NCBI GenBank assembly: GCA_020632265.1
Contig: JACKFW010000001.1
Span: forward strand, 791,272-855,271
Source: Pseudomonadales bacterium
GTDB taxonomy: Bacteria; Patescibacteriota; Microgenomatia; UBA1400; PJMF01
Reading direction: 5' to 3'
DNA: 64,000 nucleotides
The translations under genes were made by a program, and so were the position numbers. The notes under the pieces were generated by a model, which worked only from the letters and a program-made list of their open reading frames with translations, had not been told where the DNA came from and ran no database searches. Shown here piece by piece: positions 1 to 64,000 of the stretch (positions are counted from its first letter, which is position 1; every line of letters starts with the position of its first letter).

Positions 1-2574
1 AGAGGAGGTGAGTAGATAGCCAGAAGTACCAGCATTACCTGCAACTCTAATAGCATCTGTCAGATTTAGTTCACCGACTACATCGAGAGCGTAGCCAGGA
101 GCAGTGGAACCAATCCCCACATTTCCCCCAAAGTATGCTTTGCCATTACTCTGTAGCAAGATATCGGCACTAGCAGTACTGGTGCCACCAATGGCTAGAT
201 CAACCACGCTGGCTAATTCATTCTTTGGATGAAGGACATTGAGTGTATTTGCCCAGATATTGGAAACAGCTAGGGTTGCAGGATCTGTCCAGGTATTAGC
301 ACCACCAGCAGAGGAGGTGAGTAAATATCCACTTGTACCAGCACTACCAGCGACTCTAATAGCATCAGTTAAGTTCAGTTCACCAACTACATCGAGAGCG
401 TAGCCTGGGTTGCTAGATCCAATACCGATATTTCCATTCTCATCAACTACACTCAAAGCACTGCCGGCGCCATTTTGCCATTCTTGAATATTTGCTGTAC
501 CAGAGGGACCACCTTTGAGTACTAAACTTGTTCCATTGGCATATGTTGCAGAAAAAGTAGCACCTGGAGCAGAAAAATAACTGGTAGATAGTACTTCTCC
601 CAATCCATCGGGGCTAATAATTATGTCTCCATTTGAGCCAGAACTGGTTTTGAGTGTTAGCGTTTGAGCTTCGATTGAAAAAGTTCCCGATGTAGCTTTT
701 AAGGTTGGAGAGACTTCTCCAAGTAGTACTTGTCCTGCCGAATCCATAGTTAGAATTGTGTTGGTGGTTGCTGCCCCTGTTGCTGAAATAGGATATCCTT
801 GAACAGTTTCTGAATTTAGAGCGTAAGCTACTGTTTTGATACTTTGTCTTGGAGAAAGAGTTTCAACATCAACATCTACCTCAAGCCAAACATTTGAATT
901 TTCGGTAAAAACATCTTGAGAAATTTCTGATCCACAATCATCACCTAATCCAACATTAAAAATACCATCTTGATCGGGTGTCACGCTACAGGTTCCCGAA
1001 TTCCAGAGCTGTGTTCCACCTGTTCCTGGACCAGTGTCATACAATCTGAACGCCATGTCAGTGGCGATTGTAATTGGATTTTGAGCTGTATCTGTCAACC
1101 TTCCTTGAAATGAAAGCTCTCTATTAGGTCTTGTAGGAGAGGTAGGATATGCCAATGACCCAGGTGTTTGTTGAATAAATTGGACATATCCCAAATATCC
1201 AATTCCTAGAAAAAACAAAAAGATCATTGCTAGATTGAAGTATGGTAATAATGATTTATTTTTTTGGGAGTTTAATGATCGAGAAAATTCTTTCAAACTT
1301 TCTTTTAGCCTTGATTTATAAGTTCTTTTCTCATTTTCAGACGCCGTATTATTATCCTTAATAAATTTAGGCATCGGTAGCGACCATCTTTTTGATTTTT
1401 CTGATTTGTTATTAACTTCATTATTTTTTAGGATACGACGAATTAAATTTTTTGATTTTGATTTCGATTCAGTGTCAGTTGCTTGATCATTGTCCGGTTG
1501 GGAAGTATCTTCTTGAATCGGAATATCCATATTTTTCAATTTAAGTTCTATACTATGGGTCGAAGGCACTAATTTTTTATAAGACGAGCTTGATATTATA
1601 GGTTTTTGAGCCAAGACATGAAGCCAAAGCGTAGTGTTTTTAAGGTCACCTCTTTTTTCTGCCCACGATGAAAATTGCGACAAACTTACGATTTTTCTTT
1701 TTATGCTTGATTGTTTGAGTCCTTTAGTTTTTTGATAATTGATGAATTTATTAAGATTTTCTTGTGTAATTGCTGCTTCTAGACTTAAATTACCGATAAA
1801 TTCAATAAATTGAGCAATGTCACTTTTGTAATTTTTAATTGTTGAATCACTATGGCCATCAATTTCTAATCCAATTAAATAGTCCTCGAGATGCTCGTCG
1901 GCTTTTTTTGACACTTTGGGCATTTTACTTGTTTTTAAGTTTGATCTATTTTGGATATCATCTCCAATTTTCTGATTTCTCGCCTCACTGCCCGAAGGAT
2001 TTTCTTCTTTTTTATTTGATGTAAAAAGGCTATCAATATCTGTGATCCAGAAAGAAACATCTGAAATTAATTTTTGATCTTCGGCCCAAGTTGCAAATTG
2101 AGCAATGCTTATTAGTTTTCTCTTGACGGTACCAACCTTTAGTTTTTTTGCAAATTGGTCTTTCACAAACTTTTTAACTTCAACTTGAGTAAATAATTTA
2201 TTTATTTGAGATTCTTGAGATAGAGAAATAAACTGAGCAATGTCACTTCGATAATTTTTTATGGTTGATGAAGATCTGTCATCATTTTTTAGTGAATTAA
2301 GAAACTGATGTAGAAAAATGTCAACTTGATGTGGAGTGAAGTCTTCAATATATTTTTTAATCAAGATGGCAGTGTTAGAAGACAAATTTTCGGATTTAAT
2401 AAATTTTTCCAACTCATCAGTTGACCAAGAATCATAATTATTTTTTTGTTGTAAAAACTTAACAAATTTTATGGTAGTAGCTTCACTTAGTTTGGGGGAT
2501 ACGTTTAAACTTTCCAAATATGTGGAAAAAGTTTCAAGGATACTAGTAATATATTTTGCTTGGACAGTCATTAA
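1..2574 (-). CDS. Large surface/repeat protein, 5'-partial at the window edge. N-terminal cytoplasmic region carries two tandem copies of a tyrosine-recombinase N-terminal SAM-like (core-binding) domain. A predicted TM helix follows, then Gly/Thr/Ser-rich repeats (NPGYALDVVGELNLTDAIRVAG...GYLLTSS repeated).
   Basis: Manual reverse-strand translation from ATG at 2574 runs without stops to position 1. It is absent from the ORF track because it is open at the window edge. Motifs STIKNYRSDIAQFISL and STIKNYKSDIAQFIEF are each followed by KRK(L/I)xSxxQFxxWAE, which matches the XerC/XerD core-binding helix pattern. The hydrophobic segment LPYFNLAMIFLFFLGIGYLGY is a likely TM helix. An alternative internal start lies at 1374 (MPKFIKD...). 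Confidence 0.5.
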
Positions 2575-3148
2575 TTCTTTTTAGTATTTTCCAGATTTGT
2601 TAGACCTATTAGATAAACTAATATTAAGTTTAGATAACTTGAGGTGCAATATCAATACCTCAAGAATACTCGACTTAGTTGTCAATCCATAAATTTGTGC
2701 AATTGCGTTAAAAAAAAATGTAAATTAATTTAGTTTCACTAGTTTCATGAACATCAAAATAGATCATCATGTTGTAAATGATTCGTATTTTATGGGGTAT
2801 TTAAGATTTAGATACAATATATAAATGAAATAATTCTCATATGTAAATATGTATAAAAAGTTGATATTATGTGAAGTGAAAATTAAACAAATTTGTTAGT
2901 GACATAAATACCAGGTTAGTAAGCTTTGATATGACATTTATGTTGATAAATTTTAAGGATATTTGAGATTCGGGTGGATAATGTGGAAAAGTATTGTTTT
3001 AATGATATATTTGAAATATATTTATATTATTGCAAATAACTAGCCAAACAAAGTTTCGTGTAACAAATTGATCTATATATAGCAAATATCCAGTCTAAGG
3101 CAGGGTTACAAAAACAAAAAAACAAAAAATACTTATTAAAAAAAGACA

Positions 3149-3898
3149 ATGAAAAAAAATACCCAAAAAATACTCTTATCTCTATACTCACCATCTAATA
3201 CAACTAACCACAGGATTAAATTAAGAGGTATAGATTTAATTGTCCCCGATCTTACTGACGGAGGTAGACGTTCATTAATACATGTTTTAAAGACCAATGG
3301 TATGATCAATGTTGAAAGAGTTTTAGGAGTAACCTCTGTAAATATTACTCAATATGGAAACAAACAACTAGAGGTTGAATTTCCGGCTTTGTCTTCAAAA
3401 TGGGATCAGTGGCAAGGAAATTGGGATTGTTTGGCATTTGTTAAGGCTCCAAAGAGTGATAAACAGTTTAGGTATTTAAGGAAATTATTGGTCTCAGAAG
3501 GAGCAATTTCTATTAGTCGCGGAGTGTATATATCTCCCAATGGGTTTTCAAACAAAGTCGTTTCTGAATGTAATGAACTCTATCGGGAATCTATCTTAAT
3601 GTTTTCGGTAGGTGAGTGGAAAATTGCCTCACTGAGAAATTTAATTGTGGAGAAATATGGCTTATTGGACTTCGTAGAAACTTACTCTGGAATTAGCAAT
3701 GATGTAAATAGACTGCTAACAATGGTAAATAGTAAAAATTCATTGATAGAGAGTTATAAATTGGACATAAATTTGGCTTATGATCGCTTGAGAGATATGT
3801 TAAAGGAGGATCCGGGTTTTTGTCACTATTATTTTAATGAAATACCAAAGATCAAAAGCATTCTTAAAGATCTAAATTCAATAATTCTCCGATACTAA
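3149..3898 (+). CDS. Hypothetical protein (249 aa). It is an isolated ORF inside a very AT-rich ~2.1 kb non-coding island.
   Basis: It is the only long ORF between 2575 and 4744. No recognisable motif was found. It is preceded by an A-rich stretch and a possible RBS. Confidence 0.4.
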   Translation: MKKNTQKILLSLYSPSNTTNHRIKLRGIDLIVPDLTDGGRRSLIHVLKTNGMINVERVLGVTSVNITQYGNKQLEVEFPALSSKWDQWQGNWDCLAFVKAPKSDKQFRYLRKLLVSEGAISISRGVYISPNGFSNKVVSECNELYRESILMFSVGEWKIASLRNLIVEKYGLLDFVETYSGISNDVNRLLTMVNSKNSLIESYKLDINLAYDRLRDMLKEDPGFCHYYFNEIPKIKSILKDLNSIILRY

Positions 3899-4446
3899 AC
3901 CGAAGATGATAATTCTTCACTTGAGTAAATATTTATTTATAAATTCTGTTACGGCTTTTGTTAGTTATAAACATTTTATTTTAATCAATAAATAGACGGA
4001 TAGGTATCTATTTTCGGGTATAATTATTTTTAATAATTATGTGATTATTTTTATATATATTTATATACTTATATTCTAATTAGAGTTGTTGCGATAATAT
4101 AATACTTGAGGTTGCGGTAATAGTGCTTCAATTATGCGATAATTAAATATTGGTATAAAAAATAGACTATAATTATATGGATATTATCTAATTATACGAA
4201 ACTTTAACGAAAATATAGCCTGTATATTTTTGATAATATAACAATAAATATCAAACTATACTAAAGAATTTGTGGGCCGTTTTTATCTATTTTTTATTAT
4301 AATTATCGTCTATTTTATTACGCGAGCAATATATGGGACTTTATTATAAAAATATCAAAAAAGATCGATATATATCGTGATATTAATACATTACCAATAG
4401 AATTCTATTTATGTCTATGTTTGTCGCACCGTAACTCTATATTATT

Positions 4447-4547
4447 CCACCTTTATCCCGGCTCAGTCTCTACTTTGCCTGAATATCATGACTCTTCACA
4501 CCTGGTATTAGTCCCACCTTTATCCCGGCTTAGTCTCTACTTTGCCT
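4447..4547. repeat. Two direct copies of a ~34-bp sequence (CCACCTTTATCCCGGCT(C/T)AGTCTCTACTTTGCCT), spaced ~66 bp apart.
   Basis: Seen directly at 4447..4480 and 4514..4547. The copies are GC-richer than the surrounding AT-rich island. Confidence 0.6.
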
Positions 4548-4744
4548 TATCGCACGCTCTTCATTGCGATTATTTATCTTGTATACATCTGAAGTCAAGA
4601 GAGTAGCAATCAATATTTCTAATTGCTAACATATTTTTTTCAATATGATTATTGATTAATCAGTCAAATTAGCAGTTGTGTTGGGGTTTGTTATTTAATG
4701 ATGAATAAGTCCTAATTATTATCTGGTTCATTTTATTGTACTAT

Positions 4745-6886
4745 TTACTCTGTTTGAAACATTTCTTTATAAACCTCATTGATGTCTTTCATTATTGCAT
4801 TGACGCTAGCAGTTGTTCCCAAAACGTTGATTTCTTCGTAACTAAGTTGAGATCCCTTTCTCATCCAAATAAAGCCGTTTTTGGTGATCTGAATTTGATA
4901 TTTGTCAGGTTTCAAAAAGGTAGAATAGTAGCCTTTGCTATTTGTAAGAAGTAAAGCCACCAACTCGCCCTTTCTAGGGTTATTGATTCTGATAATGGCA
5001 TTTTCTACTGGCGATTCGTTGGTATTGAGCACATATCCCGAAATTGTCGGTTTTCTCAAAGCTTGAATAAACTTTTTGAATAGGACAACAATATATAAGC
5101 CTAATATTATAAGATTGATTATTGTTGGGTAGAAGATTGTTATGATTATTGAAATGATAAATAAAGGCCAGAAAAAATTCACAAACTTTATTTTTTGTAC
5201 CAATCTTCTAATGTTCGTTTTAGGTGAATAGCTAGTCTTTGTTTCAGTAATTTTGTCTACAGGGATTAAGAATAGCTGTTGGTCTGAGTCAGACCTAACT
5301 TGGAAAGTTTCTCCACGATAAAACTCTTCTATTGTTAAATAATTAGGTCTTTCTTTTTTAGTTGGAAAAATGTAATCTTGATGGCTAATATTAATCACAT
5401 ATTCTCCCTTTGGAAGCTGAGCTCCTTGATATATGCCATCTATGTCAGTTACAAGAGTAGCAACAATTTGTCCTTTGAGAGTTTCGCTAGTTGATTTGAT
5501 AGTAATTAAGGCAAATGACACTGGCTTATTGGAATCCGAATCATAAACAAGTCCTTGTGGTTCTTTTGGGGGAATTATTCCTAAAGCTCTGAGGATATTC
5601 AGGACTAAATGCCAAGAAAATTGTTGACCGAGTTGAAAAAGAAGGGTCAGAAAGCTAAATGCGGGAATGGCAGCTGTTGTTATTAGCACGCCTATTGGAG
5701 AAATTTCTTGAGAAATTTTAACAAAAAATGCTTGAAATGTTTCTGGTGTTTGAGTTATGGTTTGGACGATAGGCTTTGGAATAACTTTTTCAACTTCTTT
5801 AATGATTTTTATTGCAATTTCTTCGGGAGGAAGGATGGGAATTTTTATGATTGGTGTTGTTGTGGCTGGTGGCGTGGGTATGGGTGGTGTAGGCAGAGGA
5901 GTATATCCTGGCAAAGGTGTTGTTGTGGCCGGTGGTGTAGGAGTAGGCGTTGGTGTAGGAATAGGCGTGGGCGTTGGTGGAATAATAATATACTCTTGAA
6001 TAATTAATATTCGAAGCTCATTCAAAATGCTAATATTATTTGCTAGATCTGTGATCAAGAAATTAAGAGTTATTACTTTATCTCTAGGAAGAATTCCTAG
6101 TTGAAAATTCCAATTTCCATTTTCATCAATTGTAAAGTTAATAATTTGATTGCTTTCATCGGGAATGACAACCGTTACCTGAACAGCGGAGTAGGCTTCA
6201 CCGGTTCCAATAAATTCGGGCGAATTGTTTTCTAATTCTATTGGATTGGCAGGAACCGAACTGATGTCTTGCGCCGATATATTGGTTGAAATTGGACCAA
6301 TTGATGTAATAGTAAAGCTTGGAGCTAGTGTATCAATTATAAAGTCCCAGGTAACAGAAGTATTATTGTTTAGCGCAGCATCAAACACGACAATTCTCCA
6401 AGTATGAGGTCCATTACTAATCACGGCAGTCGGCGTGAGAGAGTATCTGCCAGATCCAGAGTCATAAACTAGATCATAGAATGTGTTTGAAGTGTTGACT
6501 GTCGGAATGTTATCAAAAAGTATTGAGCCATCAAGATACATTTGGTAGTATGCAACTCCAACATTGTCTGTTGATTGTTGCCAAACAAAGGTGGGAGTAC
6601 CATCATTTAGAAGACTTTCATCTTCTGGAGAGATCAAAATAGGAGCTGAAGGTGGAATATTATCTGGAACTGTTGCTGTAACGATGGGATTTCTAATTTT
6701 AGGATTTGTTAGAAGATCTTCCCCTGGACTAATTCCACCAACTTGAGCAAAGGCTATATTTGTTACAAAACTTACAATGAACAAGTTTAGCAAAATGATA
6801 ATAATCTTAGAATAAGAAACTTTAGTTTTGTTTGAAAAAATCAAATTTCTATGCTTGCGGAGTGTCATTTTGATCACTCTCTTCAT
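4745..6886 (-). CDS. Secreted/membrane-anchored protein (713 aa). It has an N-terminal signal/TM, a Pro-Thr-rich linker (PTPTPIPTPTPTPTPP...), a C-terminal TM cluster and a carboxypeptidase-regulatory-like tail.
   Basis: Long ORF. The hydrophobic N-terminus (IIIILLNLFIVSFVTNIAFA) and the PT-repeat low-complexity region are seen in the translation. Confidence 0.6.
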   Translation of the reverse strand: MKRVIKMTLRKHRNLIFSNKTKVSYSKIIIILLNLFIVSFVTNIAFAQVGGISPGEDLLTNPKIRNPIVTATVPDNIPPSAPILISPEDESLLNDGTPTFVWQQSTDNVGVAYYQMYLDGSILFDNIPTVNTSNTFYDLVYDSGSGRYSLTPTAVISNGPHTWRIVVFDAALNNNTSVTWDFIIDTLAPSFTITSIGPISTNISAQDISSVPANPIELENNSPEFIGTGEAYSAVQVTVVIPDESNQIINFTIDENGNWNFQLGILPRDKVITLNFLITDLANNISILNELRILIIQEYIIIPPTPTPIPTPTPTPTPPATTTPLPGYTPLPTPPIPTPPATTTPIIKIPILPPEEIAIKIIKEVEKVIPKPIVQTITQTPETFQAFFVKISQEISPIGVLITTAAIPAFSFLTLLFQLGQQFSWHLVLNILRALGIIPPKEPQGLVYDSDSNKPVSFALITIKSTSETLKGQIVATLVTDIDGIYQGAQLPKGEYVINISHQDYIFPTKKERPNYLTIEEFYRGETFQVRSDSDQQLFLIPVDKITETKTSYSPKTNIRRLVQKIKFVNFFWPLFIISIIITIFYPTIINLIILGLYIVVLFKKFIQALRKPTISGYVLNTNESPVENAIIRINNPRKGELVALLLTNSKGYYSTFLKPDKYQIQITKNGFIWMRKGSQLSYEEINVLGTTASVNAIMKDINEVYKEMFQTE

Positions 6887-8012
6887 GGCTCATGTTTTGA
6901 ATTTGAGATTCTAACTCTTGAATTCTTTTAGCATCAACATCTTTTCGATGTTTAAGGTGTCTTTTGATTGAAATAACTAAGATAATAATTGTTAGTAAGA
7001 TAAAGATGACTGCAATCAAAAGCTTGACTGGCAATAACCAGAACATAGAGTTAGCAACCACTACAGCTCCAGCGGTTCCAAAACTCATGGTTAGTTTTGC
7101 TTTATAGAGTCCAGTTCCCCAGATCTTTTCCCAGCGTCCTTCAAAGTCTCTACTTGAGATTGGAAAGACATTTTTTGAGTCAACTTGAATAGTGTCAATT
7201 TTTTTATTAAAGATGTTAAAAATTTCCACATTCATTCTTGGTGCAATGTGAATATCAGAGTTATTCTCGATAGTGAATGAAAATGGAACCGGACCATATT
7301 CGGTAAATTTTGGGAAAGTAAAGTTTCTTACATAAGCTTCTTCGTTTATTGGTCCGTCAACGATAACATACAAAAGAGTGCCAACTTTTTGGTTAATGGC
7401 CGATTGAGAATTTCCTGCAACCGTAAAATCACCACTTTTATTTGCTGGCTGATGTAAAACCATTGCATAATGTCCTCCTGGAAGAGCGTCTTCTGGGATT
7501 TCAATTAATAGATTGAGTCCAATTGTTTCATTTGGTGCAATTGAGTTTTCCGCAGGAGTGATGGTGAGCCACGAAGCTAAGCTCCATCTATTTGAAGTTG
7601 AATCATCAATAGCGATAGGTGTTTTACCGTCTTCACTAATAATAAAATCTTGAGCTGATGACAAAACATTGATTCTTTGCTCTGACTGATTTCTGACTCT
7701 TAGTTGAACCTGAAGCTTTTCGCCGGGAAGAGCTTTTAAGCTATTGTCTTCTCCTAAACGAGGAGGAATTGCTGTTAGAGTAACTTGAGAGGGATCAGAA
7801 AATTCAATGCTTTTGGTTTCAGTTAGGTTGGTAACTTCGGGCACATTGGTTTCTTCAAAAATACTTTCGCCTTCATTCGATAATTCTGGTTCAGTATTTT
7901 CAGTTTGAGCAAAAACAAGAGATTTAGTGAGAATCAAGGTGGAAAAAAACAAACCGCCAGCAATTAAACTAAATGCAAATTTTCTAGATGTGAGTTTTTG
8001 GGCAGTTTTCAT
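6849..8012 (-). CDS. Cell-surface protein with an N-terminal signal peptide and a C-terminal TM anchor (387 aa). Its architecture resembles DUF916-like surface proteins.
   Basis: N-terminal hydrophobic leader. The C-terminal LLPVKLLIAVIFILLTIIILVISIKRHLKHRK is a TM segment followed by a basic tail. The gene overlaps the upstream gene by 38 bp, which suggests an operon. Confidence 0.5.
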   Translation of the reverse strand: MKTAQKLTSRKFAFSLIAGGLFFSTLILTKSLVFAQTENTEPELSNEGESIFEETNVPEVTNLTETKSIEFSDPSQVTLTAIPPRLGEDNSLKALPGEKLQVQLRVRNQSEQRINVLSSAQDFIISEDGKTPIAIDDSTSNRWSLASWLTITPAENSIAPNETIGLNLLIEIPEDALPGGHYAMVLHQPANKSGDFTVAGNSQSAINQKVGTLLYVIVDGPINEEAYVRNFTFPKFTEYGPVPFSFTIENNSDIHIAPRMNVEIFNIFNKKIDTIQVDSKNVFPISSRDFEGRWEKIWGTGLYKAKLTMSFGTAGAVVVANSMFWLLPVKLLIAVIFILLTIIILVISIKRHLKHRKDVDAKRIQELESQIQNMSHEESDQNDTPQA

Positions 8013-8064
8013 ATTTATTTTTTAATTCTATATATATTCTTTATAACTCAAATTTTATTCCTTT

Positions 8065-9528
8065 TTAGAACGTAGCAGTTGCAGTGTAAGTGATATTATT
8101 TTCATAATCTCCTGCGCTTTGTACTGCATCAATTATTGCTCTGTAGCAGACATAAAGATTATGGTTATTTGCGACTGATGAAGAACTAAATACGGTTTGA
8201 GCTGATTGCCCATCTTCAAGATCTGCAAACTGTCTTGCGCAGTAAACTCCTGAACAACCACCGGCTGTTGAAGTATATTCGAAAGGAGCAGTAAGACCTG
8301 AAGTATTAACGTCATCTAGGGTAAAACCAAAGCCTTTTACAGCTGTGGACACCCATTCGTCTGGGACTGCATGAGTCATTGTGGTGGTATCTCCAACGGA
8401 GTCAGGAATACAATCTGAACCTGTGTTATCTCCGAGACAAACACCAGCATTTCTCCCCATTTGATCATTTTCAATAGCGGTCACTACATAGCCATTTGCT
8501 GCATTGGTTGAAACTGATAAAGCTTGAGCCGCATCAGTGAATGCTGAGATTGCCAAGTTTCCAAGTGGAACTCCAGCAGCTGTTGTGGTTACATCAGTTG
8601 TTTGACCACAAGCTGATATGCCACTTGCAACTCCATTGATCTGAAAAGTAATTTGTGGAGAAACAGTAGCGGTGACTCTAACGGTTTCGATAACTCCGAT
8701 GGAAACTGTTGTGGCGTCTCTCGTTGTGAATGTATTGTCTAAGTGTTGAACCACTATCTTGTAGCTATCTGCCAAACCAGTGGTGTGACCAGACTTTGGA
8801 GCAGGGTTAATGATACTATCAATTGTGATCGCATCGTTGGTGGTACCATCGAATGCCGTCCCAATTGCTCCAGCGCCAGAGTATGCACATTCGTATGAAT
8901 TGTAATCTTGAGAGCCAATTGTGACTGCTGATGCGGTTGCGACACCGGAAACAAAATCGTATCCTGCAATGTCTGATGGACAGGTAACAGTTGGAGCAAC
9001 ATTGCCAAAATCAAATTGACCCGCGTCTGGAATGCCGTCAGCTGCGTCTGCATTGTTTGACTCAGAAGGAACTAATATTCTAAATGCTCCATTGGCAACT
9101 GCGTTGGTGGTAGTAAATCTAATGGTGTGTGTAGCTGATTGGGTAGAAATAACATCGTCGTTAGTATCAGCATCTCCAGCTAGTAAAACTGGAGTAATGT
9201 TAACTACGGATGCAGAATCAATACTAGTTATTGTATAAGATGCCAAACTTGATGTATCTCCAATTGCTAAAACATCTCCGGTAACCAGTTGAGCAGAAGA
9301 AGTGGATGGGTTGGATCCGACAGTTGAATTAATAGTAATTTGTGAAGAACCAACACTGTTTCCTGTTGTAAGTTTGCCTCTAAAGGAAAGCCTGGAGTTA
9401 GATAAAGTTGCGGAAACACTAGTCATGTTTGCCGATTGGCTTTGTTGATAAAAACCTCCAAAAAACATTGCTGAAACAAGAAAAATTGTTACTGCTACTT
9501 TTTGTGGAGTGTTGTTTTTTTGTTTCAT
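8065..9528 (-). CDS. Secreted Thr/Ser/Ala/Gly-rich surface protein (487 aa).
   Basis: It has a signal peptide (VAVTIFLVSAMFFGGF). It is low-complexity, T/S/A-rich and cysteine-containing. Its G+C is locally higher than that of its neighbours. Confidence 0.55.
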   Translation of the reverse strand: MKQKNNTPQKVAVTIFLVSAMFFGGFYQQSQSANMTSVSATLSNSRLSFRGKLTTGNSVGSSQITINSTVGSNPSTSSAQLVTGDVLAIGDTSSLASYTITSIDSASVVNITPVLLAGDADTNDDVISTQSATHTIRFTTTNAVANGAFRILVPSESNNADAADGIPDAGQFDFGNVAPTVTCPSDIAGYDFVSGVATASAVTIGSQDYNSYECAYSGAGAIGTAFDGTTNDAITIDSIINPAPKSGHTTGLADSYKIVVQHLDNTFTTRDATTVSIGVIETVRVTATVSPQITFQINGVASGISACGQTTDVTTTAAGVPLGNLAISAFTDAAQALSVSTNAANGYVVTAIENDQMGRNAGVCLGDNTGSDCIPDSVGDTTTMTHAVPDEWVSTAVKGFGFTLDDVNTSGLTAPFEYTSTAGGCSGVYCARQFADLEDGQSAQTVFSSSSVANNHNLYVCYRAIIDAVQSAGDYENNITYTATATF

Positions 9529-9607
9529 AGTATAACAAAGAATAAATAACGATTTTCTTGTCTGGATATCAGTTTATACATTTTTTAATTTAGTTGCAAT
9601 ATGCAAT

Positions 9608-10561
9608 TTATGTAATTCTTGCCCTGGACTTAACTTTTTTTAAGTAAATTGCGCTAATTACAAAGCCTAGGCCAATAATTATTATTGCAGAGAAAGGAAA
9701 AGCATAAACTACTTCAATGTAATTTGTTGTTCCTTCTTGATCATTACGTAGCGTAACGACAATTTGATATGGTCCAAATAAAAACTTAGGTTTGTATGAA
9801 AACGTTCCTGTTTCTGGTTTATCATTTGTAATTCCTGGTCTGAGAGCTCTTAATTCTCTGGTACTATATCCAAGTACTACATCTGGGTAAATTTCATATT
9901 CAGTAAGTGTGTTTTTTCTCCAATCCAAAATTTTTGCACTTCCTGAAGCAGAATAAGAAGCAATGCTTTCATTTTTGACCAAAGGTAAAAAATCAATCTT
10001 TCCAAAACTATCCACAAATTTTGATGTGTTTAGATCTAAAATACTTAAAACTTGGTTTAATTTAGTTTTATTGGAGATTAAGACAACGAGATTGCTTCCA
10101 ATTGCCCCGCTTATCTGTGAATTTGTGGACTGTGTTGTTGTGACACTATTATTTTCTTTGGAAAAAAATAAAATTGTAACCGGATATTCTTTTTCTTTTG
10201 CATCTTTTGGAGCATCTATATATAGCGTTAACTGAGCTTTTTTATTGGCCGGGATTGATAATTCCTTGATTTCAGTTTTTCCAAAGGATATATAGGGGAG
10301 GCTGAGTTCGTTAGAAATTATTGCTCTGCCAGTTTTACCATCAGTAGTAAAATCAACAATTGAAGGTAGAACAGTGATTGTGTTTTCACCACTATTTTCA
10401 AGCACTATGGTGTGGGTCCGAGAAGAACCGGGAGGAACTTGCAAATATGATATTGGTGGCGAAACACTTAAATTTAGACTTGCTTGGGCGTCAACTTTTT
10501 TGATATTGTTCAAAAATATTAAAAAAAAGATCATTATTGAGAATAGTATTTTTTTATTCAT
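9608..10561 (-). CDS. Surface protein with an N-terminal signal peptide and a C-terminal TM anchor (317 aa).
   Basis: N-terminal LFSIMIFFLIFLNN. C-terminal IIIIGLGFVISAIYLKKVKSRARIT. Confidence 0.5.
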   Translation of the reverse strand: MNKKILFSIMIFFLIFLNNIKKVDAQASLNLSVSPPISYLQVPPGSSRTHTIVLENSGENTITVLPSIVDFTTDGKTGRAIISNELSLPYISFGKTEIKELSIPANKKAQLTLYIDAPKDAKEKEYPVTILFFSKENNSVTTTQSTNSQISGAIGSNLVVLISNKTKLNQVLSILDLNTSKFVDSFGKIDFLPLVKNESIASYSASGSAKILDWRKNTLTEYEIYPDVVLGYSTRELRALRPGITNDKPETGTFSYKPKFLFGPYQIVVTLRNDQEGTTNYIEVVYAFPFSAIIIIGLGFVISAIYLKKVKSRARIT

Positions 10562-10658
10562 ATTTTTTTGTATTTAATTTAACTTATTGCAATTGTTATT
10601 TCAGTATTATTTACCACATTTTATTACTTAACAGTTTTTAAAATGTTGTTAGTCTTGT

Positions 10659-11411
10659 TTAATATCCTGGAACTGCTACATAAACAATTCCCGTTTCATA
10701 TGTACCACTAGCTTGAATGCTACTAATCCCAGCCTTGTATGTTACCGTAGATTGTCTTTGATTAGCAATATTAATAGAGCTCATGACAACTTGCATGATG
10801 TCAGCTGTTTCATTGTCAGCAAAGTTTTTATAGTATGTGCTATTTATAAAGTTAGCTGGAATATCATCACCAGACATATTATATCCAAATCCAGCAATTG
10901 ATTGGTCGTTCCATACTCCAGCTACTATATGAGTACAAGATCCAGTATTGCAAGTGGTGTCCTCGATTTCATCTATTCCATTGGTGTGTCTAAGAGGATG
11001 TAGTTCGTAAGCATAAATAGTATAACCTCCAGCACCTCTAGTATTTATTGTTAAATTATGTGAATCCGTTGAATGAACTCCTTCAAATAATTCTCCAAAA
11101 TCAACTAAGGTTTTTGATATGGCAAAACTAAATTGGTCTATTTGATATATGTATTGAAATCCACTTCCAACAAAGTATGTTGAACTTCCATATGATCCAT
11201 AAGGTCCAGAAGCAGTTTGACCGACCGTATCTGTAACATTGTAGGTGGCGCTACTTTTTTCTCCAGATGTTACATTGAAATTGCCAAATTGAATAATCCA
11301 GGAATCAGAACTAAGATTCTCGGCTGAAACTTTTTTTGCAGTAAAAATGAAGATCAATGTCAACACAGGGATCAATGAGATAATTATTAAGTTTTTTTTC
11401 ACGCCGTTCAT
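10659..11411 (-). CDS. Secreted hypothetical protein (250 aa).
   Basis: It has a signal peptide (LIIISLIPVLTLIFIFTAKKVSA). It is co-directional with the surface-protein cluster. Confidence 0.5.
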   Translation of the reverse strand: MNGVKKNLIIISLIPVLTLIFIFTAKKVSAENLSSDSWIIQFGNFNVTSGEKSSATYNVTDTVGQTASGPYGSYGSSTYFVGSGFQYIYQIDQFSFAISKTLVDFGELFEGVHSTDSHNLTINTRGAGGYTIYAYELHPLRHTNGIDEIEDTTCNTGSCTHIVAGVWNDQSIAGFGYNMSGDDIPANFINSTYYKNFADNETADIMQVVMSSINIANQRQSTVTYKAGISSIQASGTYETGIVYVAVPGY

Positions 11412-12145
11412 GATTCTGTTTTGTCTAAGGTTTCATTCTCTTTGATTTTTTCAAGAATTTTGTCACTTTCACTTAAAATTAAGGAAATTTGACTTTTGAT
11501 TGTTTCGATTTCTTTTTCATTTTTTGATTCCAAATCCTCAAGGGCAATTAATTTGGGTTTTAAGAAGCTCGAAATAAAACTTTCAAGGGAGTGTTCACTT
11601 CTAGTTAAATTATTTATTTCAATTTCTTCCTTTTGAATAATTGAATGACTAATTTGAGCATCATTATATTGTTTTCGTGCAAATAGGAAGAGAATTAGCA
11701 TAATTGGAGTGGTCAAAATTGTTGCAATTTCGCTTATAGAAAATGATGGAGAAATTGCATAATGGAATAACAAGGTAGACATAGCAACTGCAATAGAAGT
11801 AGTTTCTTTTGTGCTCATGACGAGTATAAAAAGGTGAATGTATACGAATGGATAAAAAACTGATTCAATATTTCCAGTTGATCCAACCAGAATTAAAATA
11901 GAAAAAGTGATAAACATCATTTCTAGTGAATAATTTTTTGGTAAAATATGCCAAAGCTTGGCATTGTTTATTTTTTTTACTAAAAAATATCCAAGAGTTG
12001 AGAGTGAAAAGGCTTGAAGTGCAAAATTATTTAAAAATGGAGTGGTTAGCCAAAGATATGCCATTAGAACAGAAGAAAGCAATAGCGCAGTATGTTTGGC
12101 AGTAGACATATTATAAGTATATCTCAGTAAATACCTAAACGACAC
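11408..12145 (-). CDS. Polytopic membrane protein (245 aa).
   Basis: It has multiple hydrophobic helices. It overlaps the downstream gene by 4 bp. Confidence 0.5.
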   Translation of the reverse strand: MSFRYLLRYTYNMSTAKHTALLLSSVLMAYLWLTTPFLNNFALQAFSLSTLGYFLVKKINNAKLWHILPKNYSLEMMFITFSILILVGSTGNIESVFYPFVYIHLFILVMSTKETTSIAVAMSTLLFHYAISPSFSISEIATILTTPIMLILFLFARKQYNDAQISHSIIQKEEIEINNLTRSEHSLESFISSFLKPKLIALEDLESKNEKEIETIKSQISLILSESDKILEKIKENETLDKTES

Positions 12146-12195
12146 AACAAATTATCTACGATATAATCAAGCTATCAAAATTTAAGGATTTAATT

Positions 12196-14904
12196 ATGTA
12201 CGATCAAAAGCAAATTGAAGAAAAATGGCAAAAGATTTGGGAAACAAATCGGCTTTTTCAACAAACTGAAAGAATGACTGATCAGTCTTCTAATAATAGT
12301 ATGAAGAAGTTTGCTGATATGGATGGTAAAGAATATTCTGAAAAAGATAATATTTATTTATTGTTTGCATTTGCATATCCTTCTGGCAGCGGGCTTCATG
12401 TGGGGCATGTTGAAAGTAAAACAGCACTGGATATATTGGCTAGATTTTACAGAATGAAAGGCAAAAATGTCTTTTTTCCAGTAGGATGGGATGCTTTTGG
12501 ATTACCAGCTGAAAATTATGCAATTAAAACAGGTGTGCATCCTTCAAAAACCACAGTTGATGCAATCAATACATTCAGAAGACAGATTAAGAGAGTAGGG
12601 ATTTCATATGATTGGGCCAATGAAATTGCTACTAGTCATCCGGAATATTACAAGTGGACTCAGTGGATATTTTTGCAAATGTTTAATAAAGGTTTGGCCT
12701 ATCAAAAAGACGGTAAGGTCAATTGGTGTCCTTCTTGTCAAACAGTTTTGGCAAATGAACAGGTTATTGAAGGCCTGTGTGAACGCTGTGACCATGAGGT
12801 TGAGCAAAAAAATATGAGGCAATGGTATTACCAGATCACAAAATATCAAGATGAATTGATTAGTGGCTTAGATGAAGTTGATTGGCCTGCTGCAACTAAG
12901 GCTCAACAGCTTAATTGGATCGGCAAGAAAATTGGAATAGATATTAGCTATAAGGTTGATGGTTTAGAAAGAACAATCACATGTTTTACCACCAGACCAG
13001 ATACAAACTTTGGAGCAACATTTGTAGTTATTGCACCTGAGCATGAATTAGCAACAGATATTTCTCAAGGAAAAGTAGTACCAACTGAAAACGCCCAGCA
13101 AATTAAAGATAGTGTTATTGAATATTTAGATCAAGCAAGTAAAAAGACAGAGTTAGATCGTCAACAGGAAGGAAAAAAGAAGTCTGGTGTTTTTACTGGG
13201 TTTTATGCACTCAATGATCTGACTGGCAAGAAAATGCCAATTTGGATTTCTGATTTTGTTTTGGGCGGATTTGGCACGGGTGCTGTCGTCGGTGTTCCTG
13301 GTCATGACGTTAGAGATTTTCAGTTTGCTGAATATGTTAATAGTTTAGCTTCAAATAATGAATTGAAAGATCAAGTCAGTATTGAAACTAATCATCAAAC
13401 TAAAAATCAAGCCAAGATTCAAATTAATAGTCAAGTACATATTCATACGGATAAAATTGAAATAATTAGAGTTGTGGTTGGTCCAGACAAAGATGATTCA
13501 ATAATCAAAGATGTTACTCAAGTCCAGGAAGATCAGGGAAAAATGATAAATTCTGGTTTTTTGGATGGATTGGAGATTCACGAAGCAACAAAAAAAATTA
13601 TGGATTATTTAGAAGAAAAGGGTATTGGCAAGCGTGTTACTTCATATAGATTGCGCGATTGGCTGATTTCCAGACAAAGATATTGGGGAACGCCAATTCC
13701 AATCGTTTATGATCCTGAGGGTAATTCCCATCCAATTGGAGAAGAATATTTGCCATGGAAATTACCAGTTGATGTTGATTTTAAGCCAACCGGAGAGTCG
13801 CCTCTCAAATCTTCTCAAGAATTTATTGATAGAACAAAAAACTTTGTTTCAGATGCCTATTCAGAGTTAATAGAACAAAAAGGTTGGGATAAGTCTGGAG
13901 AAGGGTGGAGACCTGAATTTGATACTATGGATACCTTTGTTGATTCTAGCTGGTATTTTTTGAGATATGTTGATTCTAGAAATCAAGATGCTTTTGCAGC
14001 TCCAGATCAATTAGATAAATGGTTGCCTGTTGACTTGTATATGATTGGTCCAGAGCACATTGTTTTACATTTATTGTATTCAAGATTTTTCACTAAATTT
14101 TTACGAGATGAAGGATGTCTAAATTTTGATGAGCCATTTTTGAAAATGAGACATCAGGGAATGATTTTGGGTCCAGACAATAAAAAAATGAGCAAATCAA
14201 AGGGAAATGTAATTAATCCAGACGAGATTATTGAGAAATTTGGTGCAGATACACTCAGAGTCTATGAGATGTTTATGGGTCCTCTTGATTCAGATAAGCC
14301 TTGGGATATAAGAGCAGTAATTGGCGTTTATAAATTCTTACAAAAAACATATAGACTTGTTTTAGAATCAGAAGCCCAGGTCGTTTCTGGCGAGTTAAAA
14401 ACGGTAATACAAAGAAAATTGCATCAGGCAATTAAAAAAGTTTCTGAAGATTTACCTCAACTGAAATTTAATACGTCCATAGCCTTTTTGATGGAATTTG
14501 TAAATCTGTGGCAAGATGCTATTAGAGAAAATAAGGTAACTTTGTCAAATGAAGATAAAATTTTATTTGTACAAATAATTGCTCCATTTGCTCCATTTTT
14601 AGCAGACGAACTATATTCTAAGCTCACCAACAATATTAATAATGATGGGCAATATAATGGAGTACACATTTCTCATTGGCCTGAATACAATCCAGATTTA
14701 TCCAAAGCAAATTTAGTTAATATACCGGTTCAAATAAATGGCAAGCTAAGAGCTCAGCTTGAGGTTTCAACAGATTTGTTGGATGAAGAAATCATTATTA
14801 TCAATATGGCGTTAGGATTAGAAAATATTCAGAAATATCTTGAGGGAAGAATTATCAAAAAGAAAATTTATGTTCCCGGCAAGATTGTCTCATTAGTTGT
14901 TTAG
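12196..14904 (+). CDS. leuS: Leucyl-tRNA synthetase.
   Basis: It carries the class I HIGH motif (HVGHV) and KMSKS. It is 902 aa. Editing-domain and anticodon-binding regions are recognisable, and the lineage-specific insertion NNELKDQVSIETNHQ... is present. Confidence 0.95.
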   Translation: MYDQKQIEEKWQKIWETNRLFQQTERMTDQSSNNSMKKFADMDGKEYSEKDNIYLLFAFAYPSGSGLHVGHVESKTALDILARFYRMKGKNVFFPVGWDAFGLPAENYAIKTGVHPSKTTVDAINTFRRQIKRVGISYDWANEIATSHPEYYKWTQWIFLQMFNKGLAYQKDGKVNWCPSCQTVLANEQVIEGLCERCDHEVEQKNMRQWYYQITKYQDELISGLDEVDWPAATKAQQLNWIGKKIGIDISYKVDGLERTITCFTTRPDTNFGATFVVIAPEHELATDISQGKVVPTENAQQIKDSVIEYLDQASKKTELDRQQEGKKKSGVFTGFYALNDLTGKKMPIWISDFVLGGFGTGAVVGVPGHDVRDFQFAEYVNSLASNNELKDQVSIETNHQTKNQAKIQINSQVHIHTDKIEIIRVVVGPDKDDSIIKDVTQVQEDQGKMINSGFLDGLEIHEATKKIMDYLEEKGIGKRVTSYRLRDWLISRQRYWGTPIPIVYDPEGNSHPIGEEYLPWKLPVDVDFKPTGESPLKSSQEFIDRTKNFVSDAYSELIEQKGWDKSGEGWRPEFDTMDTFVDSSWYFLRYVDSRNQDAFAAPDQLDKWLPVDLYMIGPEHIVLHLLYSRFFTKFLRDEGCLNFDEPFLKMRHQGMILGPDNKKMSKSKGNVINPDEIIEKFGADTLRVYEMFMGPLDSDKPWDIRAVIGVYKFLQKTYRLVLESEAQVVSGELKTVIQRKLHQAIKKVSEDLPQLKFNTSIAFLMEFVNLWQDAIRENKVTLSNEDKILFVQIIAPFAPFLADELYSKLTNNINNDGQYNGVHISHWPEYNPDLSKANLVNIPVQINGKLRAQLEVSTDLLDEEIIIINMALGLENIQKYLEGRIIKKKIYVPGKIVSLVV

Positions 14905-14959
14905 TGGGGCTTTCTATTTCGCTACACTTTCGTAAAGAAACGTAGGTTAGATTGACTTT

Positions 14960-15625
14960 ATGTTTGAAGACATAGGAGCAAATCTAACAATTTTTCAGCA
15001 ATTTAAGCAAATAATTTCAATTAATCTCTTAATTCAACTATCTATGTTTGTTATCGGTCTGATTATTTCAGGAATTGGACTTTTTCATTTATTTAGAGAA
15101 AATTCTCAAGAAATAGAATTAACCACCGATGAATCTAGTCAGGTTTGTTCAAAAGACCCCGAATTTGGCAAGATAACCGTAGATGTGGGAGGTGCAATTG
15201 AAAATCCCGGAATTTATGAGCTTCAAAGTGGGAGCAGAATCAATGATTTGATCAATTTAGCCGGTGGTTTTTCAGAAACTGTTGATAAATTTCATATCAA
15301 TAAAATCTTAAATATGGCTTCATTGCTCAGTGATGGTGAAAAAATATATATTCCTACAATTGAAGAAAGTATTGAAAATCAAAACAAGAATAGCCTAAAA
15401 AATCAAAGCGATGAGGGCAATCAAACAGCTACAAATGATTTGACAAACCTCGTTTCAATAAATTCAGGGTCCAAAAGTGAATTAGAAGGCTTGACTGGGA
15501 TAGGTGAAAAAAGAGCGGAGGATATTATTGCAGCACGTCCTTATGAATCAATTAATCAGTTGGTAGACAAAGAAGTGTTGACCGTATCGGTGTTCGAAAA
15601 AATAAAATCTAGCATATCAATTTAA
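14960..15625 (+). CDS. comEA: ComEA-like DNA-binding competence protein (SLBB domain plus C-terminal helix-hairpin-helix).
   Basis: It has an N-terminal TM. The SLBB-like segment GAIENPGIYELQSGSRINDLINLAGG and the HhH segment LEGLTGIGEKRAEDIIAAR are both present. Confidence 0.75.
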   Translation: MFEDIGANLTIFQQFKQIISINLLIQLSMFVIGLIISGIGLFHLFRENSQEIELTTDESSQVCSKDPEFGKITVDVGGAIENPGIYELQSGSRINDLINLAGGFSETVDKFHINKILNMASLLSDGEKIYIPTIEESIENQNKNSLKNQSDEGNQTATNDLTNLVSINSGSKSELEGLTGIGEKRAEDIIAARPYESINQLVDKEVLTVSVFEKIKSSISI

Positions 15626-15748
15626 GTTATTGAGATCTTACTATAGGATTTTGTAATAATAGTGAAAACTTCAAAAAAGTGAAAAAAAAGATAAATAATG
15701 GCAAAAAGGTACAAATGTGGCAATAATAATTATAAACAAATCTAAAGA

Positions 15749-17137
15749 ATGCACAAATTTAGATATGTTTATAACAAAATAATAGATCTGAAAAATATAA
15801 TAAGGATATTTTTATATATACTAATAATATTGCTAATTATGCAATATATATATGTTCGGCATAGATATCCCGATACAATTAAAGTCCGTTTTTTCATGGT
15901 TGTAGTAAATGTGCCTCAAACATGTCAATTTCAGTATAGTTTGTATCAGTTCATTCTACCAGATTGCAAATCACTTAAGCCTGGTGATGTTCTTCAGATT
16001 AGCGGAGTCAGCCACCCCGAGTTTAGCAGAGAGGGTATATGGTCTGATACTGGTTTTTTTCAAAAAAAAGGGTTGATACTTAAGTCTATACGAAAATTTC
16101 AGTTAAATGCCAATTCGTTAGTACTTTGGTTGGTACATTTATGTGAACTATTTACTGAAAAAAAACTTTCTGTGTTAAATGAGTTTTTAAGTCTCTTCAG
16201 GTATGATGAGGCCTACTTGACGGGAAAGCTTGCATTTGGTTTTAGCCAGGACAGATCAAGAGTGGTAGATCACTTATTAAAAATTACAGGGACTCAGTAC
16301 TTAGTTTCAATTTCTGGCTATCATCTTAGTATTTTTATAAATTTACTGCTAAGTTCTATAAGAAAGTTTTATGGAAGAAAATCTATGGGAATTATTTCTT
16401 TTGTTGTTTCAAGTGTCTATATTTTGGCTGTTGGAATCAAAATACCTCTGGTGAGAGCCTATTTAATGCTTATAATTAGCACTGTTTCTTCTAATTTTAT
16501 ACTCCGTCAAAATAGATCAAAATATTTCATTATTGTTGTAGCAATAATGTTTATTTTATTTGATGTATCAATAATAAATAATTCATCATTTCAGCTTTCA
16601 TTCATTGCGACATTATCAATAATTTTATTTTCTGAAAAGTTCAAATCAAATGATTTGGCTAAACTTTATATTTCTGAATCTCTTAATTTTCAAAAGAGCA
16701 TCAAATTTGGAAAATCCAATAATTTTTTTACATTAATTTCAAACTATGTAATTAATTCAGTAAGAATTAGTATTTATGTACAAATTTTACTTCTTCCTCT
16801 CCTAATCTATCATTTTAAAGAACTGAGTCTGATTACAATTATTGCCTCTGCGGCTCTTACTTGGCTCTTACCAGGCATAATAGTTTTAAGTTATAGTTCA
16901 TTATTCTTCTTTCTTCTTGATGTAAATCGATTATTCTCCAGACTAATTATTTTGCCTTTAAGCTTTACTTCTCAATTATTCTTGTCTATTTTAAGATTTT
17001 TTGATTATGAAAAACTAATCATCAAAATTGATTATTTCCCCTGGTGGTATGTGTGTATTTGTTGGTTATTTGCCATGCTCTTTTTCAAATTTTTTCATCC
17101 CAAATTAGATAAAATTAGTCTACTAGATTCATTATGA
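15749..17137 (+). CDS. comEC: ComEC/Rec2 competence channel, membrane part (462 aa).
   Basis: It is a polytopic membrane protein. It lies immediately after comEA and overlaps the following MBL-domain ORF (ATGA). Confidence 0.65.
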   Translation: MHKFRYVYNKIIDLKNIIRIFLYILIILLIMQYIYVRHRYPDTIKVRFFMVVVNVPQTCQFQYSLYQFILPDCKSLKPGDVLQISGVSHPEFSREGIWSDTGFFQKKGLILKSIRKFQLNANSLVLWLVHLCELFTEKKLSVLNEFLSLFRYDEAYLTGKLAFGFSQDRSRVVDHLLKITGTQYLVSISGYHLSIFINLLLSSIRKFYGRKSMGIISFVVSSVYILAVGIKIPLVRAYLMLIISTVSSNFILRQNRSKYFIIVVAIMFILFDVSIINNSSFQLSFIATLSIILFSEKFKSNDLAKLYISESLNFQKSIKFGKSNNFFTLISNYVINSVRISIYVQILLLPLLIYHFKELSLITIIASAALTWLLPGIIVLSYSSLFFFLLDVNRLFSRLIILPLSFTSQLFLSILRFFDYEKLIIKIDYFPWWYVCICWLFAMLFFKFFHPKLDKISLLDSL

Positions 17138-18060
17138 AACTAAATATTTTTAAAATTGGAATTATTTGTTTTTTGGCTTGGCTCATATTTATATTGGCTT
17201 CACAGTGGCCTGATGATTTAGCACACATTATTTTTTGTGATGTGGGGCAGGGTGATGCGATTCTAATTATTCACAAAAATAGACAAATGCTAATTGATGG
17301 AGGTCCCGACGATTCTGTAATTAATTGTTTGGAAGAAAATATGCCATTTTGGGATCGCACGTTAGATTTCTTAATAATTTCTCATATGGATCTTGATCAC
17401 ATCGGAGGCTTACCTACTGTCTTATCAAGATATTCGGTCAATATTATTCTTAGAACCATAACAACAAAAAAAACAGCCGATTTTGAAGCTCTTGAAACTG
17501 CCGTCTCGAGGAAAAGCTCCCATAATACTCAAATCTTAGCTCCTTATGTAGGTCAACATTTAAAATTGAGTCATTTAGTAGATTCAATAGTCATTTCACC
17601 TCAAGTTACGTATGGTAAGATTAATGCGGATATTTTGGTTAAAACCGAAACAATATTATCGGATAATAATGCTCAATTTTCCTCAATAATTGATGAAAAC
17701 ATTAGTGAGAATGACCGATCTATAGTTCTAATTGTTCTTTTTCAAGATGTGAGATTATTACTGACTGGTGACTTGGAGAAACCAGGAGAATTAGCAGTTC
17801 TTGAGTCTGGTTTGACAGAACCTATCAACATAATAAAAGTGGGGCATCATGGGTCAAAATCAAGTTCTACCAGACCATTTATTGAAGCTTTTAGACCCGA
17901 AATTGCAGTCATTAGTAGTGGCAAAAATAACCAATATAATCATCCATTTCCTCAAGTAATTGACCTTTTTAATGAGCTTGGAGTAGATATTTATCGAACA
18001 GACACCCTAGGAAGTGTCAAGTTTGCTACCGATGGTTCCAATTACTGGAGGGTAAATTGA
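17134..18060 (+). CDS. ComEC C-terminal metallo-beta-lactamase-fold domain, encoded as a separate overlapping ORF.
   Basis: HMDLDHIGG (HxHxDH) and GHHGS motifs are present. It has an N-terminal TM. Confidence 0.75.
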   Translation: MKLNIFKIGIICFLAWLIFILASQWPDDLAHIIFCDVGQGDAILIIHKNRQMLIDGGPDDSVINCLEENMPFWDRTLDFLIISHMDLDHIGGLPTVLSRYSVNIILRTITTKKTADFEALETAVSRKSSHNTQILAPYVGQHLKLSHLVDSIVISPQVTYGKINADILVKTETILSDNNAQFSSIIDENISENDRSIVLIVLFQDVRLLLTGDLEKPGELAVLESGLTEPINIIKVGHHGSKSSSTRPFIEAFRPEIAVISSGKNNQYNHPFPQVIDLFNELGVDIYRTDTLGSVKFATDGSNYWRVN

Positions 18061-18276
18061 TTCAAAATGGGTCAGAATATTACTATTTTCGAGAAAAATG
18101 GACTAAAATTACTTGTTTTTAGCTTTTTTAATTTTTAAGTTGAGCAATTAGAACTAAATTACGTTTGAAAATCTGTTGCAAATATCAATTTTTAATTTTA
18201 AGTTATGCCCTAATTATTTTTATGCAGTAAAATTCAAATTTAATCATTTTTTCAAAATCAATTAGCATACTTAATT

Positions 18277-18360
18277 ATGCGATCGCGGTTTTCTAATATG
18301 CGATCGCGGTTTTCTAATATGCAACAGTGGTTTTCTAATTTGTGATTATGGTTTTCCAAT
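18277..18360. repeat. Four tandem 21-bp units (ATGCGATCGCGGTTTTCTAAT and degenerating copies). They contain the palindrome GCGATCGC.
   Basis: Seen directly. The first two units are identical and later ones are degenerate. Confidence 0.7.
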
Positions 18361-19047
18361 ATTTGTTTAGCATTAAAATTTTTATGTCTAAAGTGTCTAG
18401 TAAATGTAAATGTCACAACCAAATTTTGGATACAATTTAAATTACATTCCATTCTAAACCGAGAAAAAGATTACTCATTTTAATCAATATTCAAAACTAG
18501 TTGGTGATAAATTTAGAAATATTAACGTGACTTTGATAGGGTCAAAAAAATTATTAAATTGACCAAAATTGATTTTTTTCATCTGTTATTGCTTTAAAAA
18601 AATTAGATTTGTTGGGCAGATTAATTTGTAAAATATTATAAACATGACAATCTAAATTTTTAAGATGTTTAGCGAAAGTAAACCGAAGATTATTATTATT
18701 ATTTAAAATATTGAACACATTTATTTATTCATATAAAATGAAATTTTTACTAAAAATTGAATGACAAAAAGAGTATATATAGTACTCAAATATATTCGGT
18801 TCTTATTCGGTTCGAGCATGTATCCAAATTGTATTAATTAAAATTGTTATTCATTCATCAGCTTGATTAATTTATTGTTCTGAATGTATCGCAAGTGGTT
18901 ATGGATGCATTGTGAATTGAGGTTTCATAAAGTAAAATATAGTCACAGTTGTTTGATTAAACATTCAACTAAGCATTTACAGAATGTGCAATTTTTCCTA
19001 ATTTCCAATAATTGAGGAACAAATGCTTTTTGCAAATTATTGTTTTT

Positions 19048-19160
19048 AGAAATTATTTTTGATGATCGCGAAATAGTTAGAAATTATTTTTGATGATCGC
19101 GAAATAGCCTTTTAAAAAATTTTAGAATAAACTAAAAATGTTTTAGAATAAACTAAAAAT
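19048..19160. repeat. Two further direct-repeat families upstream of argS: 2 x 30 bp (TAGAAATTATTTTTGATGATCGCGAAATAG) at 19048..19106 and 2 x ~20 bp (TTTTAGAATAAACTAAAAAT) at 19120..19160.
   Basis: Seen directly. They may be regulatory (operator or iteron-like) or slippage products. Confidence 0.65.
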
Positions 19161-19169
19161 ATAGAAAAA

Positions 19170-21260
19170 ATGCAAACTATGAAAATTACTAATGTTTTAA
19201 TCAAAAGTATTACAACCGCGATTCAGATTTTAGGTCTTAACGAATTTGTAGAAAAAGATATTAAGCTTGAACATCCAGCTGATAAGTCTTTTGGTGATTA
19301 TTCAACAAACATTGCCATGGTTTTGTTTGGTAAATTAAAAAATAAACCTGAATTTAATTTTGCTTCTCCAAGAGATTTAGCACAAGCAATTGTTAATTTG
19401 CTCAATGAGGGAGATTCTAGGGGAAACTCAAGGAGAGATTCTAATGGTTCAATATCCGATTTTTCAGAAGATATTTCTAAAATTGAAGTTGCTGGTCCAG
19501 GATTTGTCAATTTTACGTTATCTGACTCATTTTTATTAGCCAAAATGGGCTCGATAGTGGAAAAGAGTGGAGATGTCATAGAGAAGAATTTAGACGGCAA
19601 AAAGGTGATGGTGGAGTTTACAGACCCAAATCCTTTTAAAGAACTCCATATTGGTCACTTGTATAGCAACATTGTGGGCGAAGCGATTGCTAAATCATAT
19701 GAGGCACAAGGTGCTGAGGTTAAAAGAGTTTGTTATCAGGGTGATGTTGGCATGCATGTTTCCAAAAGTATCTGGGGCATGAAATTCTTGATCTCTAGGG
19801 AATTTCCAGAAAAAAAATTAGAACAAGCTCTTAGCGAGTTAGATAAGTTGCTAATTCATGAGAGGGTTTCATTTTTAGGAAAATCTTATGCGACCGGCGC
19901 ATCAAAGTATGAAGATGATGAGAATATAAAAAAAGAAATTCAGAATATTAATTTTTTAGTTTTTATTTGTGCACAAGAAAACCTGGAATCTACCACTGAT
20001 TTTGAAATTAGAGTTGATTATAAAAAATTTATTCCAAACTTTTCACAGGATTCTCAGGAATATCAGGAAATTAAACAACTTTATGTATTTGGTAGAAATT
20101 GGTCACTTGAATATTTTGACTTAATGTACTCACGAATCGGAATGAATTTTGATGAATATTTCTTTGAAAGTTTAGTTGGAGAGTTTGGATATCAGATTGT
20201 TAACAAATTTTTAAAGCAAGGTGTTTTTGAAAAAAGTGATGGAGCAATTATTTTTCCCGGCAGTAAATATGGGTTACATGATAGGGTATTTATCAATTCG
20301 CTGGGGTTTCCGACCTACGAAGCTAAAGAACTCGGTTTGGCTCCAGAGAAATTTCGAAGATATCAATATGATAAATCAATCATAATAACTGGGAATGAAA
20401 TTGATGAGTATTTTAAAGTTCTTTTGAAAGCAATGGAGTTCACCAATCCTGATTTAATGAAAATTACTAAACATTTGTCTCACGGAATGGTCAGATTGCC
20501 TGAGGGCAAAATGTCTTCTAGGACTGGAAAAATAATTACTGCTGAGTGGCTAATAAATGAAGCAAAGGACAGAATCAAAAGTCGCATGTTAGAAACGAGA
20601 CCTGAATTTGGTGAAGAGCAAATAAATACAATTGCTGAAGCTGTTGGATTGGGAGCTATCAAATTTGCATTTTTAAAACAATCAATTGGTAAAGATATTG
20701 CATTTAGTTTCGAAGATTCACTTAGCTTTAGTGGAAACTCCGGTCCATATATTCAATACACGTATGTTAGGTGTCACAGTGTGCTGTTAAAAGCCCAAAA
20801 TGAAATGTCTAGCAACCTTACAGCCGAGGAGAAATCTGAAGATAATACCGCTGATTCAGTTATGGAAAATAATAAAGAGCTAGGTGAAACGGATGAAAAA
20901 GTTTTGAATCATAATATAGACATAGAAAGAGTTATTACTAAACCTATTGATATATTAATTGATAATAAATCATATTTAAATTATCAAATAAATAATGAAG
21001 AAAAAGATATATTACGAAACCTTTACAGATATTCAGATATAGTTGGATCTGTAGCACAAGAATATGCTCCTCACTACTTAGCAAATTATTTATATGAACT
21101 AGCTCAAAGCTTTAATGTTTTTTATGGTTTGTATAAAATTGCTGATCAAAGAAATGACAAGGTGACTACTGACTTTAGATTAATGCTTGTTTATTCAGTT
21201 TCACTAGTCCTTAGACATGGCTTAAATATTTTAGGGATTAAAACAGTTGTAAAAATGTAA
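19170..21260 (+). CDS. argS: Arginyl-tRNA synthetase.
   Basis: N-terminal Arg-tRNA-synthetase add-on domain. HIGH-like ELHIGHLYS. C-terminal DALR anticodon-binding region (YAPHYLANYLYELAQSFN). Confidence 0.9.
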   Translation: MQTMKITNVLIKSITTAIQILGLNEFVEKDIKLEHPADKSFGDYSTNIAMVLFGKLKNKPEFNFASPRDLAQAIVNLLNEGDSRGNSRRDSNGSISDFSEDISKIEVAGPGFVNFTLSDSFLLAKMGSIVEKSGDVIEKNLDGKKVMVEFTDPNPFKELHIGHLYSNIVGEAIAKSYEAQGAEVKRVCYQGDVGMHVSKSIWGMKFLISREFPEKKLEQALSELDKLLIHERVSFLGKSYATGASKYEDDENIKKEIQNINFLVFICAQENLESTTDFEIRVDYKKFIPNFSQDSQEYQEIKQLYVFGRNWSLEYFDLMYSRIGMNFDEYFFESLVGEFGYQIVNKFLKQGVFEKSDGAIIFPGSKYGLHDRVFINSLGFPTYEAKELGLAPEKFRRYQYDKSIIITGNEIDEYFKVLLKAMEFTNPDLMKITKHLSHGMVRLPEGKMSSRTGKIITAEWLINEAKDRIKSRMLETRPEFGEEQINTIAEAVGLGAIKFAFLKQSIGKDIAFSFEDSLSFSGNSGPYIQYTYVRCHSVLLKAQNEMSSNLTAEEKSEDNTADSVMENNKELGETDEKVLNHNIDIERVITKPIDILIDNKSYLNYQINNEEKDILRNLYRYSDIVGSVAQEYAPHYLANYLYELAQSFNVFYGLYKIADQRNDKVTTDFRLMLVYSVSLVLRHGLNILGIKTVVKM

Positions 21261-21289
21261 ATTGTTCTAAAAGATGTATAATCCTCATT

Positions 21290-22591
21290 ATGCTAAAACA
21301 CATATATACAAAACTTTCTTCTGGTTTGCAAATTATTAGAGTGCCAATGGCTGGAGTAGAATCAATTACTGTTCTAGCTCTTTGTAATACTGGCTCTAGA
21401 TATGAAACTCCTGCAGAGGAGGGGATTGCTCATTTTTTTGAGCATATAGTTTTTAAAGGAACCAAGAATTATCCTGATGCTCAAATTTTGGCTGGGGCGA
21501 TTGATGAAATTGGCGCTGATTTTAATGCATTTACAAGCAAAGAATACACTGGCTACTATGTTAAGTCTGCCAGCAAGCATATTGAAAGGTCTTTGGATGT
21601 TGTTTCTGATATGTTACTTCAACCCCTGATCAAAGAGGACGATGTTCAACGAGAAAAAAAAGTGATTATTGAAGAAATTAATATGTATCAAGACATGCCA
21701 AAGTCACAGGTAGGAAATATTTTTGAAACAATGGTTTTTGACGGTTCGGGATTGAGCCATGATATTTTAGGTTCAAGAGAAACAATCAATGCGATTACCA
21801 GAAAACATTTTTTAAAATTTTTAAAGAAATGGTATTCACTTGGAAACTTGGTTTTAGTAATTGCTGGAGATGCCAAGGTGGTAAATTCAGAAAAGACAAT
21901 ACCGTTGGTAAAAAAATATTTCAATAAAGAACATGAAGAGCGCGATTCAGGAAGAATTGATACGATCAAGTTAGTTTCCAAAGAACTGAGAATTTCGAAT
22001 AAAAAATTAAAGCTTGAATATAAAAAAACAGAGCAAGCGCATTTGGTTCTTGGGTGGGTAGGGTTGAATCGTGATGACGAGCGAAGATACGCACTTACCT
22101 TGCTTGCAACGGTGTTGGGCGGAAACATGAGTTCAAGACTTTTTACTGAGGTTAGAGAAAAGCGAGGATTATGTTATTACGTTCGTTCTGACAATGATTA
22201 TTATCACAATACAGGTATTTTTGGAGCATCAGCTGGTGTGGATCCTACCAGAATAGATGAGGCAATCAAAGTAATTCTTGATGAGTTTAGTTCGCTGGCA
22301 AATGGCAAAAATCCAATTACTGCCGACGAATTGCGCAAAGCTAAAGATTACATCAATGGCACGATGGTTTTAGGGCTTGAAGACAGCAGAAGTGTTGGCC
22401 AATTTTTTGGTTTGAAGCAGGTTCTTTCTGATAAAATCTCGTCACCTCAAGAAGTTCTTGATAAAATTAGCAAAGTAACTTTGGCTCAGGTAAATAAATT
22501 GGCAAAAGATTTGATAGTTCCCGGTGAGGCCCGATTGGCAGTTATTGGACCATACAAAAGTACTAAGAAATTTGCCCAATTAATAAAATAG
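21290..22591 (+). CDS. M16-family zinc peptidase (pitrilysin-like).
   Basis: It carries the inverted zinc motif HFFEH (HxxEH) near the N-terminus. Size is 433 aa. Confidence 0.85.
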   Translation: MLKHIYTKLSSGLQIIRVPMAGVESITVLALCNTGSRYETPAEEGIAHFFEHIVFKGTKNYPDAQILAGAIDEIGADFNAFTSKEYTGYYVKSASKHIERSLDVVSDMLLQPLIKEDDVQREKKVIIEEINMYQDMPKSQVGNIFETMVFDGSGLSHDILGSRETINAITRKHFLKFLKKWYSLGNLVLVIAGDAKVVNSEKTIPLVKKYFNKEHEERDSGRIDTIKLVSKELRISNKKLKLEYKKTEQAHLVLGWVGLNRDDERRYALTLLATVLGGNMSSRLFTEVREKRGLCYYVRSDNDYYHNTGIFGASAGVDPTRIDEAIKVILDEFSSLANGKNPITADELRKAKDYINGTMVLGLEDSRSVGQFFGLKQVLSDKISSPQEVLDKISKVTLAQVNKLAKDLIVPGEARLAVIGPYKSTKKFAQLIK

Positions 22592-22645
22592 CAATTCGTA
22601 AAGTTGACAGAATAATGATATATTTATCTTGAGAAAGGAGCTAAT

Positions 22646-23125
22646 ATGAAAACAACCCAAACAGCAGTTTTAGTCAAGCCAGATGGTCTTCAAAGAGGAC
22701 TAATTGGAGAAATAATTTCGAGATTTGAAAGAAAAGGCTTAAAACTTATTGGTTTGAAAATGATTAATATGAATGACGAACAACTCTCTGATTGGTATTC
22801 AGAGCATAAAGACAAGAGTTTTTTTGGTGATCTTAAGTCATTCATGGGTTCTATGCCAATTGTATGTATGGTCTGGGAAGGCATTGATGCCGTTCCCGTT
22901 GTCAGAAAACTTGTTGGAACTACTTTGGGCAGAGAAGCAGAGGCAGGATCAATTCGTGGAGATTTTGGCATGAGTCAACAATTCAATTTGATTCATGCAT
23001 CGGCAAATGGAGATGATGCACAACGCGAAATCAGAATTGTGTTTGATGACAATGAATTATTTAAATATCATAGTGTAAGAGAAGTGGTAGTTTATGCAGA
23101 CTATGAGTTAAGCTCTTTGAAATAA
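22646..23125 (+). CDS. ndk: Nucleoside diphosphate kinase.
   Basis: The NLIHASA active-site His region is present. Size is 159 aa. Confidence 0.85.
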   Translation: MKTTQTAVLVKPDGLQRGLIGEIISRFERKGLKLIGLKMINMNDEQLSDWYSEHKDKSFFGDLKSFMGSMPIVCMVWEGIDAVPVVRKLVGTTLGREAEAGSIRGDFGMSQQFNLIHASANGDDAQREIRIVFDDNELFKYHSVREVVVYADYELSSLK

Positions 23126-23144
23126 TCGATTTTGAATTTGAAAG

Positions 23145-23176
23145 AGCCGTTCAAGTGAAAACTTGGCGGCTTTTTT
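23145..23176 (+). terminator. Intrinsic terminator after ndk.
   Basis: Hairpin GCCGTTCAAGT-GAAA-ACTTGGCGGC followed by TTTTTT. Confidence 0.55.
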
Positions 23177-23251
23177 GTGCCCCCGCCGAGAATTGAACTT
23201 GGAACTAGCGCTTAGGAGGCACTTGTTATATCCGTTTAACTACAGGGGCAC
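23176..23251 (-). other. Non-canonical tRNA-like element, possibly a degenerate tRNA or pseudogene. Its anticodon loop is CU-CCU-AA (Arg-CCU-like).
   Basis: On the minus strand the acceptor GTGCCCC pairs with GGGGCAC. The anticodon stem AGTGC/GCGCT encloses loop CTCCTAA. The T-arm is CCAAG-TTCAATT-CTCGG with one mismatch. The D-arm is poor and two extra nucleotides lie on each side of the acceptor stem. Confidence 0.3.
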
Positions 23252-23402
23252 TGTCGTGACTCACAATTTCAATACGAAATCGATCAATCGTATTTTATCA
23301 AATTTTTGTGTTTTTGATATGCATAGTCATTATATTCAAGCTATGATATATTTAGTAGCTTTTGATCATGACACTGATTAAAATTGATATTGGAAGCTTA
23401 AT

Positions 23403-24545
23403 GTGCAAAAAAAAACACCAAAAAAAACAGTAAAAAAAATTCATAAAAAAGTGGATAGAACAAAAACTGACTTGGATTTAATTTTAAGAAACGCTCATTT
23501 TTTGCGTCCTTCGGGGCAGTCATTTTGGGATTTTTTGACTTTTGAAAATATTCCTTTTACAAAAAAACATTTTCCTTTTTTATCCCCACATACAAAACCA
23601 AAAATTAAAAAAATTTTTGATTTTTCAGAATACATGAAGATTGGTTCAAGAGGCGAGGCCCTATCGTATTTGTACGATGGATTTGGTAAATCTTTTAATT
23701 ATGTGGGTCCAGTGTTAGATTCAGAGTTAAAACATGGGTTTAATGATCATACTGATCGACACACGCTTTGGGTAAGTCAAACAGGTGTGGAATTACTTCA
23801 GCGTGCTGGTGTTTCCTATGATGGCAAAGGTCAATATGATTCTAATACAGAAGTATTAATGACTTTAATAGGCATGACACATGACTTAGGCAACTTTTTT
23901 TCAAGAAAAGAGCATTCCACTTATAGCGCTTGGTTGCTAACTAGATTATTTAGTAATTTTGAAAAACATAAAGATGAATTTGATGCCGTTTTGCATGCAG
24001 TTTTATTTCATGAAGAACCAATTTTGATCGATCTAAACTTGGAAATTTCCAATGGCACTCCACTTCAATGGGCTTTAGTTGCTGCCGATAAAATGCATGT
24101 TGGTAGAGATAGAATTGGTGGCAGATCTTTTCAAAGTGGGATTGAAAATGGGGCATTAGAAGATGACATTCATATAGTTTTGAATGCTTTGATCGTTCGT
24201 TCGGCATGGTATTTGGGTGTTAGAAGCTTTGTTTGGCATTTAGATTTCAGCATTGACCAGCTCGAGGAAAAATTTGAGAGTTTTACGACGGGAAACAAAA
24301 GACTTTACTTGCCAAAATTTTTTCAGAATGTCTTTATAAAAAAAGGTATTGTATATAGAGAATCATTCGTAAAATTGTTTAATGAAATATATATTCACAG
24401 AATGAAAATGGCCGCAAAGTGTGTCTTTTTGTTATTTCCTCATATCAATGAATTTAGAGTTGAACTATCTGACAATGACACAAGAGCAAAGGTAGGTAGT
24501 GCTAAAATGACAGTTTTTGTGATTAGGAGAAAACAACTTTTTTAG
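23403..24545 (+). CDS. HD-domain-like hypothetical protein (380 aa).
   Basis: H...HDLG motif (GMTHDLGNFF). The call is otherwise uncharacterised. Confidence 0.45.
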   Translation: MQKKTPKKTVKKIHKKVDRTKTDLDLILRNAHFLRPSGQSFWDFLTFENIPFTKKHFPFLSPHTKPKIKKIFDFSEYMKIGSRGEALSYLYDGFGKSFNYVGPVLDSELKHGFNDHTDRHTLWVSQTGVELLQRAGVSYDGKGQYDSNTEVLMTLIGMTHDLGNFFSRKEHSTYSAWLLTRLFSNFEKHKDEFDAVLHAVLFHEEPILIDLNLEISNGTPLQWALVAADKMHVGRDRIGGRSFQSGIENGALEDDIHIVLNALIVRSAWYLGVRSFVWHLDFSIDQLEEKFESFTTGNKRLYLPKFFQNVFIKKGIVYRESFVKLFNEIYIHRMKMAAKCVFLLFPHINEFRVELSDNDTRAKVGSAKMTVFVIRRKQLF

Positions 24546-24603
24546 TTTGTTATTAAATATTTTTTGAAAATTTTGAATAAGTTGTGACTATTTTTTAAGA
24601 TCT

Positions 24604-25953
24604 TTATTTTTTTAGTTCAATTGCATATAAATTGCTTGGAGCGTCTGGACTAAAGCTAGTTAAGATAACCAGTTTATCGCCGTTTGGCCAAGGATAAACA
24701 AATTTATCTACAAATGGTCCAGAATAAATATTTGTTTGATTGGTTGTATCGTATTCCATAATTTTAATGTTATTTTCTTGAATATAAATTAAGTGTTTTG
24801 AATCTGGGAACCATTGAAGTGTGTCGACAAATAATGAGCTATGATACATATTAAATCTGGTTGCAGTCTCAGCAGAAGTTGTTGCTTGAAGTGCATAGAA
24901 AGCACTAGGAGATGCATTAATTAATTCAGAGTTTTTATCAAGCATATCTAAAGCTAAGAGTTGTTTTGAATTAATTTCAGCTTCGGCTGTGGCTTCAGTT
25001 CCGACTCTGAAATTCTTATCTTCTTCACGATCATAGATGTAGATTCCTCCAGGAACGATTGTTCTTTCTTCAGGTTGAGAGTTGGTAGCCGGGATTAATG
25101 GGGCAATTTTATCGGGTAGAGTTAATTCGGTTGTTGCTGTATACATCAGACGTTTCTTATCAGGAGAAACATAGACATTTTTGGCACTCTGTGTGGCCAC
25201 TGTAATAATTTCTGCTGGAAATTTGGCGAAATTTTCTCTTTCTCTAAGATACATTTCTTGTTCCCATTCTGATAATATTTGTTTTTTTCTGTATGAAACG
25301 TCTGAAAGTGAGTCTAAAGCGTTCATGGTAGAAATATCTAATAAAACCTCTCTTTGATTATCTAATAAAATTAATTCATTACTGTCTGGTGACCAAATAA
25401 ATTTGGCATTTTTTAAATCAAAGTTAATTGAGTCATCAGTTATTTGTCTTGCTTCTTTTTGAAACGAGAGAGGATTATTGGTTAGCTCTAGGATGTAAAG
25501 GCCATTTTTTCTATCAGAAGAATTGGAATCAGAATAAAAAACAATTTTTTGACCATCTGGAGATGGGGACATGTTTTGAGCGCCAGAAAAAGTGAGCGTA
25601 CTCAGGCTAGGGGCCTTTGGAAAAAGCGTTGCGTTGGTTTGAACCACCAGTTCCTGTTCAATTTTTATATTTTTTTCCCATGAATTATATCCGTCTTTTT
25701 CGATTTTAACGTTATATTCACCAGGCACAAGATAAATGGTGTCGTCGGTAGCAGTTACAAGTTTGTCATCAATAAGCACTTCTGCTGCAGTAGGAAATGA
25801 GTTAGCTGCCAGTAAGCCAGTGCCTTGAATAAATCCCTCAGGGGTAACTCTAAATCCACCTTTTGCATATATAATAGCTATGGCCGTACCTGCCAAGATT
25901 GCTATCGCAGATAAGGCTGTGTAAACAAACCGTTTGTTGACCCATGACTTCAT
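24604..25953 (-). CDS. Membrane-anchored PEGA-domain/beta-propeller (TolB-like) protein (449 aa).
   Basis: N-terminal TM. PEGA-like segment (LVTATDDTIYLVPGEYNVKIEKDGY). WD/TolB-like repeats. Confidence 0.5.
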   Translation of the reverse strand: MKSWVNKRFVYTALSAIAILAGTAIAIIYAKGGFRVTPEGFIQGTGLLAANSFPTAAEVLIDDKLVTATDDTIYLVPGEYNVKIEKDGYNSWEKNIKIEQELVVQTNATLFPKAPSLSTLTFSGAQNMSPSPDGQKIVFYSDSNSSDRKNGLYILELTNNPLSFQKEARQITDDSINFDLKNAKFIWSPDSNELILLDNQREVLLDISTMNALDSLSDVSYRKKQILSEWEQEMYLRERENFAKFPAEIITVATQSAKNVYVSPDKKRLMYTATTELTLPDKIAPLIPATNSQPEERTIVPGGIYIYDREEDKNFRVGTEATAEAEINSKQLLALDMLDKNSELINASPSAFYALQATTSAETATRFNMYHSSLFVDTLQWFPDSKHLIYIQENNIKIMEYDTTNQTNIYSGPFVDKFVYPWPNGDKLVILTSFSPDAPSNLYAIELKK

Positions 25954-25989
25954 AACTGTATTATATAGCTAAGTGATGAAAGAATCTAA

Positions 25990-27015
25990 ATGAAAATTCC
26001 ATTATTGTCTAAGATTAATAAAAAAATTGGTATTGATCTGGGAAGTCAAAATACCAGAATTTGGATTGAAGGAAAAGGAGTTGTATATCAAGAACCTACT
26101 TGTATTGCTGTCGAAAAAAATAACGAAAACGTCTTAGCAGTTGGATTAGAAGCAGTCGAAATGGATGGCAGGGTAGGTGAGCACATTAATGTTATTTATC
26201 CTATATTGGGTGGTGAAATATTTGATGATTTAGCTATAAAAGCATACTTAAAAATTTTATTGAACAAGTTTGTTGGTTCAATTTTGATGTTAAACCCAAT
26301 CATTATGGTGAGTGTGCCTGTTCTTTCATCTCAAGCAGATCGAGAGATAGTTACTGAGATAATTTATAGTTTGGGCGCAGCTGAGGTTTATACAATTGCA
26401 CAGCCTTTGGCTGCTAGCATTGGTGCAGGAGTACCTATTGCAGATACTTCTGGAACTTTTTTTCTACATATGGGAGAGGGCGTTGTAGAAGGCGTGGTAA
26501 TTTCTTTGGGAAGCATTATTTCTTTAGCTTCTGGTCAATATTCTGGCGCTTATTTTTCTGAAAGAATTATTTTTTTTCTAAGGGAAAACTTTTCTTTAAA
26601 GATAAGTAAATCGGTATCAGAGCAAATTGTCAGAGATGTTATTTCAATTAATAAGAAAAATTCTCTAGAAAAAATGATTGGAGGTCAGGATACCAAAACA
26701 GAAAATCCCAAAGAAATTAAAATTAGCTCAAATGACTTTCTTCCCGAAACTCTGTTGTTTTTGGAAAAAATTGAAGATTTATTGAGAGACTTGTTGTCAA
26801 AAATGCCGCCAGAATTAACTGTTGACGTAATAGATAAAGGTTTATTGATATCTGGAGGTTTGGCAAATATTGCTAATATTGAAGATTATTTTGTTGAAAA
26901 ATTAGGCATTCCTGTTGCGGTTGTTGATAATCCTGAGTCTGTTGTTATCGAAGGGATCGGAACTGCCTTGACACATTTGTCTTTATTTAAAAAAAGCTTG
27001 GGTTATACAGAATAG
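25990..27015 (+). CDS. Actin-like ATPase of the MreB family (341 aa).
   Basis: The N-terminal phosphate-1 motif IGIDLGSQNTRIW (cf. MreB IGIDLGTANT) is present. The C-terminal ISGGLANIANIED...GIPVAVVDNPESVVIEG matches the MreB adenosine/phosphate-2 region. Confidence 0.7.
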   Translation: MKIPLLSKINKKIGIDLGSQNTRIWIEGKGVVYQEPTCIAVEKNNENVLAVGLEAVEMDGRVGEHINVIYPILGGEIFDDLAIKAYLKILLNKFVGSILMLNPIIMVSVPVLSSQADREIVTEIIYSLGAAEVYTIAQPLAASIGAGVPIADTSGTFFLHMGEGVVEGVVISLGSIISLASGQYSGAYFSERIIFFLRENFSLKISKSVSEQIVRDVISINKKNSLEKMIGGQDTKTENPKEIKISSNDFLPETLLFLEKIEDLLRDLLSKMPPELTVDVIDKGLLISGGLANIANIEDYFVEKLGIPVAVVDNPESVVIEGIGTALTHLSLFKKSLGYTE

Positions 27016-27094
27016 CGAAATGCGTAGCAACATAGAAGTCTGGTGGCCCAGAGTTAAATATAAGTCTGGTGGCTCAGAGTTCAGGAGAGCAAAA

Positions 27095-28678
27095 TTAATT
27101 ACATACAAATTTCTTAAATTGCTCGCCTCGGTCTTGATAATCTCTGAAATGTCCAAAGCTGGCTGCCGCTGGACTTAATAAGACCACGTCTCCTTGATTA
27201 GCAATTTCTTTTGCAACCGCAACAGCCTCTTTCATATTTTCGGCATAAGTGTGTCTGGTTCGGCTCGCGTCGTTTAAACCTAAAGCGTCCTCATGAGCTC
27301 GAACTTTTTGAAGAATATTTCTTCCAGTATCTGGCAATAGTATTAAATGCTTAATGTTACTATTGGAAATTGTTTTGGCTAGTTCTTCTAGCTTTAGGTT
27401 TCTTTCATGTCCGCCAACTATTAAAATTATTGGTGAATTATTGAAACTATCAATAGCCGCAATTGTAGAGGCTGGAGTTGTTGATAATGAATCATTCACA
27501 TATATGATTCCATCGCTATTTGAGACCATCTCTAGCCTGTGAGGCAGTGTTTTAAAAGTCATTAAGCTCTGTTGGATGTCCGAAGTTTCGCATCCTAGTT
27601 CTTTTGCAATAATAATTGAAGGAATTGAGTTTAAAATGTTGTGTTTTCCAGTAACAGGCAGGTCTTCAGTTTTGATAATAACTTCATTTTTGTAGATAAT
27701 TTCTCCATGTCTTACATTGTTTTTTAGACTAAAGCTTATTTTTTTTGCCTTACTTAATTTTGAAAGTTCTTGAGCAACCTCGTTATCGCTAAAAATTAAT
27801 AGGTCACTAGATTTTTGGAAACGAGCAATTTGAGATTTGGCTTGAATGTATTCTTCAAAGTTTTGATAGTAATCCAGATGTTCAGGTGTAATATCAAGAA
27901 TAACTGCCATTGTTGGACTAAAAACCGCATCTTTTAGTTGGTGACATGACATTTCAAGCACGATGTTTATCGGCCTTTTTGTTGTGTTTTTTGAGGTATT
28001 TGCTACGTGCGTTGACTCGCTTGCAATATTTTTTGAGGTATTTGCTGTGTGCGTTGACTCGCTTGCAATATTTTTTGAGGTATTTGCTGTGTGCGTTGAC
28101 TCGCTTGCTAAGTTTTTTAATGAGGCAAGTTTTTTGATTTTGTTCCACAAAGATAGAGGGGGTATGCCAATATTTCCTCCTAAAATAGATTGTAAATTAC
28201 AATTTTTTAAAACATGATGAATCATTGAGGTGGTCGTGCTTTTTCCTTTGGTGCCTGTTACACCAATAACATTAACCGTTCCTTCTTCAAGAGTTTCGAT
28301 TAATTGGAAGAAAATATTTGTATTTGAAGTAAATTCTGACTTGATTCTTACAGATTCTAATAAAAGTTGATTCTTTGGTGGTATTCCAGGAGATTTGATT
28401 ATTATAAAATTTCTTGCTGTGTTATTGCTCGCCACGAACTTCTCATCTTTTGTGAGTTCTGTAATACTAGTTGAAAAATGTGTATCTCGATCTTCTTTGC
28501 CGATTCTCATCCAAACGCTATCAAGATCTGAGAGTTTTTTATCATCTACTAAGTATAGTTTTTTTTCAGGTAAATGTTCTCTAAAAAATTGGTAACTAGA
28601 AAGTCCTTCACGACCTAAGCCGAGTATGATGATTGTTTTTGAGTCGAAATCTTTTAGCAAATCATTAATATTAGACAT
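27095..28678 (-). CDS. murD: Mur ligase (UDP-N-acetylmuramoylalanine--D-glutamate ligase-like) with an in-frame tandem-repeat insertion.
   Basis: N-terminal Rossmann segment IIILGLGREGLSS. Mur ligase P-loop GVTGTKGKSTTTSM. The inserted repeat is ASESTH(T/V)ANTSKNI x3. Confidence 0.75.
   Translation of the reverse strand: MSNINDLLKDFDSKTIIILGLGREGLSSYQFFREHLPEKKLYLVDDKKLSDLDSVWMRIGKEDRDTHFSTSITELTKDEKFVASNNTARNFIIIKSPGIPPKNQLLLESVRIKSEFTSNTNIFFQLIETLEEGTVNVIGVTGTKGKSTTTSMIHHVLKNCNLQSILGGNIGIPPLSLWNKIKKLASLKNLASESTHTANTSKNIASESTHTANTSKNIASESTHVANTSKNTTKRPINIVLEMSCHQLKDAVFSPTMAVILDITPEHLDYYQNFEEYIQAKSQIARFQKSSDLLIFSDNEVAQELSKLSKAKKISFSLKNNVRHGEIIYKNEVIIKTEDLPVTGKHNILNSIPSIIIAKELGCETSDIQQSLMTFKTLPHRLEMVSNSDGIIYVNDSLSTTPASTIAAIDSFNNSPIILIVGGHERNLKLEELAKTISNSNIKHLILLPDTGRNILQKVRAHEDALGLNDASRTRHTYAENMKEAVAVAKEIANQGDVVLLSPAAASFGHFRDYQDRGEQFKKFVCN
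27987..28112. repeat. Three tandem 42-bp units within the murD-like CDS. They are in frame and encode ASESTHTANTSKNI x3.
   Basis: Seen directly. The units differ by 1-3 substitutions. Confidence 0.8.
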
Positions 28679-30278
28679 ATTTCTTTAATACCTTTACTAG
28701 TTCTTTTGGTAGGGAGTTTTCATCATTCCAAGCATTGAGGATTGCATTTGTTCTTTGATCGAGATTGTCTTCCTTACTAATAATTCCAAGATTAATCTTT
28801 TCTACAAGAGCCGGTAATTGCTGGTTTGATTTCTGAATTTTTTTGATTGAGAGGTAAAAAGCAACAATGGTTTCTTCGTGCGTACCAACACAATCGAGAG
28901 GTTTTTTTGCTCCTGCCCCAAGTATTTCTTGAGCAATTGGCCATAATTCCAGATCATCAAACATATTTTTGCCAAAATATGAGTTGATTTCTTCCGATTT
29001 CATAAAAGGGAAGAGAATGACGTAGGCAAAAAGACATTTTGAACACTCTCCACACCAAGAATTGGTTTTTTGACCTCGATTACAGCTCCTAAAAATGTGA
29101 TGGTATTTTTTCATTCCCGAGTTTAGGTCAGAATTTCCAGAGAAAATTTTGGCAATTTGAAGTTCGTACAAAGGTCTTAAGAATGAAAAGTAAAATGGTG
29201 AGTCTGCTGGTAAAAATTTTCTTGAATAGTCTTGAAAGTCTGTTTCAAATTCAAAAGTTTTGGAGTATTGATGGTTGATTTCATGATCAAAAAATTGAAC
29301 ATTTCCCTCGTTGGAGCTTCTTTCATTTGATACAGCTACATGAGAAAAACCGAATAAGTCTGCGCAAAAGACACTTAAAAATGCAAATAATGAAGAAATT
29401 GGCACGTGTCCATTTAAATATCCTTGAGAGTTGAGCTCAATTAACTTAGGATCAATTGATCTATCAACAATAATTACGTTTTGCATCTTTTTTGCTGAAA
29501 TTAGATCAAGACTTGCCCGAGTTGGATTGACCACAAAAACGCCGTTTGAATTGCCGGTCTGGTTTGAGTCGCCGGTCTGGTTTGAATTGCCGGTCTGTTT
29601 TGCTTTGCTGGTCTGGTTTGAATTGCCGGTCTGTTTTGCTTTGCTGGTCTGGTTTGAATTGCTCCATATATTTAAATTATTTACCCGCAACATTTCTGTC
29701 TCAAGGATTTCTAAGCTCACTGCCGAATCTTTACCCCCTCCGATTGGAATGAGAATATTAGTAACTCGATCAGAGTTTAGTCGTTGAGAGTCTTGGTTTT
29801 CTGAGCTTTGAACCTGAGAACTAGATTGTTCACTTTTTTCTAGTTGATCGTCCACAATCGAAGAACAAACAATTTTAACGAAGTTTTCTTGTGTAAAGTT
29901 GATATTATTTACAAAAAAGTATTCTCCCATACCTTTGATTAGGAGTTTATGCCACCAATTAATTTGTTCTTGGTTAAGATATCCAGCCTTAATCTCGATA
30001 ATTGGTGAAGCTGTGCTTTTCCAATAACTAAGCATTTCTGCAAGACCAAGGTTGAAAACATATCGATCAACATTTTCTTTTCCAAGGTTTTCGATCATGT
30101 CTCTAGTTACATTCTTTATGACAAGAGTTGGAGAGAAAGAAATATCTGGTTCGATAGAAAAACTAAAGGAAATTATAAGATTGTTGTTATCTACTAACCA
30201 AGAATAATTTTGATAAGAAAATTTATGATTAGTGTTTTGGAGTTCTTCAAATGTTGTCATGTTTTGATTATATCTCAT
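28671..30278 (-). CDS. PP-loop ATPase-family protein, possibly an N-acetyl-sugar amidotransferase-like enzyme. It has an in-frame repeat insertion and a C-terminal Cys cluster.
   Basis: PP-loop-like IPIGGGKDS. C-terminal CGECSKC. Internal repeat NSNQTSKAKQTG. It is adjacent to the tagA-like and murD-like genes. Confidence 0.45.
   Translation of the reverse strand: MRYNQNMTTFEELQNTNHKFSYQNYSWLVDNNNLIISFSFSIEPDISFSPTLVIKNVTRDMIENLGKENVDRYVFNLGLAEMLSYWKSTASPIIEIKAGYLNQEQINWWHKLLIKGMGEYFFVNNINFTQENFVKIVCSSIVDDQLEKSEQSSSQVQSSENQDSQRLNSDRVTNILIPIGGGKDSAVSLEILETEMLRVNNLNIWSNSNQTSKAKQTGNSNQTSKAKQTGNSNQTGDSNQTGNSNGVFVVNPTRASLDLISAKKMQNVIIVDRSIDPKLIELNSQGYLNGHVPISSLFAFLSVFCADLFGFSHVAVSNERSSNEGNVQFFDHEINHQYSKTFEFETDFQDYSRKFLPADSPFYFSFLRPLYELQIAKIFSGNSDLNSGMKKYHHIFRSCNRGQKTNSWCGECSKCLFAYVILFPFMKSEEINSYFGKNMFDDLELWPIAQEILGAGAKKPLDCVGTHEETIVAFYLSIKKIQKSNQQLPALVEKINLGIISKEDNLDQRTNAILNAWNDENSLPKELVKVLKKYV
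29553..29662. repeat. Tandem 36-bp and 18-bp units within the PP-loop CDS. They encode NSNQTSKAKQTG repeats.
   Basis: Seen directly (GCCGGTCTGGTTTGAATT and related units). Confidence 0.75.
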
Positions 30279-30767
30279 TTATAAATTATTCTCATAAATA
30301 GTATTATTTGAGGTGATTTGAAGTTTTTTGAAGGATTTTAAAATTAGCAAAATTTAGATTTCCTTCGGGTAATTAATTCTATACAGCGCAATTTTTTATA
30401 ATAGGTGGGGGAGAGGTTATCAAATTCATATTTTCTCAAGTAAAAATGTACTCAAATATGCATAAAATTTTTAAAATTTGGTAAATTGGTGTTCAAAAAT
30501 AGTTACAACTTGACTAATAGTTGCTTCGTAAAATAGAACAAAAAAGTTACTCATCAAAAAAACACGAACCAAATACGAAAACTATTTTTACTTTTAAGTA
30601 TCTTTTATATTGAAAAATCTGATAAAATAGTTTGTAATGTAGTGTAATTTTTTAATAAATTGGCAAAAAATAGTACGTCTTATAATTAATCAATGACTAG
30701 CTCAAAATATATCGATTATATTGGTTTATTTTGGTAATAGAGATAAATTAAAAATGCATTAAAAAGT

Positions 30768-31640
30768 ATGAAAAATTCAGATTTGACAACCAATTTATTT
30801 GATTATCATATTTATTGCAGAGATCGAAGTTCACTGCTAAAATATTTGTATGATCACTTAAAAAAGAGTGATGGACTGATTAGTATTTTTACACCAAATC
30901 CGGAACAAATCGTTCTTTCAAAAAAACAAAAATCATTCGCAAAAAATTTGGGTTTTGCTGATATTTCAATCCCTGATGGCATTGGATTGGTATTTGCTTC
31001 AAAAATATTGGCATTTCTTGATAAAGGTGAGGAGATTAAAGAAAGAATTACTGGGATAGATTTGTCAAAATCTCTATTGAATTACTCAAAAGATTCTAAA
31101 TATTCAATATTAATTATTGGTGGAAAAGATTATCTGGGCAGGAAATTCGATGAATGGGAAGTAAGAAAATCCTCCTCTTCTAATCCAAATATTCAATCAA
31201 CTTTGAAGATGAATTCTCAAGATTCTCTGAATCCAAATATTCAAAAATCAAATCTAATTAGCAAAAAGAGGCACGTTATCTGGTGGACAGAAGGGTATGA
31301 ATCAGTGAGCGATCCTACCATTGGAGAAACTAATTCAATTTTAACTTCAATTGCGACAGTTAAGCCAAAAATAGTGTTTGTGGCTTTTGGGGCTCCTTAT
31401 CAGGAGGAATGGGTGGTTGAAAACAGTGACTTTCTTAAGAAGAATAAAGTAAATTTAGTAATGGTAGTGGGTGGAACCTTTGATGTGCTTTTAGGAAAGG
31501 TTTCTAGAGCCCCTGAGTGGATTCAAAAACTTGGCTTAGAATGGTTTTATAGACTATTGGGGCAACCATGGAGATGGAGACGACAAATGAAGCTTTTAGA
31601 GTTTGTGGGATTAGTTGTAAAAAAGACTTTTTTTGTTTAA
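30768..31640 (+). CDS. WecB/TagA/CpsF-family glycosyltransferase (N-acetylmannosaminyltransferase-like).
   Basis: The C-terminal region GGTFDVLLGKVSRAPEWIQKLGLEWFYRLLGQPWRWRRQ matches the family signature (RAP..W....GLEW.YRL..EP.R). Confidence 0.7.
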   Translation: MKNSDLTTNLFDYHIYCRDRSSLLKYLYDHLKKSDGLISIFTPNPEQIVLSKKQKSFAKNLGFADISIPDGIGLVFASKILAFLDKGEEIKERITGIDLSKSLLNYSKDSKYSILIIGGKDYLGRKFDEWEVRKSSSSNPNIQSTLKMNSQDSLNPNIQKSNLISKKRHVIWWTEGYESVSDPTIGETNSILTSIATVKPKIVFVAFGAPYQEEWVVENSDFLKKNKVNLVMVVGGTFDVLLGKVSRAPEWIQKLGLEWFYRLLGQPWRWRRQMKLLEFVGLVVKKTFFV

Positions 31641-31858
31641 AAAATTTAAGCAGTAGTCAGATCGATTATACGAACAAAAATAATGAGGATTTGGATCAAA
31701 GAGATTTGCTAATTAAAATATTCAAGAATGATGCTGGTGTTGTGATATCTGTGATGCGATGAAAGAATAGCATATTTATTGATCTGTTAATTTTACTTGT
31801 CTTGACAACTGGTTTTTATTCATCAGATACTATGTTACTAGTTGAATGAATTAATTAT

Positions 31859-34702
31859 ATGCCAGAAAATCAATCTCAAGTTGAGAGCTTGGAAGAACTT
31901 CGTCGTATAGATCCTCAAAATGAGACAGATCCTATAAAGCTAAAACTTGCTGAAATATTTTCTCTTTCAGAGCTAGATCTGTATAATGATTTAATATCAG
32001 ACCAACAACGGCTACAACAAATAAAATTAATAGAAGAAGTTGATAGAATTCGGGATTGGATTTTACAAAAATTGAGGGAACGCAATGAAGAAGCCAAAAA
32101 AATTGAGCAATTAATTGAAAGTGTTGATTATTTATCCAGAGCCGATAAACATGCATCAGATCTAAAGTATTTTCCCGAAGTTAAAGATATAGTTAATAAT
32201 CTCTCAAGTTTTGCAGATGCACTGAAATTTATTGATGATTTTAAAAGCAGTTCGGAAATTACTGAAGATCAAATGTTAAAACTAATTGACCTTCTTCAAT
32301 CATTTTTTATTGAGTTTGATCAAAAAATGATTGACGATTATCAATCTCTATTTACAGATTCAAAGTCAGTCAGTAATAAAGTAAGAAAAATATTATTTAA
32401 AATACGTGCAAAAAAATCTAGGGCAATTTATGAAGGCACTAATGCAAGTATTATGGATTTACAGAATGAAGTAACTAAGAAATTGCATGAATCTATTTCT
32501 TCGATTATTGAACAAATTAAAAGTCAAATTGAACGCATCGATATCGATGCGGTGGATGATGGCGATGGATATTTAGAAATTTTTTCTGAATTTAATAAAT
32601 TAGAAATGCTTGTTATACAGAATGCTCACAATAGCTTAAGCGTAATTATTCCAGAAGAACTTGCATCTTTGCCACGAATCGTCGAAAAACTTCTTGATGA
32701 ATTTAGACACAAATTACGGTTAAGCAAAGAAGAAAAAATAGCTCAATTGAATGATCCTAGTTCAGTAATAATTGGCGCTCAAACAAAACTTGAAGATTGT
32801 CTTAATGAAACAGATATCGTTTTGCCTCAAGCTAGAGAGCAAGTTACAAGTTTAGTAACGCTTATTTCTGGGCACTCAACCAATGGTGGATCGAAGTTCA
32901 ATCAAGAAATTTCTGAATTACTTGAGGGAAAAAGATTTGCACATTTTTTAATTTCAAGACCCCACGAATTGCGAAGGCAACTCTACAATATGTATTTAAA
33001 TTCTGAATTGCCCAGAGAAAAAAGAAAAGAATTTTTTAAACAAGCGATGAATCTGATGAAGGAGTTGGTGCAAACTCAAACAGAGGCATTCTTTGTTGCT
33101 TATGATAAAGTATGGACTTCATTTCAGTTAGCCAATTTAGATGAAATTCAAATAACTCGGCGAGATATTCGTCAAGAATTTTTTAGGTGTGGTTATGAAA
33201 TTGCCTCAGATGGAGAAATTGATTTTGTAGATGCATTAATTAGGGCTAGAGATAATCACAATGAGCTAATTAATGTTTTAAAAGAACAACTTGATATTGA
33301 AAACTCAAGTGAAATTCAATTAGGATCCTTACTTTTTAAGGCTTACGCCAGAGCTAAATCTTTAGATCCTTCGAACTTTCCATACGGAGAAGTTCGTTTA
33401 GATACAACACCTCCCGTTACTAGTATTAGGTTAATCTGTGCAGATGAAAGAGATTATGGTTTTGCTGCCGATGAATTAAGTACAAAGGATTATCAAAATA
33501 GTATGGTAAACAAAATAATCTCCGGTGGCTTTACTTATTCACAAAAGCAAAAATTTTCTTTTGAAGATGGTAAGAGCAAAAATTTCCCTTTTACTGTTAT
33601 TAGAGGTTCGAACGATGAAAAATATCAAAAAACTACGATTTGGCATGAAGATGCGCATCAGGCAATACGTTTAAACACTAATGAGGAAGAAAGCAGGATA
33701 TCTGCAGAGAAAAGGAATACAGTTTCACTTTCTAAAGAATTTATTTTTGATCAATTAAAATTAACATCTTATAATCATTCAGAGGCAGTGTCCAAATGGC
33801 GAGATATAATCATTCCACAACTTGATAAAGCAGTTACTATGATGAGGGATGAAGTGCAAGCATATTTAACTGAAGGAACAGATGTTTCTAGGATAAGAGA
33901 ATATCTTTCAGATTCTAGCGAAGATGCTTCATATGACTATGTTTGTGACTTTAATTTCAGAAGTAGTCAGATTGATCAAATAAGTAAAAAATACGAGGAT
34001 CCAGAGGAAAGAGATGCTTTAATAAAATTATTTAAGAAAGATGTCTTAAAGGCTAGGGCAGCATATGATGAAAAAAAAGCAACATATCTAAACAGAGTAG
34101 AGAGTGTTCTTAGTAGGTTTTTGCAAGATGACAACGAGGATGTAGCAAAAAGAAAGTTAGCTCTTCTTGTTAGGCACACTACTCCAGAGGAGTTTATGGT
34201 TATAACGAGATATTTAAGAACAAATGGAAAGAAGAATGTTGAAACAGAAAATGGAGATGGTGAAACAATAGATGATTTTGACAAGAAAAAATTTACTGAG
34301 AAGCTAAATCTATTTAATGATGAACAAATGGATAAATTGTTGGTCGCTGTGCCAAATGAATTAAAAACAGTCTTATCCTTTATGCAAAAAATTTCAGCAA
34401 AAGCCCCTGGGTATATAAGGGAAACATTGGGATCAATCGAAATTATGGATGAAATCGTTCTTTCTAGAAATGTTGTGCGAAAAATTATTAATTATCAATT
34501 TGATCTAACCAATGCTATTAAGACATCTCTGGTTTGGACAAAAAAAGATGCTGAAGAAAAAAAAGAATATGAAAAGAATAAGTTTTATCAAGTTGACAAG
34601 ATGGTACCTGCCACACCATCTGCTGCTGACGAAAATAATGCATACTTTTTAGTTAATTTGGCAATGAAAAAAATCTGGCGTGAATCAACGCATCAAGCTT
34701 GA
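31859..34702 (+). CDS. Large hypothetical protein (947 aa). It is predicted to be largely helical or coiled-coil and contains an HEDAH (HExxH-like) motif.
   Basis: Long uninterrupted ORF. The TIWHEDAHQ motif is noted, but the context is not convincing for a metalloprotease. Confidence 0.45.
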   Translation: MPENQSQVESLEELRRIDPQNETDPIKLKLAEIFSLSELDLYNDLISDQQRLQQIKLIEEVDRIRDWILQKLRERNEEAKKIEQLIESVDYLSRADKHASDLKYFPEVKDIVNNLSSFADALKFIDDFKSSSEITEDQMLKLIDLLQSFFIEFDQKMIDDYQSLFTDSKSVSNKVRKILFKIRAKKSRAIYEGTNASIMDLQNEVTKKLHESISSIIEQIKSQIERIDIDAVDDGDGYLEIFSEFNKLEMLVIQNAHNSLSVIIPEELASLPRIVEKLLDEFRHKLRLSKEEKIAQLNDPSSVIIGAQTKLEDCLNETDIVLPQAREQVTSLVTLISGHSTNGGSKFNQEISELLEGKRFAHFLISRPHELRRQLYNMYLNSELPREKRKEFFKQAMNLMKELVQTQTEAFFVAYDKVWTSFQLANLDEIQITRRDIRQEFFRCGYEIASDGEIDFVDALIRARDNHNELINVLKEQLDIENSSEIQLGSLLFKAYARAKSLDPSNFPYGEVRLDTTPPVTSIRLICADERDYGFAADELSTKDYQNSMVNKIISGGFTYSQKQKFSFEDGKSKNFPFTVIRGSNDEKYQKTTIWHEDAHQAIRLNTNEEESRISAEKRNTVSLSKEFIFDQLKLTSYNHSEAVSKWRDIIIPQLDKAVTMMRDEVQAYLTEGTDVSRIREYLSDSSEDASYDYVCDFNFRSSQIDQISKKYEDPEERDALIKLFKKDVLKARAAYDEKKATYLNRVESVLSRFLQDDNEDVAKRKLALLVRHTTPEEFMVITRYLRTNGKKNVETENGDGETIDDFDKKKFTEKLNLFNDEQMDKLLVAVPNELKTVLSFMQKISAKAPGYIRETLGSIEIMDEIVLSRNVVRKIINYQFDLTNAIKTSLVWTKKDAEEKKEYEKNKFYQVDKMVPATPSAADENNAYFLVNLAMKKIWRESTHQA

Positions 34703-34729
34703 ACAAAACGATACTTTTGAATTAAGTTT

Positions 34730-34996
34730 TTATTCCTCAGTTACACCTAACAACCAAAGGACTGCTTCTTTTTTGTATCTTCTGTCACCTCTAGAATTAA
34801 TTCTGATTGCAGGCAATTTGCCTCTTTTCCCCCAACGCTTAATTGTCAAAGGAGAGACTCTTAATAAATCTGCAACCTCTCTGACAGTTAGTAAATCAGG
34901 TAATTTTTTTATGTCTAATTTACTGGCATCATCAGCTCTTCCTGTCCTTTTATCATCCATGTTGTTTACTACATTTGTTTGAATTTGGTCATTCAT
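34730..34996 (-). CDS. Excisionase/MerR-superfamily helix-turn-helix DNA-binding protein (88 aa).
   Basis: LLTVREVADLLRVSPLTIKRWGKRGKLPAIRI matches the excisionase-family HTH pattern. Confidence 0.65.
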   Translation of the reverse strand: MNDQIQTNVVNNMDDKRTGRADDASKLDIKKLPDLLTVREVADLLRVSPLTIKRWGKRGKLPAIRINSRGDRRYKKEAVLWLLGVTEE

Positions 34997-35220
34997 TTTT
35001 TATAGTCCTTATATTTTTTTACAAGCAGGCCCAAGTAACAATTTTTGGACCAAATTAACTACCTTTTGAACGATTACTGGATAGTTTTCGCTCAAAGCAT
35101 ACCGGTGAAAAGTAGCTCAAATGCAAGCTTTACTATTATTAAGGTAGCAGAATATGAGGAACTAGGTCAATAGGGAGTTTATATAAAAAGGCATCAAAAC
35201 ATTATCAAAAAATATATCAA

Positions 35221-35250
35221 AAACCCCGCAAGTTATTGCGGGGTTTTAAT
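35221..35250 (-). terminator. Intrinsic terminator downstream of rplL, usable on either strand.
   Basis: CCCCGCAA-GTTA-TTGCGGGG hairpin flanked by A-run and T-run. Confidence 0.55.
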
Positions 35251-35331
35251 TATTCTCTGATTGAGAAATCTTTTTGGGATTCTTGGGTTACGCAACCGTC
35301 GAAACTATACAAAAGATTAAGTTGATTAAAA

Positions 35332-35736
35332 TTATTTTAATTCAACGACACAACCTGCTGCTTCAAGATCTTTTTGTGCTTTTTCAGCATCTTCTTTTTT
35401 AGCACCTTCCAAAACTGTTTTTGGAGCTGATTCTACGAAAGCTTTAGCTTCTCCTAAACCCAATTCTGGTTTAAGAACTCTGACTGCTTTGATAGCACCA
35501 ATCTTGTTTGAACCTGCGTCTTTTAAGATAACATCAAACTCAGTTTGTTCCTCAGCTGCTGCAACTGCGCCACCTGCTGCTGGCATAGCACCCATCATCA
35601 TAGGGGCTGCTGCACTCACACCAAATTCGCTCTCGAGAGCTTTTACTAATTCTGAAACTTCAATTAAAGATAATTCTTTAACTGCGTCTACGATTTTTTG
35701 CACCTTTGCGGAAAGTGCTTTTGTTTCTTCTGACAT
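35332..35736 (-). CDS. rplL: 50S ribosomal protein L7/L12.
   Basis: The Ala-rich hinge [22 protein letters not shown] is present. The C-terminal domain [10 protein letters not shown]...[24 protein letters not shown] is canonical. Confidence 0.95.
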
Positions 35737-35872
35737 ATTATTCCTTTCTTATTTATACCTTTTGGTATTTGTTTTAATGGTCAGTTAATACTATTTTTGT
35801 GCCAAGTTTAGTTGGCGAGTTTTCAAATTTATAATTATTTTTTCTAAACTAGGACATTTTTCTCTAAATACG

Positions 35873-36379
35873 TTATTTACCCTTATCTGCAATTGCTTGT
35901 AATGCGTATACCAGATCTCTCGATCCAGCTTTAAGAACATTGACCAATCCAGTGGCTGGACTTTGAAGTCTGTTAATAAGCATGGAGATGAGTTCATTTT
36001 TGCTAGGAAGTTTACTTAGTTCTTCAATTTCTTGAGCAGAAAGAACTTTTTCATCCATAAAACCTTGTTTAATTTCTAATTTATTTGCATCTTTGTGAAA
36101 AGAGAAGAGTTTCTTTATTGCAACTACGGCATCTTCATAAGAGAGGACGATGGCATTCATGCCTTCTAATGAAGAAGTGAGTTTACCTTTGCCAATTGCG
36201 AGATCAATTAAAGTGTTTTTAGCGACAATCACTTCGCCACCTGCTTGAGATATTTCACTTCTAAGTTTTACTTGATCATTAGCGCTGGTGCCTGAGTAAT
36301 CAACAATTGCTAATGATTTAGCGCGAGCGATTTTTTCTTTCAAAATCTCGACTTTTTGTAAGTTTTGTTTATTTGGCAT
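35873..36379 (-). CDS. rplJ: 50S ribosomal protein L10.
   Basis: Size is 168 aa and it is typical L10 sequence. It lies immediately upstream of rplL. Confidence 0.9.
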
Positions 36380-36802
36380 AAGTTTTCCTATTTAATATAC
36401 AAATATATTTGCTTCTGTTTTAAACAAAGAATTAGAGGAGGAGAATAAGTTTGAGTTGTTTGATTAATAATTGATTTGTTTATTTTTTCAATTAATAAAT
36501 CATTACACTTAATTTTATGATCTCAGCCTCGGCGTGTCTTATTTACTAAACTCTAGTGGACTAGGTATTAGTTTTGCGCGCTGTCTTTGGATGACAGAGT
36601 TGAATTATATCACAAAAATATTTTTTTGGTACAAATCAATGTGAAACAAATAACATGGGAAATATTTATATCTGAATAGAGTTTTGCTTATTTATTACTC
36701 ATTGCAATTTTCCTCAAGATGAATTAGACTGATCGACGTAATGAAAAGTAATATAGTTTCATCCACTAGCAATCATGCATATCGCTTCCAAATTAAGATG
36801 GG

Positions 36803-36885
36803 AGAGGTTTGTATACTTGCAGGGTAAGAACTAAATTACGAAGTAAGCGCACAACCTCTCAACAAAACGAGAGGTTTTTTCTTTT
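36803..36885 (+). promoter_or_regulatory. Attenuator-like element with alternative pairings GAGAGG / CCTCTC / GAGAGG. It ends in a terminator hairpin plus a T-run.
   Basis: GAGAGGTT at 36803 can pair with AACCTCTC at 36853. The latter can alternatively pair with GAGAGG at 36869, followed by TTTTTTCTTTTT. Confidence 0.35.
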
Positions 36886-37302
36886 TAAGGGCGCTTTTTA
36901 TTAAATTTTGAGGTTAATTAGTTAACTCGGTTTAATATAAGCTCCCTTAATAAGCTAGGTATTAATTGTTTTGTGCGCGAGAAAGGAATTATGAAAGCAG
37001 GAACCACTGCTTTGCCATATAGTAGAAAAGCATTACAGTCATTGGCTGATAATCTTAAGATTCATCGATCAATGCTTTGGTTGGATCCTGTGACTAATAG
37101 TATTAGTATTAAGCAATTTGATTCACAAGATAGGCAATTGAATTTACAAGATGATTTTAGAGAATAATTTTTAAGATTATTTTCTGAAAAATCGATAAAT
37201 TTAATTTTTTTTGAAATTATTAAAATGTATTACAAAATATTGACTACCATTTTAACTATGAACCCCGTTTAGGGTGTGGCGTAAGTTATTTCAAAAATTG
37301 AT

Positions 37303-37330
37303 TTAATAAAGCTCCCCAGACGGGGAGCTT
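37303..37330 (+). terminator. Intrinsic terminator or attenuator hairpin in the thrS leader.
   Basis: AGCTCCCC-AGA-CGGGGAGCT followed by TTTATAATT. It lies 135 nt upstream of thrS. Confidence 0.45.
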
Positions 37331-37466
37331 TATAATTGATGGCTAAGGATATATGAATTGGCAGAGAAGTAAGTGGGTAGGCAAACGAGATGGTGGGGCG
37401 GATAAATATGATTAGAAATAATTGCTTAACACAGATTTATACAAAACATTATAATTAACAAAGAAA

Positions 37467-39233
37467 ATGAAAGTTAATATGAATAAAAATATACAAGCAT
37501 TAAGACATTCTGCTGCTCATTTGTTGGCAGCAGCCGTATTAGAACTTTACCCAGAAGCAAAACCAACTATTGGACCTGCAATTGATGATGGGTTTTACTA
37601 TGATTTTGATTTTGGTGAAGACCAGATCAGCGAGAATGATTTACTTGGAATTGAGAAAAAGATGAGGTTTTTAATTAAGGGTTGGGGAAATTTTGAACGT
37701 CAAGAAATTAGCGCAGATGAAGCCTATGAAATGTATAAAGATAATCAATATAAAACAGAATTAATTGATGAATTTGTTAAAGATGGCGAAATTTTATCAC
37801 TTTATAAATCTGGAAATTTTACTGATTTATGTCGGGGTGGACATGTTGAAAAACCCGCTATAAATATAAAATATTTCAAACTGCTTTCAGTAGCTGGCGC
37901 ATATTGGCGTGGTAGTGAAAAGAATAAAATGCTTACAAGAATTTATGGCACAGCCTTTTTTACTCAAGAAGATTTGGATGCATTTCTTAAAATGAAAGAA
38001 GATGCGAAAAATCGAGATCATCGAAAATTGGGCAAAGAGTTAGGATTATTTGTCTTTTCTGACACCATAGGCAAAGGTTTGCCATTATGGACAAAAAAGG
38101 GATCTGTAATCAGAAGAGAATTGGAAAACTTCGTGGTTCAAGAAGAAATAAAAAGAGGATATGAACATGTTTACACCCCTGACATTGCTAATTTAGATTT
38201 ATATAAAAAATCTGGTCACTATCCATATTATAAAGCTTCAATGTATGCTCCGATTAAAATTGAAGACGAAGAATATATGCTTCGTCCAATGACTTGTCCT
38301 CATCATTTTGAATTATATTTATCCCAGCCACATTCTTATAAAGAATTGCCAATTAGAATTGCAGAATTAGCTAAATTGTATCGTTTCGAAAAATCTGGAG
38401 AATTATCAGGTCTGATGAGAGTTAGAAGTTTCTGTTTGGCCGATGCACATATTATTTGTAGCAAAGATCAAGCTAAAGAAGAGATCAACAATGTTATTGA
38501 TTTAATTGAATATATGACCAATGTTTTTGGCTTAGAAGCTGGCAGCGATTATTCTTATCGACTTTCCTTGGGAGATAGACAAAATGAAGAGAAATATTTC
38601 AAAGATGATCAGGCTTGGGATTTTGCCGAAGATGTTTTGCGATCAGTTTTAAGAGAAAGAAATTCCAATTTTGTTGAAGCAGAAAATGAAGCTGCTTTTT
38701 ATGGTCCAAAAATTGATGTCCAAATGAAAAATGTTAATGGTAAGGAAGACACAGCATTTACAGTTCAATATGATTTTGTAATGCCCAAAAGATTTGATCT
38801 CAAGTACACGAATGACAAAAATGAAACTGAACAGCCTATTGTGATTCATCGATCGTCTATTGGTGCTATTGAAAGAACGATTGCTTTCATAATTGAAAAA
38901 TTCGCAGGTAGATTTCCGGTTTGGATATCACCAGTTCAAGTAAAGATTTTGCCAATTTCTGATAAATTTTTAGATTACGCCAAAAGAGTTGAGACCCAAC
39001 TTAAAGAAGCTGGAATTCGAGTTGAAATTGACGATAGAGCAGAGCGTTTGCAAGCTAAGATCAGAGATGCAGAAATGGAAAAAGATCCTTATATGCTTGT
39101 TGTTGGAGAAAAAGAAGCCTTCGAAAGTACCATTACTGTTAGAAAGCGTGATACAAAAGATCAAGTTGTTTTAGCGGTCGATGAATTCATCAAAAATATT
39201 AGAGCAGAAATTTCAAGCTTTTTTCACGATTAG
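37467..39233 (+). CDS. thrS: Threonyl-tRNA synthetase (lacks the N-terminal TGS extension).
   Basis: Class II core motifs (HRSSIGAIER, FYGPKIDV). A C-terminal anticodon-binding domain is present. Size is 588 aa. Confidence 0.95.
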   Translation: MKVNMNKNIQALRHSAAHLLAAAVLELYPEAKPTIGPAIDDGFYYDFDFGEDQISENDLLGIEKKMRFLIKGWGNFERQEISADEAYEMYKDNQYKTELIDEFVKDGEILSLYKSGNFTDLCRGGHVEKPAINIKYFKLLSVAGAYWRGSEKNKMLTRIYGTAFFTQEDLDAFLKMKEDAKNRDHRKLGKELGLFVFSDTIGKGLPLWTKKGSVIRRELENFVVQEEIKRGYEHVYTPDIANLDLYKKSGHYPYYKASMYAPIKIEDEEYMLRPMTCPHHFELYLSQPHSYKELPIRIAELAKLYRFEKSGELSGLMRVRSFCLADAHIICSKDQAKEEINNVIDLIEYMTNVFGLEAGSDYSYRLSLGDRQNEEKYFKDDQAWDFAEDVLRSVLRERNSNFVEAENEAAFYGPKIDVQMKNVNGKEDTAFTVQYDFVMPKRFDLKYTNDKNETEQPIVIHRSSIGAIERTIAFIIEKFAGRFPVWISPVQVKILPISDKFLDYAKRVETQLKEAGIRVEIDDRAERLQAKIRDAEMEKDPYMLVVGEKEAFESTITVRKRDTKDQVVLAVDEFIKNIRAEISSFFHD

Positions 39234-41870
39234 GGGTTTAAGAATTTCTTCTGTAACAGGACCTATAAAAGCAAGACCAATTGCAAGTGTAAGTAACTCA
39301 AAACTTAGATGCGTGGTTTTAAAGATGTCATTGCCTAGGTATACAACTGCTAGCGTGACTAGAGTACCAAAAAGAACTGAATATGGAATCCATTTATTAT
39401 TTGTAAATCCTAATTTAAATATGCTTTTATCTAATGATCTTGCGGTAAAAGCTCTAAGTAGTTCTAACATAGAAAGTGTCACAAAAGCCATTGTTTGAGC
39501 CATTGCGGTAGATGTTTTAAAACCAATAAAATATGAAATCATCACAGCAAATGTAGCAATTATGGTCATACTAGCTATGTTAAGCCACATTTGTTTTGTA
39601 ACAATAGATTCATCTTTATTGCGCGGTGGTAAGTTCATTAGAGTTGGATCACCGGGCTCACGTGACATTGCAATGGCCGGAGCTGCATCTGAAACTATAT
39701 TTAACAGTAACAACATAATAGCAGTGAGTGGAACAGGCACCCCAATAATTGTTGCAACCACAAATATGCCAATTTCAGCCATGTTGCAGCTCAGCAGGTA
39801 TCCTACAAACAATCTTATTCTGTGTAAAATATATCTTCCTTCTTCAATAGCATCTACTAAAGTTTTATAGTTATCATCAAGAAGAACTAAATCAGCCGCC
39901 GATTTAGTAACATCACTACCTCTTTGACCCATAGCTACACCAACATGCGCTGCTTTAATTGAAGGAGCATCATTAACTCCATCTCCAACCATCGCAACCA
40001 AATATCCTGACTCTTGGAATAAATCAACTATGTATGATTTATGACTTGGTGAAACTCTTGCAAATATATTGGCATTTAAAATTCTGTTTACTTGTTTTTT
40101 TTCAATTGCTTCATCTAGTTGGTCTCCTGTCATCACTGCGTCTTCAGATAAGGATTCATCTTTTGTAATAAGTCCAATCATTAGACCAATGCTTTTGGCA
40201 GTGATTGGGTTATCACCAGTTATCATAATTGGTCTAATCCCAGCTGCTTTTGTTAAAGCAATGGCGTGGGGAACTTCTTCTTTTGCCGGATCACTTAAGC
40301 CGACAAGTCCAATTAAAATTAGATTGCTTTCAGCTTTATCTCTATGTGTTTTCGAACTAAATTTTTCCATTGTTTTTTCTGCAAGCGCAATCACCCTCAA
40401 ACCTTTGGATGTCATTTCTAATAGTTGAGATTCAATTTTCTCCTTTTGGGATTTATTAATTCTTTCTATTTTTTGATCTGAAGTAAAATAATGTGTGGTG
40501 TGGTTTAAGAGTACTTCTGGAGCTCCTTTGGTTGCAATAAGGTATGTATGGCTATTGGGATGGGGAAGTAGTTTGAGATGCTTTTCTTGATCTTGTTTAC
40601 TGCCAATAATTTTTGAAAAACTATGAACTGTCGACATTCTTTTTAATGAACTGTTAAATTCAAACTCAAAAATTTGTTGAATGTCGGGTAAGTTGATGGC
40701 ACTTTTTTTTACCCAATCAAAAAGCGCACTGTCTGTAGGATTTGAGTTTGTATTGCAAAGTTTAGCAACTCTCATCAGTCTACCCAGTAATGGCGATGTC
40801 TTCTTCATGTTTTTTCCATCTAATTGATCAGTTGTCCATGTTTGGGTTACAGACATTTTTCCTGTGGTAAGTGTTCCCGTTTTATCAGTTAGAATAACTG
40901 AAATGCTGCCTAAAGCTTCTACAGCTTTCAATTTTCTAACTAATGCTTGTTTCTTGACCATGGCTTGGGTACCAAATGCTAAACAGATTGTAATTACTGC
41001 TGGTAATCCCTCTGGAACTGCGGCAATTGCCAGTGCGACAGCTTCTAAAATTGCTTCCAAGAGATTTTCACCCCTTACAAATACATTTAAAAAGAGAACT
41101 ATTAGAACCATACCAATTAAAATACTACTGAGTAGTTTTCCAAGTTTTTCGAGCTGTTCTTCTAAAGGTGTGGGCTCAGATTGAGTATCTTGAAGCAGTG
41201 TGGCAATTTTTCCCAGTTCTGTGTTCATTCCAGTTGCTACAACTATAGCGGTGAGTTTTCCTTCAATTACAAGGGTGCCACTGTATGCCATATTGGTTCT
41301 TTCTGCCAGTGGAGTATCTTCTTTTAATTCATCTGCACGCTTGCTCGATGGCATAGATTCACCTGTGAGCGTAGATTCATCTATACTGACATTGTTTGAT
41401 TCAATGATTCTTATATCAGCTGGTACTGCGTCACCAGCTTTTAGGATAACAATGTCACCAATAACTAAATTTTTTGTGTCAATTATTTGCAGTTCGCCGT
41501 TTCGACGAACTTGAGTGGATCTAGATTCTAATTTCTTAAGGTTTTTTAGAGATTCTTCGGCTTTGGCGTCTTGCACGTATCCCAAAATTGCCATAAAAAG
41601 AATAATGGCAATGATTAAGACTCCATCGATTATTTCGCCGGCAATAATTGAAATTATTGCACCTACTATCAGAATCCATACTAGGTAATTATTAAATTGA
41701 GCTAAAAGTTTTTGCCACCAATAGACCTTTTCTTGCTCATCAATTTCATTGTTTCCAAACTCGCTAAGTTTTTTATTTACTTGATTTTCTGACAGTCCTT
41801 TTTTTATAGATGTATCAAGATAAGAAAGTAAAGCATTTACTGGAACCGAATGGAATATATATTTAGTCAT
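39213..41870 (-). CDS. P-type cation-transporting ATPase (type II, Ca2+/Mg2+-like).
   Basis: Phosphorylation motif DKTGTLT. Hinge GDGVNDAPS. TGES-like region. Ten TM helices. Size is 885 aa. Confidence 0.9.
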   Translation of the reverse strand: MTKYIFHSVPVNALLSYLDTSIKKGLSENQVNKKLSEFGNNEIDEQEKVYWWQKLLAQFNNYLVWILIVGAIISIIAGEIIDGVLIIAIILFMAILGYVQDAKAEESLKNLKKLESRSTQVRRNGELQIIDTKNLVIGDIVILKAGDAVPADIRIIESNNVSIDESTLTGESMPSSKRADELKEDTPLAERTNMAYSGTLVIEGKLTAIVVATGMNTELGKIATLLQDTQSEPTPLEEQLEKLGKLLSSILIGMVLIVLFLNVFVRGENLLEAILEAVALAIAAVPEGLPAVITICLAFGTQAMVKKQALVRKLKAVEALGSISVILTDKTGTLTTGKMSVTQTWTTDQLDGKNMKKTSPLLGRLMRVAKLCNTNSNPTDSALFDWVKKSAINLPDIQQIFEFEFNSSLKRMSTVHSFSKIIGSKQDQEKHLKLLPHPNSHTYLIATKGAPEVLLNHTTHYFTSDQKIERINKSQKEKIESQLLEMTSKGLRVIALAEKTMEKFSSKTHRDKAESNLILIGLVGLSDPAKEEVPHAIALTKAAGIRPIMITGDNPITAKSIGLMIGLITKDESLSEDAVMTGDQLDEAIEKKQVNRILNANIFARVSPSHKSYIVDLFQESGYLVAMVGDGVNDAPSIKAAHVGVAMGQRGSDVTKSAADLVLLDDNYKTLVDAIEEGRYILHRIRLFVGYLLSCNMAEIGIFVVATIIGVPVPLTAIMLLLLNIVSDAAPAIAMSREPGDPTLMNLPPRNKDESIVTKQMWLNIASMTIIATFAVMISYFIGFKTSTAMAQTMAFVTLSMLELLRAFTARSLDKSIFKLGFTNNKWIPYSVLFGTLVTLAVVYLGNDIFKTTHLSFELLTLAIGLAFIGPVTEEILKPLIVKKA

Positions 41871-42039
41871 AGGTACAATTTTATCATTGATCTTGATAAT
41901 ATATTGATATACTTTTCAATTTTGTAGTCCGAGAGCTTTGTAGCATATTGATATGTTTTTACCTCGCTTCATGTGAGTTTGATAATATATTGACATACTT
42001 TCAACCTCAAACTCTGAGTTATCAAAGGTTAATATTCAA

Positions 42040-42070
42040 AAAAAGCCCTCAATTATTGAAGGCTTTTTAA
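42040..42070 (-). terminator. Hairpin with flanking T/A runs downstream of rplA.
   Basis: AAGCCCTCAAT-T-ATTGAAGGCTT followed by TTTTTAATTTTTTT. Confidence 0.4.
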
Positions 42071-42077
42071 TTTTTTT

Positions 42078-42120
42078 GGTTTAATTTGGTTTAATTTGGT
42101 TTAATTTAATTTGGCTTAAT
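42078..42120. repeat. Tandem GGTTTAATTT x3-4.
   Basis: Seen directly. Confidence 0.7.
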
Positions 42121-42157
42121 TTATTGAAGTTAAACAATTTATTTTATTTTAAATTGA

Positions 42158-42868
42158 TTATTTTTCTATTTCTAATTTAACGCTTGGACTCATGGTAGCG
42201 GATATTGATGCTCTGTGAATTTTTCCTTTTAGCTTACTAAATAAATATTCAATATTTTCAACAATTTTTTTATCATCAAAAGAAGTTTTTCCAACTGTGA
42301 CATGAATTACCGGTTGTTTTTTCTCTGTTTTAAGATCAAAACTTCCTTTTTCAAGCTCTGCCTTTTTTTCATTTGGTTTAGAAGTGACAGTTCCATTCTT
42401 CGGATTTGGCATTAGTCCTTTTGGACCTAAAACACGAGCATACTTTGCCAGTTTTGGCATAAAAGCTGGGGTAGTAACTAATGCATCGAAATCGATTTCA
42501 CCAGCTGCAATTTTTTCAATGAGTGCGTCATCGACAATAGAAACTTTAATGGATTTGCCCGTTGAATTTGGTAAACTGAAAGTTCCAACTTTTCCAACTT
42601 CATTGATTACACCATCAATGGTAATAGATCCATCAAACTTTGAATATGAAAGAGTTTTAATTAATTTTACTGCTTCTAAAGCTGAATATTTTTTGGTTTT
42701 ATCTACCCGCGCTCTATTAGAAACATATTTTTTGCTTCTAATTCTTTTAGAAACTTTTTTTGTTTCCATTTTTGCTTCTACTTTGTCTTCGGCGGTTGTT
42801 GATATATCTTCAACAACTTTGACAACTGTTTCTGATGCGGACATATCCACATTTTTTTTAGATCCCAT
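42158..42868 (-). CDS. rplA: 50S ribosomal protein L1.
   Basis: Typical L1 sequence of 236 aa. It has a basic, Lys-rich N-terminal extension. Confidence 0.9.
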   Translation of the reverse strand: MGSKKNVDMSASETVVKVVEDISTTAEDKVEAKMETKKVSKRIRSKKYVSNRARVDKTKKYSALEAVKLIKTLSYSKFDGSITIDGVINEVGKVGTFSLPNSTGKSIKVSIVDDALIEKIAAGEIDFDALVTTPAFMPKLAKYARVLGPKGLMPNPKNGTVTSKPNEKKAELEKGSFDLKTEKKQPVIHVTVGKTSFDDKKIVENIEYLFSKLKGKIHRASISATMSPSVKLEIEK

Positions 42869-43075
42869 ATTTCCTCCTATCTCCTTGAAAGCTATGTGAG
42901 TTGGGGACTCATGACTCGCGTCAGCTTTAAGTTTTAATGATATTTTTATACTATTCTTAGTGGTTTATCTTAAAATAATTTAATGTTTGTATAAACAAGT
43001 ATCAGCGAGTTGTCGCTTTAGCTACCAATAATGGAGCATGACTTGTGTTATAAATATTAAATTATTTGATGCAAC

Positions 43076-43498
43076 CTATTTAATCTCAACACCCATACTT
43101 CTTGCAGTTCCTGAGACAATTTTAATTGCTGCTTCAATGTCACTAGTGTTTAAGTCCGGCAATTTTTTTTCTGCAATTTCTTTTACTTGGTTCATATTTA
43201 ATGTTCCAGCAACTTCTTTTCCCGGGGTTTTACTTCCAAGCTTAAGTTTAAGAGCTTGTTTGATTAATGCGCTTACCGGTGGTAACTTTAAGATGAAAGT
43301 GAATGACCTGTCTGCATAAACTGTAATTTCAGCAGGGATTGTTTGACCTTTTTGATCTTGAGTTTTTGCATTGTATTGCTTCAAGAAATCCATCATGTTG
43401 ATACCTGCTTGTCCCAAAATTGGTCCTACTGGAGGAGCTGGGGTAGCTGTACCTGCTGGTAAATTTAACTTAAGAACATTAATAATTTTTTTTGCCAT
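43076..43498 (-). CDS. rplK: 50S ribosomal protein L11.
   Basis: [38 protein letters not shown] is canonical L11. Confidence 0.95.
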
Positions 43499-43546
43499 AT
43501 TTTTTTTGCGCCGGTGATGTATTGCACCGATTCACACTTTCTATTT

Positions 43547-44167
43547 TTAAACCTTTTTAACTTGGAGGAAGTCTAGAGTAACTGGTGTTTCTCTGCCAAA
43601 AATGTTGACTAGAACTTCCACTTGTCCTTTTTCCTCATCTATTGAGTTGACAGTTCCAAGGAATTCATTGAATGGGCCATCAGTAATTCTAACTGCTTCA
43701 CCTTCAACATAATCAGCCTTATATTGAGGAGCACCTTGGCTCATGTATTTTTTAATTGCTTCGACTTCATGTCTTGGAAGTGGGGTAGGTTTGTTTCCAA
43801 TGCCGACAAATCCAGTAACACCCTGTGTTGTTCTAACTGCTAGCCAAGAGTTATCTGTTAATTCCATTTGGACCAACATGTATCCTGGAAAGATTTTTTC
43901 ACTTATGGTTTTTCGTTGACCTCTTTTAATTTGAATTTTTTCTTGAGTTGGTATTAGGACTGAAATTATTTTACTTGTTAGGTCTAAAGTTTCAGCACGT
44001 TGTTTTAAGGTTTCAGCCACTTTGTTTTCGTGACCAGAATATGTATGTACAACATACCAGCGAGCCTTTTTATTTTCTTGAGTTGAGATAACCACTAGGT
44101 TAGGGGTTTTAACCTTAACTTCTTGAATTTCTGGCACTTCTGGTGCAATTTGTTTTTTATTAGTCAT
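43547..44167 (-). CDS. nusG: Transcription termination/antitermination factor NusG.
   Basis: NGN domain (WYVVHTYSGHENKV). C-terminal KOW (GEAVRITDGPFNEFLGTV). Confidence 0.9.
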   Translation of the reverse strand: MTNKKQIAPEVPEIQEVKVKTPNLVVISTQENKKARWYVVHTYSGHENKVAETLKQRAETLDLTSKIISVLIPTQEKIQIKRGQRKTISEKIFPGYMLVQMELTDNSWLAVRTTQGVTGFVGIGNKPTPLPRHEVEAIKKYMSQGAPQYKADYVEGEAVRITDGPFNEFLGTVNSIDEEKGQVEVLVNIFGRETPVTLDFLQVKKV

Positions 44168-44177
44168 AATAAATTCT

Positions 44178-44375
44178 TTATAAAATACCTGTCATTAATT
44201 TTTGGAATATAAAGTCTAATAATACAATATATAAACCGACGACCAAACTTACTCCAATAACTAACAAAGTCATATCCTGAGTTTGTTTTTTACTAGGCCA
44301 TGTGACCTTCTTAATTTCACGAATAACTTCATTTATATAGGTTGAGGCCTTAAGCATAGGCAAGTATTGTAACAA
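44178..44375 (-). CDS. secE: Preprotein translocase subunit SecE.
   Basis: It is a 65-aa single-TM protein (EVIREIKKVTWPSKKQTQDMTLLVIGVSLVVGLYIVLLDFIF). It lies immediately upstream of nusG. Confidence 0.8.
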   Translation of the reverse strand: MLQYLPMLKASTYINEVIREIKKVTWPSKKQTQDMTLLVIGVSLVVGLYIVLLDFIFQKLMTGIL

Positions 44376-44402
44376 ATAACTTGATAATTTGAAACACGAA
44401 CC

Positions 44403-46121
44403 TTAATTTTGGTCTTTTGATTTTTCATTAAGCCTAGTCAACAATTCTTTTACCCGTTCGTTTTGGGAGTATTTTGTAGCATTTCCAGGCATAATATTGG
44501 AATTAACAGCGTGTGTCTCAAGATCTATATGTTTGGTATCAACTTTATGTAAATCGGAATCTTGTGTTCTTGAATTCATTGCGCGTGCAATTAAAAAGAC
44601 AACTAATGATGCGATTAAGAGACCGACACCGATTAAAATTATTGTTGTTGGAAGACTTTGTTGTTTGTCTTTTAGTAAATTTAATAACAAATCAAATAAT
44701 GTTTCTTCCGTAGGGATTTCGTCATCAGAGAATGGAGCAACTTTTTGAGTTGGGTCGGTGGTTTGATTTTCTTGGAAAATTAATTCTGAGTCAGGAATGA
44801 CATCATCGCCTTTTTTTAAAGGAACAATTGGAACTGGGGTAGAATCAATAGTTGAATCTGCTTTTTCAACAGAATTATCTTCTTTTGGATCAGTGTAGAT
44901 TGTAGAAACAGTTTTATTTGTAGTTGCCGAACATGTAAGACTACTTGGATTAGTAACCAATCTGCATACGTTGGAATAACATCGCAAATTAATTTCACAA
45001 TCTGCATTAGTATTGCATGCTTCACCGCAATTATTGACGGTTGCAGTTTCCTGTGCTTGGGTTAGAGCTGCACAGCTCGTGCTTTCAACATTATTTGGAT
45101 TTCGACAAGTTCCTTCCCAACATCTTAATCCTTGAGCACAATCAGATGAATTGTTACAGCTTTGGTTACATTGTTTGTTTGGTCCAGTATTTTGAGAACT
45201 TGAGCACGTTGCGCTAGATGGGTTAGTGGCTAGCCTACATTTTTTGCCATCGCCAGTGTCAAAACATCGATAGTTAGCCTCACAATTTGCATTGGAATTA
45301 CAATTTTGATTGCATTGGTAAATTGAGACTTGATCAATCTGAGCTATTGTTTCAGTAGTTTCTTTTGTTTCTTGAGTTTGATTATTTTCTTCAGTCTGAG
45401 TACTTTCCTCAGTTTCAGTAATTGGACATGGAGCAAATTGACACTCTGGGGGAATTCTGCTTACGTATGTGCCGTCTGGACATTGAAAAACATCATCGGT
45501 GCATTGGTCTCCTCCTCCAGAATTTTCAATAATTTTAAATTCTACAGCTTTAGCATCAATAGTGTAGGCTAGAGCAAATGTCTCAAGGAATGTGTTATCT
45601 TCATCAAAATTAATCGCTATTTTCCCTTTTTCCAGAGGGACAAAATCAATTAATAAAAAAGGTATATTTTTTTCTGGAGCCAGCAAATCCATATTATTTA
45701 TCTTTGCGGTCAGTTTTACCAGAAATCCATCATCAACTTTCTCAATTTCTAGTTCTTCTGCATAAAAACCTGAGCTTTCATTGATTGAAACATTGGGAGT
45801 TTCAATTTGGTCATTAATTATATTAAAAACAAGATGGGTTTTGATTACACGCAGATTGGTGTTCAAGTTAAATGAAATTCTGGCATTCTCACCAACAAAA
45901 AATGTTTGACTTGGGTAGGTTGGGGTAATGCTTGGCCATGGGATCTGAACATTTGAAGCTTCTGAAGCATCGCTTCTTAATTCCGAAGATGAATTTAATG
46001 GTTTTTGGATAAAAATTAAACCGAGTATTCCAGCAATTACAAATAAAAACCCGACAAACGGAATTAGCCTACTGGAATTACCCATGAGCTTCTTAATAAT
46101 TGATGCGTTATTTTTCATCAA
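44403..46121 (-). CDS. Membrane protein with N- and C-terminal TM helices and three cysteine-rich repeats (CN(Q/E)xCNxNxxC...RC(F/W/Y)). It also carries a CxDDxFxCPDGTYV..P.CxF..C motif.
   Basis: Seen in the translation. The last motif is shared with cassette ORF 58777..59631. Confidence 0.55.
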   Translation of the reverse strand: MMKNNASIIKKLMGNSSRLIPFVGFLFVIAGILGLIFIQKPLNSSSELRSDASEASNVQIPWPSITPTYPSQTFFVGENARISFNLNTNLRVIKTHLVFNIINDQIETPNVSINESSGFYAEELEIEKVDDGFLVKLTAKINNMDLLAPEKNIPFLLIDFVPLEKGKIAINFDEDNTFLETFALAYTIDAKAVEFKIIENSGGGDQCTDDVFQCPDGTYVSRIPPECQFAPCPITETEESTQTEENNQTQETKETTETIAQIDQVSIYQCNQNCNSNANCEANYRCFDTGDGKKCRLATNPSSATCSSSQNTGPNKQCNQSCNNSSDCAQGLRCWEGTCRNPNNVESTSCAALTQAQETATVNNCGEACNTNADCEINLRCYSNVCRLVTNPSSLTCSATTNKTVSTIYTDPKEDNSVEKADSTIDSTPVPIVPLKKGDDVIPDSELIFQENQTTDPTQKVAPFSDDEIPTEETLFDLLLNLLKDKQQSLPTTIILIGVGLLIASLVVFLIARAMNSRTQDSDLHKVDTKHIDLETHAVNSNIMPGNATKYSQNERVKELLTRLNEKSKDQN

Positions 46122-46332
46122 TTGTAAGTATAAACCATTTTTTTGTTCTAGTAAAAGAGTCTAATTAATATTGATGAAGTTTTTTATTAAATTGTTCAAG
46201 AATTTAATAGATTGTAAAAACTTAAATCCAGAAAATGCGTTTACTAGTTTATTGAATGAAAAAATATGATTCGTGTTAGAATAGAGATATTAAGATTGAA
46301 TATAACGAAATATAATTAGGGAGAGTAAAAAT

Positions 46333-47217
46333 ATGGAAAAAAAAGTAAGAAAAGCCATAATTACTGATGCCGGATTTGCAAGTCGATATTTGCCAATTAC
46401 TAAAACAGTTCCAAAAGGAATGTTGCCATTGGGAAATAAACCTATTATGCAATATGTTGTAGAAGAATGTGTTGAGGCAGGTATAGAAGAAATTATTATC
46501 GTTGCTACCCCTGAGGGAAAGCCAATTTATGAGGATTATTTCAATAATAGTGTGAATAAAATTAAAAAACAATTGACAGTAATGGGCAAAGTTGAACGAT
46601 ATGAACCTGTGCAGGCGGTGCTAGATTTCCCAAAAATTGTAGTGATCACTCAAGACGAAACATTACCTTATGGCAATGGATCTCCAGTTGTTTCTGCCCA
46701 AAAATTTCTAGAGGGAGAAGATGCGTTTTTGGTTTTATATAGTGATGATGTAATTTTTGGCAAGTTTGGCGACTCAAAACTCATGGTGGATCTCTATAAG
46801 GAAAATCCTGGAATTGATGGAGTAATTATGGCTCAAGAGATAGAAGCTGAAGAAGTAGATCACTACGGGATAATTTCGTTTAAAAAAGGATCTGAAACTG
46901 ATTTAGATAATATTATTGAAAAACCAGAAATTGGAACAGAACCTTCTAGACTAGCTTCATATGGTAGATATTTATTGACTGCAAAGATTTTTGATTATTT
47001 GATTAGTTCTAATACGGGTAAGGATAACGAACTTTGGACCGTAGATGCTATTACAAAAGTTGCTAAAAAGGGAAGAGTTTTGGTTGGTAAAAGTGAAGCA
47101 ACCTGGTTGACTACTGGAGATCCTGAGAATTATTTTAAGGCTCATATGAGATTTGTTTACGATTATGAAAAATTTGGTAACAAGTTGCAATTCTGGTTAG
47201 ATGAGTTTAAAAAATAA
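46333..47217 (+). CDS. Sugar-1-phosphate nucleotidyltransferase (UTP--glucose-1-phosphate uridylyltransferase-like).
   Basis: The N-terminal KAIITDAGFASRYLPITKTVPKGMLPLGNKPIMQYVVEE matches the GalU/RmlA G-x-G-T-R signature region. Confidence 0.7.
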   Translation: MEKKVRKAIITDAGFASRYLPITKTVPKGMLPLGNKPIMQYVVEECVEAGIEEIIIVATPEGKPIYEDYFNNSVNKIKKQLTVMGKVERYEPVQAVLDFPKIVVITQDETLPYGNGSPVVSAQKFLEGEDAFLVLYSDDVIFGKFGDSKLMVDLYKENPGIDGVIMAQEIEAEEVDHYGIISFKKGSETDLDNIIEKPEIGTEPSRLASYGRYLLTAKIFDYLISSNTGKDNELWTVDAITKVAKKGRVLVGKSEATWLTTGDPENYFKAHMRFVYDYEKFGNKLQFWLDEFKK

Positions 47218-47340
47218 TTTTTGCTGACTTTATTATAAACTAATATATAAAATTATAGCAAAAGATGAGTTGAGACAAATTTGGTTGTTAAAAAAAACGA
47301 TATAAAATATATAATAAAAATAATAAGTAGATCTTTAACA

Positions 47341-47480
47341 GTCGAGTGTGAAGGATTCGCATCATATTTTTCCTGAACATTATTTATGAGGGTCCATAGA
47401 TTATCTTTTATTACTGAGGTATTAAAAGTGTCTTACCCACCTGCTTACTGCGGGAAAAGCCGTAATCCTTCACGCTCGGG
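47341..47480. other. ~140-nt element closed by a 15-bp near-perfect long-range stem (CGAGTGTGAAGGATT...AATCCTTCACGCTCG). It is a candidate structured ncRNA or MITE-like inverted repeat.
   Basis: Positions 47343-47357 pair with 47464-47478 (one G-U). The stem encloses ~106 nt. The strand is unknown. Confidence 0.35.
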
Positions 47481-47609
47481 TGTTAAACTTCAACATATTT
47501 TTGAGTAATTTTCTTCTTTCTTGTTTAGTTGATGATTTTCAGACTTTTTAATGATAAAATTCCTGTCTGATCTTTATTGATTTTGTTGTTTAAAATATAT
47601 GTTTTTACT

Positions 47610-47681
47610 GCCCAGGTAGTTCAGTGGTAGAACGCCATCTTGGTAAGATGGAGGTCGAGGGTCCAATTCCCTCCCTGGGCT
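47610..47681 (+). tRNA. tRNA-Thr (anticodon GGU).
   Basis: Cloverleaf folded by hand. Acceptor GCCCAGG/CCTGGGC. Anticodon stem CCATC/GATGG with loop TTGGTAA. T-arm GAGGG-TCCAATT-CCCTC. Confidence 0.85.
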
Positions 47682-47770
47682 CAAATAATAATTGATATAC
47701 TATTGCTATATAATAAATAGATAAAATTGTAAGGAAAATTAAGAAGAATTTTATTGAATAAATTATTTTA

Positions 47771-47856
47771 GCCAGGTTACCCAAGTGGTCAACGGGGGCA
47801 GACTGTAAATCTGCTGACATACGTCTTCAGAGGTTCGAATCCTTTACCTGGCACCA
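47771..47856 (+). tRNA. tRNA-Tyr (anticodon GUA) with a long variable arm and encoded CCA.
   Basis: Acceptor GCCAGGT/ACCTGGC. Anticodon stem GCAGA/TCTGC with loop CTGTAAA. T-arm GGTTCGAATCC. The 3' end is ACCA. Confidence 0.9.
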
Positions 47857-47872
47857 AGAGCTCTTTGTAATT

Positions 47873-47945
47873 GCCACCTTAGCTCAGTTGGTAGAGCAAC
47901 GGTTTTGTAAACCGTAGGTCCAGAGTTCAAATCTCTGAGGTGGCT
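47873..47945 (+). tRNA. tRNA-Thr (anticodon UGU).
   Basis: Acceptor GCCACCT/AGGTGGC. D-arm GCTCAGTTGGTAGAGC. Anticodon stem ACGGT/ACCGT with loop TTTGTAA. T-arm CAGAG-TTCAAAT-CTCTG. Confidence 0.9.
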
Positions 47946-48131
47946 CAAGTCGATCACATACATTTTGGAGTATGTTAAAAAAAGTCTGCCAAATGGTTAC
48001 TTATCAAATGAATTGTTAATCAAAAAAGATTAGCTTAGGGATTTAAGACTAATGGCCGTAGCCAGAGAAGGTACTCTTTGGTATAATACGGCTCTGTTAA
48101 ATTAATAAAAAAATAATTAAGAGTAAATAAT

Positions 48132-48335
48132 ATGGCAAAAAAAAGCAAAGGCCCAAGACAAATTGTTGGATTAAAGTGTAGCGTTTGTAATGCGTTTGGT
48201 TATGTGACTGAGTTTAACAAAAATAACGAACAGTTGAAAAAACAAACAAGTAACGAGTCTACTTTTCCATTAAACAAGTATTGCAAAGTTTGTCGCAAAC
48301 ACACAGAACACAAACAAGCTAAAAAATTAAAATAA
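48132..48335 (+). CDS. rpmG: Small zinc-ribbon ribosomal protein, probably L33.
   Basis: Size is 67 aa. It is basic and carries CxxC...CxxC (CSVC / CKVC). Its position next to the secE-nusG-rplKA region is typical for rpmG. Confidence 0.5.
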   Translation: MAKKSKGPRQIVGLKCSVCNAFGYVTEFNKNNEQLKKQTSNESTFPLNKYCKVCRKHTEHKQAKKLK

Positions 48336-48355
48336 TTTTTGAATTTTTTCTTTTT

Positions 48356-49684
48356 CTAGGTCTTTATTTTTCTGAGATTTTTAATTGTATCAATTATTTT
48401 TTGATTTCCATTAAGAAATAAAGAATCGATTGAGTGGGCGTTATTCATGGCTTTTTCAATCCATGACTGTGATTTTCCCGAAGTTGAGGCGAGAACTTTA
48501 AGTTGAGGAACAATATTTTCAGTGTTTGCTTTTCGAGAAATATCTTTTTGTTCAAAAATTTCTCGAATTTTTTCTTCCCATTCACCCCATTCTGCTAAAG
48601 TAAGTATAAATGAACCAGATGCGGCGGCATCATAGGCCATATCGCCAGAGGGTTTTGATAAAAATCCGTCCGCCCAAGGAAAACCATATTTAATAAGCAA
48701 TTCATTGGCATTAACTAGTTGTGGATGGTAAATAATCCTTAGTTTTGCATTTGGTTCATCTAATTCCGAAATTTTGACTCGGAATTTTTTGGCTAAATTT
48801 TTGACTTCATTTTGAATATCTAAATGGGTAGCTGAATAAATTAATAATCGATATTTTGGTTTTTCTTTTTTAAGTTCAGGAAGAAGCTGTTCTAAAATTG
48901 CTTGAATTTCATTTTTATTAGTTCCTAAGCCTCCTGTAGTAACACAAAGATTAATCAAACCATTTCTCCAAGGAATTTTTTTATTTCGAGCCTTAATAAT
49001 TCTAGGATCGACGGGTGGACCAGTAACAAAAATTCTATTTGGATCTGCTTGGATTCCTAAATTGGTTGCTTTTTCTAGGAATTCAATTTTGGTTGATTCG
49101 TCAAAAACACAAAAAATAATATTTTTTTGATCAGCATATTTGACATATTCTTCTCTGACATGAGGATCGGTAATTACCTGTACTATTTGTTTTCCTTGTC
49201 CAGCCAGAATATTTCCTGCGGCAATATGGAGAGATAAAATTGGCGAATGAATATGTTCAGTTAAATATAATAATGGAGGAGTTATGCTTTTAAGAATTGG
49301 TAATTTTGATCTTCCAAAAGTATCAACGATGTCTTTAAGTTTTTTTAGAATTGGATGTCGTGCAAGAGTTTTACCAACTGCTTCAGTAAAAGTAATTGAA
49401 GACCAGTTCTTGTGAGATACGTAGTTGGTGGGGTCCACCACCCAAGCTTTATTGGGATCAATTTTATTTCCCCATGCTTTAATAGCAATTCCAGCTGCCA
49501 TGGAATAATGGGCTCTGGAAAAAACTACATCTCCAATTGTGTCATCGTCAGGATATCCATGAGATTTTTTGAGATCTTCTTTATAACTAGCTGATACAGT
49601 GATAATTGGAATTTCACTTTTTTCGAGGAATTCTTTGTCTTTTTTGAGTGATTTAATTAAATAAGGGTCAAATAGTTCGGGCAT
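48356..49684 (-). CDS. Hypothetical protein (442 aa), possibly a GT-B-fold glycosyltransferase-like enzyme.
   Basis: Long ORF with a Rossmann-like Gly-rich segment (VTTGGLGTNKNE). No firm motif was found. Confidence 0.35.
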   Translation of the reverse strand: MPELFDPYLIKSLKKDKEFLEKSEIPIITVSASYKEDLKKSHGYPDDDTIGDVVFSRAHYSMAAGIAIKAWGNKIDPNKAWVVDPTNYVSHKNWSSITFTEAVGKTLARHPILKKLKDIVDTFGRSKLPILKSITPPLLYLTEHIHSPILSLHIAAGNILAGQGKQIVQVITDPHVREEYVKYADQKNIIFCVFDESTKIEFLEKATNLGIQADPNRIFVTGPPVDPRIIKARNKKIPWRNGLINLCVTTGGLGTNKNEIQAILEQLLPELKKEKPKYRLLIYSATHLDIQNEVKNLAKKFRVKISELDEPNAKLRIIYHPQLVNANELLIKYGFPWADGFLSKPSGDMAYDAAASGSFILTLAEWGEWEEKIREIFEQKDISRKANTENIVPQLKVLASTSGKSQSWIEKAMNNAHSIDSLFLNGNQKIIDTIKNLRKIKT

Positions 49685-49895
49685 ATATAATAAATTATAT
49701 CTTAGATAAGGTCGATTTATCCAGTGGTTAAAGTTTGTTTACTTGATACTTAGTAAATAGTCTTTAGTTTTTCATTTAATTAATTTAATTTCGAAATTTT
49801 TTAGCTAAATTTTTGACTTAATAAATTTGTTGTTAATACTTGGTTTATATCGGATTTTTTATAGTTAAAATGATAAAATGCTTCTAATGGAAATT

Positions 49896-49966
49896 AGGGC
49901 CATAGTTTAGCGGTAGAATAGAGGTCTCCAAAACCTTTGACGGGGGTTCGATTCCCTCTGGCCCTG
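49896..49966 (+). tRNA. tRNA-Trp (anticodon CCA). It anchors the downstream cassette array.
   Basis: Acceptor AGGGCCA/TGGCCCT. D-arm GTTT-AGCGGTA-GAAT. Anticodon stem GAGGT/ACCTT with loop CTCCAAA. T-arm GGGGG-TTCGATT-CCCTC. The fold is closely similar to E. coli tRNA-Trp. The 3' 19 nt (GATTCCCTCTGGCCCTGCA) recur five times downstream. Confidence 0.85.
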
Positions 49967-49997
49967 CAAATATTTTCTAATTTGATACAATAAAAGT

Positions 49998-50387
49998 ATG
50001 AATCAAGATGAGCAAAGAATTCTTGCAGCAGCTGGCTGGTGCTTAAATAACCACCAAATTCCCAAATCTTTAAGTGATGGCAATTCTATTTGGAACTATT
50101 CTGGTTCTATTTCCAATTCTGAACTTAGACTGTACGAGGAAGATGGGCTGAACGTAATAATAAATAGAAGCGAAGTTAAAGAAATACTTCCAATTAGTCC
50201 AGAAAATAGAAATATCAAATATGGGGAAAAGAAGTGGCTAAATGGTGAATTGAACAGCAAATTCTATAATGGCATATTTTTTCTTCATGATGATATGAAG
50301 GTTTCTAGAGCTCTCGATGACTATTTAGATATTTCTCACCTAAGTGTGCGAATTGAAGGTGGACCAACCTTTTCAATTATAAAATAG
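49998..50387 (+). CDS. Cassette 1: hypothetical protein (129 aa).
   Basis: The ORF's stop codon TAG lies inside the boundary motif at 50383..50416. Confidence 0.5.
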   Translation: MNQDEQRILAAAGWCLNNHQIPKSLSDGNSIWNYSGSISNSELRLYEEDGLNVIINRSEVKEILPISPENRNIKYGEKKWLNGELNSKFYNGIFFLHDDMKVSRALDDYLDISHLSVRIEGGPTFSIIK

Positions 50388-50416
50388 GTTCTAACATCCT
50401 TCACTAGTCCCTGCAA
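50383..50416 (+). repeat. Short cassette-boundary motif (AATAGGTTC(G/T)AACATCCTTCACTAGTCCCTGCAA), copy a.
   Basis: It overlaps the stop codon of cassette 1. Confidence 0.8.
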
Positions 50417-50502
50417 CGCATTTTTTACTCGATATAGAAAATAAAAAACACTCAAAGGACACTCGGAAGTTTAAGCTTTAATTCATCTGATATAATTTCA
50501 CC

Positions 50503-51288
50503 ATGCAATTTAGAAAAATATCCTTTCCAAATGTAGTTCCGCCAACTGAATTTCCAGACGATGTAAAACTTTCTCTTCCAAACAATAGTAATTTACCAAC
50601 AGACCAACAACATTACTTATTATTCATTCCTTGGGAAGAAAGCTATCTCATTGGGATTCCTCGACAATATGTAGATTTCTTCAAACGAGTATTGCCACAT
50701 CTCCATACAAGAACAACTGATGTGCATACTGCGGTCTGCCTAGGCTATCTTGACGAGCTATTGTCTCAATTTGACCAACCGATCAATGAAAGAGTTGTTG
50801 CTTTAGCACTTATTCTTCATGACAGTGGTTGGAGCAAGCTTTCAGAAAAAGAAATAGCCATGAGCTTAGGTGTTTCAGGTCTGAAACTTACAGAAGGTGC
50901 CAAAAATCCCAAGGAAAAGCACGCGCTTGAAAGTGCGAAGATAACTACCAAAATGTTGAATGACTACGATTTCATTCCACCACTAAATGAAAAAGAAAAA
51001 GAACTTATCATCCAAGCTGTGCTTTATCATGACAAACCTGAAGAAGTTGCAGGGGCTGAAATAGAAATGCCCATTGAGATACAATTGCTAGTTGATTTAG
51101 ATCATCTTTGGTCTTTTACCCATCAAAATTTTTGGCAAGACACTTTACGTAAAGGAGTTCAGCCCAAAGAATATGTACAAAATTTACAACGAGACATTGA
51201 TGATTATTTTGTTACTGATCAGGGTAAAGAATTAGCCCTGAAATTACTTAACGAGAGACTTGATGAAGTAGAGGTAATTGAAAAATAG
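50503..51288 (+). CDS. Cassette 2: HD-domain phosphohydrolase-like protein (261 aa).
   Basis: ILHDSGW and LYHDKPEE motifs. The stop codon is embedded in the boundary motif at 51284..51317. Confidence 0.5.
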   Translation: MQFRKISFPNVVPPTEFPDDVKLSLPNNSNLPTDQQHYLLFIPWEESYLIGIPRQYVDFFKRVLPHLHTRTTDVHTAVCLGYLDELLSQFDQPINERVVALALILHDSGWSKLSEKEIAMSLGVSGLKLTEGAKNPKEKHALESAKITTKMLNDYDFIPPLNEKEKELIIQAVLYHDKPEEVAGAEIEMPIEIQLLVDLDHLWSFTHQNFWQDTLRKGVQPKEYVQNLQRDIDDYFVTDQGKELALKLLNERLDEVEVIEK

Positions 51289-51317
51289 GTTCGAACATCC
51301 TTCACTAGTCCCTGCAA
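51284..51317 (+). repeat. Short cassette-boundary motif, copy b.
   Basis: It overlaps the stop codon of the HD-domain cassette. Confidence 0.8.
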
Positions 51318-51451
51318 AAAACTAATTTTTGCCTATATACCAATATAATTTATACTAAAAGATTGCATATTTTTATCATTTAATCAATATACTTGTTATA
51401 TAAATAAACTCTCATCATTTTTAGATAATTTTGTACATGATAAAATAAACT

Positions 51452-51808
51452 ATGCTTGAAGAGGATAAATCAAAAAATTCAGAAATGGTCAAACTACCGA
51501 CGTTAAAAGATTGGATTGATAGACTAAGTGAGTTGAGAGATAAGATTTCTCCAGAAAAAGAATATTTAATTGGAGCATTTGCGACATATATGTATTTGCT
51601 AATTTTAGTTAGTCCTGAATCATTGCCTGGGCAAATTCAGCCAATGCTAGAGATGTTGAATGGAATTGATAAGAGTAGTTTTAGTCTTAAATTGACAACA
51701 ATGATTGCGTTTACTGGCTCAGTAGACGGTGCTAGAAGAATTGTTTTAGAGAGACTGCCTTCTTATAAAGCATATTTACAAGTATTTTTATTAAACAAAT
51801 TTGAATAA
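51452..51808 (+). CDS. Cassette 3: hypothetical protein (118 aa).
   Basis: The ORF is followed by the long boundary element at 51880..52096. Confidence 0.45.
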   Translation: MLEEDKSKNSEMVKLPTLKDWIDRLSELRDKISPEKEYLIGAFATYMYLLILVSPESLPGQIQPMLEMLNGIDKSSFSLKLTTMIAFTGSVDGARRIVLERLPSYKAYLQVFLLNKFE

Positions 51809-51879
51809 CAATTTCAATCCTTTGTTAGTTCGTTGATTATATAATTATAAGCCCAAAACCACCTCCCGACTCGAGGAAA

Positions 51880-52096
51880 AATAGGTTCGAACATCCTTCA
51901 CTAGTCCCTGCAAAATAAAATAAATCCCGAATGGGATTTCTTTTATTTTATGGGGTTGATAGGTGAATTTACCCATGCGAAGCATAGTTCTACCACATGG
52001 CGAACAAGCGAGAGCGCAGTGAGCCGGGTTAATGCATGCGAGCCAACTTACAGGAAGTATGATGTGGCGAGTCGCAGATTCCCTTTGGCCCTGCAA
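51880..52096 (+). repeat. Long cassette-boundary element, copy 1 (217 bp). It comprises the boundary motif, an intrinsic terminator hairpin (51917..51950), a ~150-nt GC-rich module and a 19-nt tRNA-Trp 3'-end copy. It is bracketed by the direct repeat CCCTGCAA.
   Basis: Seen directly. It ends in GATTCCCTTTGGCCCTGCAA, which matches the tRNA-Trp 3' end with one C>T change. It is followed by a TATAAT box at 52102..52107. Confidence 0.85.
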
Positions 52097-52107
52097 TATC
52101 CTATAAT
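52068..52107 (+). promoter_or_regulatory. Conserved outward-facing -10-like box (TCCTATAAT) immediately after the boundary elements. It is a candidate cassette promoter. The same arrangement occurs at 53035, 53834, 54767, 58714 and 61725.
   Basis: TATAAT or TATAAC occurs at a fixed offset (+6) after CCCTGCAA in 6 of 12 boundaries. A -35-like TTCACT lies 16 nt upstream in the short-motif versions. Confidence 0.3.
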
Positions 52108-52152
52108 AGTTATTCCGTCAAACAAAATGTGTTATAATTTCTCTAGTTGTTT

Positions 52153-53000
52153 ATGGTAATGACAGAAAAATCTCCAGTTTTAATGAGAGCTAATCCAGTT
52201 GAATTAGTTAAATTAGTTTGGTCTAATCGAGATAAAATTCCTAATTTTTTAAGCAGTTAAGAGAAATTATTAATGACGGAAAAGATTTAAATAAGAGATC
52301 TCTTTATGAAGATCTTAACCATATTAACGAATTATTTGGTACTTCAATTGAAATTGATGGTGTTGAAAATATTCCAAAAGAGGGTGGTGTAGTTGTTGTA
52401 ACATCTCATGTGGTCAATGTTAAAAACGCTCCGGGATGGAAGAACAAAAATGTCAATCCGTTTTGGTGGGCGAGTGGGATTGCTGAGGGTGTTAAAAAAG
52501 CTAGAAATGAAGAAATTCATCCAGTTGTCTATTCTCCAGGATCAAGCCTTTACACTCAAATAATCAGAGATGTATTTGATGGTTTTCCAGTTAGTCATAA
52601 AAAAGATGATAAAAGGAAAAATCACGAATCGATTATGCTGGCAAGAAAAGCAGTTGATCGAGGACAGGTAGTTTTAATAGCACCTGAGGGTGAAAATAGG
52701 ATTGGTTTAAGTAAACCTCACTTGGGTGGAATTAGTCGCTTACTTAGTAGTAGAACTATGTTTGTTCCAGTAGCTTTTTTTGAATTGGAGTCTGGAGGTG
52801 ATTTTTCGTATAAAGTTATTTTTGGAAAGCCAGTGACCTGTGATTTTGATTTACCTCTTCCAAAAAATTCAAGTGATTCTTTGCCACTAGATGAAGATGA
52901 TAGAAATAGAGTTGATGATTTTGTAGATTATTTAATGATTAGAATTGCTTCATTATTACCAGAAGATAAAAGAGGAGTTTATACAGATAAACTTAAATAA
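52153..53000 (+). pseudogene. Cassette 4: PlsC/LPLAT-family acyltransferase-like gene, apparently disrupted by a +1 frameshift at a T6 run (~52244..52250). The downstream ORF (GTG at 52410) continues the protein.
   Basis: ORF 52153..52259 (MVMTEKSPVLMRANPVELVKLVWSNRDKIPNFLSS*) is followed in the +1 frame by ...LFGTSIEIDGVENIPKEGGVVVVTSHVVNV... and APEGENRIG. These are acyltransferase motif I and III-like. The 3' end lies in boundary motif 52997..53029. Confidence 0.45.
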
Positions 53001-53029
53001 GTTCCAACATCGTTCACTAGTCCTTGCAA
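52997..53029 (+). repeat. Short cassette-boundary motif, copy c (variant GTTCCAACATCGTTCACTAGTCCTTGCAA). It is followed by TATAAT at 53035..53040.
   Basis: It overlaps the TAA stop of the acyltransferase-like gene. Confidence 0.75.
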
Positions 53030-53112
53030 TGTCCTATAATAGTTATATCCCCAAAGTACAGTGACATTTCTTCAATATTTTAATTGCAATAACTTATTGT
53101 ATAATTTGATAA

Positions 53113-53556
53113 ATGATATATAACAACTTCAATTATGACAATAAATCAATTCAAAATGATTTTGAACTAGAAAAAGTAACAAAACAAATTGAATCAGAAT
53201 TGATTGAAGGATTTCAATTAAATGAAGATGATGAAATAAAAGTAACTTTCTTCGCTCCAATAGAAATTGGGGTAATAATTAAATCTAAAGAATTTAATAT
53301 AAAGTTTAGTCTTTTAACTAGAAAAATTGGTCGCTGTGTTGATATTTATAGTATTTCGGTCACAAACAAAGGAGTAGGAGTAGGAAGAAAAGTATTAACG
53401 AAAATCGAGGAAATAGGAAAAAAATATAGCTGCAAGATGGTTAATATAATCGGACCCCTAAAGAAAAGTATAAAATTTTACGAAAAACTTGGCTATGTAA
53501 AGAAGTATACTTCCCCTTTTGATAGAGATATGGTAAAGATATTGAGTGCTAATTGA
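53113..53556 (+). CDS. Cassette 5: GNAT-family N-acetyltransferase (147 aa).
   Basis: Motif A region KGVGVGRKVL and FYEKLGYV. It is followed by a long boundary element. Confidence 0.65.
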   Translation: MIYNNFNYDNKSIQNDFELEKVTKQIESELIEGFQLNEDDEIKVTFFAPIEIGVIIKSKEFNIKFSLLTRKIGRCVDIYSISVTNKGVGVGRKVLTKIEEIGKKYSCKMVNIIGPLKKSIKFYEKLGYVKKYTSPFDRDMVKILSAN

Positions 53557-53611
53557 ATTTATGATTTCAGATAACTTTTTTTATTGATGCTTACTTGATA
53601 TCTAATAGAAA

Positions 53612-53828
53612 CATAGGTTCTAACATCCTTCACTAGTCCCTGCAAAATAAAATAAATCCCGAATGGGATTTCTTTTATTTTATGGGGTTGATAGGTGAAT
53701 TTACCCATGCGAAGCATAGTTCTACCACATGGCGAACAAGCGAGAGCGCAGTGAGCCGGGTTAATGCATGCGAGCCAACTTACAGGAAGTATGATGTGGC
53801 GAGTCGCAGATTCCCTTTGGCCCTGCAA
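53612..53828 (+). repeat. Long cassette-boundary element, copy 2.
   Basis: It is identical to copy 1 and lies inside the 1,732-bp duplication. Confidence 0.85.
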
Positions 53829-53884
53829 TATCCTATAATAGTTATTCCGTCAAACAAAATGTGTTATAATTTCTCTAGTTGTTT

Positions 53885-54732
53885 ATGGTAATGACAGAAA
53901 AATCTCCAGTTTTAATGAGAGCTAATCCAGTTGAATTAGTTAAATTAGTTTGGTCTAATCGAGATAAAATTCCTAATTTTTTAAGCAGTTAAGAGAAATT
54001 ATTAATGACGGAAAAGATTTAAATAAGAGATCTCTTTATGAAGATCTTAACCATATTAACGAATTATTTGGTACTTCAATTGAAATTGATGGTGTTGAAA
54101 ATATTCCAAAAGAGGGTGGTGTAGTTGTTGTAACATCTCATGTGGTCAATGTTAAAAACGCTCCGGGATGGAAGAACAAAAATGTCAATCCGTTTTGGTG
54201 GGCGAGTGGGATTGCTGAGGGTGTTAAAAAAGCTAGAAATGAAGAAATTCATCCAGTTGTCTATTCTCCAGGATCAAGCCTTTACACTCAAATAATCAGA
54301 GATGTATTTGATGGTTTTCCAGTTAGTCATAAAAAAGATGATAAAAGGAAAAATCACGAATCGATTATGCTGGCAAGAAAAGCAGTTGATCGAGGACAGG
54401 TAGTTTTAATAGCACCTGAGGGTGAAAATAGGATTGGTTTAAGTAAACCTCACTTGGGTGGAATTAGTCGCTTACTTAGTAGTAGAACTATGTTTGTTCC
54501 AGTAGCTTTTTTTGAATTGGAGTCTGGAGGTGATTTTTCGTATAAAGTTATTTTTGGAAAGCCAGTGACCTGTGATTTTGATTTACCTCTTCCAAAAAAT
54601 TCAAGTGATTCTTTGCCACTAGATGAAGATGATAGAAATAGAGTTGATGATTTTGTAGATTATTTAATGATTAGAATTGCTTCATTATTACCAGAAGATA
54701 AAAGAGGAGTTTATACAGATAAACTTAAATAA
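53885..54732 (+). pseudogene. Duplicate copy of the frameshifted acyltransferase-like cassette (second unit of the 1,732-bp tandem duplication).
   Basis: It is identical to 52153..53000, shifted by 1,732 bp. Confidence 0.45.
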
Positions 54733-54761
54733 GTTCCAACATCGTTCACTAGTCCTTGCAA
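54729..54761 (+). repeat. Short cassette-boundary motif, copy d (duplicate of c).
   Basis: It is identical to copy c, shifted by 1,732 bp. Confidence 0.75.
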
Positions 54762-54844
54762 TGTCCTATAATAGTTATATCCCCAAAGTACAGTGACATT
54801 TCTTCAATATTTTAATTGCAATAACTTATTGTATAATTTGATAA

Positions 54845-55288
54845 ATGATATATAACAACTTCAATTATGACAATAAATCAATTCAAAATGATTTTGAACT
54901 AGAAAAAGTAACAAAACAAATTGAATCAGAATTGATTGAAGGATTTCAATTAAATGAAGATGATGAAATAAAAGTAACTTTCTTCGCTCCAATAGAAATT
55001 GGGGTAATAATTAAATCTAAAGAATTTAATATAAAGTTTAGTCTTTTAACTAGAAAAATTGGTCGCTGTGTTGATATTTATAGTATTTCGGTCACAAACA
55101 AAGGAGTAGGAGTAGGAAGAAAAGTATTAACGAAAATCGAGGAAATAGGAAAAAAATATAGCTGCAAGATGGTTAATATAATCGGACCCCTAAAGAAAAG
55201 TATAAAATTTTACGAAAAACTTGGCTATGTAAAGAAGTATACTTCCCCTTTTGATAGAGATATGGTAAAGATATTGAGTGCTAATTGA
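54845..55288 (+). CDS. Duplicate GNAT-family acetyltransferase cassette.
   Basis: It is identical to 53113..53556, shifted by 1,732 bp. Confidence 0.65.
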   Translation: MIYNNFNYDNKSIQNDFELEKVTKQIESELIEGFQLNEDDEIKVTFFAPIEIGVIIKSKEFNIKFSLLTRKIGRCVDIYSISVTNKGVGVGRKVLTKIEEIGKKYSCKMVNIIGPLKKSIKFYEKLGYVKKYTSPFDRDMVKILSAN

Positions 55289-55343
55289 ATTTATGATTTC
55301 AGATAACTTTTTTTATTGATGCTTACTTGATATCTAATAGAAA

Positions 55344-55560
55344 CATAGGTTCTAACATCCTTCACTAGTCCCTGCAAAATAAAATAAATCCCGAATGGGA
55401 TTTCTTTTATTTTATGGGGTTGATAGGTGAATTTACCCATGCGAAGCATAGTTCTACCACATGGCGAACAAGCGAGAGCGCAGTGAGCCAGGTTAATGCA
55501 TGCGAGCCAACTTACAGGAAGTATGATGTGGCGAGTCGCAGATTCCCTCTGGCCCTGCAA
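55344..55560 (+). repeat. Long cassette-boundary element, copy 3.
   Basis: It is near-identical. Its 3' 19 nt exactly match the tRNA-Trp 3' end (GATTCCCTCTGGCCCTGCA). Confidence 0.85.
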
Positions 55561-55669
55561 ACGTTCAATTTTTGACTGTAAATAGGCCTTTTTTAATTTA
55601 AGTATTTTCAAAATTCAGATACTTTGCTGAAAAATAGTGTTTAGCAATACTTTGATATAATGTTGGCTT

Positions 55670-56830
55670 ATGATTTCTAAAGAACATATTCCACTCGGAG
55701 CATACTTTTATCCATTAACTAACTCATGTCCTATTAGAAATAAGAGGGCGAAAGAACTGGGATTTAAGTCTTCAACTAATGAAACACTATTAGCTCAAGA
55801 AGCCGAGTCCTTATTTGAAGGACACGATCAACCAAAGACCTACTCTTTAGGTGATCTCGATAAAACAGTTTGGGATGATAGTGACAGGGATTCAATGGCT
55901 ATACAAATTGAATTAGCTCAGGAGCATGAGCTAGATTTTTTTATTTTTAATTCTTACATGGGAAATAGGTATGGAGTGTTTATGCATGAAGCAAGCGCGC
56001 CTTTAGATGACAATTTTTTAGAAATAGTTGATCCGAATGGTATGAAATTTGCTACAATGATTACTAAAGGTGGAACTAGAGCTGCACTTCCAATTCCTTT
56101 TGGAGAGGCCTCAAGCGAGCCTAATCGCGACTATGATATCTCTGTTGAATCCGCAAGGGCAATAGTGGACAAGTGTGCTCGAACGTATTGGGATCATCCA
56201 AATTATTTATTTTTACAACAAAAACCATATTTGTCTTATTGGTTGCCAGGATTTTCAAATAATAAAATTGCACAACAACATGTTACTGATTTTGTTGATG
56301 AAATTTATAATTATTCTCTAAAACAATATGGCATCGATCCTTATTTAGTTGGGGTTATTAAGAGAGCAAACCAAGTTAGAAGTTATATTGAATTGGGATT
56401 AGATCATTTAACTTCATATGCCATGTTGGCAGATTTTTCTTCTCAAGCCGATCCCATACAGGTATATGAGGATAGAGTTGAAGCAGTTGGCAAAGAGTGG
56501 GCTGAGATAAAAGATTTGGGAGCTATTTTTGTTCCATCCGCTGTTATTGGTTGGGATGGTTCTCCTAGGGGAGAAAAAGGTCGATCATGGAATGAAGTTA
56601 AAGGAACTTACCCACACTCGCCAGTCATTATTGATGAAACCCCAGAAAAATTTAGCATTATGCTGGCAAATGCACTAAAGTTTGTAGCAGAAAATGTCCC
56701 TAAAGAAGATCGGTATGGTGTTGTTTGCGCTTGGAATGAAGTTACTGAAGGAAGTGCGCTTTTGCCTAGAATATTTGACAATGAACCAAGTTTCGCATAT
56801 TTAGAAATAATAAAAAATTTAAGTAAGTAG
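55670..56830 (+). CDS. Cassette: hypothetical protein (386 aa), possibly glycoside-hydrolase or WbsX-like. The assignment is weak.
   Basis: Long ORF bounded by long repeat elements on both sides. Confidence 0.45.
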   Translation: MISKEHIPLGAYFYPLTNSCPIRNKRAKELGFKSSTNETLLAQEAESLFEGHDQPKTYSLGDLDKTVWDDSDRDSMAIQIELAQEHELDFFIFNSYMGNRYGVFMHEASAPLDDNFLEIVDPNGMKFATMITKGGTRAALPIPFGEASSEPNRDYDISVESARAIVDKCARTYWDHPNYLFLQQKPYLSYWLPGFSNNKIAQQHVTDFVDEIYNYSLKQYGIDPYLVGVIKRANQVRSYIELGLDHLTSYAMLADFSSQADPIQVYEDRVEAVGKEWAEIKDLGAIFVPSAVIGWDGSPRGEKGRSWNEVKGTYPHSPVIIDETPEKFSIMLANALKFVAENVPKEDRYGVVCAWNEVTEGSALLPRIFDNEPSFAYLEIIKNLSK

Positions 56831-56903
56831 CTTTATAAAAAAGCACGTGAATTTTTTTGACTTACTTATTATAAGCCCAAAACCACCTCCCAACTAGAGG
56901 AAA

Positions 56904-57119
56904 AATAGGTTCGAACATCCTTCACTAGGCCCTGCAAAATAAAATAAATCCCGAATGGGATTTCTTTTATTTTATGGGGTTGATAGGTGAATTTACCCAT
57001 GCGAAGCATAGTTCTACCACATGGCGAACAAGCGAGAGCGCAGTGAGCCAGGTTAATGCATGCGAGCCAACTTACAGGAAGTATGATGTGGCGAGTCGCA
57101 GATTCCCTCTGGCCCTGCA
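56904..57119 (+). repeat. Long cassette-boundary element, copy 4.
   Basis: It is near-identical and shares an extra ~45 bp of upstream homology with copy 1 (TTATAAGCCCAAAACCACCTCCC.ACT.GAGGAAAAATAGG). Confidence 0.85.
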
Positions 57120-57204
57120 TCTCAATTTTTTACTTAATTCCTCTCAAGTATAAGGGTTCTGACCACAACATAGACAGTGAGACAAAATAGAACCTAGGGT
57201 ATAC

Positions 57205-57729
57205 TTGCAATATATGAGGGATTTTCAAAATATTTCATTGATTATTGTTTCAGGTCCACTTGGATCGGGAAAATCTAGTCTTTGCAAGAAAATTGAAGAT
57301 GAGCTTGCATTTTCTCGAGTTGATGGTGATTCATTTTTTGTTCCGCTCGAAAAAACTAGTTTGAGTTGGGAGGAAAGAGGACAAAAAAGTTGGCAGTGGA
57401 TAGCTAGTCAAACAAAAAAACACCTTAGCAGTGGAAAAAAAGTTGTTCTTGATTTTGTTGTAGAAAATGAATTACCTTGGTTTTTGTCACAAATAGAAGA
57501 ATATAATGTGCGGGTTAAATATATTGTGTTAATTGCTGAAGAAGAAACAATTAAGAAAAGATTGCATAAGAGAGATGGTGGTCTTCAATACTACGAACGA
57601 TCAAAAGTTCTTTTGGATCAACTGAAAAACGAACCCCAAAATAACAAATATCTGCTAGACACAACTGGGATGACTACTGATGAAGTTTATGATTATGTTG
57701 TAAATAACGAACGCTTCATTTTGAAATAG
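57205..57729 (+). CDS. Cassette: P-loop NTPase/kinase (AAA_33, zeta-toxin or small-molecule-kinase-like; 174 aa).
   Basis: Walker A GPLGSGKSS at the N-terminus. The stop codon is embedded in boundary motif 57725..57758. Confidence 0.55.
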   Translation: MQYMRDFQNISLIIVSGPLGSGKSSLCKKIEDELAFSRVDGDSFFVPLEKTSLSWEERGQKSWQWIASQTKKHLSSGKKVVLDFVVENELPWFLSQIEEYNVRVKYIVLIAEEETIKKRLHKRDGGLQYYERSKVLLDQLKNEPQNNKYLLDTTGMTTDEVYDYVVNNERFILK

Positions 57730-57758
57730 GTTTCAACATCCTTCACTAGCCCCTGCAA
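57725..57758 (+). repeat. Short cassette-boundary motif, copy e. It is followed by a decayed remnant of the terminator-hairpin region.
   Basis: AATAGGTTTCAACATCCTTCACTAGCCCCTGCAA, then AGTAAAATAATCCCGATATTGATA. Confidence 0.75.
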
Positions 57759-57811
57759 AGTAAAATAATCCCGATATTGATAACTTGAAATATTCTGATA
57801 TATTTTGAGAG

Positions 57812-58504
57812 ATGTCAAATACTGAAAACAGTGTGTATGTTATTTCTTCAGTCAGGGGTGTCTCTGAACTAGAAAGAACAGAAATTGAGCAACATATAAG
57901 AAACTTGCGTCAGTCGGGAGAAGAAGTATTTGATCCGTATTTAGACGCACCTCAAACTGATACAAGCGGTCTTGCAATAATACTCGCAGAATTGAATTTC
58001 TTGGTAAAGCTGTCAGAGTCTAGTGATCTTGGAAGGGTTGATATTTTTTGGAATCATACAAGTGAGGGTTCAAGGGTAGATGTTGGGATGGCTATAGCCT
58101 TAAACCTAAGGATTAATCTGGTTAAAATTTTTAATGAGAATGAGAGCTCTTCTCCTCAACTTGTGTTGCGACTTATTACCGAAATCTGTGAGCTTCAGGA
58201 AATGAGTAACTGGCCACCACAAAAACGAAAAGAAATTAGCCCTGATCTTGCCAAAACACTCAGATATTTAGATGAAATAAAAAACTCTGAGCAAATATCA
58301 ATTAATTGGAATTCATTGGATTCAGAAGAAGCTGAATTTCAGAGATTAATCTTGGGTTTGTCGCTGGGGACAATGGGTAAGAGAAACAAAAATTTAAAAA
58401 TAAAAATAAGAGATGTTGATGGGTATGTTGACCCCGATGTAAAAAGTTATCCTAATGCAATTTCGGCACTAAATACATTACTGACAACTGAAAATAGGTT
58501 CTAA
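57812..58504 (+). CDS. Cassette: hypothetical protein (230 aa).
   Basis: The ORF terminates at TAA inside the boundary motif (58493..58708), in a different frame from the other cassettes. Confidence 0.45.
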   Translation: MSNTENSVYVISSVRGVSELERTEIEQHIRNLRQSGEEVFDPYLDAPQTDTSGLAIILAELNFLVKLSESSDLGRVDIFWNHTSEGSRVDVGMAIALNLRINLVKIFNENESSSPQLVLRLITEICELQEMSNWPPQKRKEISPDLAKTLRYLDEIKNSEQISINWNSLDSEEAEFQRLILGLSLGTMGKRNKNLKIKIRDVDGYVDPDVKSYPNAISALNTLLTTENRF

Positions 58505-58708
58505 CATCTTTCACTAGTTCCTGCAAAAATAATAAATCCCGAATGGGATTTCTTTTAATTTATGTGGTCGATAGGTGAATTTAGCCATGCAAAGCATAGT
58601 TCTACCACATGGCGAACAAGCGAGAGCGCAGTGAGCCAGGTTAATGCATGCGAGCCAACTTACAGGAAGTATGATGTGGCGAGTCGCAGATTCCCTCTGG
58701 CCCTGCAA
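58493..58708 (+). repeat. Long cassette-boundary element, copy 5 (most diverged).
   Basis: About 90% identical. It has an exact tRNA-Trp 3' copy and is followed by TATAAT at 58714..58719. Confidence 0.85.
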
Positions 58709-58776
58709 AATCCTATAATAGTAATATATTCTTCTCAAACATTGTTTCCAATTTATCTATATGACATAATAAAGTT

Positions 58777-59631
58777 ATGGAAACAGATAAAATCAACACA
58801 CCAACCCAACTAGAAGTAAATCAATCAGAACAAGCAGGTCCACTGCACACCACACAGCCACCTCAAACAAAGAACATGAAAGTTTGGATGGGTGTTGGGA
58901 TATTGTTACTTTTTGTAATATCTGCTGGTAGTTACAGATTGGGTCAGAACAATGGCAAAAAATCATCTAGTATTACTGATAGTAAACTGGAAACTTCAAA
59001 CCCAATAGAGACTGATAATGCTGTGGCATGTACTGCAGATGTCAAAGAATGTCCTGATGGATCATTTGTAGGTAGAGTAGCTCCTAATTGTGAGTTTGAA
59101 GATTGTGGAAATACGATTGATGATCAAGAAACTGAGCAGACTATAGAAAAGAATAGTCTTGAAGAAGGCTCAAATGTTTTACTTTACAAAAATGATATTT
59201 TTGGATTTATGGTTGAATATCCAATAAGTTATACAGTTGTTGATAAGTTGCAGTTAGATAATGCAGAATGGAGACCCGATAAAGATCTTACTTTTATAGA
59301 TGATCAAAATATAAAAAATCCTTCAATTTCTCTAAGATTAGATTATGATGGTTATGGAGTAAGTTTTCCGCTCGAAATATGGAAAATAATTTATGATGAG
59401 CTTCAACAAAAGCTAATTATTGAGAATAAAGAAGTTCAGGATAGATCCTTTATTAAAGAAGCAACAGGAGAAGATATTAGTAATGTATTGATTGTCACTG
59501 GATCAGAAAGAACTATTTTTTCAGACAAGCAAAGGAGTTTGTCTTTTATTTTGAAGTATGAAGGTGAAAAAGATTTAGAAATAGAAAATCAATTTGAAGC
59601 ATTTATTGAGAGTTTTAAGCTAGTTAAATAA
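58777..59631 (+). CDS. Cassette: membrane-anchored protein with a CxxDxxECPDGSFVGRVAPNCEFEDC motif (284 aa).
   Basis: N-terminal TM (VWMGVGILLLFVISAGSY). The Cys motif is shared with ORF 44403..46121. Confidence 0.5.
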   Translation: METDKINTPTQLEVNQSEQAGPLHTTQPPQTKNMKVWMGVGILLLFVISAGSYRLGQNNGKKSSSITDSKLETSNPIETDNAVACTADVKECPDGSFVGRVAPNCEFEDCGNTIDDQETEQTIEKNSLEEGSNVLLYKNDIFGFMVEYPISYTVVDKLQLDNAEWRPDKDLTFIDDQNIKNPSISLRLDYDGYGVSFPLEIWKIIYDELQQKLIIENKEVQDRSFIKEATGEDISNVLIVTGSERTIFSDKQRSLSFILKYEGEKDLEIENQFEAFIESFKLVK

Positions 59632-59672
59632 GTTCTAAATAAATAGCATGTTGGAGTGGTCGTTTGAGGAAA

Positions 59673-59706
59673 AATAGGTTCTAACATCCTTCGCTAGTCC
59701 CTGCAA
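59673..59706 (+). repeat. Short cassette-boundary motif, copy f.
   Basis: GAGGAAAAATAGGTTCTAACATCCTTCGCTAGTCCCTGCAA. Confidence 0.8.
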
Positions 59707-59773
59707 ATAACCAATATTTGCCTATAAATCAATCCAAATTGACTAAGTTCTAATATCGTCTACTTGATACTTT

Positions 59774-60388
59774 TTGTCTGATATACTCATATTATGTATG
59801 CCAAATGATGAAATATCAGTTGAGTCACAACCTGTAGCTGAAAAACCTAAACTGAAAGAACAACCTTTACCTCCTCACTGGACCTATTTAATTCATGGGT
59901 CAAACTTAGAAAAGCCTCAGTGGCAAGGAGATGGAGTTGATCAGTTAGATGGAGATATGTTTATTATCAAAGGATCGGGGCTCTCTGTTATCGATAAAGC
60001 CGATAAAGAGATGGCACAACAAGAAGCTGAGGAAATGAGAGCAAGAGGTATAAAAACTGGTGGTTATAACACCACAAGTAACTATTCAAGAGGCAGAGGC
60101 ACTCCTCTTGAAATTAGAGTGATTTTCCCCTCATTTAATTCGAGGAGTCCCTTAACTAAAGAGCAACGAGCTGAGCTTGTTAAAAAATATGGTGAAGAAA
60201 TAGTCCAGGCTCTTTATGAATTGGCAGATATGGTACATTGGAATAACTACAAGAGTGGCAGACATCCATTTTTACCAAAAGGCATGAAGCTCTCAAAAAT
60301 CATGGATCAAACTTTAGAAGAGAGACGAATCATTCAGTATGTTCCCGAGATGATCTTCAATATATATCAACAAGAGGTGGCTAAATAA
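59774..60388 (+). CDS. Cassette gene: hypothetical protein (204 aa).
   Basis: The ORF abuts the NUDIX gene (TAA-ATG). Confidence 0.45.
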   Translation: MSDILILCMPNDEISVESQPVAEKPKLKEQPLPPHWTYLIHGSNLEKPQWQGDGVDQLDGDMFIIKGSGLSVIDKADKEMAQQEAEEMRARGIKTGGYNTTSNYSRGRGTPLEIRVIFPSFNSRSPLTKEQRAELVKKYGEEIVQALYELADMVHWNNYKSGRHPFLPKGMKLSKIMDQTLEERRIIQYVPEMIFNIYQQEVAK

Positions 60389-60862
60389 ATGACAAAATAT
60401 AACCCAAACCATTCCCAAGAAGTTATAAATTATTTAGTTGGACAGAAAGTAGTCATTTTTAATTCAGAAGGCCAAATTTTATTCTTAAGAAGATCTGAAA
60501 AGTGCACAAGAGCAGGAGGGTGGGATTTTCCAGGAGGTGGATTGGAAAATGAACAACCAACTGAAGGTATTAAAAGAGAGGCAAGAGAAGAAGTGGGTAT
60601 TGAAGTTAGCGGATTGAAACCTGTAGCTTTAATTTCCCATGAAAGCAAAGAACCAGGAGTAAGAGTACTTCTTGTTGGTTATGTTGCTTATTTGAAATCT
60701 GGTAATGTTAAACTTAGTTGGGAGCACGACGCTCATAAATGGCTTAAGATCGACGAAGCTCTTAAAGTTGATTTGCCAGAAGGTCATAGAAAGTTTCTTG
60801 ATGCAGCAATTGAGTCTTGGGAAACAAAATATGTCAGAATACCATCTGGGGTTTTATTATGA
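60389..60862 (+). CDS. NUDIX hydrolase (157 aa).
   Basis: Nudix box GGGLENEQPTEGIKREAREEVGI fits Gx5Ex7REUxEExGU. Confidence 0.75.
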   Translation: MTKYNPNHSQEVINYLVGQKVVIFNSEGQILFLRRSEKCTRAGGWDFPGGGLENEQPTEGIKREAREEVGIEVSGLKPVALISHESKEPGVRVLLVGYVAYLKSGNVKLSWEHDAHKWLKIDEALKVDLPEGHRKFLDAAIESWETKYVRIPSGVLL

Positions 60863-61554
60863 TATTTGAACAAAATACTCCAGCTATGGAAAATGAGATA
60901 GATATCGAGCCAAAAACAATCGACGGTAAAATGCAAGCTGTTTTTACAGCGATGAGGAAAATGAAATATCTGGTACCTCTATCTGAAGCTCTCGCTATTA
61001 GGGATCCAAGTAAACATGATCAACTAGTAAGTGAAAGGTATATGCAACGAGACTGGAGGACTATCATTGCAGAGAGCAAAGAAAACTCTGATATGGGACC
61101 ATTAGCTTGCGCAGAAGTAGCCCTAATAGCAAAAAAATTAACAGAAGAAACTTATGGATTACAGGTAAGAATGGTTGATACTCTGAGTAAGCACTGGCTC
61201 CAAGACAAGGAGGGATCAGGGCAAGGTCATGTATTTATCGAAGTATTCGATCATGATACTGAGGATTGGCAAGTTTATAATCCAGTAACTGGAGAAAAAT
61301 GTCAGTGGGAAGAAGATGAGGATGGAAAATACATTCATTGGAAGGCGGGATATCAAATCTCCTTGGATAAAACGTTAACGATTGATGATAATTATTATCG
61401 TTGGTTGGAAGAGAATTCTGAGAATGTTCCAGAAGATGGTGTTGGATATGAGGGGTTGTATCAAATTAGTGATAGGGATAAAGACTATTTTGATTCTATG
61501 CAAAGAATGGCTTCTGAAGCAAATATAATATATCAAAATAAAGGCAAGATGTAA
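60859..61554 (+). CDS. Hypothetical protein (~232 aa), translationally coupled to the NUDIX gene (ATGA overlap).
   Basis: The ORF track start is at 60817. An ATG at 60859 overlapping the NUDIX stop codon is the more plausible start. Confidence 0.4.
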   Translation: MIFEQNTPAMENEIDIEPKTIDGKMQAVFTAMRKMKYLVPLSEALAIRDPSKHDQLVSERYMQRDWRTIIAESKENSDMGPLACAEVALIAKKLTEETYGLQVRMVDTLSKHWLQDKEGSGQGHVFIEVFDHDTEDWQVYNPVTGEKCQWEEDEDGKYIHWKAGYQISLDKTLTIDDNYYRWLEENSENVPEDGVGYEGLYQISDRDKDYFDSMQRMASEANIIYQNKGKM

Positions 61555-61685
61555 TCCTCTCAGTCTACGCAATAGCTCTTCTTTTTCAAAATATAAGATC
61601 AATGCCAAAATGGATTCTTAAAGGTGTCTAATGAACTAGATAACTTAAACTTATAATAACGCAAAATCGCCATCTCCCTCAATAA

Positions 61686-61719
61686 AATAGGTTAGAACAT
61701 CCTTAACTAGTCCCTGCAA
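61686..61719 (+). repeat. Short cassette-boundary motif, copy g. It is followed by TATAAC at 61725..61730.
   Basis: AATAGGTTAGAACATCCTTAACTAGTCCCTGCAATATCCTATAAC. Confidence 0.8.
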
Positions 61720-61740
61720 TATCCTATAACTATTGATTTT

Positions 61741-62235
61741 GTGCAATTTTTTGATAAAATCAATTTTATGTCGAAAGAAAATCTCATTATTATTGAACAA
61801 AATAATCTTCTACTTGATATTATAAAAGAAATTGAATCTGGTTTGTTAGAAAAATATGTTGGTCATGGTATCTCAAGGGGAACTCCACAAGAACAATATC
61901 TATCACTGATCAGTATATTACAAACTGGTAGAATAATTGGGAATTGGGCAACATTATTACCGGATTCATATGAAGGTGCATATTCTCATGGTAGTTTTCT
62001 TTTGCTTTCTTATTATGGAAAAAACTTAGTTGTTGCCGAAAAACTACATTTAAATGTAGTTATAGTCAATGGTTACTTTGAATCACAAATTTCTGAACTT
62101 GAAGGAATGTTTCCTGAAGTTACATTTATCCATGCAAAGGATTTTAATAATTGGATAATAAATGAATCAAAAATACTAAATAGATTCAAAAAATTAAAAA
62201 AATACTGGAGATTGCCAAGTCGAACTGTCAGATAG
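61741..62235 (+). CDS. Cassette: hypothetical protein (164 aa).
   Basis: It is preceded by boundary motif 61686..61719 plus a TATAAC element. It is followed by a degenerate motif copy at ~62249..62275. Confidence 0.45.
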   Translation: MQFFDKINFMSKENLIIIEQNNLLLDIIKEIESGLLEKYVGHGISRGTPQEQYLSLISILQTGRIIGNWATLLPDSYEGAYSHGSFLLLSYYGKNLVVAEKLHLNVVIVNGYFESQISELEGMFPEVTFIHAKDFNNWIINESKILNRFKKLKKYWRLPSRTVR

Positions 62236-62611
62236 ATGAGGTTAAAAATAGATTAGAACACCACCCACCAAACAATATCTATTTTGTTGAAAAAAATGGC
62301 AAATGGGTTGGGATAATTGTCTCATATGTAAGCGAAAAGGAAAAAATTGAATAATATTATGAATAAAGCTGGATTTTATGTTGTGCTCGAATAGCGTGAC
62401 AAAATGAAATGAAGTATCGCAATATAGTCCTAGAATATTTACTTATTATCCGAAAATTGATATAATTGTTTATTCTCTGATGCTTAAATATAACTATTAT
62501 AATGTTTTTTTGGCTTCTTCTAATTAACATATTTGGCTGGTTAAACTAGTCCATGATTATAAAAAAACTTGGTTTTTTGAATAAATAAACCTAATAAAAT
62601 ACATAAATAAA

Positions 62612-64000
62612 ATGAGAACCAGAATCGGTGATACTGAGGTAGTAAGAGCAAATGAGGCAGAGTATAGTCAAGCCTGGAATTTAATCTTGCTTGCCTATTA
62701 CTTTTTAGAATTGGCAAGTATTACAATGTCGAGTGGTGAAGAACAGAATCCTTCACTCGGTCTTCAAAGTTTATTTCTTGATGAAACGATCGTTGCCTGG
62801 TTTGCTTTATTTGATAAATTTGAAGCTTTGACTTCAGCAATACCCCACATAACTCATCAAAGAGTTTTTCCGGCCAAAGGTGATGTGAATGTGCATTCTA
62901 TTGATTATTTTTGCACTCCAAGAGTGGAGTTGATAACATCAGAGCAGAATAAAAATGGAACCGCATTTACTGATTTTACTCCAGGTAATAAATCTGGAGA
63001 TGCTATAGCTAGCTGGACAGGAAGATTGGCTAATGGAAAAGAAGTATTTGTTCAAGCTTCTTTCGATGGTGTAACTAGTCAGTTTAATCCTCAATCAGAT
63101 GTCGAGGTTGCAAAAATATTTAAAGAAGTATATAGAGGAGTTTTTAAAGATTTTTTCCAAGAACTATTACCAGATGAGATTAACAAGGCCAGTCTTAGCC
63201 AACTAGTTGATAAACTTAATTCAAAAATTATCCAAAGAAAGCTAGAAATTAATCTCGATGGGGGTTATGGATGTTTAATACTTGCTGTGACAGTAGGTGA
63301 TATAAATCATATTCTTCGTTTAGGAGATGGTGGTTGGTGTGTAGCTAGCTTTGACCAGGATGGGGATTTATTTGCAGTTGTACCTAAAAATAAGCCTGTT
63401 AATGATAGTTTTGATCGGGCACAGATTAGTGGTAGTAGGATTTTGAAGTCGCCTTTAGTTGATGAAGATACGAAATCAATAATGAGAGAAACTGCGAACA
63501 ATGCGATCTATCACTATGTCGAACAGGAAGAAAAATATAACAGAGTTTTCCCCCCTTTTGTACCGATTTTAGGCAAACCTGGAAGACTTAATGATGGTTT
63601 GGAGTACTGGAGAATTGAGTGTGAAGGCAGGCAATTCTACGAGCTAACTATTTATTCTGATGGTTTCTCTGATATGGCTGATTTACTTGGGATTCCAACA
63701 TGGATGTTTGCCAAAATTATTGGCTTTGGATCAACAATAGGAAATATTTTTTCCCAAAAAATGGTTGGAGGGGAAATTGTTTTAGAACGCAAGCTTTTAG
63801 GATTTGATAATGTCTCCAGTAATATGCCAGTATGGCTTATTGAACTGTTTTCAGCATGCACCAGTACAAGCTTCTTAGGATATATTATGGCATTAAATAA
63901 GATAATGATATCTGGATCACCAAATAATCATGAAGCAAGAGCAAAACTTGACGATTCTTCAGCAATTATTTTACGAGGAAATGCAAATTTTCAGTATTTA
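62612..64000 (+). CDS. Large hypothetical protein, 3'-partial (runs off the window).
   Basis: Open frame from ATG 62612 (MRTRIGDTEVV...) to the window end. It is not in the ORF track because it is incomplete. Confidence 0.5.
   Translation, partial: MRTRIGDTEVVRANEAEYSQAWNLILLAYYFLELASITMSSGEEQNPSLGLQSLFLDETIVAWFALFDKFEALTSAIPHITHQRVFPAKGDVNVHSIDYFCTPRVELITSEQNKNGTAFTDFTPGNKSGDAIASWTGRLANGKEVFVQASFDGVTSQFNPQSDVEVAKIFKEVYRGVFKDFFQELLPDEINKASLSQLVDKLNSKIIQRKLEINLDGGYGCLILAVTVGDINHILRLGDGGWCVASFDQDGDLFAVVPKNKPVNDSFDRAQISGSRILKSPLVDEDTKSIMRETANNAIYHYVEQEEKYNRVFPPFVPILGKPGRLNDGLEYWRIECEGRQFYELTIYSDGFSDMADLLGIPTWMFAKIIGFGSTIGNIFSQKMVGGEIVLERKLLGFDNVSSNMPVWLIELFSACTSTSFLGYIMALNKIMISGSPNNHEARAKLDDSSAIILRGNANFQYL

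Follow-up and report, generated by a model that had tools for sequence, protein, structure and literature searches.

The locus raises the question of whether a gene that begins with tandem domains of the type found in tyrosine recombinases and continues through a membrane helix into a giant repeat-rich exoprotein is a single real gene, and what such domains may do at the base of a surface fiber.

Integrity of the Gene and Its Start Codon

The analyzed window (the whole stretch of DNA, 64,000 nucleotides) contained at positions 1–2571 of the minus strand the N-terminal 857 codons of a gene for a protein of 5,466 aa, the ORF running past the left edge of the window. Upstream of the gene, an in-frame stop codon was found at 2583–2581, followed by a leucine codon TTA at 2574–2572 and by the first ATG at 2571–2569; consequently, the start assigned to position 2574 in the initial annotation should be moved to 2571. 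The frame was uninterrupted over 857 codons up to the window edge, and 857/857 residues of the translation matched the start of the NCBI protein MCB9813502.1 (5,466 aa; P0004). It should be noted that the exact length of this protein is uncertain because of its MAG source and near-identical repeats.

It had also been supposed that the start was mis-joined and that the true one lay at 1374, in which case a small SAM-domain protein and a fiber beginning at Met400 (nt 1374) would have been wrongly joined by gene calling or assembly. The near-identical contigs L001 and L002, both of which showed a broken frame (an in-frame stop after GPGMGGT in L001; a short duplication and a frameshift at WSLPIPKFI in L002), speak for such an artefact; however, these breaks occurred at differing sites, and reading through either of them gave back the conserved protein. 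The frame was continuous in over 100 representative proteins and at no fewer than six independent loci from independent assemblies. Orthologues have Ile, Phe, Val or Leu in place of the methionine of MPKF (Met400, nt 1374–1372), whereas homologues begin alike, with M(T/P)AQxKYITSI, and promoter-like blocks upstream of 2571 are conserved as well. A fiber that began at 1374 could not do without the transmembrane (TM) segment, which lies just 40 aa downstream. The artefact is thus hardly credible and can be considered essentially refuted: a single real gene encodes a giant single-pass membrane protein of an ultra-small CPR/Patescibacteria bacterium, and the fusion of core-binding domains, TM helix and giant repeat exoprotein is genuine and conserved among homologues.

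Recombinase-Type Domains of the N-Terminal Part

The two tandem XerC/XerD-type core-binding (CB) domains recognized in the initial annotation were confirmed by Pfam, NCBIfam, our own HMM and the motifs quoted for them. SAM-like domain 1 (aa 80–172, positions 2056–2334 of the minus strand, net charge +6) was matched by PF02899, PF13495 and the family HMM and had AF2 helices at aa 82–165, and domain 2 (aa 222–314, positions 1630–1908 of the minus strand) was identified using Pfam and Foldseek. Within the 857 aa, Phage_int_SAM_1 (PF02899) was found in two stretches (whole-protein E = 5e-18, 65.6 bits, cut-off 22.3), the best of which, at aa 228–308 of domain 2, spanned 1–83/83 of the model; PF13495 scored 51.6 bits, and SAM_4 and SAM_5 were also matched. 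Our own HMM placed the domains at aa 83–174 and 225–315 (E ~3e-30 each), and their mutual identity was 43% (BLASTP, E = 4e-22). The motifs quoted in the initial annotation were present, as SSSTIKNYRSDIAQFI and SDSTIKNYKSDIAQFI and as KRKLISIAQFATWAE and KRKIVSLSQFSSWAE. The helical domains were modeled with pLDDT >90 (AF2), and a Foldseek search with the model retrieved the core-binding domains of lambda Int, XerA and Cre (rmsd ~2 Å, TM-score up to 0.84), domain 2 being aligned with the lambda Int domain 2oxo at a TM-score of 0.84 and an rmsd of 2.1 Å. These domains are preceded by a conserved four-helix unit (aa 1–77, positions 2341–2571 of the minus strand; 70% identity to L004 over aa 1–185) with helices at 2–21, 26–42, 51–61 and 65–77 (pLDDT >90, AF2), which was weakly matched, in a consistent register, by the family SAM-like profile (hhalign, E = 3e-4, probability 38%) and is probably a degenerate third SAM-like repeat.

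Searches against other reference sequences were less informative: a phmmer search of PDB sequences with the tail gave no match; the family profile gave weak matches only (XerA, E = 0.024, and, in a chain deposited under the name RaiA, an integrase-like N-terminus); and BLASTP of P0004 against an approximate E. coli XerD sequence was uninformative, lacking the sensitivity to align even the SAM-like region. Among DNA-binding types, only the Phage_int_SAM families were matched by Pfam in the 857 aa, with no HTH or Trans_reg_C match.

The initial annotation had noted that no catalytic tyrosine-recombinase domain was present, and this proved correct: PF00589 (Phage_integrase) was absent from the 857 aa, from the full-length orthologue L004 (2,295 aa) and from P0007, P0005 and P0008, as well as from the precomputed Pfam matches shown for P0017 and P0043; the Pfam scan of P0004 covered parts of the protein. 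The NCBIfam models of XerC, XerD and XerA were matched over no more than their first ~90 positions (~3–90 for XerC and XerD), with scores of 67.1 and 64.7 bits for XerC and XerD (TIGR02224 and TIGR02225), i.e., below the cut-offs of 335 and 330. The product names in NCBI ("site-specific integrase" for the homologues and [quoted passage not shown] for MCB9813502.1) would suggest a functional site-specific integrase or a mobile-element marker. As every full-length member scanned lacks the catalytic domain, this reading is refuted; equivalog scores of 65–67 bits against cut-offs of 330–335 and the position of the gene in a conserved chromosomal surface-protein cluster adjoining leuS also speak against it, and it is practically out of the question. 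Such labels on giant fibers inflate the counts of integrases and mobile elements in CPR genomes. An adjacent partner recombinase in the 64-kb window is not supported, as the family HMM detected no further SAM-like ORF and no tyrosine recombinase came to light in this stretch. The tail thus shares with XerC, XerD, XerA and lambda integrase the four-helix fold, the sequence signature and the basic residues on helices B and D; unlike these recombinases, the 5,466-aa protein has no catalytic domain, so that no recombination is possible, and its CB domains are in tandem, membrane-tethered and fused to a giant exoprotein.

Membrane Anchor and Topology

The tandem domains are followed by a disordered lysine-rich linker (aa 315–411, positions 1339–1629 of the minus strand), which includes Met400 and had pLDDT <50 over aa 330–392 (AF2); the net charge of the linker region at aa 316–440 was +11. 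Next to it, hydropathy and AF2 revealed a long helix (aa 412–467, positions 1171–1338 of the minus strand) consisting of a juxtamembrane part and a single TM segment at aa 441–467 (nt 1171–1251), which was the sole hydrophobic segment of the 857 aa in the hydropathy scan and corresponds to the hydrophobic helix reported earlier at this place. The motif Y.L..LF..GLG.FGY.QF of the TM region was kept in 121 representatives. No N-terminal signal peptide was found, and ~440 residues precede the anchor. Nine K/R residues were counted in the 30 aa before the TM segment vs. three after it, and the family-wide positive-inside bias of the flanks was modest (median +3 vs. +2). Given that a signal peptide is missing, that charge is biased across the anchor and that the C-terminal part is tail-fiber-like, the orientation is most probably N-in, and the architecture together with a type-II (N-in/C-out) single-pass topology can be accepted with high confidence. 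The SAM-like domains are therefore placed in the cytoplasm, since there is no signal peptide, the signal-anchor is single and the C-terminal exoprotein is tail-fiber-like.

This placement bears on the role in DNA uptake that had been put forward for the locus, in which outward-facing SAM-like domains would catch DNA as an extracellular receptor. In favor of this, the domains belong to a DNA-binding type and CPR bacteria rely on external nucleotides and DNA; however, no signal peptide stands ahead of the domains, there is only one TM segment, and the C-terminal 5,000 aa, tail-fiber-like and with Peptidase_S74, must be outside, which leaves the SAM-like domains inside, where they cannot take external DNA as ComEA does. 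ComEA carries an extracellular HhH DNA-binding domain, whereas no HhH domain was found by Pfam in the 857 aa and the DNA-binding-type domains of the 5,466-aa protein are on the cytoplasmic side. An uptake receptor is accordingly very improbable.

Extracellular Fiber

Outside the membrane, a membrane-proximal beta-sandwich (aa 486–578, LSFQGRLTD...PDQDGIF; positions 838–1116 of the minus strand), delimited by conservation and AF2 strands, was the best-conserved part of the family (90–99% column conservation; strand pLDDT 80–90, AF2), and a fold search with this domain returned generic Ig/prealbumin-like beta-sandwich matches only. It is followed by the first Gly/Ser/Thr-rich fiber repeats (aa 579–857, GNIGIGSSNPGYALDVVGELNLTD...; positions 1–837 of the minus strand), identified from composition, a direct repeat and recurrence in the full protein. 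Gly, Ser and Thr made up 35% of the sequence downstream of the TM segment; a 126-nt unit occurred twice, 309 nt apart (1–126 and 310–435, 80% identity), and the full 5,466-aa protein contained 12 copies of a ~103-aa unit and 38 of the GN[IV]G[IV]G motif. The composition and the 5,466-aa P0004 thus support the earlier statement that Gly/Thr/Ser-rich repeats continue past the window edge. Tandem Repeats Finder revealed no meaningful DNA arrays in positions 1–2600.

Beyond the window, Peptidase_S74 (PF13884), an intramolecular chaperone of phage tail fibers, was identified at ~aa 4778–4832 of P0004 (52.9 bits, cut-off 22), with ~600 further aa C-terminal to it; the same domain was found in P0008, and PHROG tail-fiber families matched the C-terminal region with E-values down to 1.6e-21. 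The fiber is probably trimeric, as the Peptidase_S74 domain alone suggests, and, as in other proteins with this domain, the chaperone may be released by autoproteolysis. The protein thus shares the chaperone domain, the tail-fiber families and GNVGIG-type repeats with Peptidase_S74-bearing phage tail fibers and tailspikes and with PblB-type receptor-binding proteins; unlike phage fibers, it is cellular and chromosomal, an N-terminal TM segment and a cytoplasmic domain replace the virion-attachment domain, and ~600 aa of P0004 lie beyond the chaperone domain. With the MAT fibers of Bdellovibrio, it shares a concept, namely, a bacterium living on bacteria that bears tail-fiber-like fibers, the base of which is conserved while the tips vary. 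The protein is not a member of that group (Bdello_MAT_N, NF053851: 16.1 bits vs. a cut-off of 60, E = 0.0076, NCBIfam), and no cytoplasmic recombinase-like domain is known in MAT fibers. Ebh of S. aureus and Giant1-5 of Apilactobacillus, giant surface adhesins of monoderm bacteria, are repeat exoproteins of several thousand residues with a single TM segment and a charged cytoplasmic stub (PMC12863079); unlike them, the protein described here has an N-terminal anchor and a cytoplasmic part of folded, conserved DNA-binding-type domains of 200–400 aa.

Distribution and Conservation of the Family

At E <= 1e-3, an exhaustive HMMER search revealed 791 representative clusters, 83 of them with E <= 1e-30, clusters being 50%-identity representatives; word-indexed homologue searches returned only 3 and 9 proteins, mostly truncated, so that the family is visible by exhaustive search of representatives. 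Its members came from MAGs of Microgenomates/Pacebacteria (CPR). The same fusion was shared by ~130 of the best 150 representatives, in which one or more SAM-like domains were followed by the TM segment and, ~48 aa further on, by the LSFQGRLTD motif; 80 of 149 of the best representatives reached at least 2,000 aa, and the longest had 7,697 aa.

The copy number of the SAM-like tail varied among members (half a unit, one or two), and distant members retained only the basic helix C–D hairpin (LSPSTVKRR...RKF..WA) before the TM segment. The distal extracellular domains varied as well, with Laminin_G_3 and Toxin_R_bind_N in P0017 and Peptidase_S74 in P0004. Between the window and L004, the folded tail domains were 52–70% identical (70% over aa 1–185), whereas the linker was 26% identical, in agreement with selection on the tail. 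The architecture was not found in literature searches; thus, as far as could be found, recombinase core-binding domains as the cytoplasmic tail of a giant fiber, and indeed the use of a tyrosine-recombinase core-binding domain outside recombination, are undescribed.

Possible Function of the Recombinase-Derived Tail

The best explanation of the whole is an attachment fiber with a DNA-binding tail of recombinase origin, to which we assign a probability of about 0.5. The fiber, probably trimeric, would be an adhesin for host or surface attachment, and the tail a domesticated, non-catalytic nucleic-acid-binding module. In a trimer, 6–9 basic SAM-like units and lysine-rich linkers would lie beneath the membrane and could bind chromosomal DNA, the attachment fiber being physically coupled to the nucleoid through its tail. 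The protein could also act as a membrane-tethered regulator similar to ToxR or CadC, in which engagement of the fiber would affect both the occupancy of DNA and the expression of genes.

In recombinase–DNA structures, the CB domains of Cre, lambda Int and Xer contact DNA through two helices, B and D. In the family, the polar and basic positions T..NY.SD..QF of helix B and (K/R)RK...QF..W of helix D were invariant at a mean column identity of 22%; 95% of 159 SAM-like units were net positive (median +5), and so were 82% of the linkers. Against DNA binding, SAM-like unit 2 of the 5,466-aa protein has a net charge of 0, and isolated recombinase CB domains without the catalytic domain bind DNA weakly. 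On this comparative evidence, a DNA-binding or coupling role of the tail may be put somewhat short of an even chance, and the "membrane-tethered DNA-binding protein" of the initial annotation is a reasonable reading, with DNA binding putative.

The order of parts, i.e., a cytoplasmic N-terminal DNA-binding-type domain, a linker, a single TM segment and an extracytoplasmic domain, is that of ToxR, TcpP and CadC; unlike in these proteins, the CB fold replaces the winged HTH, and a 5,000-aa fiber rather than a small sensor domain is outside. The main text of a survey of transmembrane regulators (PMC10269533) contains none of the terms "integrase", "recombinase", "SAM" and "Patescibacteria". If the tail binds DNA, it would represent a new DNA-binding fold among membrane-tethered regulators.

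The tail could instead be a structural foot, its SAM-like bundles oligomerizing or binding anionic lipids or another protein and resisting extraction of a very long fiber that only one TM helix per chain holds in place, with no contact with DNA. The variation in tail copy number, from half a unit to two and perhaps three, fits a module of bulk or avidity; a basic juxtamembrane surface could equally bind phospholipid head groups; and the TM segment and first extracellular domain are better conserved than the tail. Anchoring against membrane extraction is, moreover, a recognized problem of long trimeric adhesins (PMC13082670). However, the strict polar signature of helices B and D (T..NY.SD, RK...QF..W) exceeds the needs of fold maintenance or bulk, a disordered linker of 60–125 aa sets the domains apart from the membrane, and the repeated recruitment of a recombinase DNA-binding fold is left unexplained. 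We consider the purely structural role rather unlikely.

Another possibility is that engagement of the fiber leads to site-1/site-2 proteolysis, as in RsgI and anti-sigma factors, and frees a soluble SAM-like transcription factor. Conserved helix-destabilizing TM residues (P443, N446 and G456 in LPY.NL...G.G), the invariant LA(Y/F)P motif immediately outside the membrane and the disordered linker agree with such a release, but it is suggested by motifs alone, a protease partner was not identified in the window, and the loss of a 5,000-aa fiber per signal would be costly; on balance, it is improbable. LA(Y/F)P may also be a processing site that splits the fiber from the tail, which would weaken direct mechanical or signaling coupling.

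Returning to the attachment fiber with a DNA-binding tail, its furthest extension would be that these proteins form a new class of devices for coupling across the membrane, in which a host-binding giant fiber of an episymbiotic CPR bacterium is wired directly to the chromosome through domesticated recombinase CB domains; this proposal is speculative and on the whole unlikely. Host contact would then reach DNA without a two-component or sigma/anti-sigma relay; it might be transmitted by mechanical force, through clustering or through proteolysis that sets the tail free, and might lead either to the regulation of genes or to placement of the nucleoid where the cell is attached. The fiber family, which comprises hundreds of clusters at 50% identity and reaches lengths of up to 7,697 aa, is a concrete and widespread candidate for the means by which CPR/Patescibacteria recognize and hold their hosts and sense contact with them, and its conserved base and variable tips fit host-range determinants.

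Upstream Region and Neighboring Genes

Two promoter-like elements on the minus strand were conserved in orthologous loci, namely, P2 (TTGATA-17-TAAACT, positions 2627–2655) and P1 (TTCACA-18-CATATT, positions 2846–2875), the CTTCACA of P1 being invariant in 7/7 orthologous loci. Overall, the promoter scan was at chance level (12 sites vs. 11.9 expected), and P1 and P2 were kept since both coincide with blocks conserved across loci. CTTCACA showed no enrichment in the rest of the window (2 vs. 0.67 expected), with no sign of a regulon, and Rfam gave no match in the intergenic region. The −35 element of P2 is overlapped by a perfect 8-bp inverted repeat, CTTGAGGT-N11-ACCTCAAG (positions 2638–2664), a putative operator that was single in the window, had 0 matches in 100 shuffles and was shared by L004 and L001.

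A divergent gene for a putative PaaX_M-like regulator of 249 aa (positions 3149–3898 of the plus strand; PF20803, 30.1 bits, cut-off 24) lies upstream and was syntenic in all loci examined (L001, L002, L004, L005, L006, L008 and L010); its product is a more obvious candidate than the SAM-like tail for the operator-like palindrome. Beyond this gene lies a conserved co-directional six-gene surface-protein cluster (245, 250, 317, 487, 387 and 713 aa; positions 4745–12145 of the minus strand), defined from ORFs and Pfam matches (CarboxypepD_reg/Big_13, and weakly WxLIP_PGBD and fn3_5), the gene order of which was the same in L004, L008 and L010.

Organization of the Fiber Gene

The minus-strand ORF at the left edge of the window belongs to a single gene encoding a giant TM-anchored, tail-fiber-like exoprotein. 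An in-frame TAA (2583–2581) is followed on this strand by AAA-GAA-TTA and the first ATG (2571–2569), from which 857 codons remain open up to the window edge; the ORF that the initial annotation began at 2574 was thus retained, with its start one codon later, at 2571. The 857 deduced residues were identical to the N-terminus of a 5,466-aa protein (P0004, NCBI MCB9813502.1) encoded on a 1.08-Mb contig and annotated as 'phage integrase N-terminal SAM-like domain-containing protein [Pseudomonadales bacterium]'. The two core-binding units, the TM segment and the Gly/Ser/Thr-rich repeats previously proposed for this ORF were all confirmed (Pfam, BLASTP-type identity, hydropathy and composition).

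The alternative of a mis-joined ORF with its true start at 1374 was rejected: orthologues have Ile, Phe, Val or Leu in place of the Met at this position (aa 400, 'MPKF'), the N-terminal sequence M(T/P)AQxKYITSI is kept among homologues, conserved promoter-like blocks lie upstream of 2571, and independent assemblies contain a single frame. One unbroken frame was found in the orthologous loci L004 (2,295 aa), L005, L006, L008/L009 (5,205 aa, 15 contigs) and L010 (7,697 aa). Frame breaks were found in two near-identical metagenome contigs, L001 and L002. In L001 (7100–7440), an in-frame stop after GPGMGGT interrupts the orthologue, and in L002 (5500–5770), a duplication of ~40 nt at WSLPIPKFI (size estimated from the repeated HKHKRWSLPIPKFI) results in a frameshift. 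Gene callers divide the orthologue at these breaks, which occur at different points, and read-through gives back conserved sequence in each; we read them as putative assembly or strain defects. Contig L003 (P0003) is chimeric, with the first ~390 aa of the fiber orthologue running straight into GcvP2_C (glycine dehydrogenase C-terminal domain).

Recombinase-like Domains of the N-terminal Tail

The tail is built from two recombinase core-binding domains, probably with a third, all of them catalytically dead. Two stretches matched Phage_int_SAM_1 (E = 5 × 10−18, 65.6 bits, cut-off 22.3; Pfam), with SAM_4 and SAM_5 in support. The same residues aligned to positions ~3–90 of the NCBIfam models XerC, XerD and XerA (50–67 bits vs cut-offs of 220–335), and the recombinase portion is limited to the core-binding domain; scans of full-length members detected no catalytic domain. 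The two units (aa ~80–172 and 222–314) had a mutual identity of 43% (E = 4 × 10−22), and the core-binding motifs quoted in the initial annotation are present in both.

An AlphaFold2 model computed from an alignment of 29 family sequences reached pLDDT values >90 for aa 1–185 and ~224–306. It comprised a four-helix unit (aa 2–77), the helices of SAM-like unit 1 (aa 82–165), a disordered stretch (aa 193–218), the helices of SAM-like unit 2 (aa 224–306), a long, disordered, lysine-rich linker (aa 330–392), a continuous juxtamembrane and TM helix (aa 412–467) and, after it, a beta domain. Foldseek matched this model to PDB structures of lambda integrase, XerA, Cre, integron integrase and several isolated 'integrase N-terminal domains' (probability ~1.0, rmsd ~2 Å), with weak E-values (≥0.037) because the query is multi-domain; the TM-score for the isolated lambda Int core-binding domain (2oxo) was 0.84. 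The profile–profile match of aa 1–77 to the family SAM-like profile was weak and register-consistent (E = 3 × 10−4, probability 38%), and this segment is probably a degenerate third SAM-like repeat. The N-terminus of PDB 9i5v chain 14 (401 aa, deposited as 'ribosome-associated translation inhibitor RaiA') also matched the recombinase SAM-like profile (E = 7 × 10−4), an odd fusion unrelated to the fiber protein.

Membrane Topology and Extracellular Fiber

A hydropathy scan revealed one TM-like segment in the ORF (aa 441–467), with nine K/R residues in the preceding 30 aa vs three in the following 30 aa. Since this single anchor comes after ~440 residues that lack a signal peptide and the C-terminal 5,000 aa are tail-fiber-like, N-in/C-out is the only sensible orientation, which places the recombinase-like domains in the cytoplasm. 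Such a placement argues against an external DNA-uptake receptor, the example offered in the initial annotation. The motif LA(Y/F)P (aa 473–476, nt 1144–1155), invariant across the family, lies 6–9 residues outside the TM core and may be either structural or a signal-peptidase-like processing site detaching the fiber from the SAM-like/TM stub. From its motifs, release of the tail by proteolysis is conceivable, though less likely.

The sequence downstream of the TM segment contains 35% Gly+Ser+Thr and a 103-aa repeat; in the full-length protein, the ~103-aa unit occurs 12 times and GN[IV]G[IV]G 38 times. Residues ~4778–4832 form a Peptidase_S74 intramolecular-chaperone domain (52.9 bits), and the region around it matched PHROG tail-fiber families (E down to 1.6 × 10−21). 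Based on this domain, the PHROG matches and the repeats, it was concluded that the extracellular part is a phage-tail-fiber-like fiber, which, given the Peptidase_S74 domain, is probably trimeric. The membrane-proximal beta-sandwich (aa ~486–578) shows the highest conservation anywhere in the family (LSFQGRLTD and PDQDGIF, 90–99%), and a fold search with its predicted structure yielded generic Ig/prealbumin-like matches and no specific one. The C-terminal region of relatives carries Laminin_G_3 and Toxin_R_bind_N modules. The fiber would act as a host- or surface-attachment adhesin. At the locus of homologue P0017 (L008), a second giant gene (25618–33408; 2,596 aa; Laminin_G_3, Toxin_R_bind_N and DUF2341) begins exactly at the end of the 5,205-aa fiber gene; it may encode a distinct partner protein, or a frameshift may have cut it off from the fiber gene that it continues.

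Distribution of the Family

An exhaustive HMMER search with a profile built from the N-terminal ~520 residues against 1.84 billion representatives matched 791 clusters at E ≤ 10−3, 390 at E ≤ 10−10 and 83 at E ≤ 10−30. Architecture was parsed in the best 150 of the 791 clusters, and about 130 of these had a common order of parts, in which one or two SAM-like units come first, with only one hydrophobic segment 50–125 aa on, then (L/I)SFQGRLTD ~48 aa on and a very long C-terminal region; the SAM-like/TM fusion, for which a check of homologues had been suggested, is accordingly widespread. Of 149 of these proteins, 80 were at least 2,000 aa and 24 at least 4,000 aa long, with a maximum of 7,697 aa. 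These proteins, named 'site-specific integrase' or 'hypothetical protein' in public annotation, constitute a large family restricted to CPR, in which the base is conserved and the distal parts vary.

The syntenic relatives were MAGs of Candidatus Pacebacteria, Microgenomates group or Paceibacterota (CPR/Patescibacteria). Because the G+C content of the window (~33%), gene content and synteny match Pacebacteria/Microgenomates MAGs, the name 'Pseudomonadales bacterium' on the source MAG and on L005 is probably a taxonomic mislabel.

Constraint and Possible Function of the Tail

Between the window protein and its L004 orthologue, the folded tail domains were 52–70% identical and the linker 26%; the domains are under purifying selection. 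Helix B (T..NY.SD..QF) and helix D (R-K...QF..W) were invariant or nearly so, at a mean column identity of 22% in the alignment. In the complexes formed by Cre, lambda Int and Xer, the DNA major groove is entered by two helices, B and D. Among 159 SAM-like units taken from 112 members of the family, 95% carried a net positive charge (median +5), as did 82% of the linkers, while unit 2 of the window protein had a net charge of 0. In a distant subfamily (P0100, P0127, P0131, P0137, P0139, P0141 and P0142), the pre-TM cytoplasmic stub is only ~55 aa and corresponds to the helix C–D hairpin of the SAM-like fold (LSPSTVKRRxxxxRKFCxWAxxxGYLxxNPF); thus, the minimal conserved cytoplasmic element is the basic helix-D region.

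The conservation and charge of the tail fit nucleic-acid binding, short of proof. We propose that the multivalent basic tail may bind chromosomal DNA, which would either tether the nucleoid to an attachment organelle or, by analogy with the logic of ToxR/CadC, make the protein a membrane-bound regulator. The main rival explanation is that the tail is a purely structural or oligomerizing 'foot' steadying a very long fiber that has one TM helix per chain.

The fiber protein is not a tyrosine recombinase, since the defining catalytic domain, which was tested for, is absent; unlike a canonical ToxR-type regulator, it has no HTH, and with 16 bits against a cut-off of 60 it is not a MAT fiber. Its closest working likeness is a cross between a phage-type fiber adhesin and a transmembrane transcription regulator. 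A full-text literature search for the SAM-like/TM/giant-fiber architecture found nothing, and the main text of a 2023 survey of transmembrane transcription regulators does not contain the words 'integrase', 'recombinase', 'SAM' or 'Patescibacteria' (PMC10269533). The architecture is real, widespread and apparently undescribed.

Upstream Region and Neighboring Genes

Two minus-strand promoter-like blocks, TTCACA-18-CATATT (2875–2846) and the proximal TTGATA-17-TAAACT (2655–2627), were conserved across seven loci. The former coincides with the block TTCACTTCACATAATATCAA...ATATTTACA (2846–2880, alignment A4), located ~300 nt upstream of the fiber ATG, in which CTTCACA was invariant in 7/7 orthologous loci, distant ones included; from this −35/−10-like pair, a 5′ leader of ~270 nt would follow. 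No Rfam family matched the region. The −35 element of the proximal block is overlapped by a perfect 8-bp inverted repeat, CTTGAGGT-N11-ACCTCAAG (2638–2664), which occurs once in the window (0/100 shuffles) and is kept in L004 and L001. The most obvious candidate for its binding is the neighboring PaaX_M-like putative regulator (249 aa; 3149–3898, plus strand), always divergent from the fiber gene.

A six-gene cluster co-directional with the fiber gene (4745–12145, minus strand) encodes one polytopic membrane protein (245 aa), then five proteins that each begin with a hydrophobic, signal-like segment; later membrane-spanning or anchoring segments are also present in three of them. The five are the 250-aa and 487-aa proteins, the 317-aa and 387-aa proteins, which also have a C-terminal TM segment (weak fn3_5 and WxLIP_PGBD matches), and the product of the last gene, a 713-aa Big_13/CarboxypepD_reg membrane protein (Pfam). 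The gene order recurs in L004, L008 and L010, and the layout is reminiscent of Csc/WxL cell-surface clusters in Firmicutes.

Elsewhere in the window (51876–55639), a 1,732-bp unit is repeated in tandem with 99.9% identity (51876–53607 and 53608–55339), and ~200 bp of a third copy come after it. A 196-aa ORF with no Pfam match and a 147-aa GNAT-like acetyltransferase ORF are present in each unit. The tandem either arose by recent duplication or is an artifact of assembly.

Follow-up and report, generated by a model that had tools for sequence, protein, structure and literature searches.

Organization of the tRNA-Trp Locus

The window, by which is meant the whole 64,000-nucleotide stretch of DNA analyzed here, belongs to a Paceibacteria-like bacterium of the ultra-small CPR/Patescibacteria. 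It contains a tRNA-Trp(CCA) gene, located by both ARAGORN and Rfam, which is followed by a row of small genes punctuated by 12 copies of a short motif, AAATAGGTTCnAACATCnTTCACTAGnCCCTGCAA, and by five copies of a longer unit, here termed X. The ORFs called between these sites share one orientation. A tRNA-Trp-anchored, one-directional array with conserved boundary sites had been described in a first-pass annotation, and that description holds. The features are as follows.

49896-49967, + strand: tRNA-Trp(CCA); 3' end GGTTCGATTCCCTCTGGCCCTGCA, to 49968; array anchor and proposed attB-type site
49998-50416, + strand: cassette 1; 129-aa ORF, its stop being the TAG of motif copy 1 (50382-50416)
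50417-51317, + strand: cassette 2; 261-aa HD-domain ORF (50503-51288), its stop being the TAG of motif copy 2 (51283-51317)
51318-51913, + strand: cassette 3; 118-aa ORF (51452-51808), extension (51844-51881), motif copy 3 (51879-51913)
51914-52095, + strand: X copy 1; hairpin 51922-51939, body 51952-52095, 3' arm matching the final 19 nt of tRNA-Trp with 1 mismatch
52096-53029, + strand: cassette 4; acyltransferase-like ORF (52410-53000), TAA stop in motif copy 4 (52995-53029)
53030-53645, + strand: cassette 5; 147-aa GNAT ORF (53113-53556), motif copy 5 (53613-53645)
53608-55339, + strand: second copy of a duplication; X copy 2 (53646-53827), acyltransferase-like repeat, motif copy 6 (54727-54761), GNAT repeat
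55343-55559, + strand: motif copy 7 (55345-55377) and X copy 3 (55378-55559)
55560-56937, + strand: cassette 6; 386-aa WbsX-like glycosyltransferase ORF (55670-56830), extension (56867-56905), motif copy 8 (56903-56937)
56938-57119, + strand: X copy 4
57120-57758, + strand: cassette 7; 174-aa P-loop kinase ORF (AAA_33; 57205-57729), its stop being the TAG of motif copy 9 (57724-57758)
57759-58526, + strand: cassette 8; 230-aa ORF (57812-58504), stop inside motif copy 10 (58492-58526)
58527-58707, + strand: X copy 5, the most diverged X in the window
58708-59706, + strand: cassette 9; 284-aa Cys-rich membrane-like ORF (58777-59631), motif copy 11 (59672-59706)
59707-61719, + strand: cassette 10; 204-aa ORF, 157-aa NUDIX ORF and 245-aa ORF (59774-61554), motif copy 12 (61685-61719)
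61720-64000, + strand: array continuation; 164-aa ORF (61741-62235) and a 504-aa ORF running from 62720 off the window end

The array had initially been ended at 62300, which is too short. Contig L036, identical to window positions 58680-64000 over 5321 nt, carries it beyond the window end to 18,967 bp past the tRNA, i.e. at least 19 kb, and holds 5-7 further, more degenerate motif copies (profile search, L036 positions 5724, 6628, 6701, 7752 and 10255 plus two weak ones). Part of the array is a near-perfect 1732-bp tandem duplication (51876-53607 and 53608-55339, 99-100% identity), so that two cassettes were counted twice in the original tally of about 13 ORFs. The duplication also shows that ordinary homologous recombination between repeats contributes to shaping the array.

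Pfam supported the NUDIX, P-loop kinase (AAA_33) and WbsX-like glycosyltransferase assignments and, weakly, those of HD and GNAT. The HD ORF of cassette 2 is homologous to a cassette ORF in related locus L007. Of the products listed earlier, the PlsC-like acyltransferase (52410-53000) had no match in Pfam. Because the first ∼55 codons of this ORF contain no in-frame start, it may be frameshifted.

The 35-bp Motif

All 12 motif copies are on the + strand after tRNA-Trp, within about 50382-61719. None was found in the window's remaining ∼50 kb, none is expected in shuffled sequence, and a profile search recovered the same 12. Comparison of copies across genomes revealed a sharp-edged conserved block of 35 bp, which replaces the ∼34 bp first given for this motif. 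In the same cross-genome set of 77 distinct copies, the TAG of the motif terminates the upstream ORF in 26, and an ORF stop lies in the motif or at most 60 nt upstream in 57. The motif profile score drops as distance from the tRNA grows (Spearman rho = -0.90, p = 1e-7, n = 19). The conserved ∼38-nt extension in cassette 3, ATAAGCCCAAAACCACCTCCCGACTCGAGGAAAAA (51844-51881), shares 91-94% identity with its counterparts in L002, L004 and L008. A degenerate, weakly motif-like stretch is present at 59743-59764, after motif copy 11.

The motif resembles the tRNA 3' end, as had been suggested, in that it repeats the outer and inner blocks of that end spaced 5 bp wider: from GGTTCGA to the end of the shared CCCTGCAA there are 30 nt in the motif versus 25 nt in the tRNA. 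No conserved right half-site follows CCCTGCA at the small cassettes. Hairpin potential is absent (single-stranded DNA minimum free energy -0.1 kcal/mol, z = +0.9), in agreement with the original statement that the repeats are not attC-like palindromes; the motif is conserved in sequence, not in structure.

The X Element

The tRNA 3' end GATTCCCTCTGGCCCTGCA recurs five times with 0-1 mismatch (at 52077, 53809, 55541, 57101 and 58689). The first-pass annotation had correctly recorded these 19-nt copies at five boundaries but had read them as the signature of att-site duplication. Instead, each copy closes a ∼190-bp X unit placed after a motif copy, motif and X together making up what had been called the 217-bp form; no X unit occurs elsewhere in the window. 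X is a non-coding, structured element of ∼140-185 nt, in which a terminator-like hairpin precedes a body that folds on the + strand and has the 19-nt copy as its 3' arm. The predicted body helix imitates the acceptor/T-stem stack of the host's tRNA-Trp, and the ends of X co-vary with the host's own tRNA-Trp. X can also directly follow the tRNA. It is a unit separate from the motif, and the five 19-nt copies cannot simply be read as att scars where cassettes end. Cassettes are also found downstream of its 3' arm, which supplies a second end of tRNA type. X may act as a processed RNA, as an additional landing pad, or as both.

Variable Cargo between Conserved Flanks in Related Genomes

Further motif copies were found in related genomes, where co-oriented arrays follow tRNA-Trp in every locus with enough context. 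A same-strand upstream tRNA-Trp is present in the window and in L002, L008, L009/25/31, L010, L011, L012, L013, L018, L023, L028 and L039-L045. Long contigs matching the exact pattern, including those of 340 kb, 526 kb, 533 kb and 1.19 Mb, hold one locus each. Seventeen arrays contain 2-8 motifs each at a median spacing of 841 bp, with 76 co-oriented and 10 opposite ORFs, and up to eight one-gene modules occur in succession.

Comparison of these tRNA-Trp loci showed conserved flanks enclosing variable content. Over the 3.7 kb preceding the tRNA, L002, L008, L013 and L028 show synteny and 66-80% identity; downstream of the tRNA in the same four loci, matches are almost limited to the repeats. 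At the distal flank, both L012 and L026 have NusG after the array, and L026 shares two downstream genes with L029. Related arrays differ in their cargo, which includes toxin-antitoxin, Fic, NUDIX, HD and GNAT genes, the toxin-antitoxin and Fic families recurring across many arrays. Despite this differing cargo, the motif is near-identical and sharp-edged across MAGs labelled Woesebacteria, Pacebacteria and Paceibacterota.

One toxin-antitoxin cassette is modular to the base. Its copy at L004 1294-1950 matches L009 977-1644 at 72%; the homology breaks off precisely at the right-hand site, and the two copies have unrelated neighbours. The 284-aa cassette that follows an X end in the window follows a motif in L004, L017 and L026, with homology beginning at the shared CCCTGCA. 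The array is a one-directional row of swappable one-to-three-gene modules, integron-like in its working but not in its build.

Large Serine Recombinases at the tRNA-Trp End

No recombinase gene was detected among the window ORFs scanned, consistent with the earlier report of an array without an integrase, and most arrays, like the window, have no large serine recombinase (LSR) gene. In L041, L044 and L045, an LSR gene (Resolvase, Recombinase and Zn ribbon domains) abuts the tRNA-Trp 3' end, and a 6-8 kb LSR element fills the exact interval from the tRNA-Trp end (…CCTGC|A) to a motif copy. The complete elements also carry Cro-like and LexA-like regulators, cargo genes and the terminal motif, and one of the three encodes a DnaD-like protein. 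Those of L041 and L045 are colinear through the last gene before the motif copy and unrelated past it. L041 and L044 have terminal motifs that agree at 33 of 35 positions, although the genes preceding them are unrelated. An LSR of 52% identity adjoins a tRNA-Gln 3' end with the same …GC|A junction.

The zinc-ribbon-domain motif of LSR sites lies 5 bp nearer the centre in attB than in attP (PMC3783163), and the 5-bp offset between motif and tRNA end corresponds to this published difference between the serine integrase sites. Searches for tyrosine recombinases gave no IntI-like protein in ∼45 loci, no XerD-like protein in 465 ORFs of the loci and window (phmmer, one approximate E. coli XerD seed) and no match in Pfam scans of selected ORFs. 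Of the tyrosine and serine recombinases that the first-pass annotation had proposed to look for beside motif copies, the serine type was found linked to the site in related genomes.

Proposed Mechanism

Serial tRNA-targeted integration, already put forward in the first-pass annotation, is the best explanation of the array. Specifically, we favour, at a probability of roughly 0.6, repeated integration at tRNA-Trp by serine recombinases, which would also move recombinase-less cassettes in cis or in trans. The tRNA-Trp 3' end (…GGTTCGATTCCCTCTGGCCCTGC|A) would be the chromosomal attB-type attachment site of an integration hot spot, where mobile DNA would enter, each newcomer pushing older insertions away from the tRNA. 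The motif at the far end of every module would be the left half (P arm) of the attP of an LSR family, and the small cassettes would be recombinase-less modules comprising their own promoter, one to three genes and the terminal motif. Given that the junction of motif and next cassette would be attR-like and that of tRNA and first cassette attB-like, a visiting LSR element could integrate at the tRNA and excise via any downstream motif, gaining or leaving cassettes. In such a process of accretion and cis-mobilization, the LSR would recognize the motif, crossover would probably fall within the shared CCCTGCA, and the small cassettes would presumably move individually. An integron-like outcome would then have been reached by a different route.

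Serine integrases normally bind two quasi-symmetric half-sites. With no conserved right half after CCCTGCA, the serine-recombinase model needs an enzyme tolerating an arbitrary right half; the non-conserved DNA downstream of the tRNA requires the same. In addition, attP-like x attP-like reactions are barred under canonical LSR rules, so that excision of a single internal cassette has no explanation unless a directionality factor is involved; no such factor was identified. Also counting against this reading, the window and most arrays have no LSR gene, and neither circular cassettes nor empty sites were seen. The LSR elements could alternatively have been inserted before a pre-existing array via an attP unrelated to the motif, the distal motif then being that of the resident cassette, but the motif variant shared by L041 and L044 speaks against this.

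Alternative Explanations

An unlikely alternative is that the array is an integron analogue in which an unlinked tyrosine or other recombinase joins the motif (as attC analogue) to the tRNA-Trp end (as attI analogue), the LSR elements being unrelated visitors. In common with chromosomal integrons, the cassettes are single-gene, co-oriented and rich in toxin-antitoxin genes and place the site at the stop codon, and the one-sided conservation of the site is unlike a serine-integrase site. X forms a long, imperfect hairpin whose base holds CCCTGCA and whose centre varies, loosely recalling a folded attC, and the 19-nt tRNA-end repeats, identical from the T-loop on, have the look of a classic tyrosine-integrase att duplication. 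By contrast, the single-seed and selected-ORF searches described above found no tyrosine recombinase in the window or the ∼45 loci, the site neither forms a hairpin nor is conserved in structure, and the sole recombinase found at it is an LSR carried by motif-terminated elements. The parallel first drawn with integrons and VCR arrays therefore extends to array organization and not to integron membership.

Somewhat less probable still is that the motif is mainly an expression signal (a 3'-end/insulator or a -35 promoter half) in arrays that shuffle by homologous recombination, transformation and duplication. At several junctions, TTCACT in the motif lies 16 nt before the TATAAT of the next cassette, as in the composite promoter-like site at 53013-53040, which spans the cassette 4/5 junction and takes its TTCACT from motif copy 4. 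Moreover, the 1732-bp duplication is of the kind that unequal crossing-over between repeats produces, 35 bp is close to the shortest length that supports RecA-dependent exchange, and CPR bacteria are thought to take up DNA. However, promoter-like sites are not enriched overall (56 found versus 55.7 expected), and an expression signal would be expected at other genes, whereas the motif occurs only after tRNA-Trp. Its sharp-edged near-identity across differently labelled MAGs, its position at the end of LSR elements and its resemblance to the tRNA end with a 5-bp offset also argue against such a role.

That the cassettes are immobile fossils, left by serial integration of complete elements and subsequent deletion of the recombinase module, is improbable. 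The decay of motif quality away from the tRNA would suit this scenario, as would tycheposon islands, in which tandem elements and remnants are separated by partial tRNAs (bioRxiv 10.1101/2020.12.28.424599). Nevertheless, the compact cassettes have only 60-150 nt from site to next start codon, fragments of recombinase pseudogenes were not seen, a row of eight one-gene modules would need eight precise deletions, and toxin-antitoxin module boundaries are base-exact in two genomes. Generic dispersed repeats (REP/MITE-like) clustered here by chance, suggested by a short, conserved, intergenic sequence beside gene ends, have a negligible likelihood and are already contradicted by a motif confined to a single locus even on Mb-size contigs, absent from the rest of the window, and always on one strand and anchored at tRNA-Trp.

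Comparison with Known Systems

Chromosomal (super)integrons such as the Vibrio VCR arrays share with this array one fixed insertion end, co-oriented and mostly single-gene cassettes, a site directly after or overlapping the stop codon, cargo of toxin-antitoxin, GNAT and NUDIX type that varies among relatives, and distal cassettes that seem older. Unlike them, the array has no IntI gene or attI beside an integrase gene, is anchored at a tRNA, and contains many cassettes with their own TATAAT box; its 35-bp site is sequence-conserved and non-folding, whereas attC is structure-conserved, and the linked recombinase in its relatives is a serine rather than a tyrosine enzyme.

At the ICESt1/CIME locus of Streptococcus thermophilus, a single chromosomal site holds an autonomous element and, in tandem with it, recombinase-less att-bearing elements (CIMEs), and co-excision is possible through alternative att copies. 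This logic of accretion and cis-mobilization is the one proposed for the tRNA-Trp array, although the streptococcal system involves tyrosine integrases, few large elements and a protein-gene 3' end, compared with up to ∼19 miniature modules, a tRNA anchor and an LSR here. The Xer-dependent pdif sites of Acinetobacter plasmids are 28-bp inverted XerC/XerD sites in alternating orientation. They likewise bound small modules, including toxin-antitoxin genes, that recur in different contexts with short conserved recombination sites, but the sites described here are direct, asymmetric, chromosomal and tRNA-anchored.

The LSRs of phages (A118/LI, Bxb1, phiC31; PMC3783163) have the same Resolvase, Recombinase and Zn ribbon domains, short sites, a recombinase gene at the element edge, and an outer block that, compared with the element site, lies 5 bp nearer the crossover in the host site (PMC3783163). 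Their known sites have two recognizable half-sites, whereas the left half alone is conserved at the cassette junctions, no directionality factor was identified here, and arrays of dozens of attR-like sites have not been described for these enzymes.

Prochlorococcus tycheposons build tRNA-adjacent islands by repeated integration in which newcomers push older elements inward, and resemble the present system in their streamlined genomes, tyrosine or large serine recombinases, and cargo modules with remnants (bioRxiv 10.1101/2020.12.28.424599). They are kb-scale elements with integration and replication modules and partial tRNA copies between them (bioRxiv 10.1101/2020.12.28.424599), whereas in the tRNA-Trp array most boundaries consist of a tRNA-like 35-bp motif instead of a tRNA fragment and the units are single genes.

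Organization of the Array

A tRNA-Trp(CCA) gene opens an array of one- to three-gene cassettes, each closed by a 35-bp motif. Twelve copies of this motif, all on the + strand and all within 50385-61719, were located with a degenerate pattern that gave 0 matches in shuffled sequence, and the same scan found the motif absent from the remaining ~50 kb of the window. Searching with a profile of all motif copies recovered the identical 12. The last 19 nt of tRNA-Trp recur in five further copies with 0-1 mismatch, each closing a ~190-bp non-coding unit, here termed X, behind a motif copy. The pattern, profile, and 19-nt searches bear out the tRNA-Trp-anchored repeats reported in a first-pass annotation made from the sequence alone. 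The 217-bp form described there is present but is not one repeat, consisting of the motif followed by the separate element X.

Features of the array in the window and in related loci or contigs (L handles)
Window 49896-49967, + strand: tRNA-Trp(CCA), by ARAGORN and Rfam
Window 51914-52095: X
Window 53646-53827: X
Window 55378-55559: X
Window 56938-57119: X
Window 58527-58707: X
L002 4809-4992: X
L008 3040-3184: X
L039 9674-9815: X
L013 3779-3912 and 6361-6480: X
Window 51844-51881 and 56867-56905: ~38-nt extension 5' of the motif
L002 7061-7098, L004 2620-2657, and L029 6150-6175, and in L008 and L013: ~38-nt extension

The array had been taken to end at 62300. A Logan contig (L036) equals the window over 5321 nt and then continues with more co-oriented accessory genes and 5-7 additional, weaker motif copies, which carries the array on to 18,967 bp from the tRNA. 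GC content is ~33% and flat across the whole window; there is therefore no compositional island. Pfam supported the earlier gene calls for HD, GNAT, P-loop kinase, and NUDIX proteins, as well as a WbsX-like assignment, but not the call of a PlsC protein.

A near-perfect 1732-bp tandem duplication (51876-53607 and 53608-55339) comprises X and the acyltransferase-like and GNAT cassettes, and short-read contigs of the same population break at its repeats. It arose either by recent unequal crossing-over of X copies or as an artefact of assembly; its presence suggests that homologous recombination also acts at the array. At 52160-52410, the acyltransferase-like ORF, which is open for ~251 codons, includes no ATG, GTG, or TTG in its first ~55. 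Coding-like sequence lies upstream in another frame, with the same state in both duplicates; the ORF is possibly a pseudogene with a frameshift.

Composite promoter-like sites span cassette junctions at 53013-53040, 54745-54772, and 57742-57769, each with a -35-like TTCACT in the motif, 16 nt, and then TATAAT or AATAAT where the next cassette begins. Near a full motif copy lie two weak, degenerate or truncated motif-like stretches, one at 59743-59764 (E = 0.43) and one noted by eye (59629-59640), which may be remains of lost cassettes. Some motif copies that no ORF enters are preceded by a ~38-nt extension (ATAAGCCCAAAACCACCTCCCRACTMGAGGAAAAA) with 91-94% identity between genomes, in which an anti-Shine-Dalgarno-like CACCTCC stands opposite GAGG and a small hairpin is possible.

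Distribution of the Locus

An exact-pattern scan of one genome per species matched the motif in 8 MAGs. Six of these carry the label Paceibacterota, Pacebacteria, Woesebacteria, or "Patescibacteria group." The remaining two appear as "uncultured Pseudomonadales," a designation that we consider erroneous, like that of the window's own protein. The NCBI label "Pseudomonadales bacterium" on the source MAG likewise looks like a taxonomic mislabel. A JGI metagenome scan for the motif yielded 24 more loci. Related loci comprise same-strand arrays of 2-8 motif copies at a median spacing of 841 bp, and ORFs inside the arrays number 76 co-oriented versus 10 opposite.

Wherever upstream context was present, the array was opened by tRNA-Trp on the same strand (the window, L002, L008, L009/25/31, L010, L011, L012, L013, L018, L023, L028, and L039-L045), and all arrays begin after …CCCTGCA of an intact tRNA-Trp gene, placing insertion at its 3' end. 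Each contig, including those of 0.34-1.19 Mb, carried one motif locus. Given a single locus per contig, always at tRNA-Trp, the repeats are locus-specific rather than dispersed. This, together with their absence elsewhere in the window, contradicts the generic genome-wide repeats that the first-pass annotation had raised as a refuting alternative; REP/MITE-type repeats, defined by many scattered genomic copies, do not fit the window or the related contigs. A viral or satellite origin was rejected because the motif, the X pattern, and the recombinase described below had no match in IMG/VR. An origin in Prochlorococcus tycheposons, prompted by the low GC content and the tRNA island, was rejected because the motif scan matched Patescibacteria MAGs only.

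The protein encoded divergently from tRNA-Trp (48356-49684, - strand) is 442 aa long and has no Pfam domain. It has >900 homologues at E ≤ 1e-10, the best 120 being 60-78% identical, and its position beside tRNA-Trp is kept across Patescibacteria.

Cassettes as Probable Mobile Modules

The 3.7 kb 5' of tRNA-Trp are syntenic and 66-80% identical in four related loci, whereas 3' of the gene, matches among the same loci are almost confined to the repeats; differing cassette content in relatives is what the first-pass annotation had proposed to look for. The distal flank recurs in part: beyond the array lies NusG in both L012 and L026, and two downstream genes are common to L026 and L029. Among the matches listed, cargo recurring in different arrays included toxin-antitoxin pairs (13 and 10 members) and Fic proteins (10 members). 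One toxin-antitoxin module aligns site to site between L004 and L009, ending exactly at the right-hand core, with unrelated neighbours in the two loci. Motif quality drops with distance from the tRNA (rho = -0.90, p = 1e-7), the trend predicted when incoming DNA is added beside the tRNA and older cassettes decay. Strain variants of the exact array in the window were sought by exact-protein look-ups, which returned only short contigs broken at repeats in addition to the array-extending contig L036. At a probability of roughly 0.8, we favor reading the locus as a tRNA-Trp hot spot that carries a site-specific cassette array.

The 35-bp Motif as a Probable Recombination Site

The conserved block measures 35 bp (AAATAGGTTCnAACATCnTTCACTAGnCCCTGCAA; 76 distinct copies), and conservation falls sharply on either side. 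In 26 of 77 copies, the upstream ORF terminates at the TAG of the motif, and in another 27 its stop lies ≤60 nt 5' of the motif; the site is therefore carried along with the 3' end of the gene before it. Translated read-through after UAG was rejected, since variable positions 8, 15, and 24 are not three-periodic, and is also opposed by one copy with an in-frame TGA. As single-stranded DNA, the motif has a minimum free energy of -0.1 kcal/mol, compared with -1.07 in shuffles (z = +0.9; z = 0 with 20-nt flanks). Lacking hairpin potential, it is not attC-like, in agreement with the first-pass annotation, and the absence of a fold likewise led us to reject a hairpin-forming attC or an IS200/IS605-type end as its identity. 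Neither the motif nor X matched a known RNA family in Rfam at gathering thresholds or E ≤ 5.

The sequence CCCTGCA recurs in the tRNA end and in every motif copy and every X end, forming direct repeats of the att core at element boundaries. Identical cassette starts, such as TATCCTATAATAG with a -10 box, were found behind both motif copies and tRNA-type ends. A cassette encoding a 284-aa protein lies behind an X end in the window and behind a motif in L004, and homology begins at the common CCCTGCA, which places the exchange point inside that core.

An outer block, GGTTCGA, and the inner block CCCTGCA are shared by the motif and the tRNA end, 5 bp wider apart in the motif: counted on the sequences, the stretch from GGTTCGA through the end of CCCTGCAA measures 25 nt in the tRNA as against 30 nt in the motif, an offset seen in the left half alone. 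In serine integrases, the outer (ZD) block is 5 bp nearer the crossover in the chromosomal site attB than in the element-borne site attP (PMC3783163), the same difference as that between tRNA end and motif. No conserved right half-site was found 3' of CCCTGCA at 73 cassette junctions, which do not display the two quasi-symmetric half-sites around a central dinucleotide that characterize sites of large serine recombinases (LSRs). The right arm of the LSR elements themselves (ACRTTAGTAYGATRC) has weak symmetry, as judged by eye.

Large Serine Recombinases at the tRNA End

No recombinase was found among the scanned window ORFs, as the first-pass annotation had stated for the array, or inside the arrays. 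With XerD as the phmmer query, no tyrosine recombinase was recovered from 465 ORFs of the loci and the window, and Phage_integrase was absent from the listed Pfam matches of window and locus ORFs. When tRNA-Trp loci were fetched via homologues of the conserved 442-aa neighbour, an LSR gene was found adjoining the tRNA-Trp 3' end in L040-43 and then, via its homologues (56-58% identical), in L044 and L045. The proposed check for a recombinase beside copies of the site had a split outcome: an LSR gene adjoins the tRNA end in L041, L044, and L045, and none was found in the window or most arrays.

The LSR-element insertion starts directly 3' of …CCTGC. The element carries, in order, the LSR gene, small ORFs, a Cro-like HTH protein, a LexA/S24-like repressor, and cargo that includes a TIR-domain protein and an SDH-family protease, with a DnaD-like protein additionally in L044. 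A motif copy lies 5.8-7.9 kb from the tRNA end. L041 and L045 are colinear through the last gene before the motif and unrelated past it, and L041 and L044 share a motif variant (33 of 35 positions identical) behind unrelated genes. In L046 (10001-11556), an LSR relative (52% identical) adjoins tRNA-Gln(CTG) at its 3' end, where the junction is again …GC|A; simple searches found no tRNA-Gln-like terminal site in that element. The LSR family seems to retarget between tRNA 3' ends.

Predicted Structure of Element X

X lies directly 3' of tRNA-Trp in L002, L008, L039, and L013. It starts with a hairpin and T-run that show compensatory changes between genomes; the body is 120-184 nt long (142-184 nt in nine distinct aligned sequences) and is closed by a ~15-bp helix pairing its 5' end with the tRNA-like 3' arm (RNAalifold). 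A covariance model revealed two diverged copies in L013, whose 3' arms match that locus' own differing tRNA-Trp end and whose 5' arms are altered with pairing kept. In the model-fitted alignment of 12 distinct rows, 95% of cells were paired and 8 of 29 pairs were changed on both sides, which 0 of 500 shuffles equalled. The single-sequence fold is no more stable than shuffles (z = -0.07). About a fifth of paired cells in the 9-row alignment are G·U, which favors the + strand as RNA or single-stranded DNA.

Copies of X differ in length by 1, 2, 5, 6, and 40 nt; lengths differing by non-multiples of 3 rule out coding on either strand, and antisense ORFs of 74-106 aa are spurious. Identity as a tRNA, tmRNA, or Rfam family was also rejected: ARAGORN finds only five true tRNAs, Rfam gave nothing at gathering thresholds or E ≤ 5, and despite a 5' end that looks tmRNA-like by eye there is no conserved tag frame, G3:U70 pair, or T-arm. 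X looks like a candidate new structured RNA that would mimic the tRNA acceptor/T-stem stack. It might act as a processed RNA imitating a tRNA, as a terminator unit that insulates, or as an additional landing pad of attB type, the last because cassettes follow each copy. A partial X in L029 (6560-6740), into which an opposite-strand ORF runs, has a variable centre with a tandem 37-nt unit (four copies) and TTCACC (about four copies).

Discussion

We regard the P-arm half-site of the LSR family as the most probable identity of the motif, with the tRNA-Trp end as the attB of that family. Cassettes would be recombinase-less modules that keep only this half-site, and a visiting LSR element would integrate at the tRNA and excise via an alternative downstream motif, loading or unloading cassettes. 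The logic of accretion and cis-mobilization is known from CIMEs, and the proposed cassette loading follows it. The LSR model is also consistent with the serial integration of tycheposon islands (bioRxiv 10.1101/2020.12.28.424599). Weighing against it, no LSR was found among the scanned window ORFs, the right half-site is not conserved at cassette junctions, and the loci examined yielded no directionality factor, circles, or empty sites; it may also be that the LSR elements just inserted ahead of arrays already in place. On balance, we lean toward the LSR-based mechanism.

More tentatively, and with the odds somewhat against so complete a picture, Patescibacteria may possess an undescribed gene-capture platform equivalent to the integron in function but built from other parts. 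The tRNA-Trp 3' end would be the insertion site and the 35-bp serine-integrase half-site the cassette tag; a transient LSR "shuttle" element would take single-gene cassettes from cell to cell, loading and unloading them; and X, as a new structured RNA mimicking the tRNA-Trp acceptor/T-helix, would be an internal landing pad or processing signal.

CPR/Patescibacteria have tiny genomes with few recognised mobile elements and, to our knowledge, no described integrons. The locus matters for how they gain accessory and defence genes, being one predictable, hypervariable site that MAGs labelled Paceibacterota, Pacebacteria, and Woesebacteria have in common and where toxin-antitoxin, Fic, NUDIX, HD, GNAT, and further accessory genes are found. 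Should the serine-recombinase model prove correct, the locus would represent an integron-like cassette system reached by a second and independent path and a testable case of a serine integrase acting on a one-sided site, and tRNA-Trp plus the motif would be a marker with which to mine CPR accessory genes and to type strains in metagenomes. X would add a new tRNA-mimicking RNA that co-varies with the host tRNA.

The locus is functionally like a chromosomal integron in its co-oriented cassettes, one-end insertion, and content that varies between relatives, and to this extent the integron parallel drawn in the first-pass annotation holds. It fails in the parts: no intI-type gene (a tyrosine recombinase with the IntI-specific insertion) was found beside the array by the XerD phmmer search or Pfam, and whereas attC sites are inverted repeats that fold as single strands and are conserved in structure, the motif is conserved in sequence and does not fold. 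With no IntI and no attC, the locus is not an integron by membership. It belongs with tRNA-anchored islands built by serial site-specific integration. The recombinase gene found at the edge of tRNA-targeting elements is present at L041, L044, and L045 but was not found in the window or most arrays. In the literature searched, there was no description of a tRNA-Trp/35-bp-site cassette architecture, as had been supposed from the outset. Compared with known islands, the locus is unusual in its miniature single-gene modules, its tRNA-like one-sided 35-bp site, its serine recombinase, and its host phylum.

Follow-up and report, generated by a model that had tools for sequence, protein, structure and literature searches.

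Behind a tRNA-Trp gene in a metagenome-assembled Patescibacteria genome, a composite repeat recurs five times among small, co-oriented gene cassettes. What this repeat is, and how it came to lie between the cassettes, are the questions that the locus raises. We analysed a 64,000-nt stretch of one contig, hereafter called the window, together with related loci from other genomes. The preliminary description had treated the repeat as one 217-bp boundary element. We found that it is two adjacent things: the 3' end of an upstream cassette and a separate unit without an ORF.

A cassette array lies behind tRNA-Trp

The array and its repeats are located as follows.

49896-49969, + strand: genuine tRNA-Trp (CCA) with trailing CAA (tRNA gene at 49896-49966; ARAGORN; Rfam tRNA, 66 bits)
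49970-64000, + strand: tRNA-Trp-anchored array of co-oriented cassettes, each closing with the 32-nt motif
50385, 51286, 51882, 52998, 53614, 54730, 55346, 56906, 57727, 58495, 59675 and 61688, + strand: starts of the 32-nt motif
51882-52096, + strand: copy 1 (focal), motif and 183-nt unit (from sequence)
51882-51913, + strand: focal 32-nt motif, the end of the upstream cassette, terminating in core CCCTGCAA at 51906-51913 (0 mismatches)
51914-51951, + strand: bidirectional intrinsic-terminator hairpin, stem at 51922-51939, T-runs on both sides (terminator scoring)
51952-52076, + strand: GC-rich non-coding core, 52% G+C (sequence, alignment, folding)
52077-52096, + strand: last 17 nt of tRNA-Trp plus CAA (GATTCCCTTTGGCCCTGCAA), holding the right-hand core CCCTGCAA (from sequence)
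52097-55560, + strand: two tandem 1732-bp copies of a block made of a 196-aa ORF cassette, a GNAT cassette and the unit
53614-53828, + strand: copy 2, motif and 183-nt unit, the unit identical to that of copy 1
55346-55560, + strand: copy 3, motif and 183-nt unit
56906-57120, + strand: copy 4, motif and 183-nt unit, terminating in CCCTGCAT
58495-58708, + strand: copy 5, motif and 182-nt unit, the most diverged (174 to 176 of 183 positions identical)

The 32-nt motif is TAGGTTCNAACATCCTTCACTAGTCCCTGCAA, with GTTNNAACATCNTTNNCTAGNNNNTGCAA as its degenerate form. The window holds 12 copies, against 0 expected. They fall between 50385 and 61719, all on the + strand, and none lies in the window outside the array. 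The array extends about 5 kb past the window end and has four further, decayed motif copies there. The farther a motif copy lies from the tRNA, the more mismatches it tends to have (Spearman rho 0.78, p = 4e-4). The first triplet of the motif is usually the stop codon of the upstream cassette, and directly upstream of the motif is a conserved sequence of about 35 nt that contains a CCTC-N7-GAGG hairpin. The cassettes carry accessory cargo (GNAT, NUDIX, kinase, HD, Fic and toxin-antitoxin genes), and some appear to have promoter-like sequences of their own. The 164-aa protein of the last cassette had no record in a protein look-up.

The motif is a diverged look-alike of the tRNA 3' end, with which it has only GGTTCGA and CCCTGCAA in common. 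The 8-mer CCCTGCAA occurs 16 times in the window (1.5 expected by chance), and the spacing between these cores is 183 to 2013 bp per unit. Conservation is one-sided, being found only to the left of CCCTGCAA. The motif alignment has no inverted right arm at the core, which a classical tyrosine-recombinase core site would have, and inspection of the motif found no Xer/dif-like dyad. As single-stranded DNA, the motif with its flanks folds no better than shuffled sequences on either strand (z of -0.4 to +1.2). The end of tRNA-Trp, GATTCCCTCTGGCCCTGCAA, starts the array and is, judging from sequence, the probable primary attachment sequence.

Such arrays are not confined to this genome. Motif arrays behind tRNA-Trp were found in many Patescibacteria MAGs, and the motif-bearing MAGs are labelled Pacebacteria, Woesebacteria, Nealsonbacteria and Paceibacterota. 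We collected 53 distinct motif instances; in the loci that also contain tRNA-Trp, the motifs are on the tRNA strand.

The composite repeat is a cassette end followed by a separate unit

All five copies of motif plus unit that had been listed are present, on the + strand and with pairwise identities of 95 to 100%. Their composite anatomy had also been read correctly: every copy has, in this order, the 32-nt motif, the bidirectional terminator hairpin, a GC-rich core of about 125 nt and a copy of the tRNA-Trp tail. The hairpin is AAATCCC-GAAT-GGGATTT, with T-runs flanking both sides. The core is about 51% G+C (50 to 52%), compared with 33.6% for the window. The right end, GATTCCCT(C/T)TGGCCCTGCA(A/T), reproduces the final 17 nt of tRNA-Trp and the CAA that follows. 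The 183-nt units match pairwise at 174 to 183 of 183 positions.

The idea of a single element did not hold. The 32-nt motif belongs to the upstream cassette, and the terminator hairpin is also found without the core in two related loci (L015 and L039), so the unit itself is separable. The unit is bounded on either side by CCCTGCAA. It behaves like a cassette in that it begins right after one CCCTGCAA and finishes with another. The long and short boundary forms do differ only by what lies between two CCCTGCAA copies, although this distance is 183 bp and not about 199 bp. The 8-mer was also rightly recognized as the tRNA-Trp end.

Copies 1 to 3 are not independent, because they bracket the 1732-bp tandem duplication. 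The duplicates differ at only two positions, 53758 and 53817, each within the unit, and these two SNPs place the duplication junction at or to the left of the 5' part of the unit. Copies 4 and 5 have unrelated flanks on both sides.

Junctions always fall at the 8-mer

CCCTGCAA is the sole sequence common to all four junction types, whether tRNA or motif meets unit or cassette, and homology always starts and stops there. The downstream neighbors of the unit belong to the same leader classes as those that follow plain motifs. An upstream cassette ending in ...gatcaagtgtataaa has different right-hand neighbors in L014 versus L009/L017. These junctions agree with the proposal that the 8-mer is a recombination core, in the sense that every junction type shares it and nothing else; that the recombination is site-specific is what we infer from this pattern.

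The preliminary description had also proposed that long and short boundaries interconvert. We observed one precise gain or loss of a cassette: between L031 and L032, which have the same flanking protein, one cassette is present or absent precisely at tRNA...CCCTGCAA. Among the related loci compared, no strain pair differed in this way by the 183-nt unit itself. Exact-protein look-ups for variation at module boundaries gave only contigs that break inside the unit.

The unit sits between tRNA-Trp and a copy of its end in close relatives

In four related Patescibacteria genomes, the unit directly follows the genuine tRNA-Trp (L002, L013, L015 and L016/L028). In L002, L013, L015 and L028 it is flanked by tRNA-Trp on one side and by a 20-nt copy of the tRNA end on the other. 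This arrangement has the signature of a tiny integrated element, with the tRNA's 3' terminus directly repeated at its two sides; such a repeat of the target is the mark by which tRNA-targeting elements are recognized. The unit also follows 32-nt motifs, five times in the window and again in L009/L017.

The unit is limited to close relatives, in which the neighboring 442-aa protein is at least 75% identical. There it is about 80 to 85% identical overall and 83 to 90% in its first 40 nt. The core accepts insertions and tandem expansions at one spot (L002 and L017). A covariance model built from eight sequences found no further divergent copies in 27 loci, and an exact 22-mer of the core had no match in GTDB representative genomes. 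One locus, L014, has an analogous unit of different sequence (type D), composed of a motif, another terminator, a GC-rich stretch and a tRNA-Trp tail copy. That tail copy has the acceptor base of L014's own tRNA.

Two other origins were considered and rejected. A viral or phage origin found no match among viral contigs, and the INPHARED phages gave just a 39-nt low-complexity match. For a MITE or IS-derived element, the ends pair with each other only if G.T is allowed (GGGGTYG and AGGGCCA agree at 3 of 7 positions as DNA), and the 8-nt repeat belongs to the 20-nt tRNA copy and is no generic target duplication.

The explanation that we favor, and to which we give an even chance, is that this is a non-autonomous unit that enters by site-specific recombination at the tRNA-Trp 3' end and re-creates the attachment site, with its core acting in cis.

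The core is non-coding and its pairing is modestly supported

The unit is non-coding. ORFs of 53 to 106 aa exist on both strands, but they are not kept open across sequence types. The hairpin scores as an intrinsic terminator on both strands, and its stem is compensated in relatives (AAATCCC/GGGATTT to AGAACCC/GGGTTCT).

The core contains a C-GAA-G mini-hairpin, a type-specific central hairpin and a GCC...GGC hairpin. Its ends are conserved, and three different central hairpins of 7 to 9 bp each were read by eye from the sequences. Between types, the change from ATGC-GAA-GCAT to ACAC-GAA-GTGT is a compensated hairpin change. The 5' end of the core, GGGGTTG, is complementary to the tRNA-derived 3' end via G.U pairs. 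A long-range CCACAT...ATGTGG helix that had been suggested was not recovered: it has no covariation and is not kept in other types, and ATGTGGC pairs locally with GCCA.

We scored the consensus structure on the alignment that yielded it, which drew on a sample of about nine distinct core sequences from about six genomes. With eight sequences, and the structure taken from the same alignment, 97.8% of the cells were paired, three pairs had two-sided changes and 11 had one-sided wobble changes. The consensus fold scored better on the + strand (column-shuffle z of -2.5) than on the - strand (-1.5), and z for single sequences was weak (-0.3, -0.3, -1.4, -1.8 and -2.2). Support for pairing in the core is modest and favors the + strand.

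The same data bear on a possible, though not probable, alternative: that the core encodes a small, tRNA-like RNA descended from tRNA-Trp, and the unit is cargo with a function in trans as a tRNA-Trp mimic or decoy. Its RNA could come from read-through transcription from tRNA-Trp or the upstream cassette and be trimmed by RNase P and 3' tRNA-end processing, conceivably at the acceptor-like helix GGGGUYG/UGGCCCU followed by a discriminator G. A core G+C of 51 to 53% in a 34% genome, like that of the tRNAs, fits this picture, as does the better fold of the + strand. A 7-bp terminal helix is predicted in all sequence types, and the three or four differences from the tRNA 5' acceptor strand are all transitions that preserve pairing via G.U. 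Of the 13 transitions that we counted in the predicted helices of the pair table, 12 preserve + strand pairing. The exchange of the central hairpin between types with its stem retained, and the single spot that tolerates insertions, also suit an RNA. However, no sigma-70-type promoter lies between terminator and core, and an efficient-looking terminator is directly upstream in four of four types. The core has no T-arm. Rfam, at gathering and permissive thresholds, matched neither the window unit nor types B, C and D, and ARAGORN found no tRNA or tmRNA on the unit. In types A and B the minimum free energy is no better than that of shuffles, and pairings compete (GARUC-GYA-GAUUC with UGCGA/UCGCA). 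Type D from L014 lacks the 5' acceptor-like strand. On how the unit moves, the small-RNA explanation overlaps with the one that we favor.

An unlikely alternative is that the unit is a functionless relic, left by an old duplication of the tRNA-Trp 3' region or by an integration there and amounting to a pseudo-tRNA whose middle was replaced, and that its copies arose from unequal homologous recombination and gene conversion only. Copies 1 to 3 are demonstrably tied to duplication by homologous or unequal exchange, and 95 to 100% identity within a genome fits recent duplication or conversion and not selection. The weak thermodynamic signal, the missing promoter and the narrow, patchy distribution point the same way. 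Nevertheless, the unit is retained in at least five genomes and is better conserved than the flanking intergenic DNA (about 80 to 85% versus about 62 to 64%). Three sequence types uphold the stems, with conserved ends and a variable hairpin. The independently built analogue in L014 and the unrelated flanks of copies 4 and 5 also argue against a relic.

An assembly artefact, such as a repeat that was collapsed or wrongly joined in this metagenome-assembled genome, is a scarcely credible source of the copies. Independent short-read contigs of the same genome do break exactly within the unit (L042 begins at window position 58680, and L044 is a 1395-nt contig with only the cassette between copies 3 and 4). 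The repeat structure is thus evidently hard to assemble, and any doubt falls above all on the 1732-bp tandem duplication. But true multi-copy repeats produce just such breaks. The copies also differ by SNPs, their left flanks are of four kinds and so are their right flanks, and a contig of another genome (L017) likewise has multiple copies of the unit.

No recombinase gene was found in or near the array

Pfam scans found no recombinase among window ORFs of at least 150 aa or among cassette ORFs, and none in the 25 commonest among 56 Pfam families matched by 60 ORFs of related arrays. No recombinase gene lies within 7 kb past the window end. The 442-aa gene divergent from tRNA-Trp was considered as an IntI analogue and rejected, having no Pfam match. 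Its protein is widely conserved, including in genomes without arrays, and we judge it to be a housekeeping gene. In one relative (L019, L023 and L025), a large serine recombinase element is present at tRNA-Trp as a separate prophage-like insertion of about 7 kb.

Natural transformation together with homologous exchange between repeats, of either 32 or 183 nt, could give the same junctions; a ComEC homologue is encoded at 15749-17137.

The array resembles known systems but differs from each

Small recombinase-less elements in tandem at one chromosomal site are known from integrative mobile elements that exploit Xer at dif and from pdif modules. Xer/dif elements rely on a recombinase that the host encodes at another place, and successive pdif modules point in alternating directions. 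The units here are likewise small, lack a recombinase and stand in tandem at one chromosomal site, but they have no 11-6-11 dyad and are all direct.

Insertion directly downstream of an intrinsic terminator or attC hairpin is characteristic of group IIC introns. Similarly, the core starts 2 nt past the terminator hairpin and T-run. However, a core of about 140 nt is several-fold too short for such an intron and has neither a GUGYG start nor a reverse transcriptase. We rejected a group IIC intron, as the unit has no domain 5/6 (RF00029) match. A genuine group II domain 5-6 does occur in a related array (L017:34-120).

Cis-mobilizable elements (CIMEs) lack an integrase and accrete in tandem at a tRNA 3' end (Guedon et al. 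2017, PMC5704250), and tycheposons build tRNA-anchored islands in Prochlorococcus (Hackl et al., bioRxiv 10.1101/2020.12.28.424599). Like these, the present array begins at the 3' end of a tRNA gene, has units separated by partial copies of the tRNA end, appears to have its newest units beside the tRNA with older ones pushed outward and decaying, and contains many units without a recombinase of their own. In contrast to those elements of many kb, the units here are mostly single genes of 0.4 to 2 kb or the gene-less 183 nt. Most separators are the 32-nt motif, conserved across divergent Patescibacteria, and not tRNA copies, and we found no integrase or integrase remnant in any array read here.

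Integron cassette arrays include the integrase-less CALIN arrays (Cury et al. 2016, PMC4889954). The likeness lies in co-oriented, mostly single-ORF cassettes that each close, at the 3' end, with a putative recombination site, in a primary site that borders the array on one side, in the occurrence of ORF-less cassettes and in the accessory cargo. Unlike attC, which is a hairpin conserved in structure, the cassette-end site here is conserved in sequence and has no hairpin fold. The array's primary site is the end of a tRNA gene, some cassettes apparently have their own promoter-like sequences, and no IntI was found in Pfam scans of the window ORFs and the genes past the window end.

A model for capture at tRNA-Trp

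In the explanation that we favor, a recombinase encoded elsewhere in the genome, and thus acting in trans, would insert and remove units at the CCCTGCAA core. It would read the conserved sequence to the left of that core, which is supplied by the end of tRNA-Trp, by the 32-nt motif or by the end of the unit itself. New units would enter next to the tRNA, and older ones would decay distally. Each 183-nt unit would then be a re-made authentic primary attachment site, insulated by its terminator, within the array. The core may act in cis as a folded + strand nucleic acid, perhaps a tRNA-like RNA, a DNA single strand or an arm that binds protein. The unit copies could also serve as homology for unequal crossing-over, of the kind seen in the 1732-bp duplication.

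More speculatively, and well short of an even chance, Patescibacteria might have a cassette-capture system that is analogous to integrons but built from unrelated parts: tRNA-Trp as primary site, the 32-nt motif as cassette site, a recombinase elsewhere and the unit as platform cassette. In this scenario, the folded tRNA-like + strand core might join in capture as a scaffold or guide RNA. Alternatively, it might be a single-strand initiation or recognition structure for single-stranded DNA cassettes that arrive via competence.

An integron-like cassette array next to tRNA-Trp in the ultra-small Patescibacteria is apparently undescribed. The motif and unit, as sequences or descriptions, were absent from the searchable literature, a coverage that excludes most subscription journals. 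Short-read assemblies are broken by such arrays. The 183-nt unit is the piece likeliest to reveal the mechanism, as it holds the authentic attachment sequence and a conserved folded core together. In the Patescibacteria, or candidate phyla radiation, genomes are tiny, and the gain and loss of accessory genes is poorly understood. A cross-lineage hot spot of 32-nt-tagged single-gene cassettes behind tRNA-Trp would be a concrete, searchable mechanism of gene flux, and the 32-nt tag would serve as a simple metagenome marker for the flexible gene pool of these bacteria.

A cassette array anchored at tRNA-Trp

The window has the gene content of a Patescibacteria-type chromosome, including nusG-rplK-rplA-rplJ, several aminoacyl-tRNA synthetases and comEC. 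The flanking protein matches a 1.08-Mb contig of the source MAG (locus tags H6772_*), which was deposited as "Pseudomonadales bacterium." This label appears mistaken; the gene content, the G+C (34% in the window) and the closest homologues are those of Patescibacteria. Two features define the locus:

49896-49967, plus strand: tRNA-Trp(CCA)
49970-64000 (to about 68970 in the source genome, as seen in L042): array of single-gene cassettes in one orientation, anchored at tRNA-Trp and each with a terminal 32-nt motif

All genes past the last base of the tRNA are small and on the plus strand, with the motif TAGGTTCNAACATCCTTCACTAGTCCCTGCAA between them. Allowing up to 3 mismatches, the window holds 12 copies (0 expected by chance), and none lies outside the array elsewhere in the 64 kb. 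The cargo is typical accessory material, namely GNAT, NUDIX, HD, P-loop kinase, WbsX-like and Fic proteins, methyltransferases, and toxin-antitoxin pairs. L042, assembled independently from the same genome, is identical to the window across a 5321-nt overlap and carries the array about 5 kb past the window end, where four motifs are increasingly decayed. Motif mismatches increase with distance from tRNA-Trp (rho 0.78, p = 4e-4), as expected if new units enter beside the tRNA.

The TTCACT of the motif lies 16 nt upstream of a TATAAT from the next cassette (window 53013-53040, and every cassette starting TATCCTATAAT). The two form a promoter-like site split over the cassette junction; other cassettes have their own TTGCCT-16-TATACT-type sites. 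Ahead of the motif, about 35 nt of conserved non-coding sequence (TATAAGCCCAAAACCACCTCCCRACTCGAGGAAAAA) also extends some cassettes (window 51845-51881 and 56869-56905; also in the related loci L002, L005, L013, L015 and L017). It holds a CCTC-N7-GAGG hairpin resembling an anticodon arm, and the cassette end may therefore originate in the 3' two-thirds of a tRNA.

Two other repeats were seen in the window. A 41-nt direct repeat with promoter resemblance (48770-48810 and 49782-49822, 83% identical, AATTT...TTTTGACTT.AT) has one copy in the coding region of the neighboring 442-aa gene and the other in the intergenic DNA just upstream of tRNA-Trp. Two near-identical copies of about 42 nt lie side by side at about 27986-28075 (...tttttgaggtatttgct.cgtgcgttgactcgCTTGCAatatt...); they came to light in a search for CYTGCA sites.

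A separate 183-nt unit follows the motif at five boundaries

Five of the motif copies have another 183 nt behind them (182 in copy 5). First comes a hairpin, scored as an intrinsic terminator on both strands; then a core of roughly 125 nt with 50-52% G+C; and finally a 3' end, GATTCCCTYTGGCCCTGCAA, identical to the final 17 nt of tRNA-Trp and the CAA trailing the gene. The preliminary description had recognized these parts, together with the motif, at the same five boundaries. However, it placed about 199 bp between the two 8-mers, and the actual spacing is 183 bp. All five copies are present, with pairwise identities of 174 to 183 of 183, but copies 1 to 3 are not independent, because they bracket a 1732-bp tandem duplication. 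The duplicated repeats differ only at 53758 and 53817, both within the unit.

The anatomy of the proposed single 217-bp composite stands, but it is two things. The motif belongs to the upstream cassette, because its first triplet (TAG/TAA) is the upstream ORF's stop codon in most cassettes, and because cassettes end in the motif with or without the trailing stretch. The 183-nt stretch counts as a separate unit, because it starts directly after one CCCTGCAA and ends in another (16 occurrences in the window versus 1.5 expected), its left neighbors are unrelated cassettes, and its right neighbors have the same leader classes as those after plain motifs (e.g., TATCCTATAAT..., ...CAATTTTTGCCTATA...).

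Distribution among relatives

Scanning one genome per species with a degenerate form of the motif gave 13 loci, most with Patescibacteria-type names (Pacebacteria, Woesebacteria, Nealsonbacteria, Paceibacterota). Three (L003, L011 and L012) are labelled "uncultured Pseudomonadales," like the source MAG, which we take as a mistake, and one is just "uncultured bacterium." An Opitutales MAG gave one weak match, with 7 mismatches, which is probably due to chance. In every locus from the scan that also held tRNA-Trp, the motifs were downstream of it on the same strand. With further arrays collected through homologues of the 442-aa gene, we gathered 53 distinct motif instances. Arrays are present in L002, L004-L006, L008-L014, L017, L018-L024, L031 and L038.

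The unit is rarer than the motif. Profile and covariance-model searches found it only where the 442-aa protein is at least 75% identical. In four genomes (L002, L013, L015 and L016/L028) it comes straight after the genuine tRNA-Trp, with a 20-nt direct repeat of the tRNA end on its two sides. In L009/L017 it lies within the array behind 32-nt motifs, as in the window. The hairpin is separable from the core, since in L039/L040 tRNA-Trp is followed by nothing more than a truncated hairpin, and a motif in L015 is followed by the hairpin without the core. One array carries an analogue:

L014:1645-1807: motif, a different terminator, about 125 nt of GC-rich sequence with an 11-bp hairpin, then AAGTCCCTCCGGCCCTGCAA

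Its tail copy has the same acceptor-side base as the tRNA-Trp of L014 itself. The analogue shares only short strings with the window unit (CGAGAGCGCA, ATAGTTCT and TGCGAG), in a different order.

Evidence for movement at the shared junction sequence

L031 and L032, from different samples, encode an identical 438-aa flanking protein and are one whole cassette apart. In L032, cttgaatccctttg is directly behind the ...CCCTGCAA of the tRNA; in L031 an additional cassette of some 410 bp stands between the two, and it is the motif of that cassette that cttgaatccctttg follows. Neighbors also differ: behind the cassette that ends in ...gatcaagtgtataaa-motif, L009/L017 have the unit and L014 has a different sequence. 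CC(C)TGCA(A) is the sole sequence common to the tRNA/unit, motif/unit, motif/cassette and tRNA/cassette junctions, and all tRNA-Trp genes examined end in CCTGCA, including those with different acceptor stems. Together with the gradient of motif decay, these comparisons support the earlier suggestion that CCCTGCA may be the recombination core. Motif conservation covers the left side and the core 8-mer only. No inverted right arm was visible beside the motif among the instances compared, and the 32-nt motif does not form a hairpin.

Pfam searches found no integrase, resolvase or transposase in the window ORFs of at least 150 aa and the cassette ORFs, in the genes past the window end, or among the 25 commonest of the 56 families that 60 ORFs of 15 related array loci matched. 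Two further features were noted in relatives:

L019:6835-8382 (also in L023 and L025), opposite strand to tRNA-Trp: large serine recombinase gene, 515 aa
L017:34-120 = L009:4467-4553, minus strand: group II intron domain 5-6 (RF00029; 35 bits, E = 6e-4; domain 5 convincing)

The recombinase gene sits at one edge of a prophage-like insertion (about 7 kb, with LexA-like and HTH genes) that separates tRNA-Trp from the cassette array. In one relative it terminates about 60 nt inside tRNA-Trp. L018 contains the DNA of the L019 recombinase with no gene called there. The tRNA-Trp of the relative with the insertion is unusually divergent, and a partial tRNA copy was not found at the far end of the insertion. 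The intron match is at a contig start, within a cassette array and immediately 5' of a cassette ORF. Terminators and integron attC sites are known targets of group IIC introns.

The unit core is non-coding and conserved

The core is non-coding; no open frame is kept across the sequence types on either strand. It had no Rfam match at any threshold and no tRNA or tmRNA call. In an alignment of 8-9 distinct sequences both ends are conserved, and the first 40 nt of the unit are 83-90% identical across genomes, compared with about 63% for their flanking intergenic DNA. Three versions of the middle occur, unrelated to one another; each forms a stem of 7-9 bp with a single mismatch at its center (read by eye):

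Type A: ACC(ACA)TGGC / GCCAGGT
Type B: GGCGAGTG / CACACGCC
Type C: CCAAGTGCC / GGCACCTGG

At one point the core accepts changes in length: the insertions there (L017:6543-6807 and L002:4890-4935) are tandem expansions of a piece of about 38 nt with TTGCTTCGCAA, and of TTCACCT. A mini-hairpin changes from ATGC-GAA-GCAT to ACAC-GAA-GTGT, compensated at both pairs. The 5' end of the unit, GGGGTYG, is complementary to the tRNA-derived UGGCCCU; where it departs from AGGGCCA, the 5' strand of the tRNA itself, every change is a transition and pairing is kept through G.U.

The RNAalifold consensus, from a small sample and with the structure derived from the alignment being scored, had 97.8% of cells paired, 3 pairs with two-sided changes and 11 with one-sided changes. 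By our tally of the pair table, plus-strand pairing is kept in 12 of 13 transitions. A column-shuffle control gave z = -2.5 for the plus strand and -1.5 for the minus strand. Overall, the core seems to be a conserved, folded and strand-asymmetric non-coding element; it may work as an RNA, as single-stranded DNA or as an arm bound by protein.

The core could be a tRNA-like small RNA carried as cargo, which would be compatible with mobility. We consider this possible but doubtful. Folded singly, sequences of types A and B do no better than shuffles, and those of the other types only moderately better; there is no sigma-70-like promoter ahead of the core; and an efficient-looking plus-strand terminator lies 2 nt upstream of it in every type. 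The small sample, and the scoring of the structure on its own source alignment, also weigh against an RNA gene.

Interpretation

The reading with the best support is that small units without a recombinase have accreted in tandem at the tRNA-Trp 3' end. New units would enter beside tRNA-Trp. The 183-nt unit would be an ORF-less cassette with a terminator that restores an authentic primary site within the array. Its copies could also supply homology for unequal exchange; judging by its SNP pattern, the 1732-bp duplication has its junction at or left of the unit's 5' part. A distinct capture system in which the folded core takes part is a tentative and rather unlikely proposal. We think it improbable that the unit is a functionless relic spread by homologous recombination, and highly improbable that the repeats are an assembly artefact.

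In the literature searched, whose coverage excludes most subscription journals, we found no paper with the motif or tRNA-tail sequence and nothing relevant on Patescibacteria cassette arrays, islands or tRNA-Trp. The accretion logic is that of CIMEs (PMC5704250) and of Prochlorococcus tRNA islands (bioRxiv 10.1101/2020.12.28.424599), and the array is like integrons in grain size and in the design of a cassette with its own site. We class the finding as tRNA-anchored accretion with integron-like cassettes.
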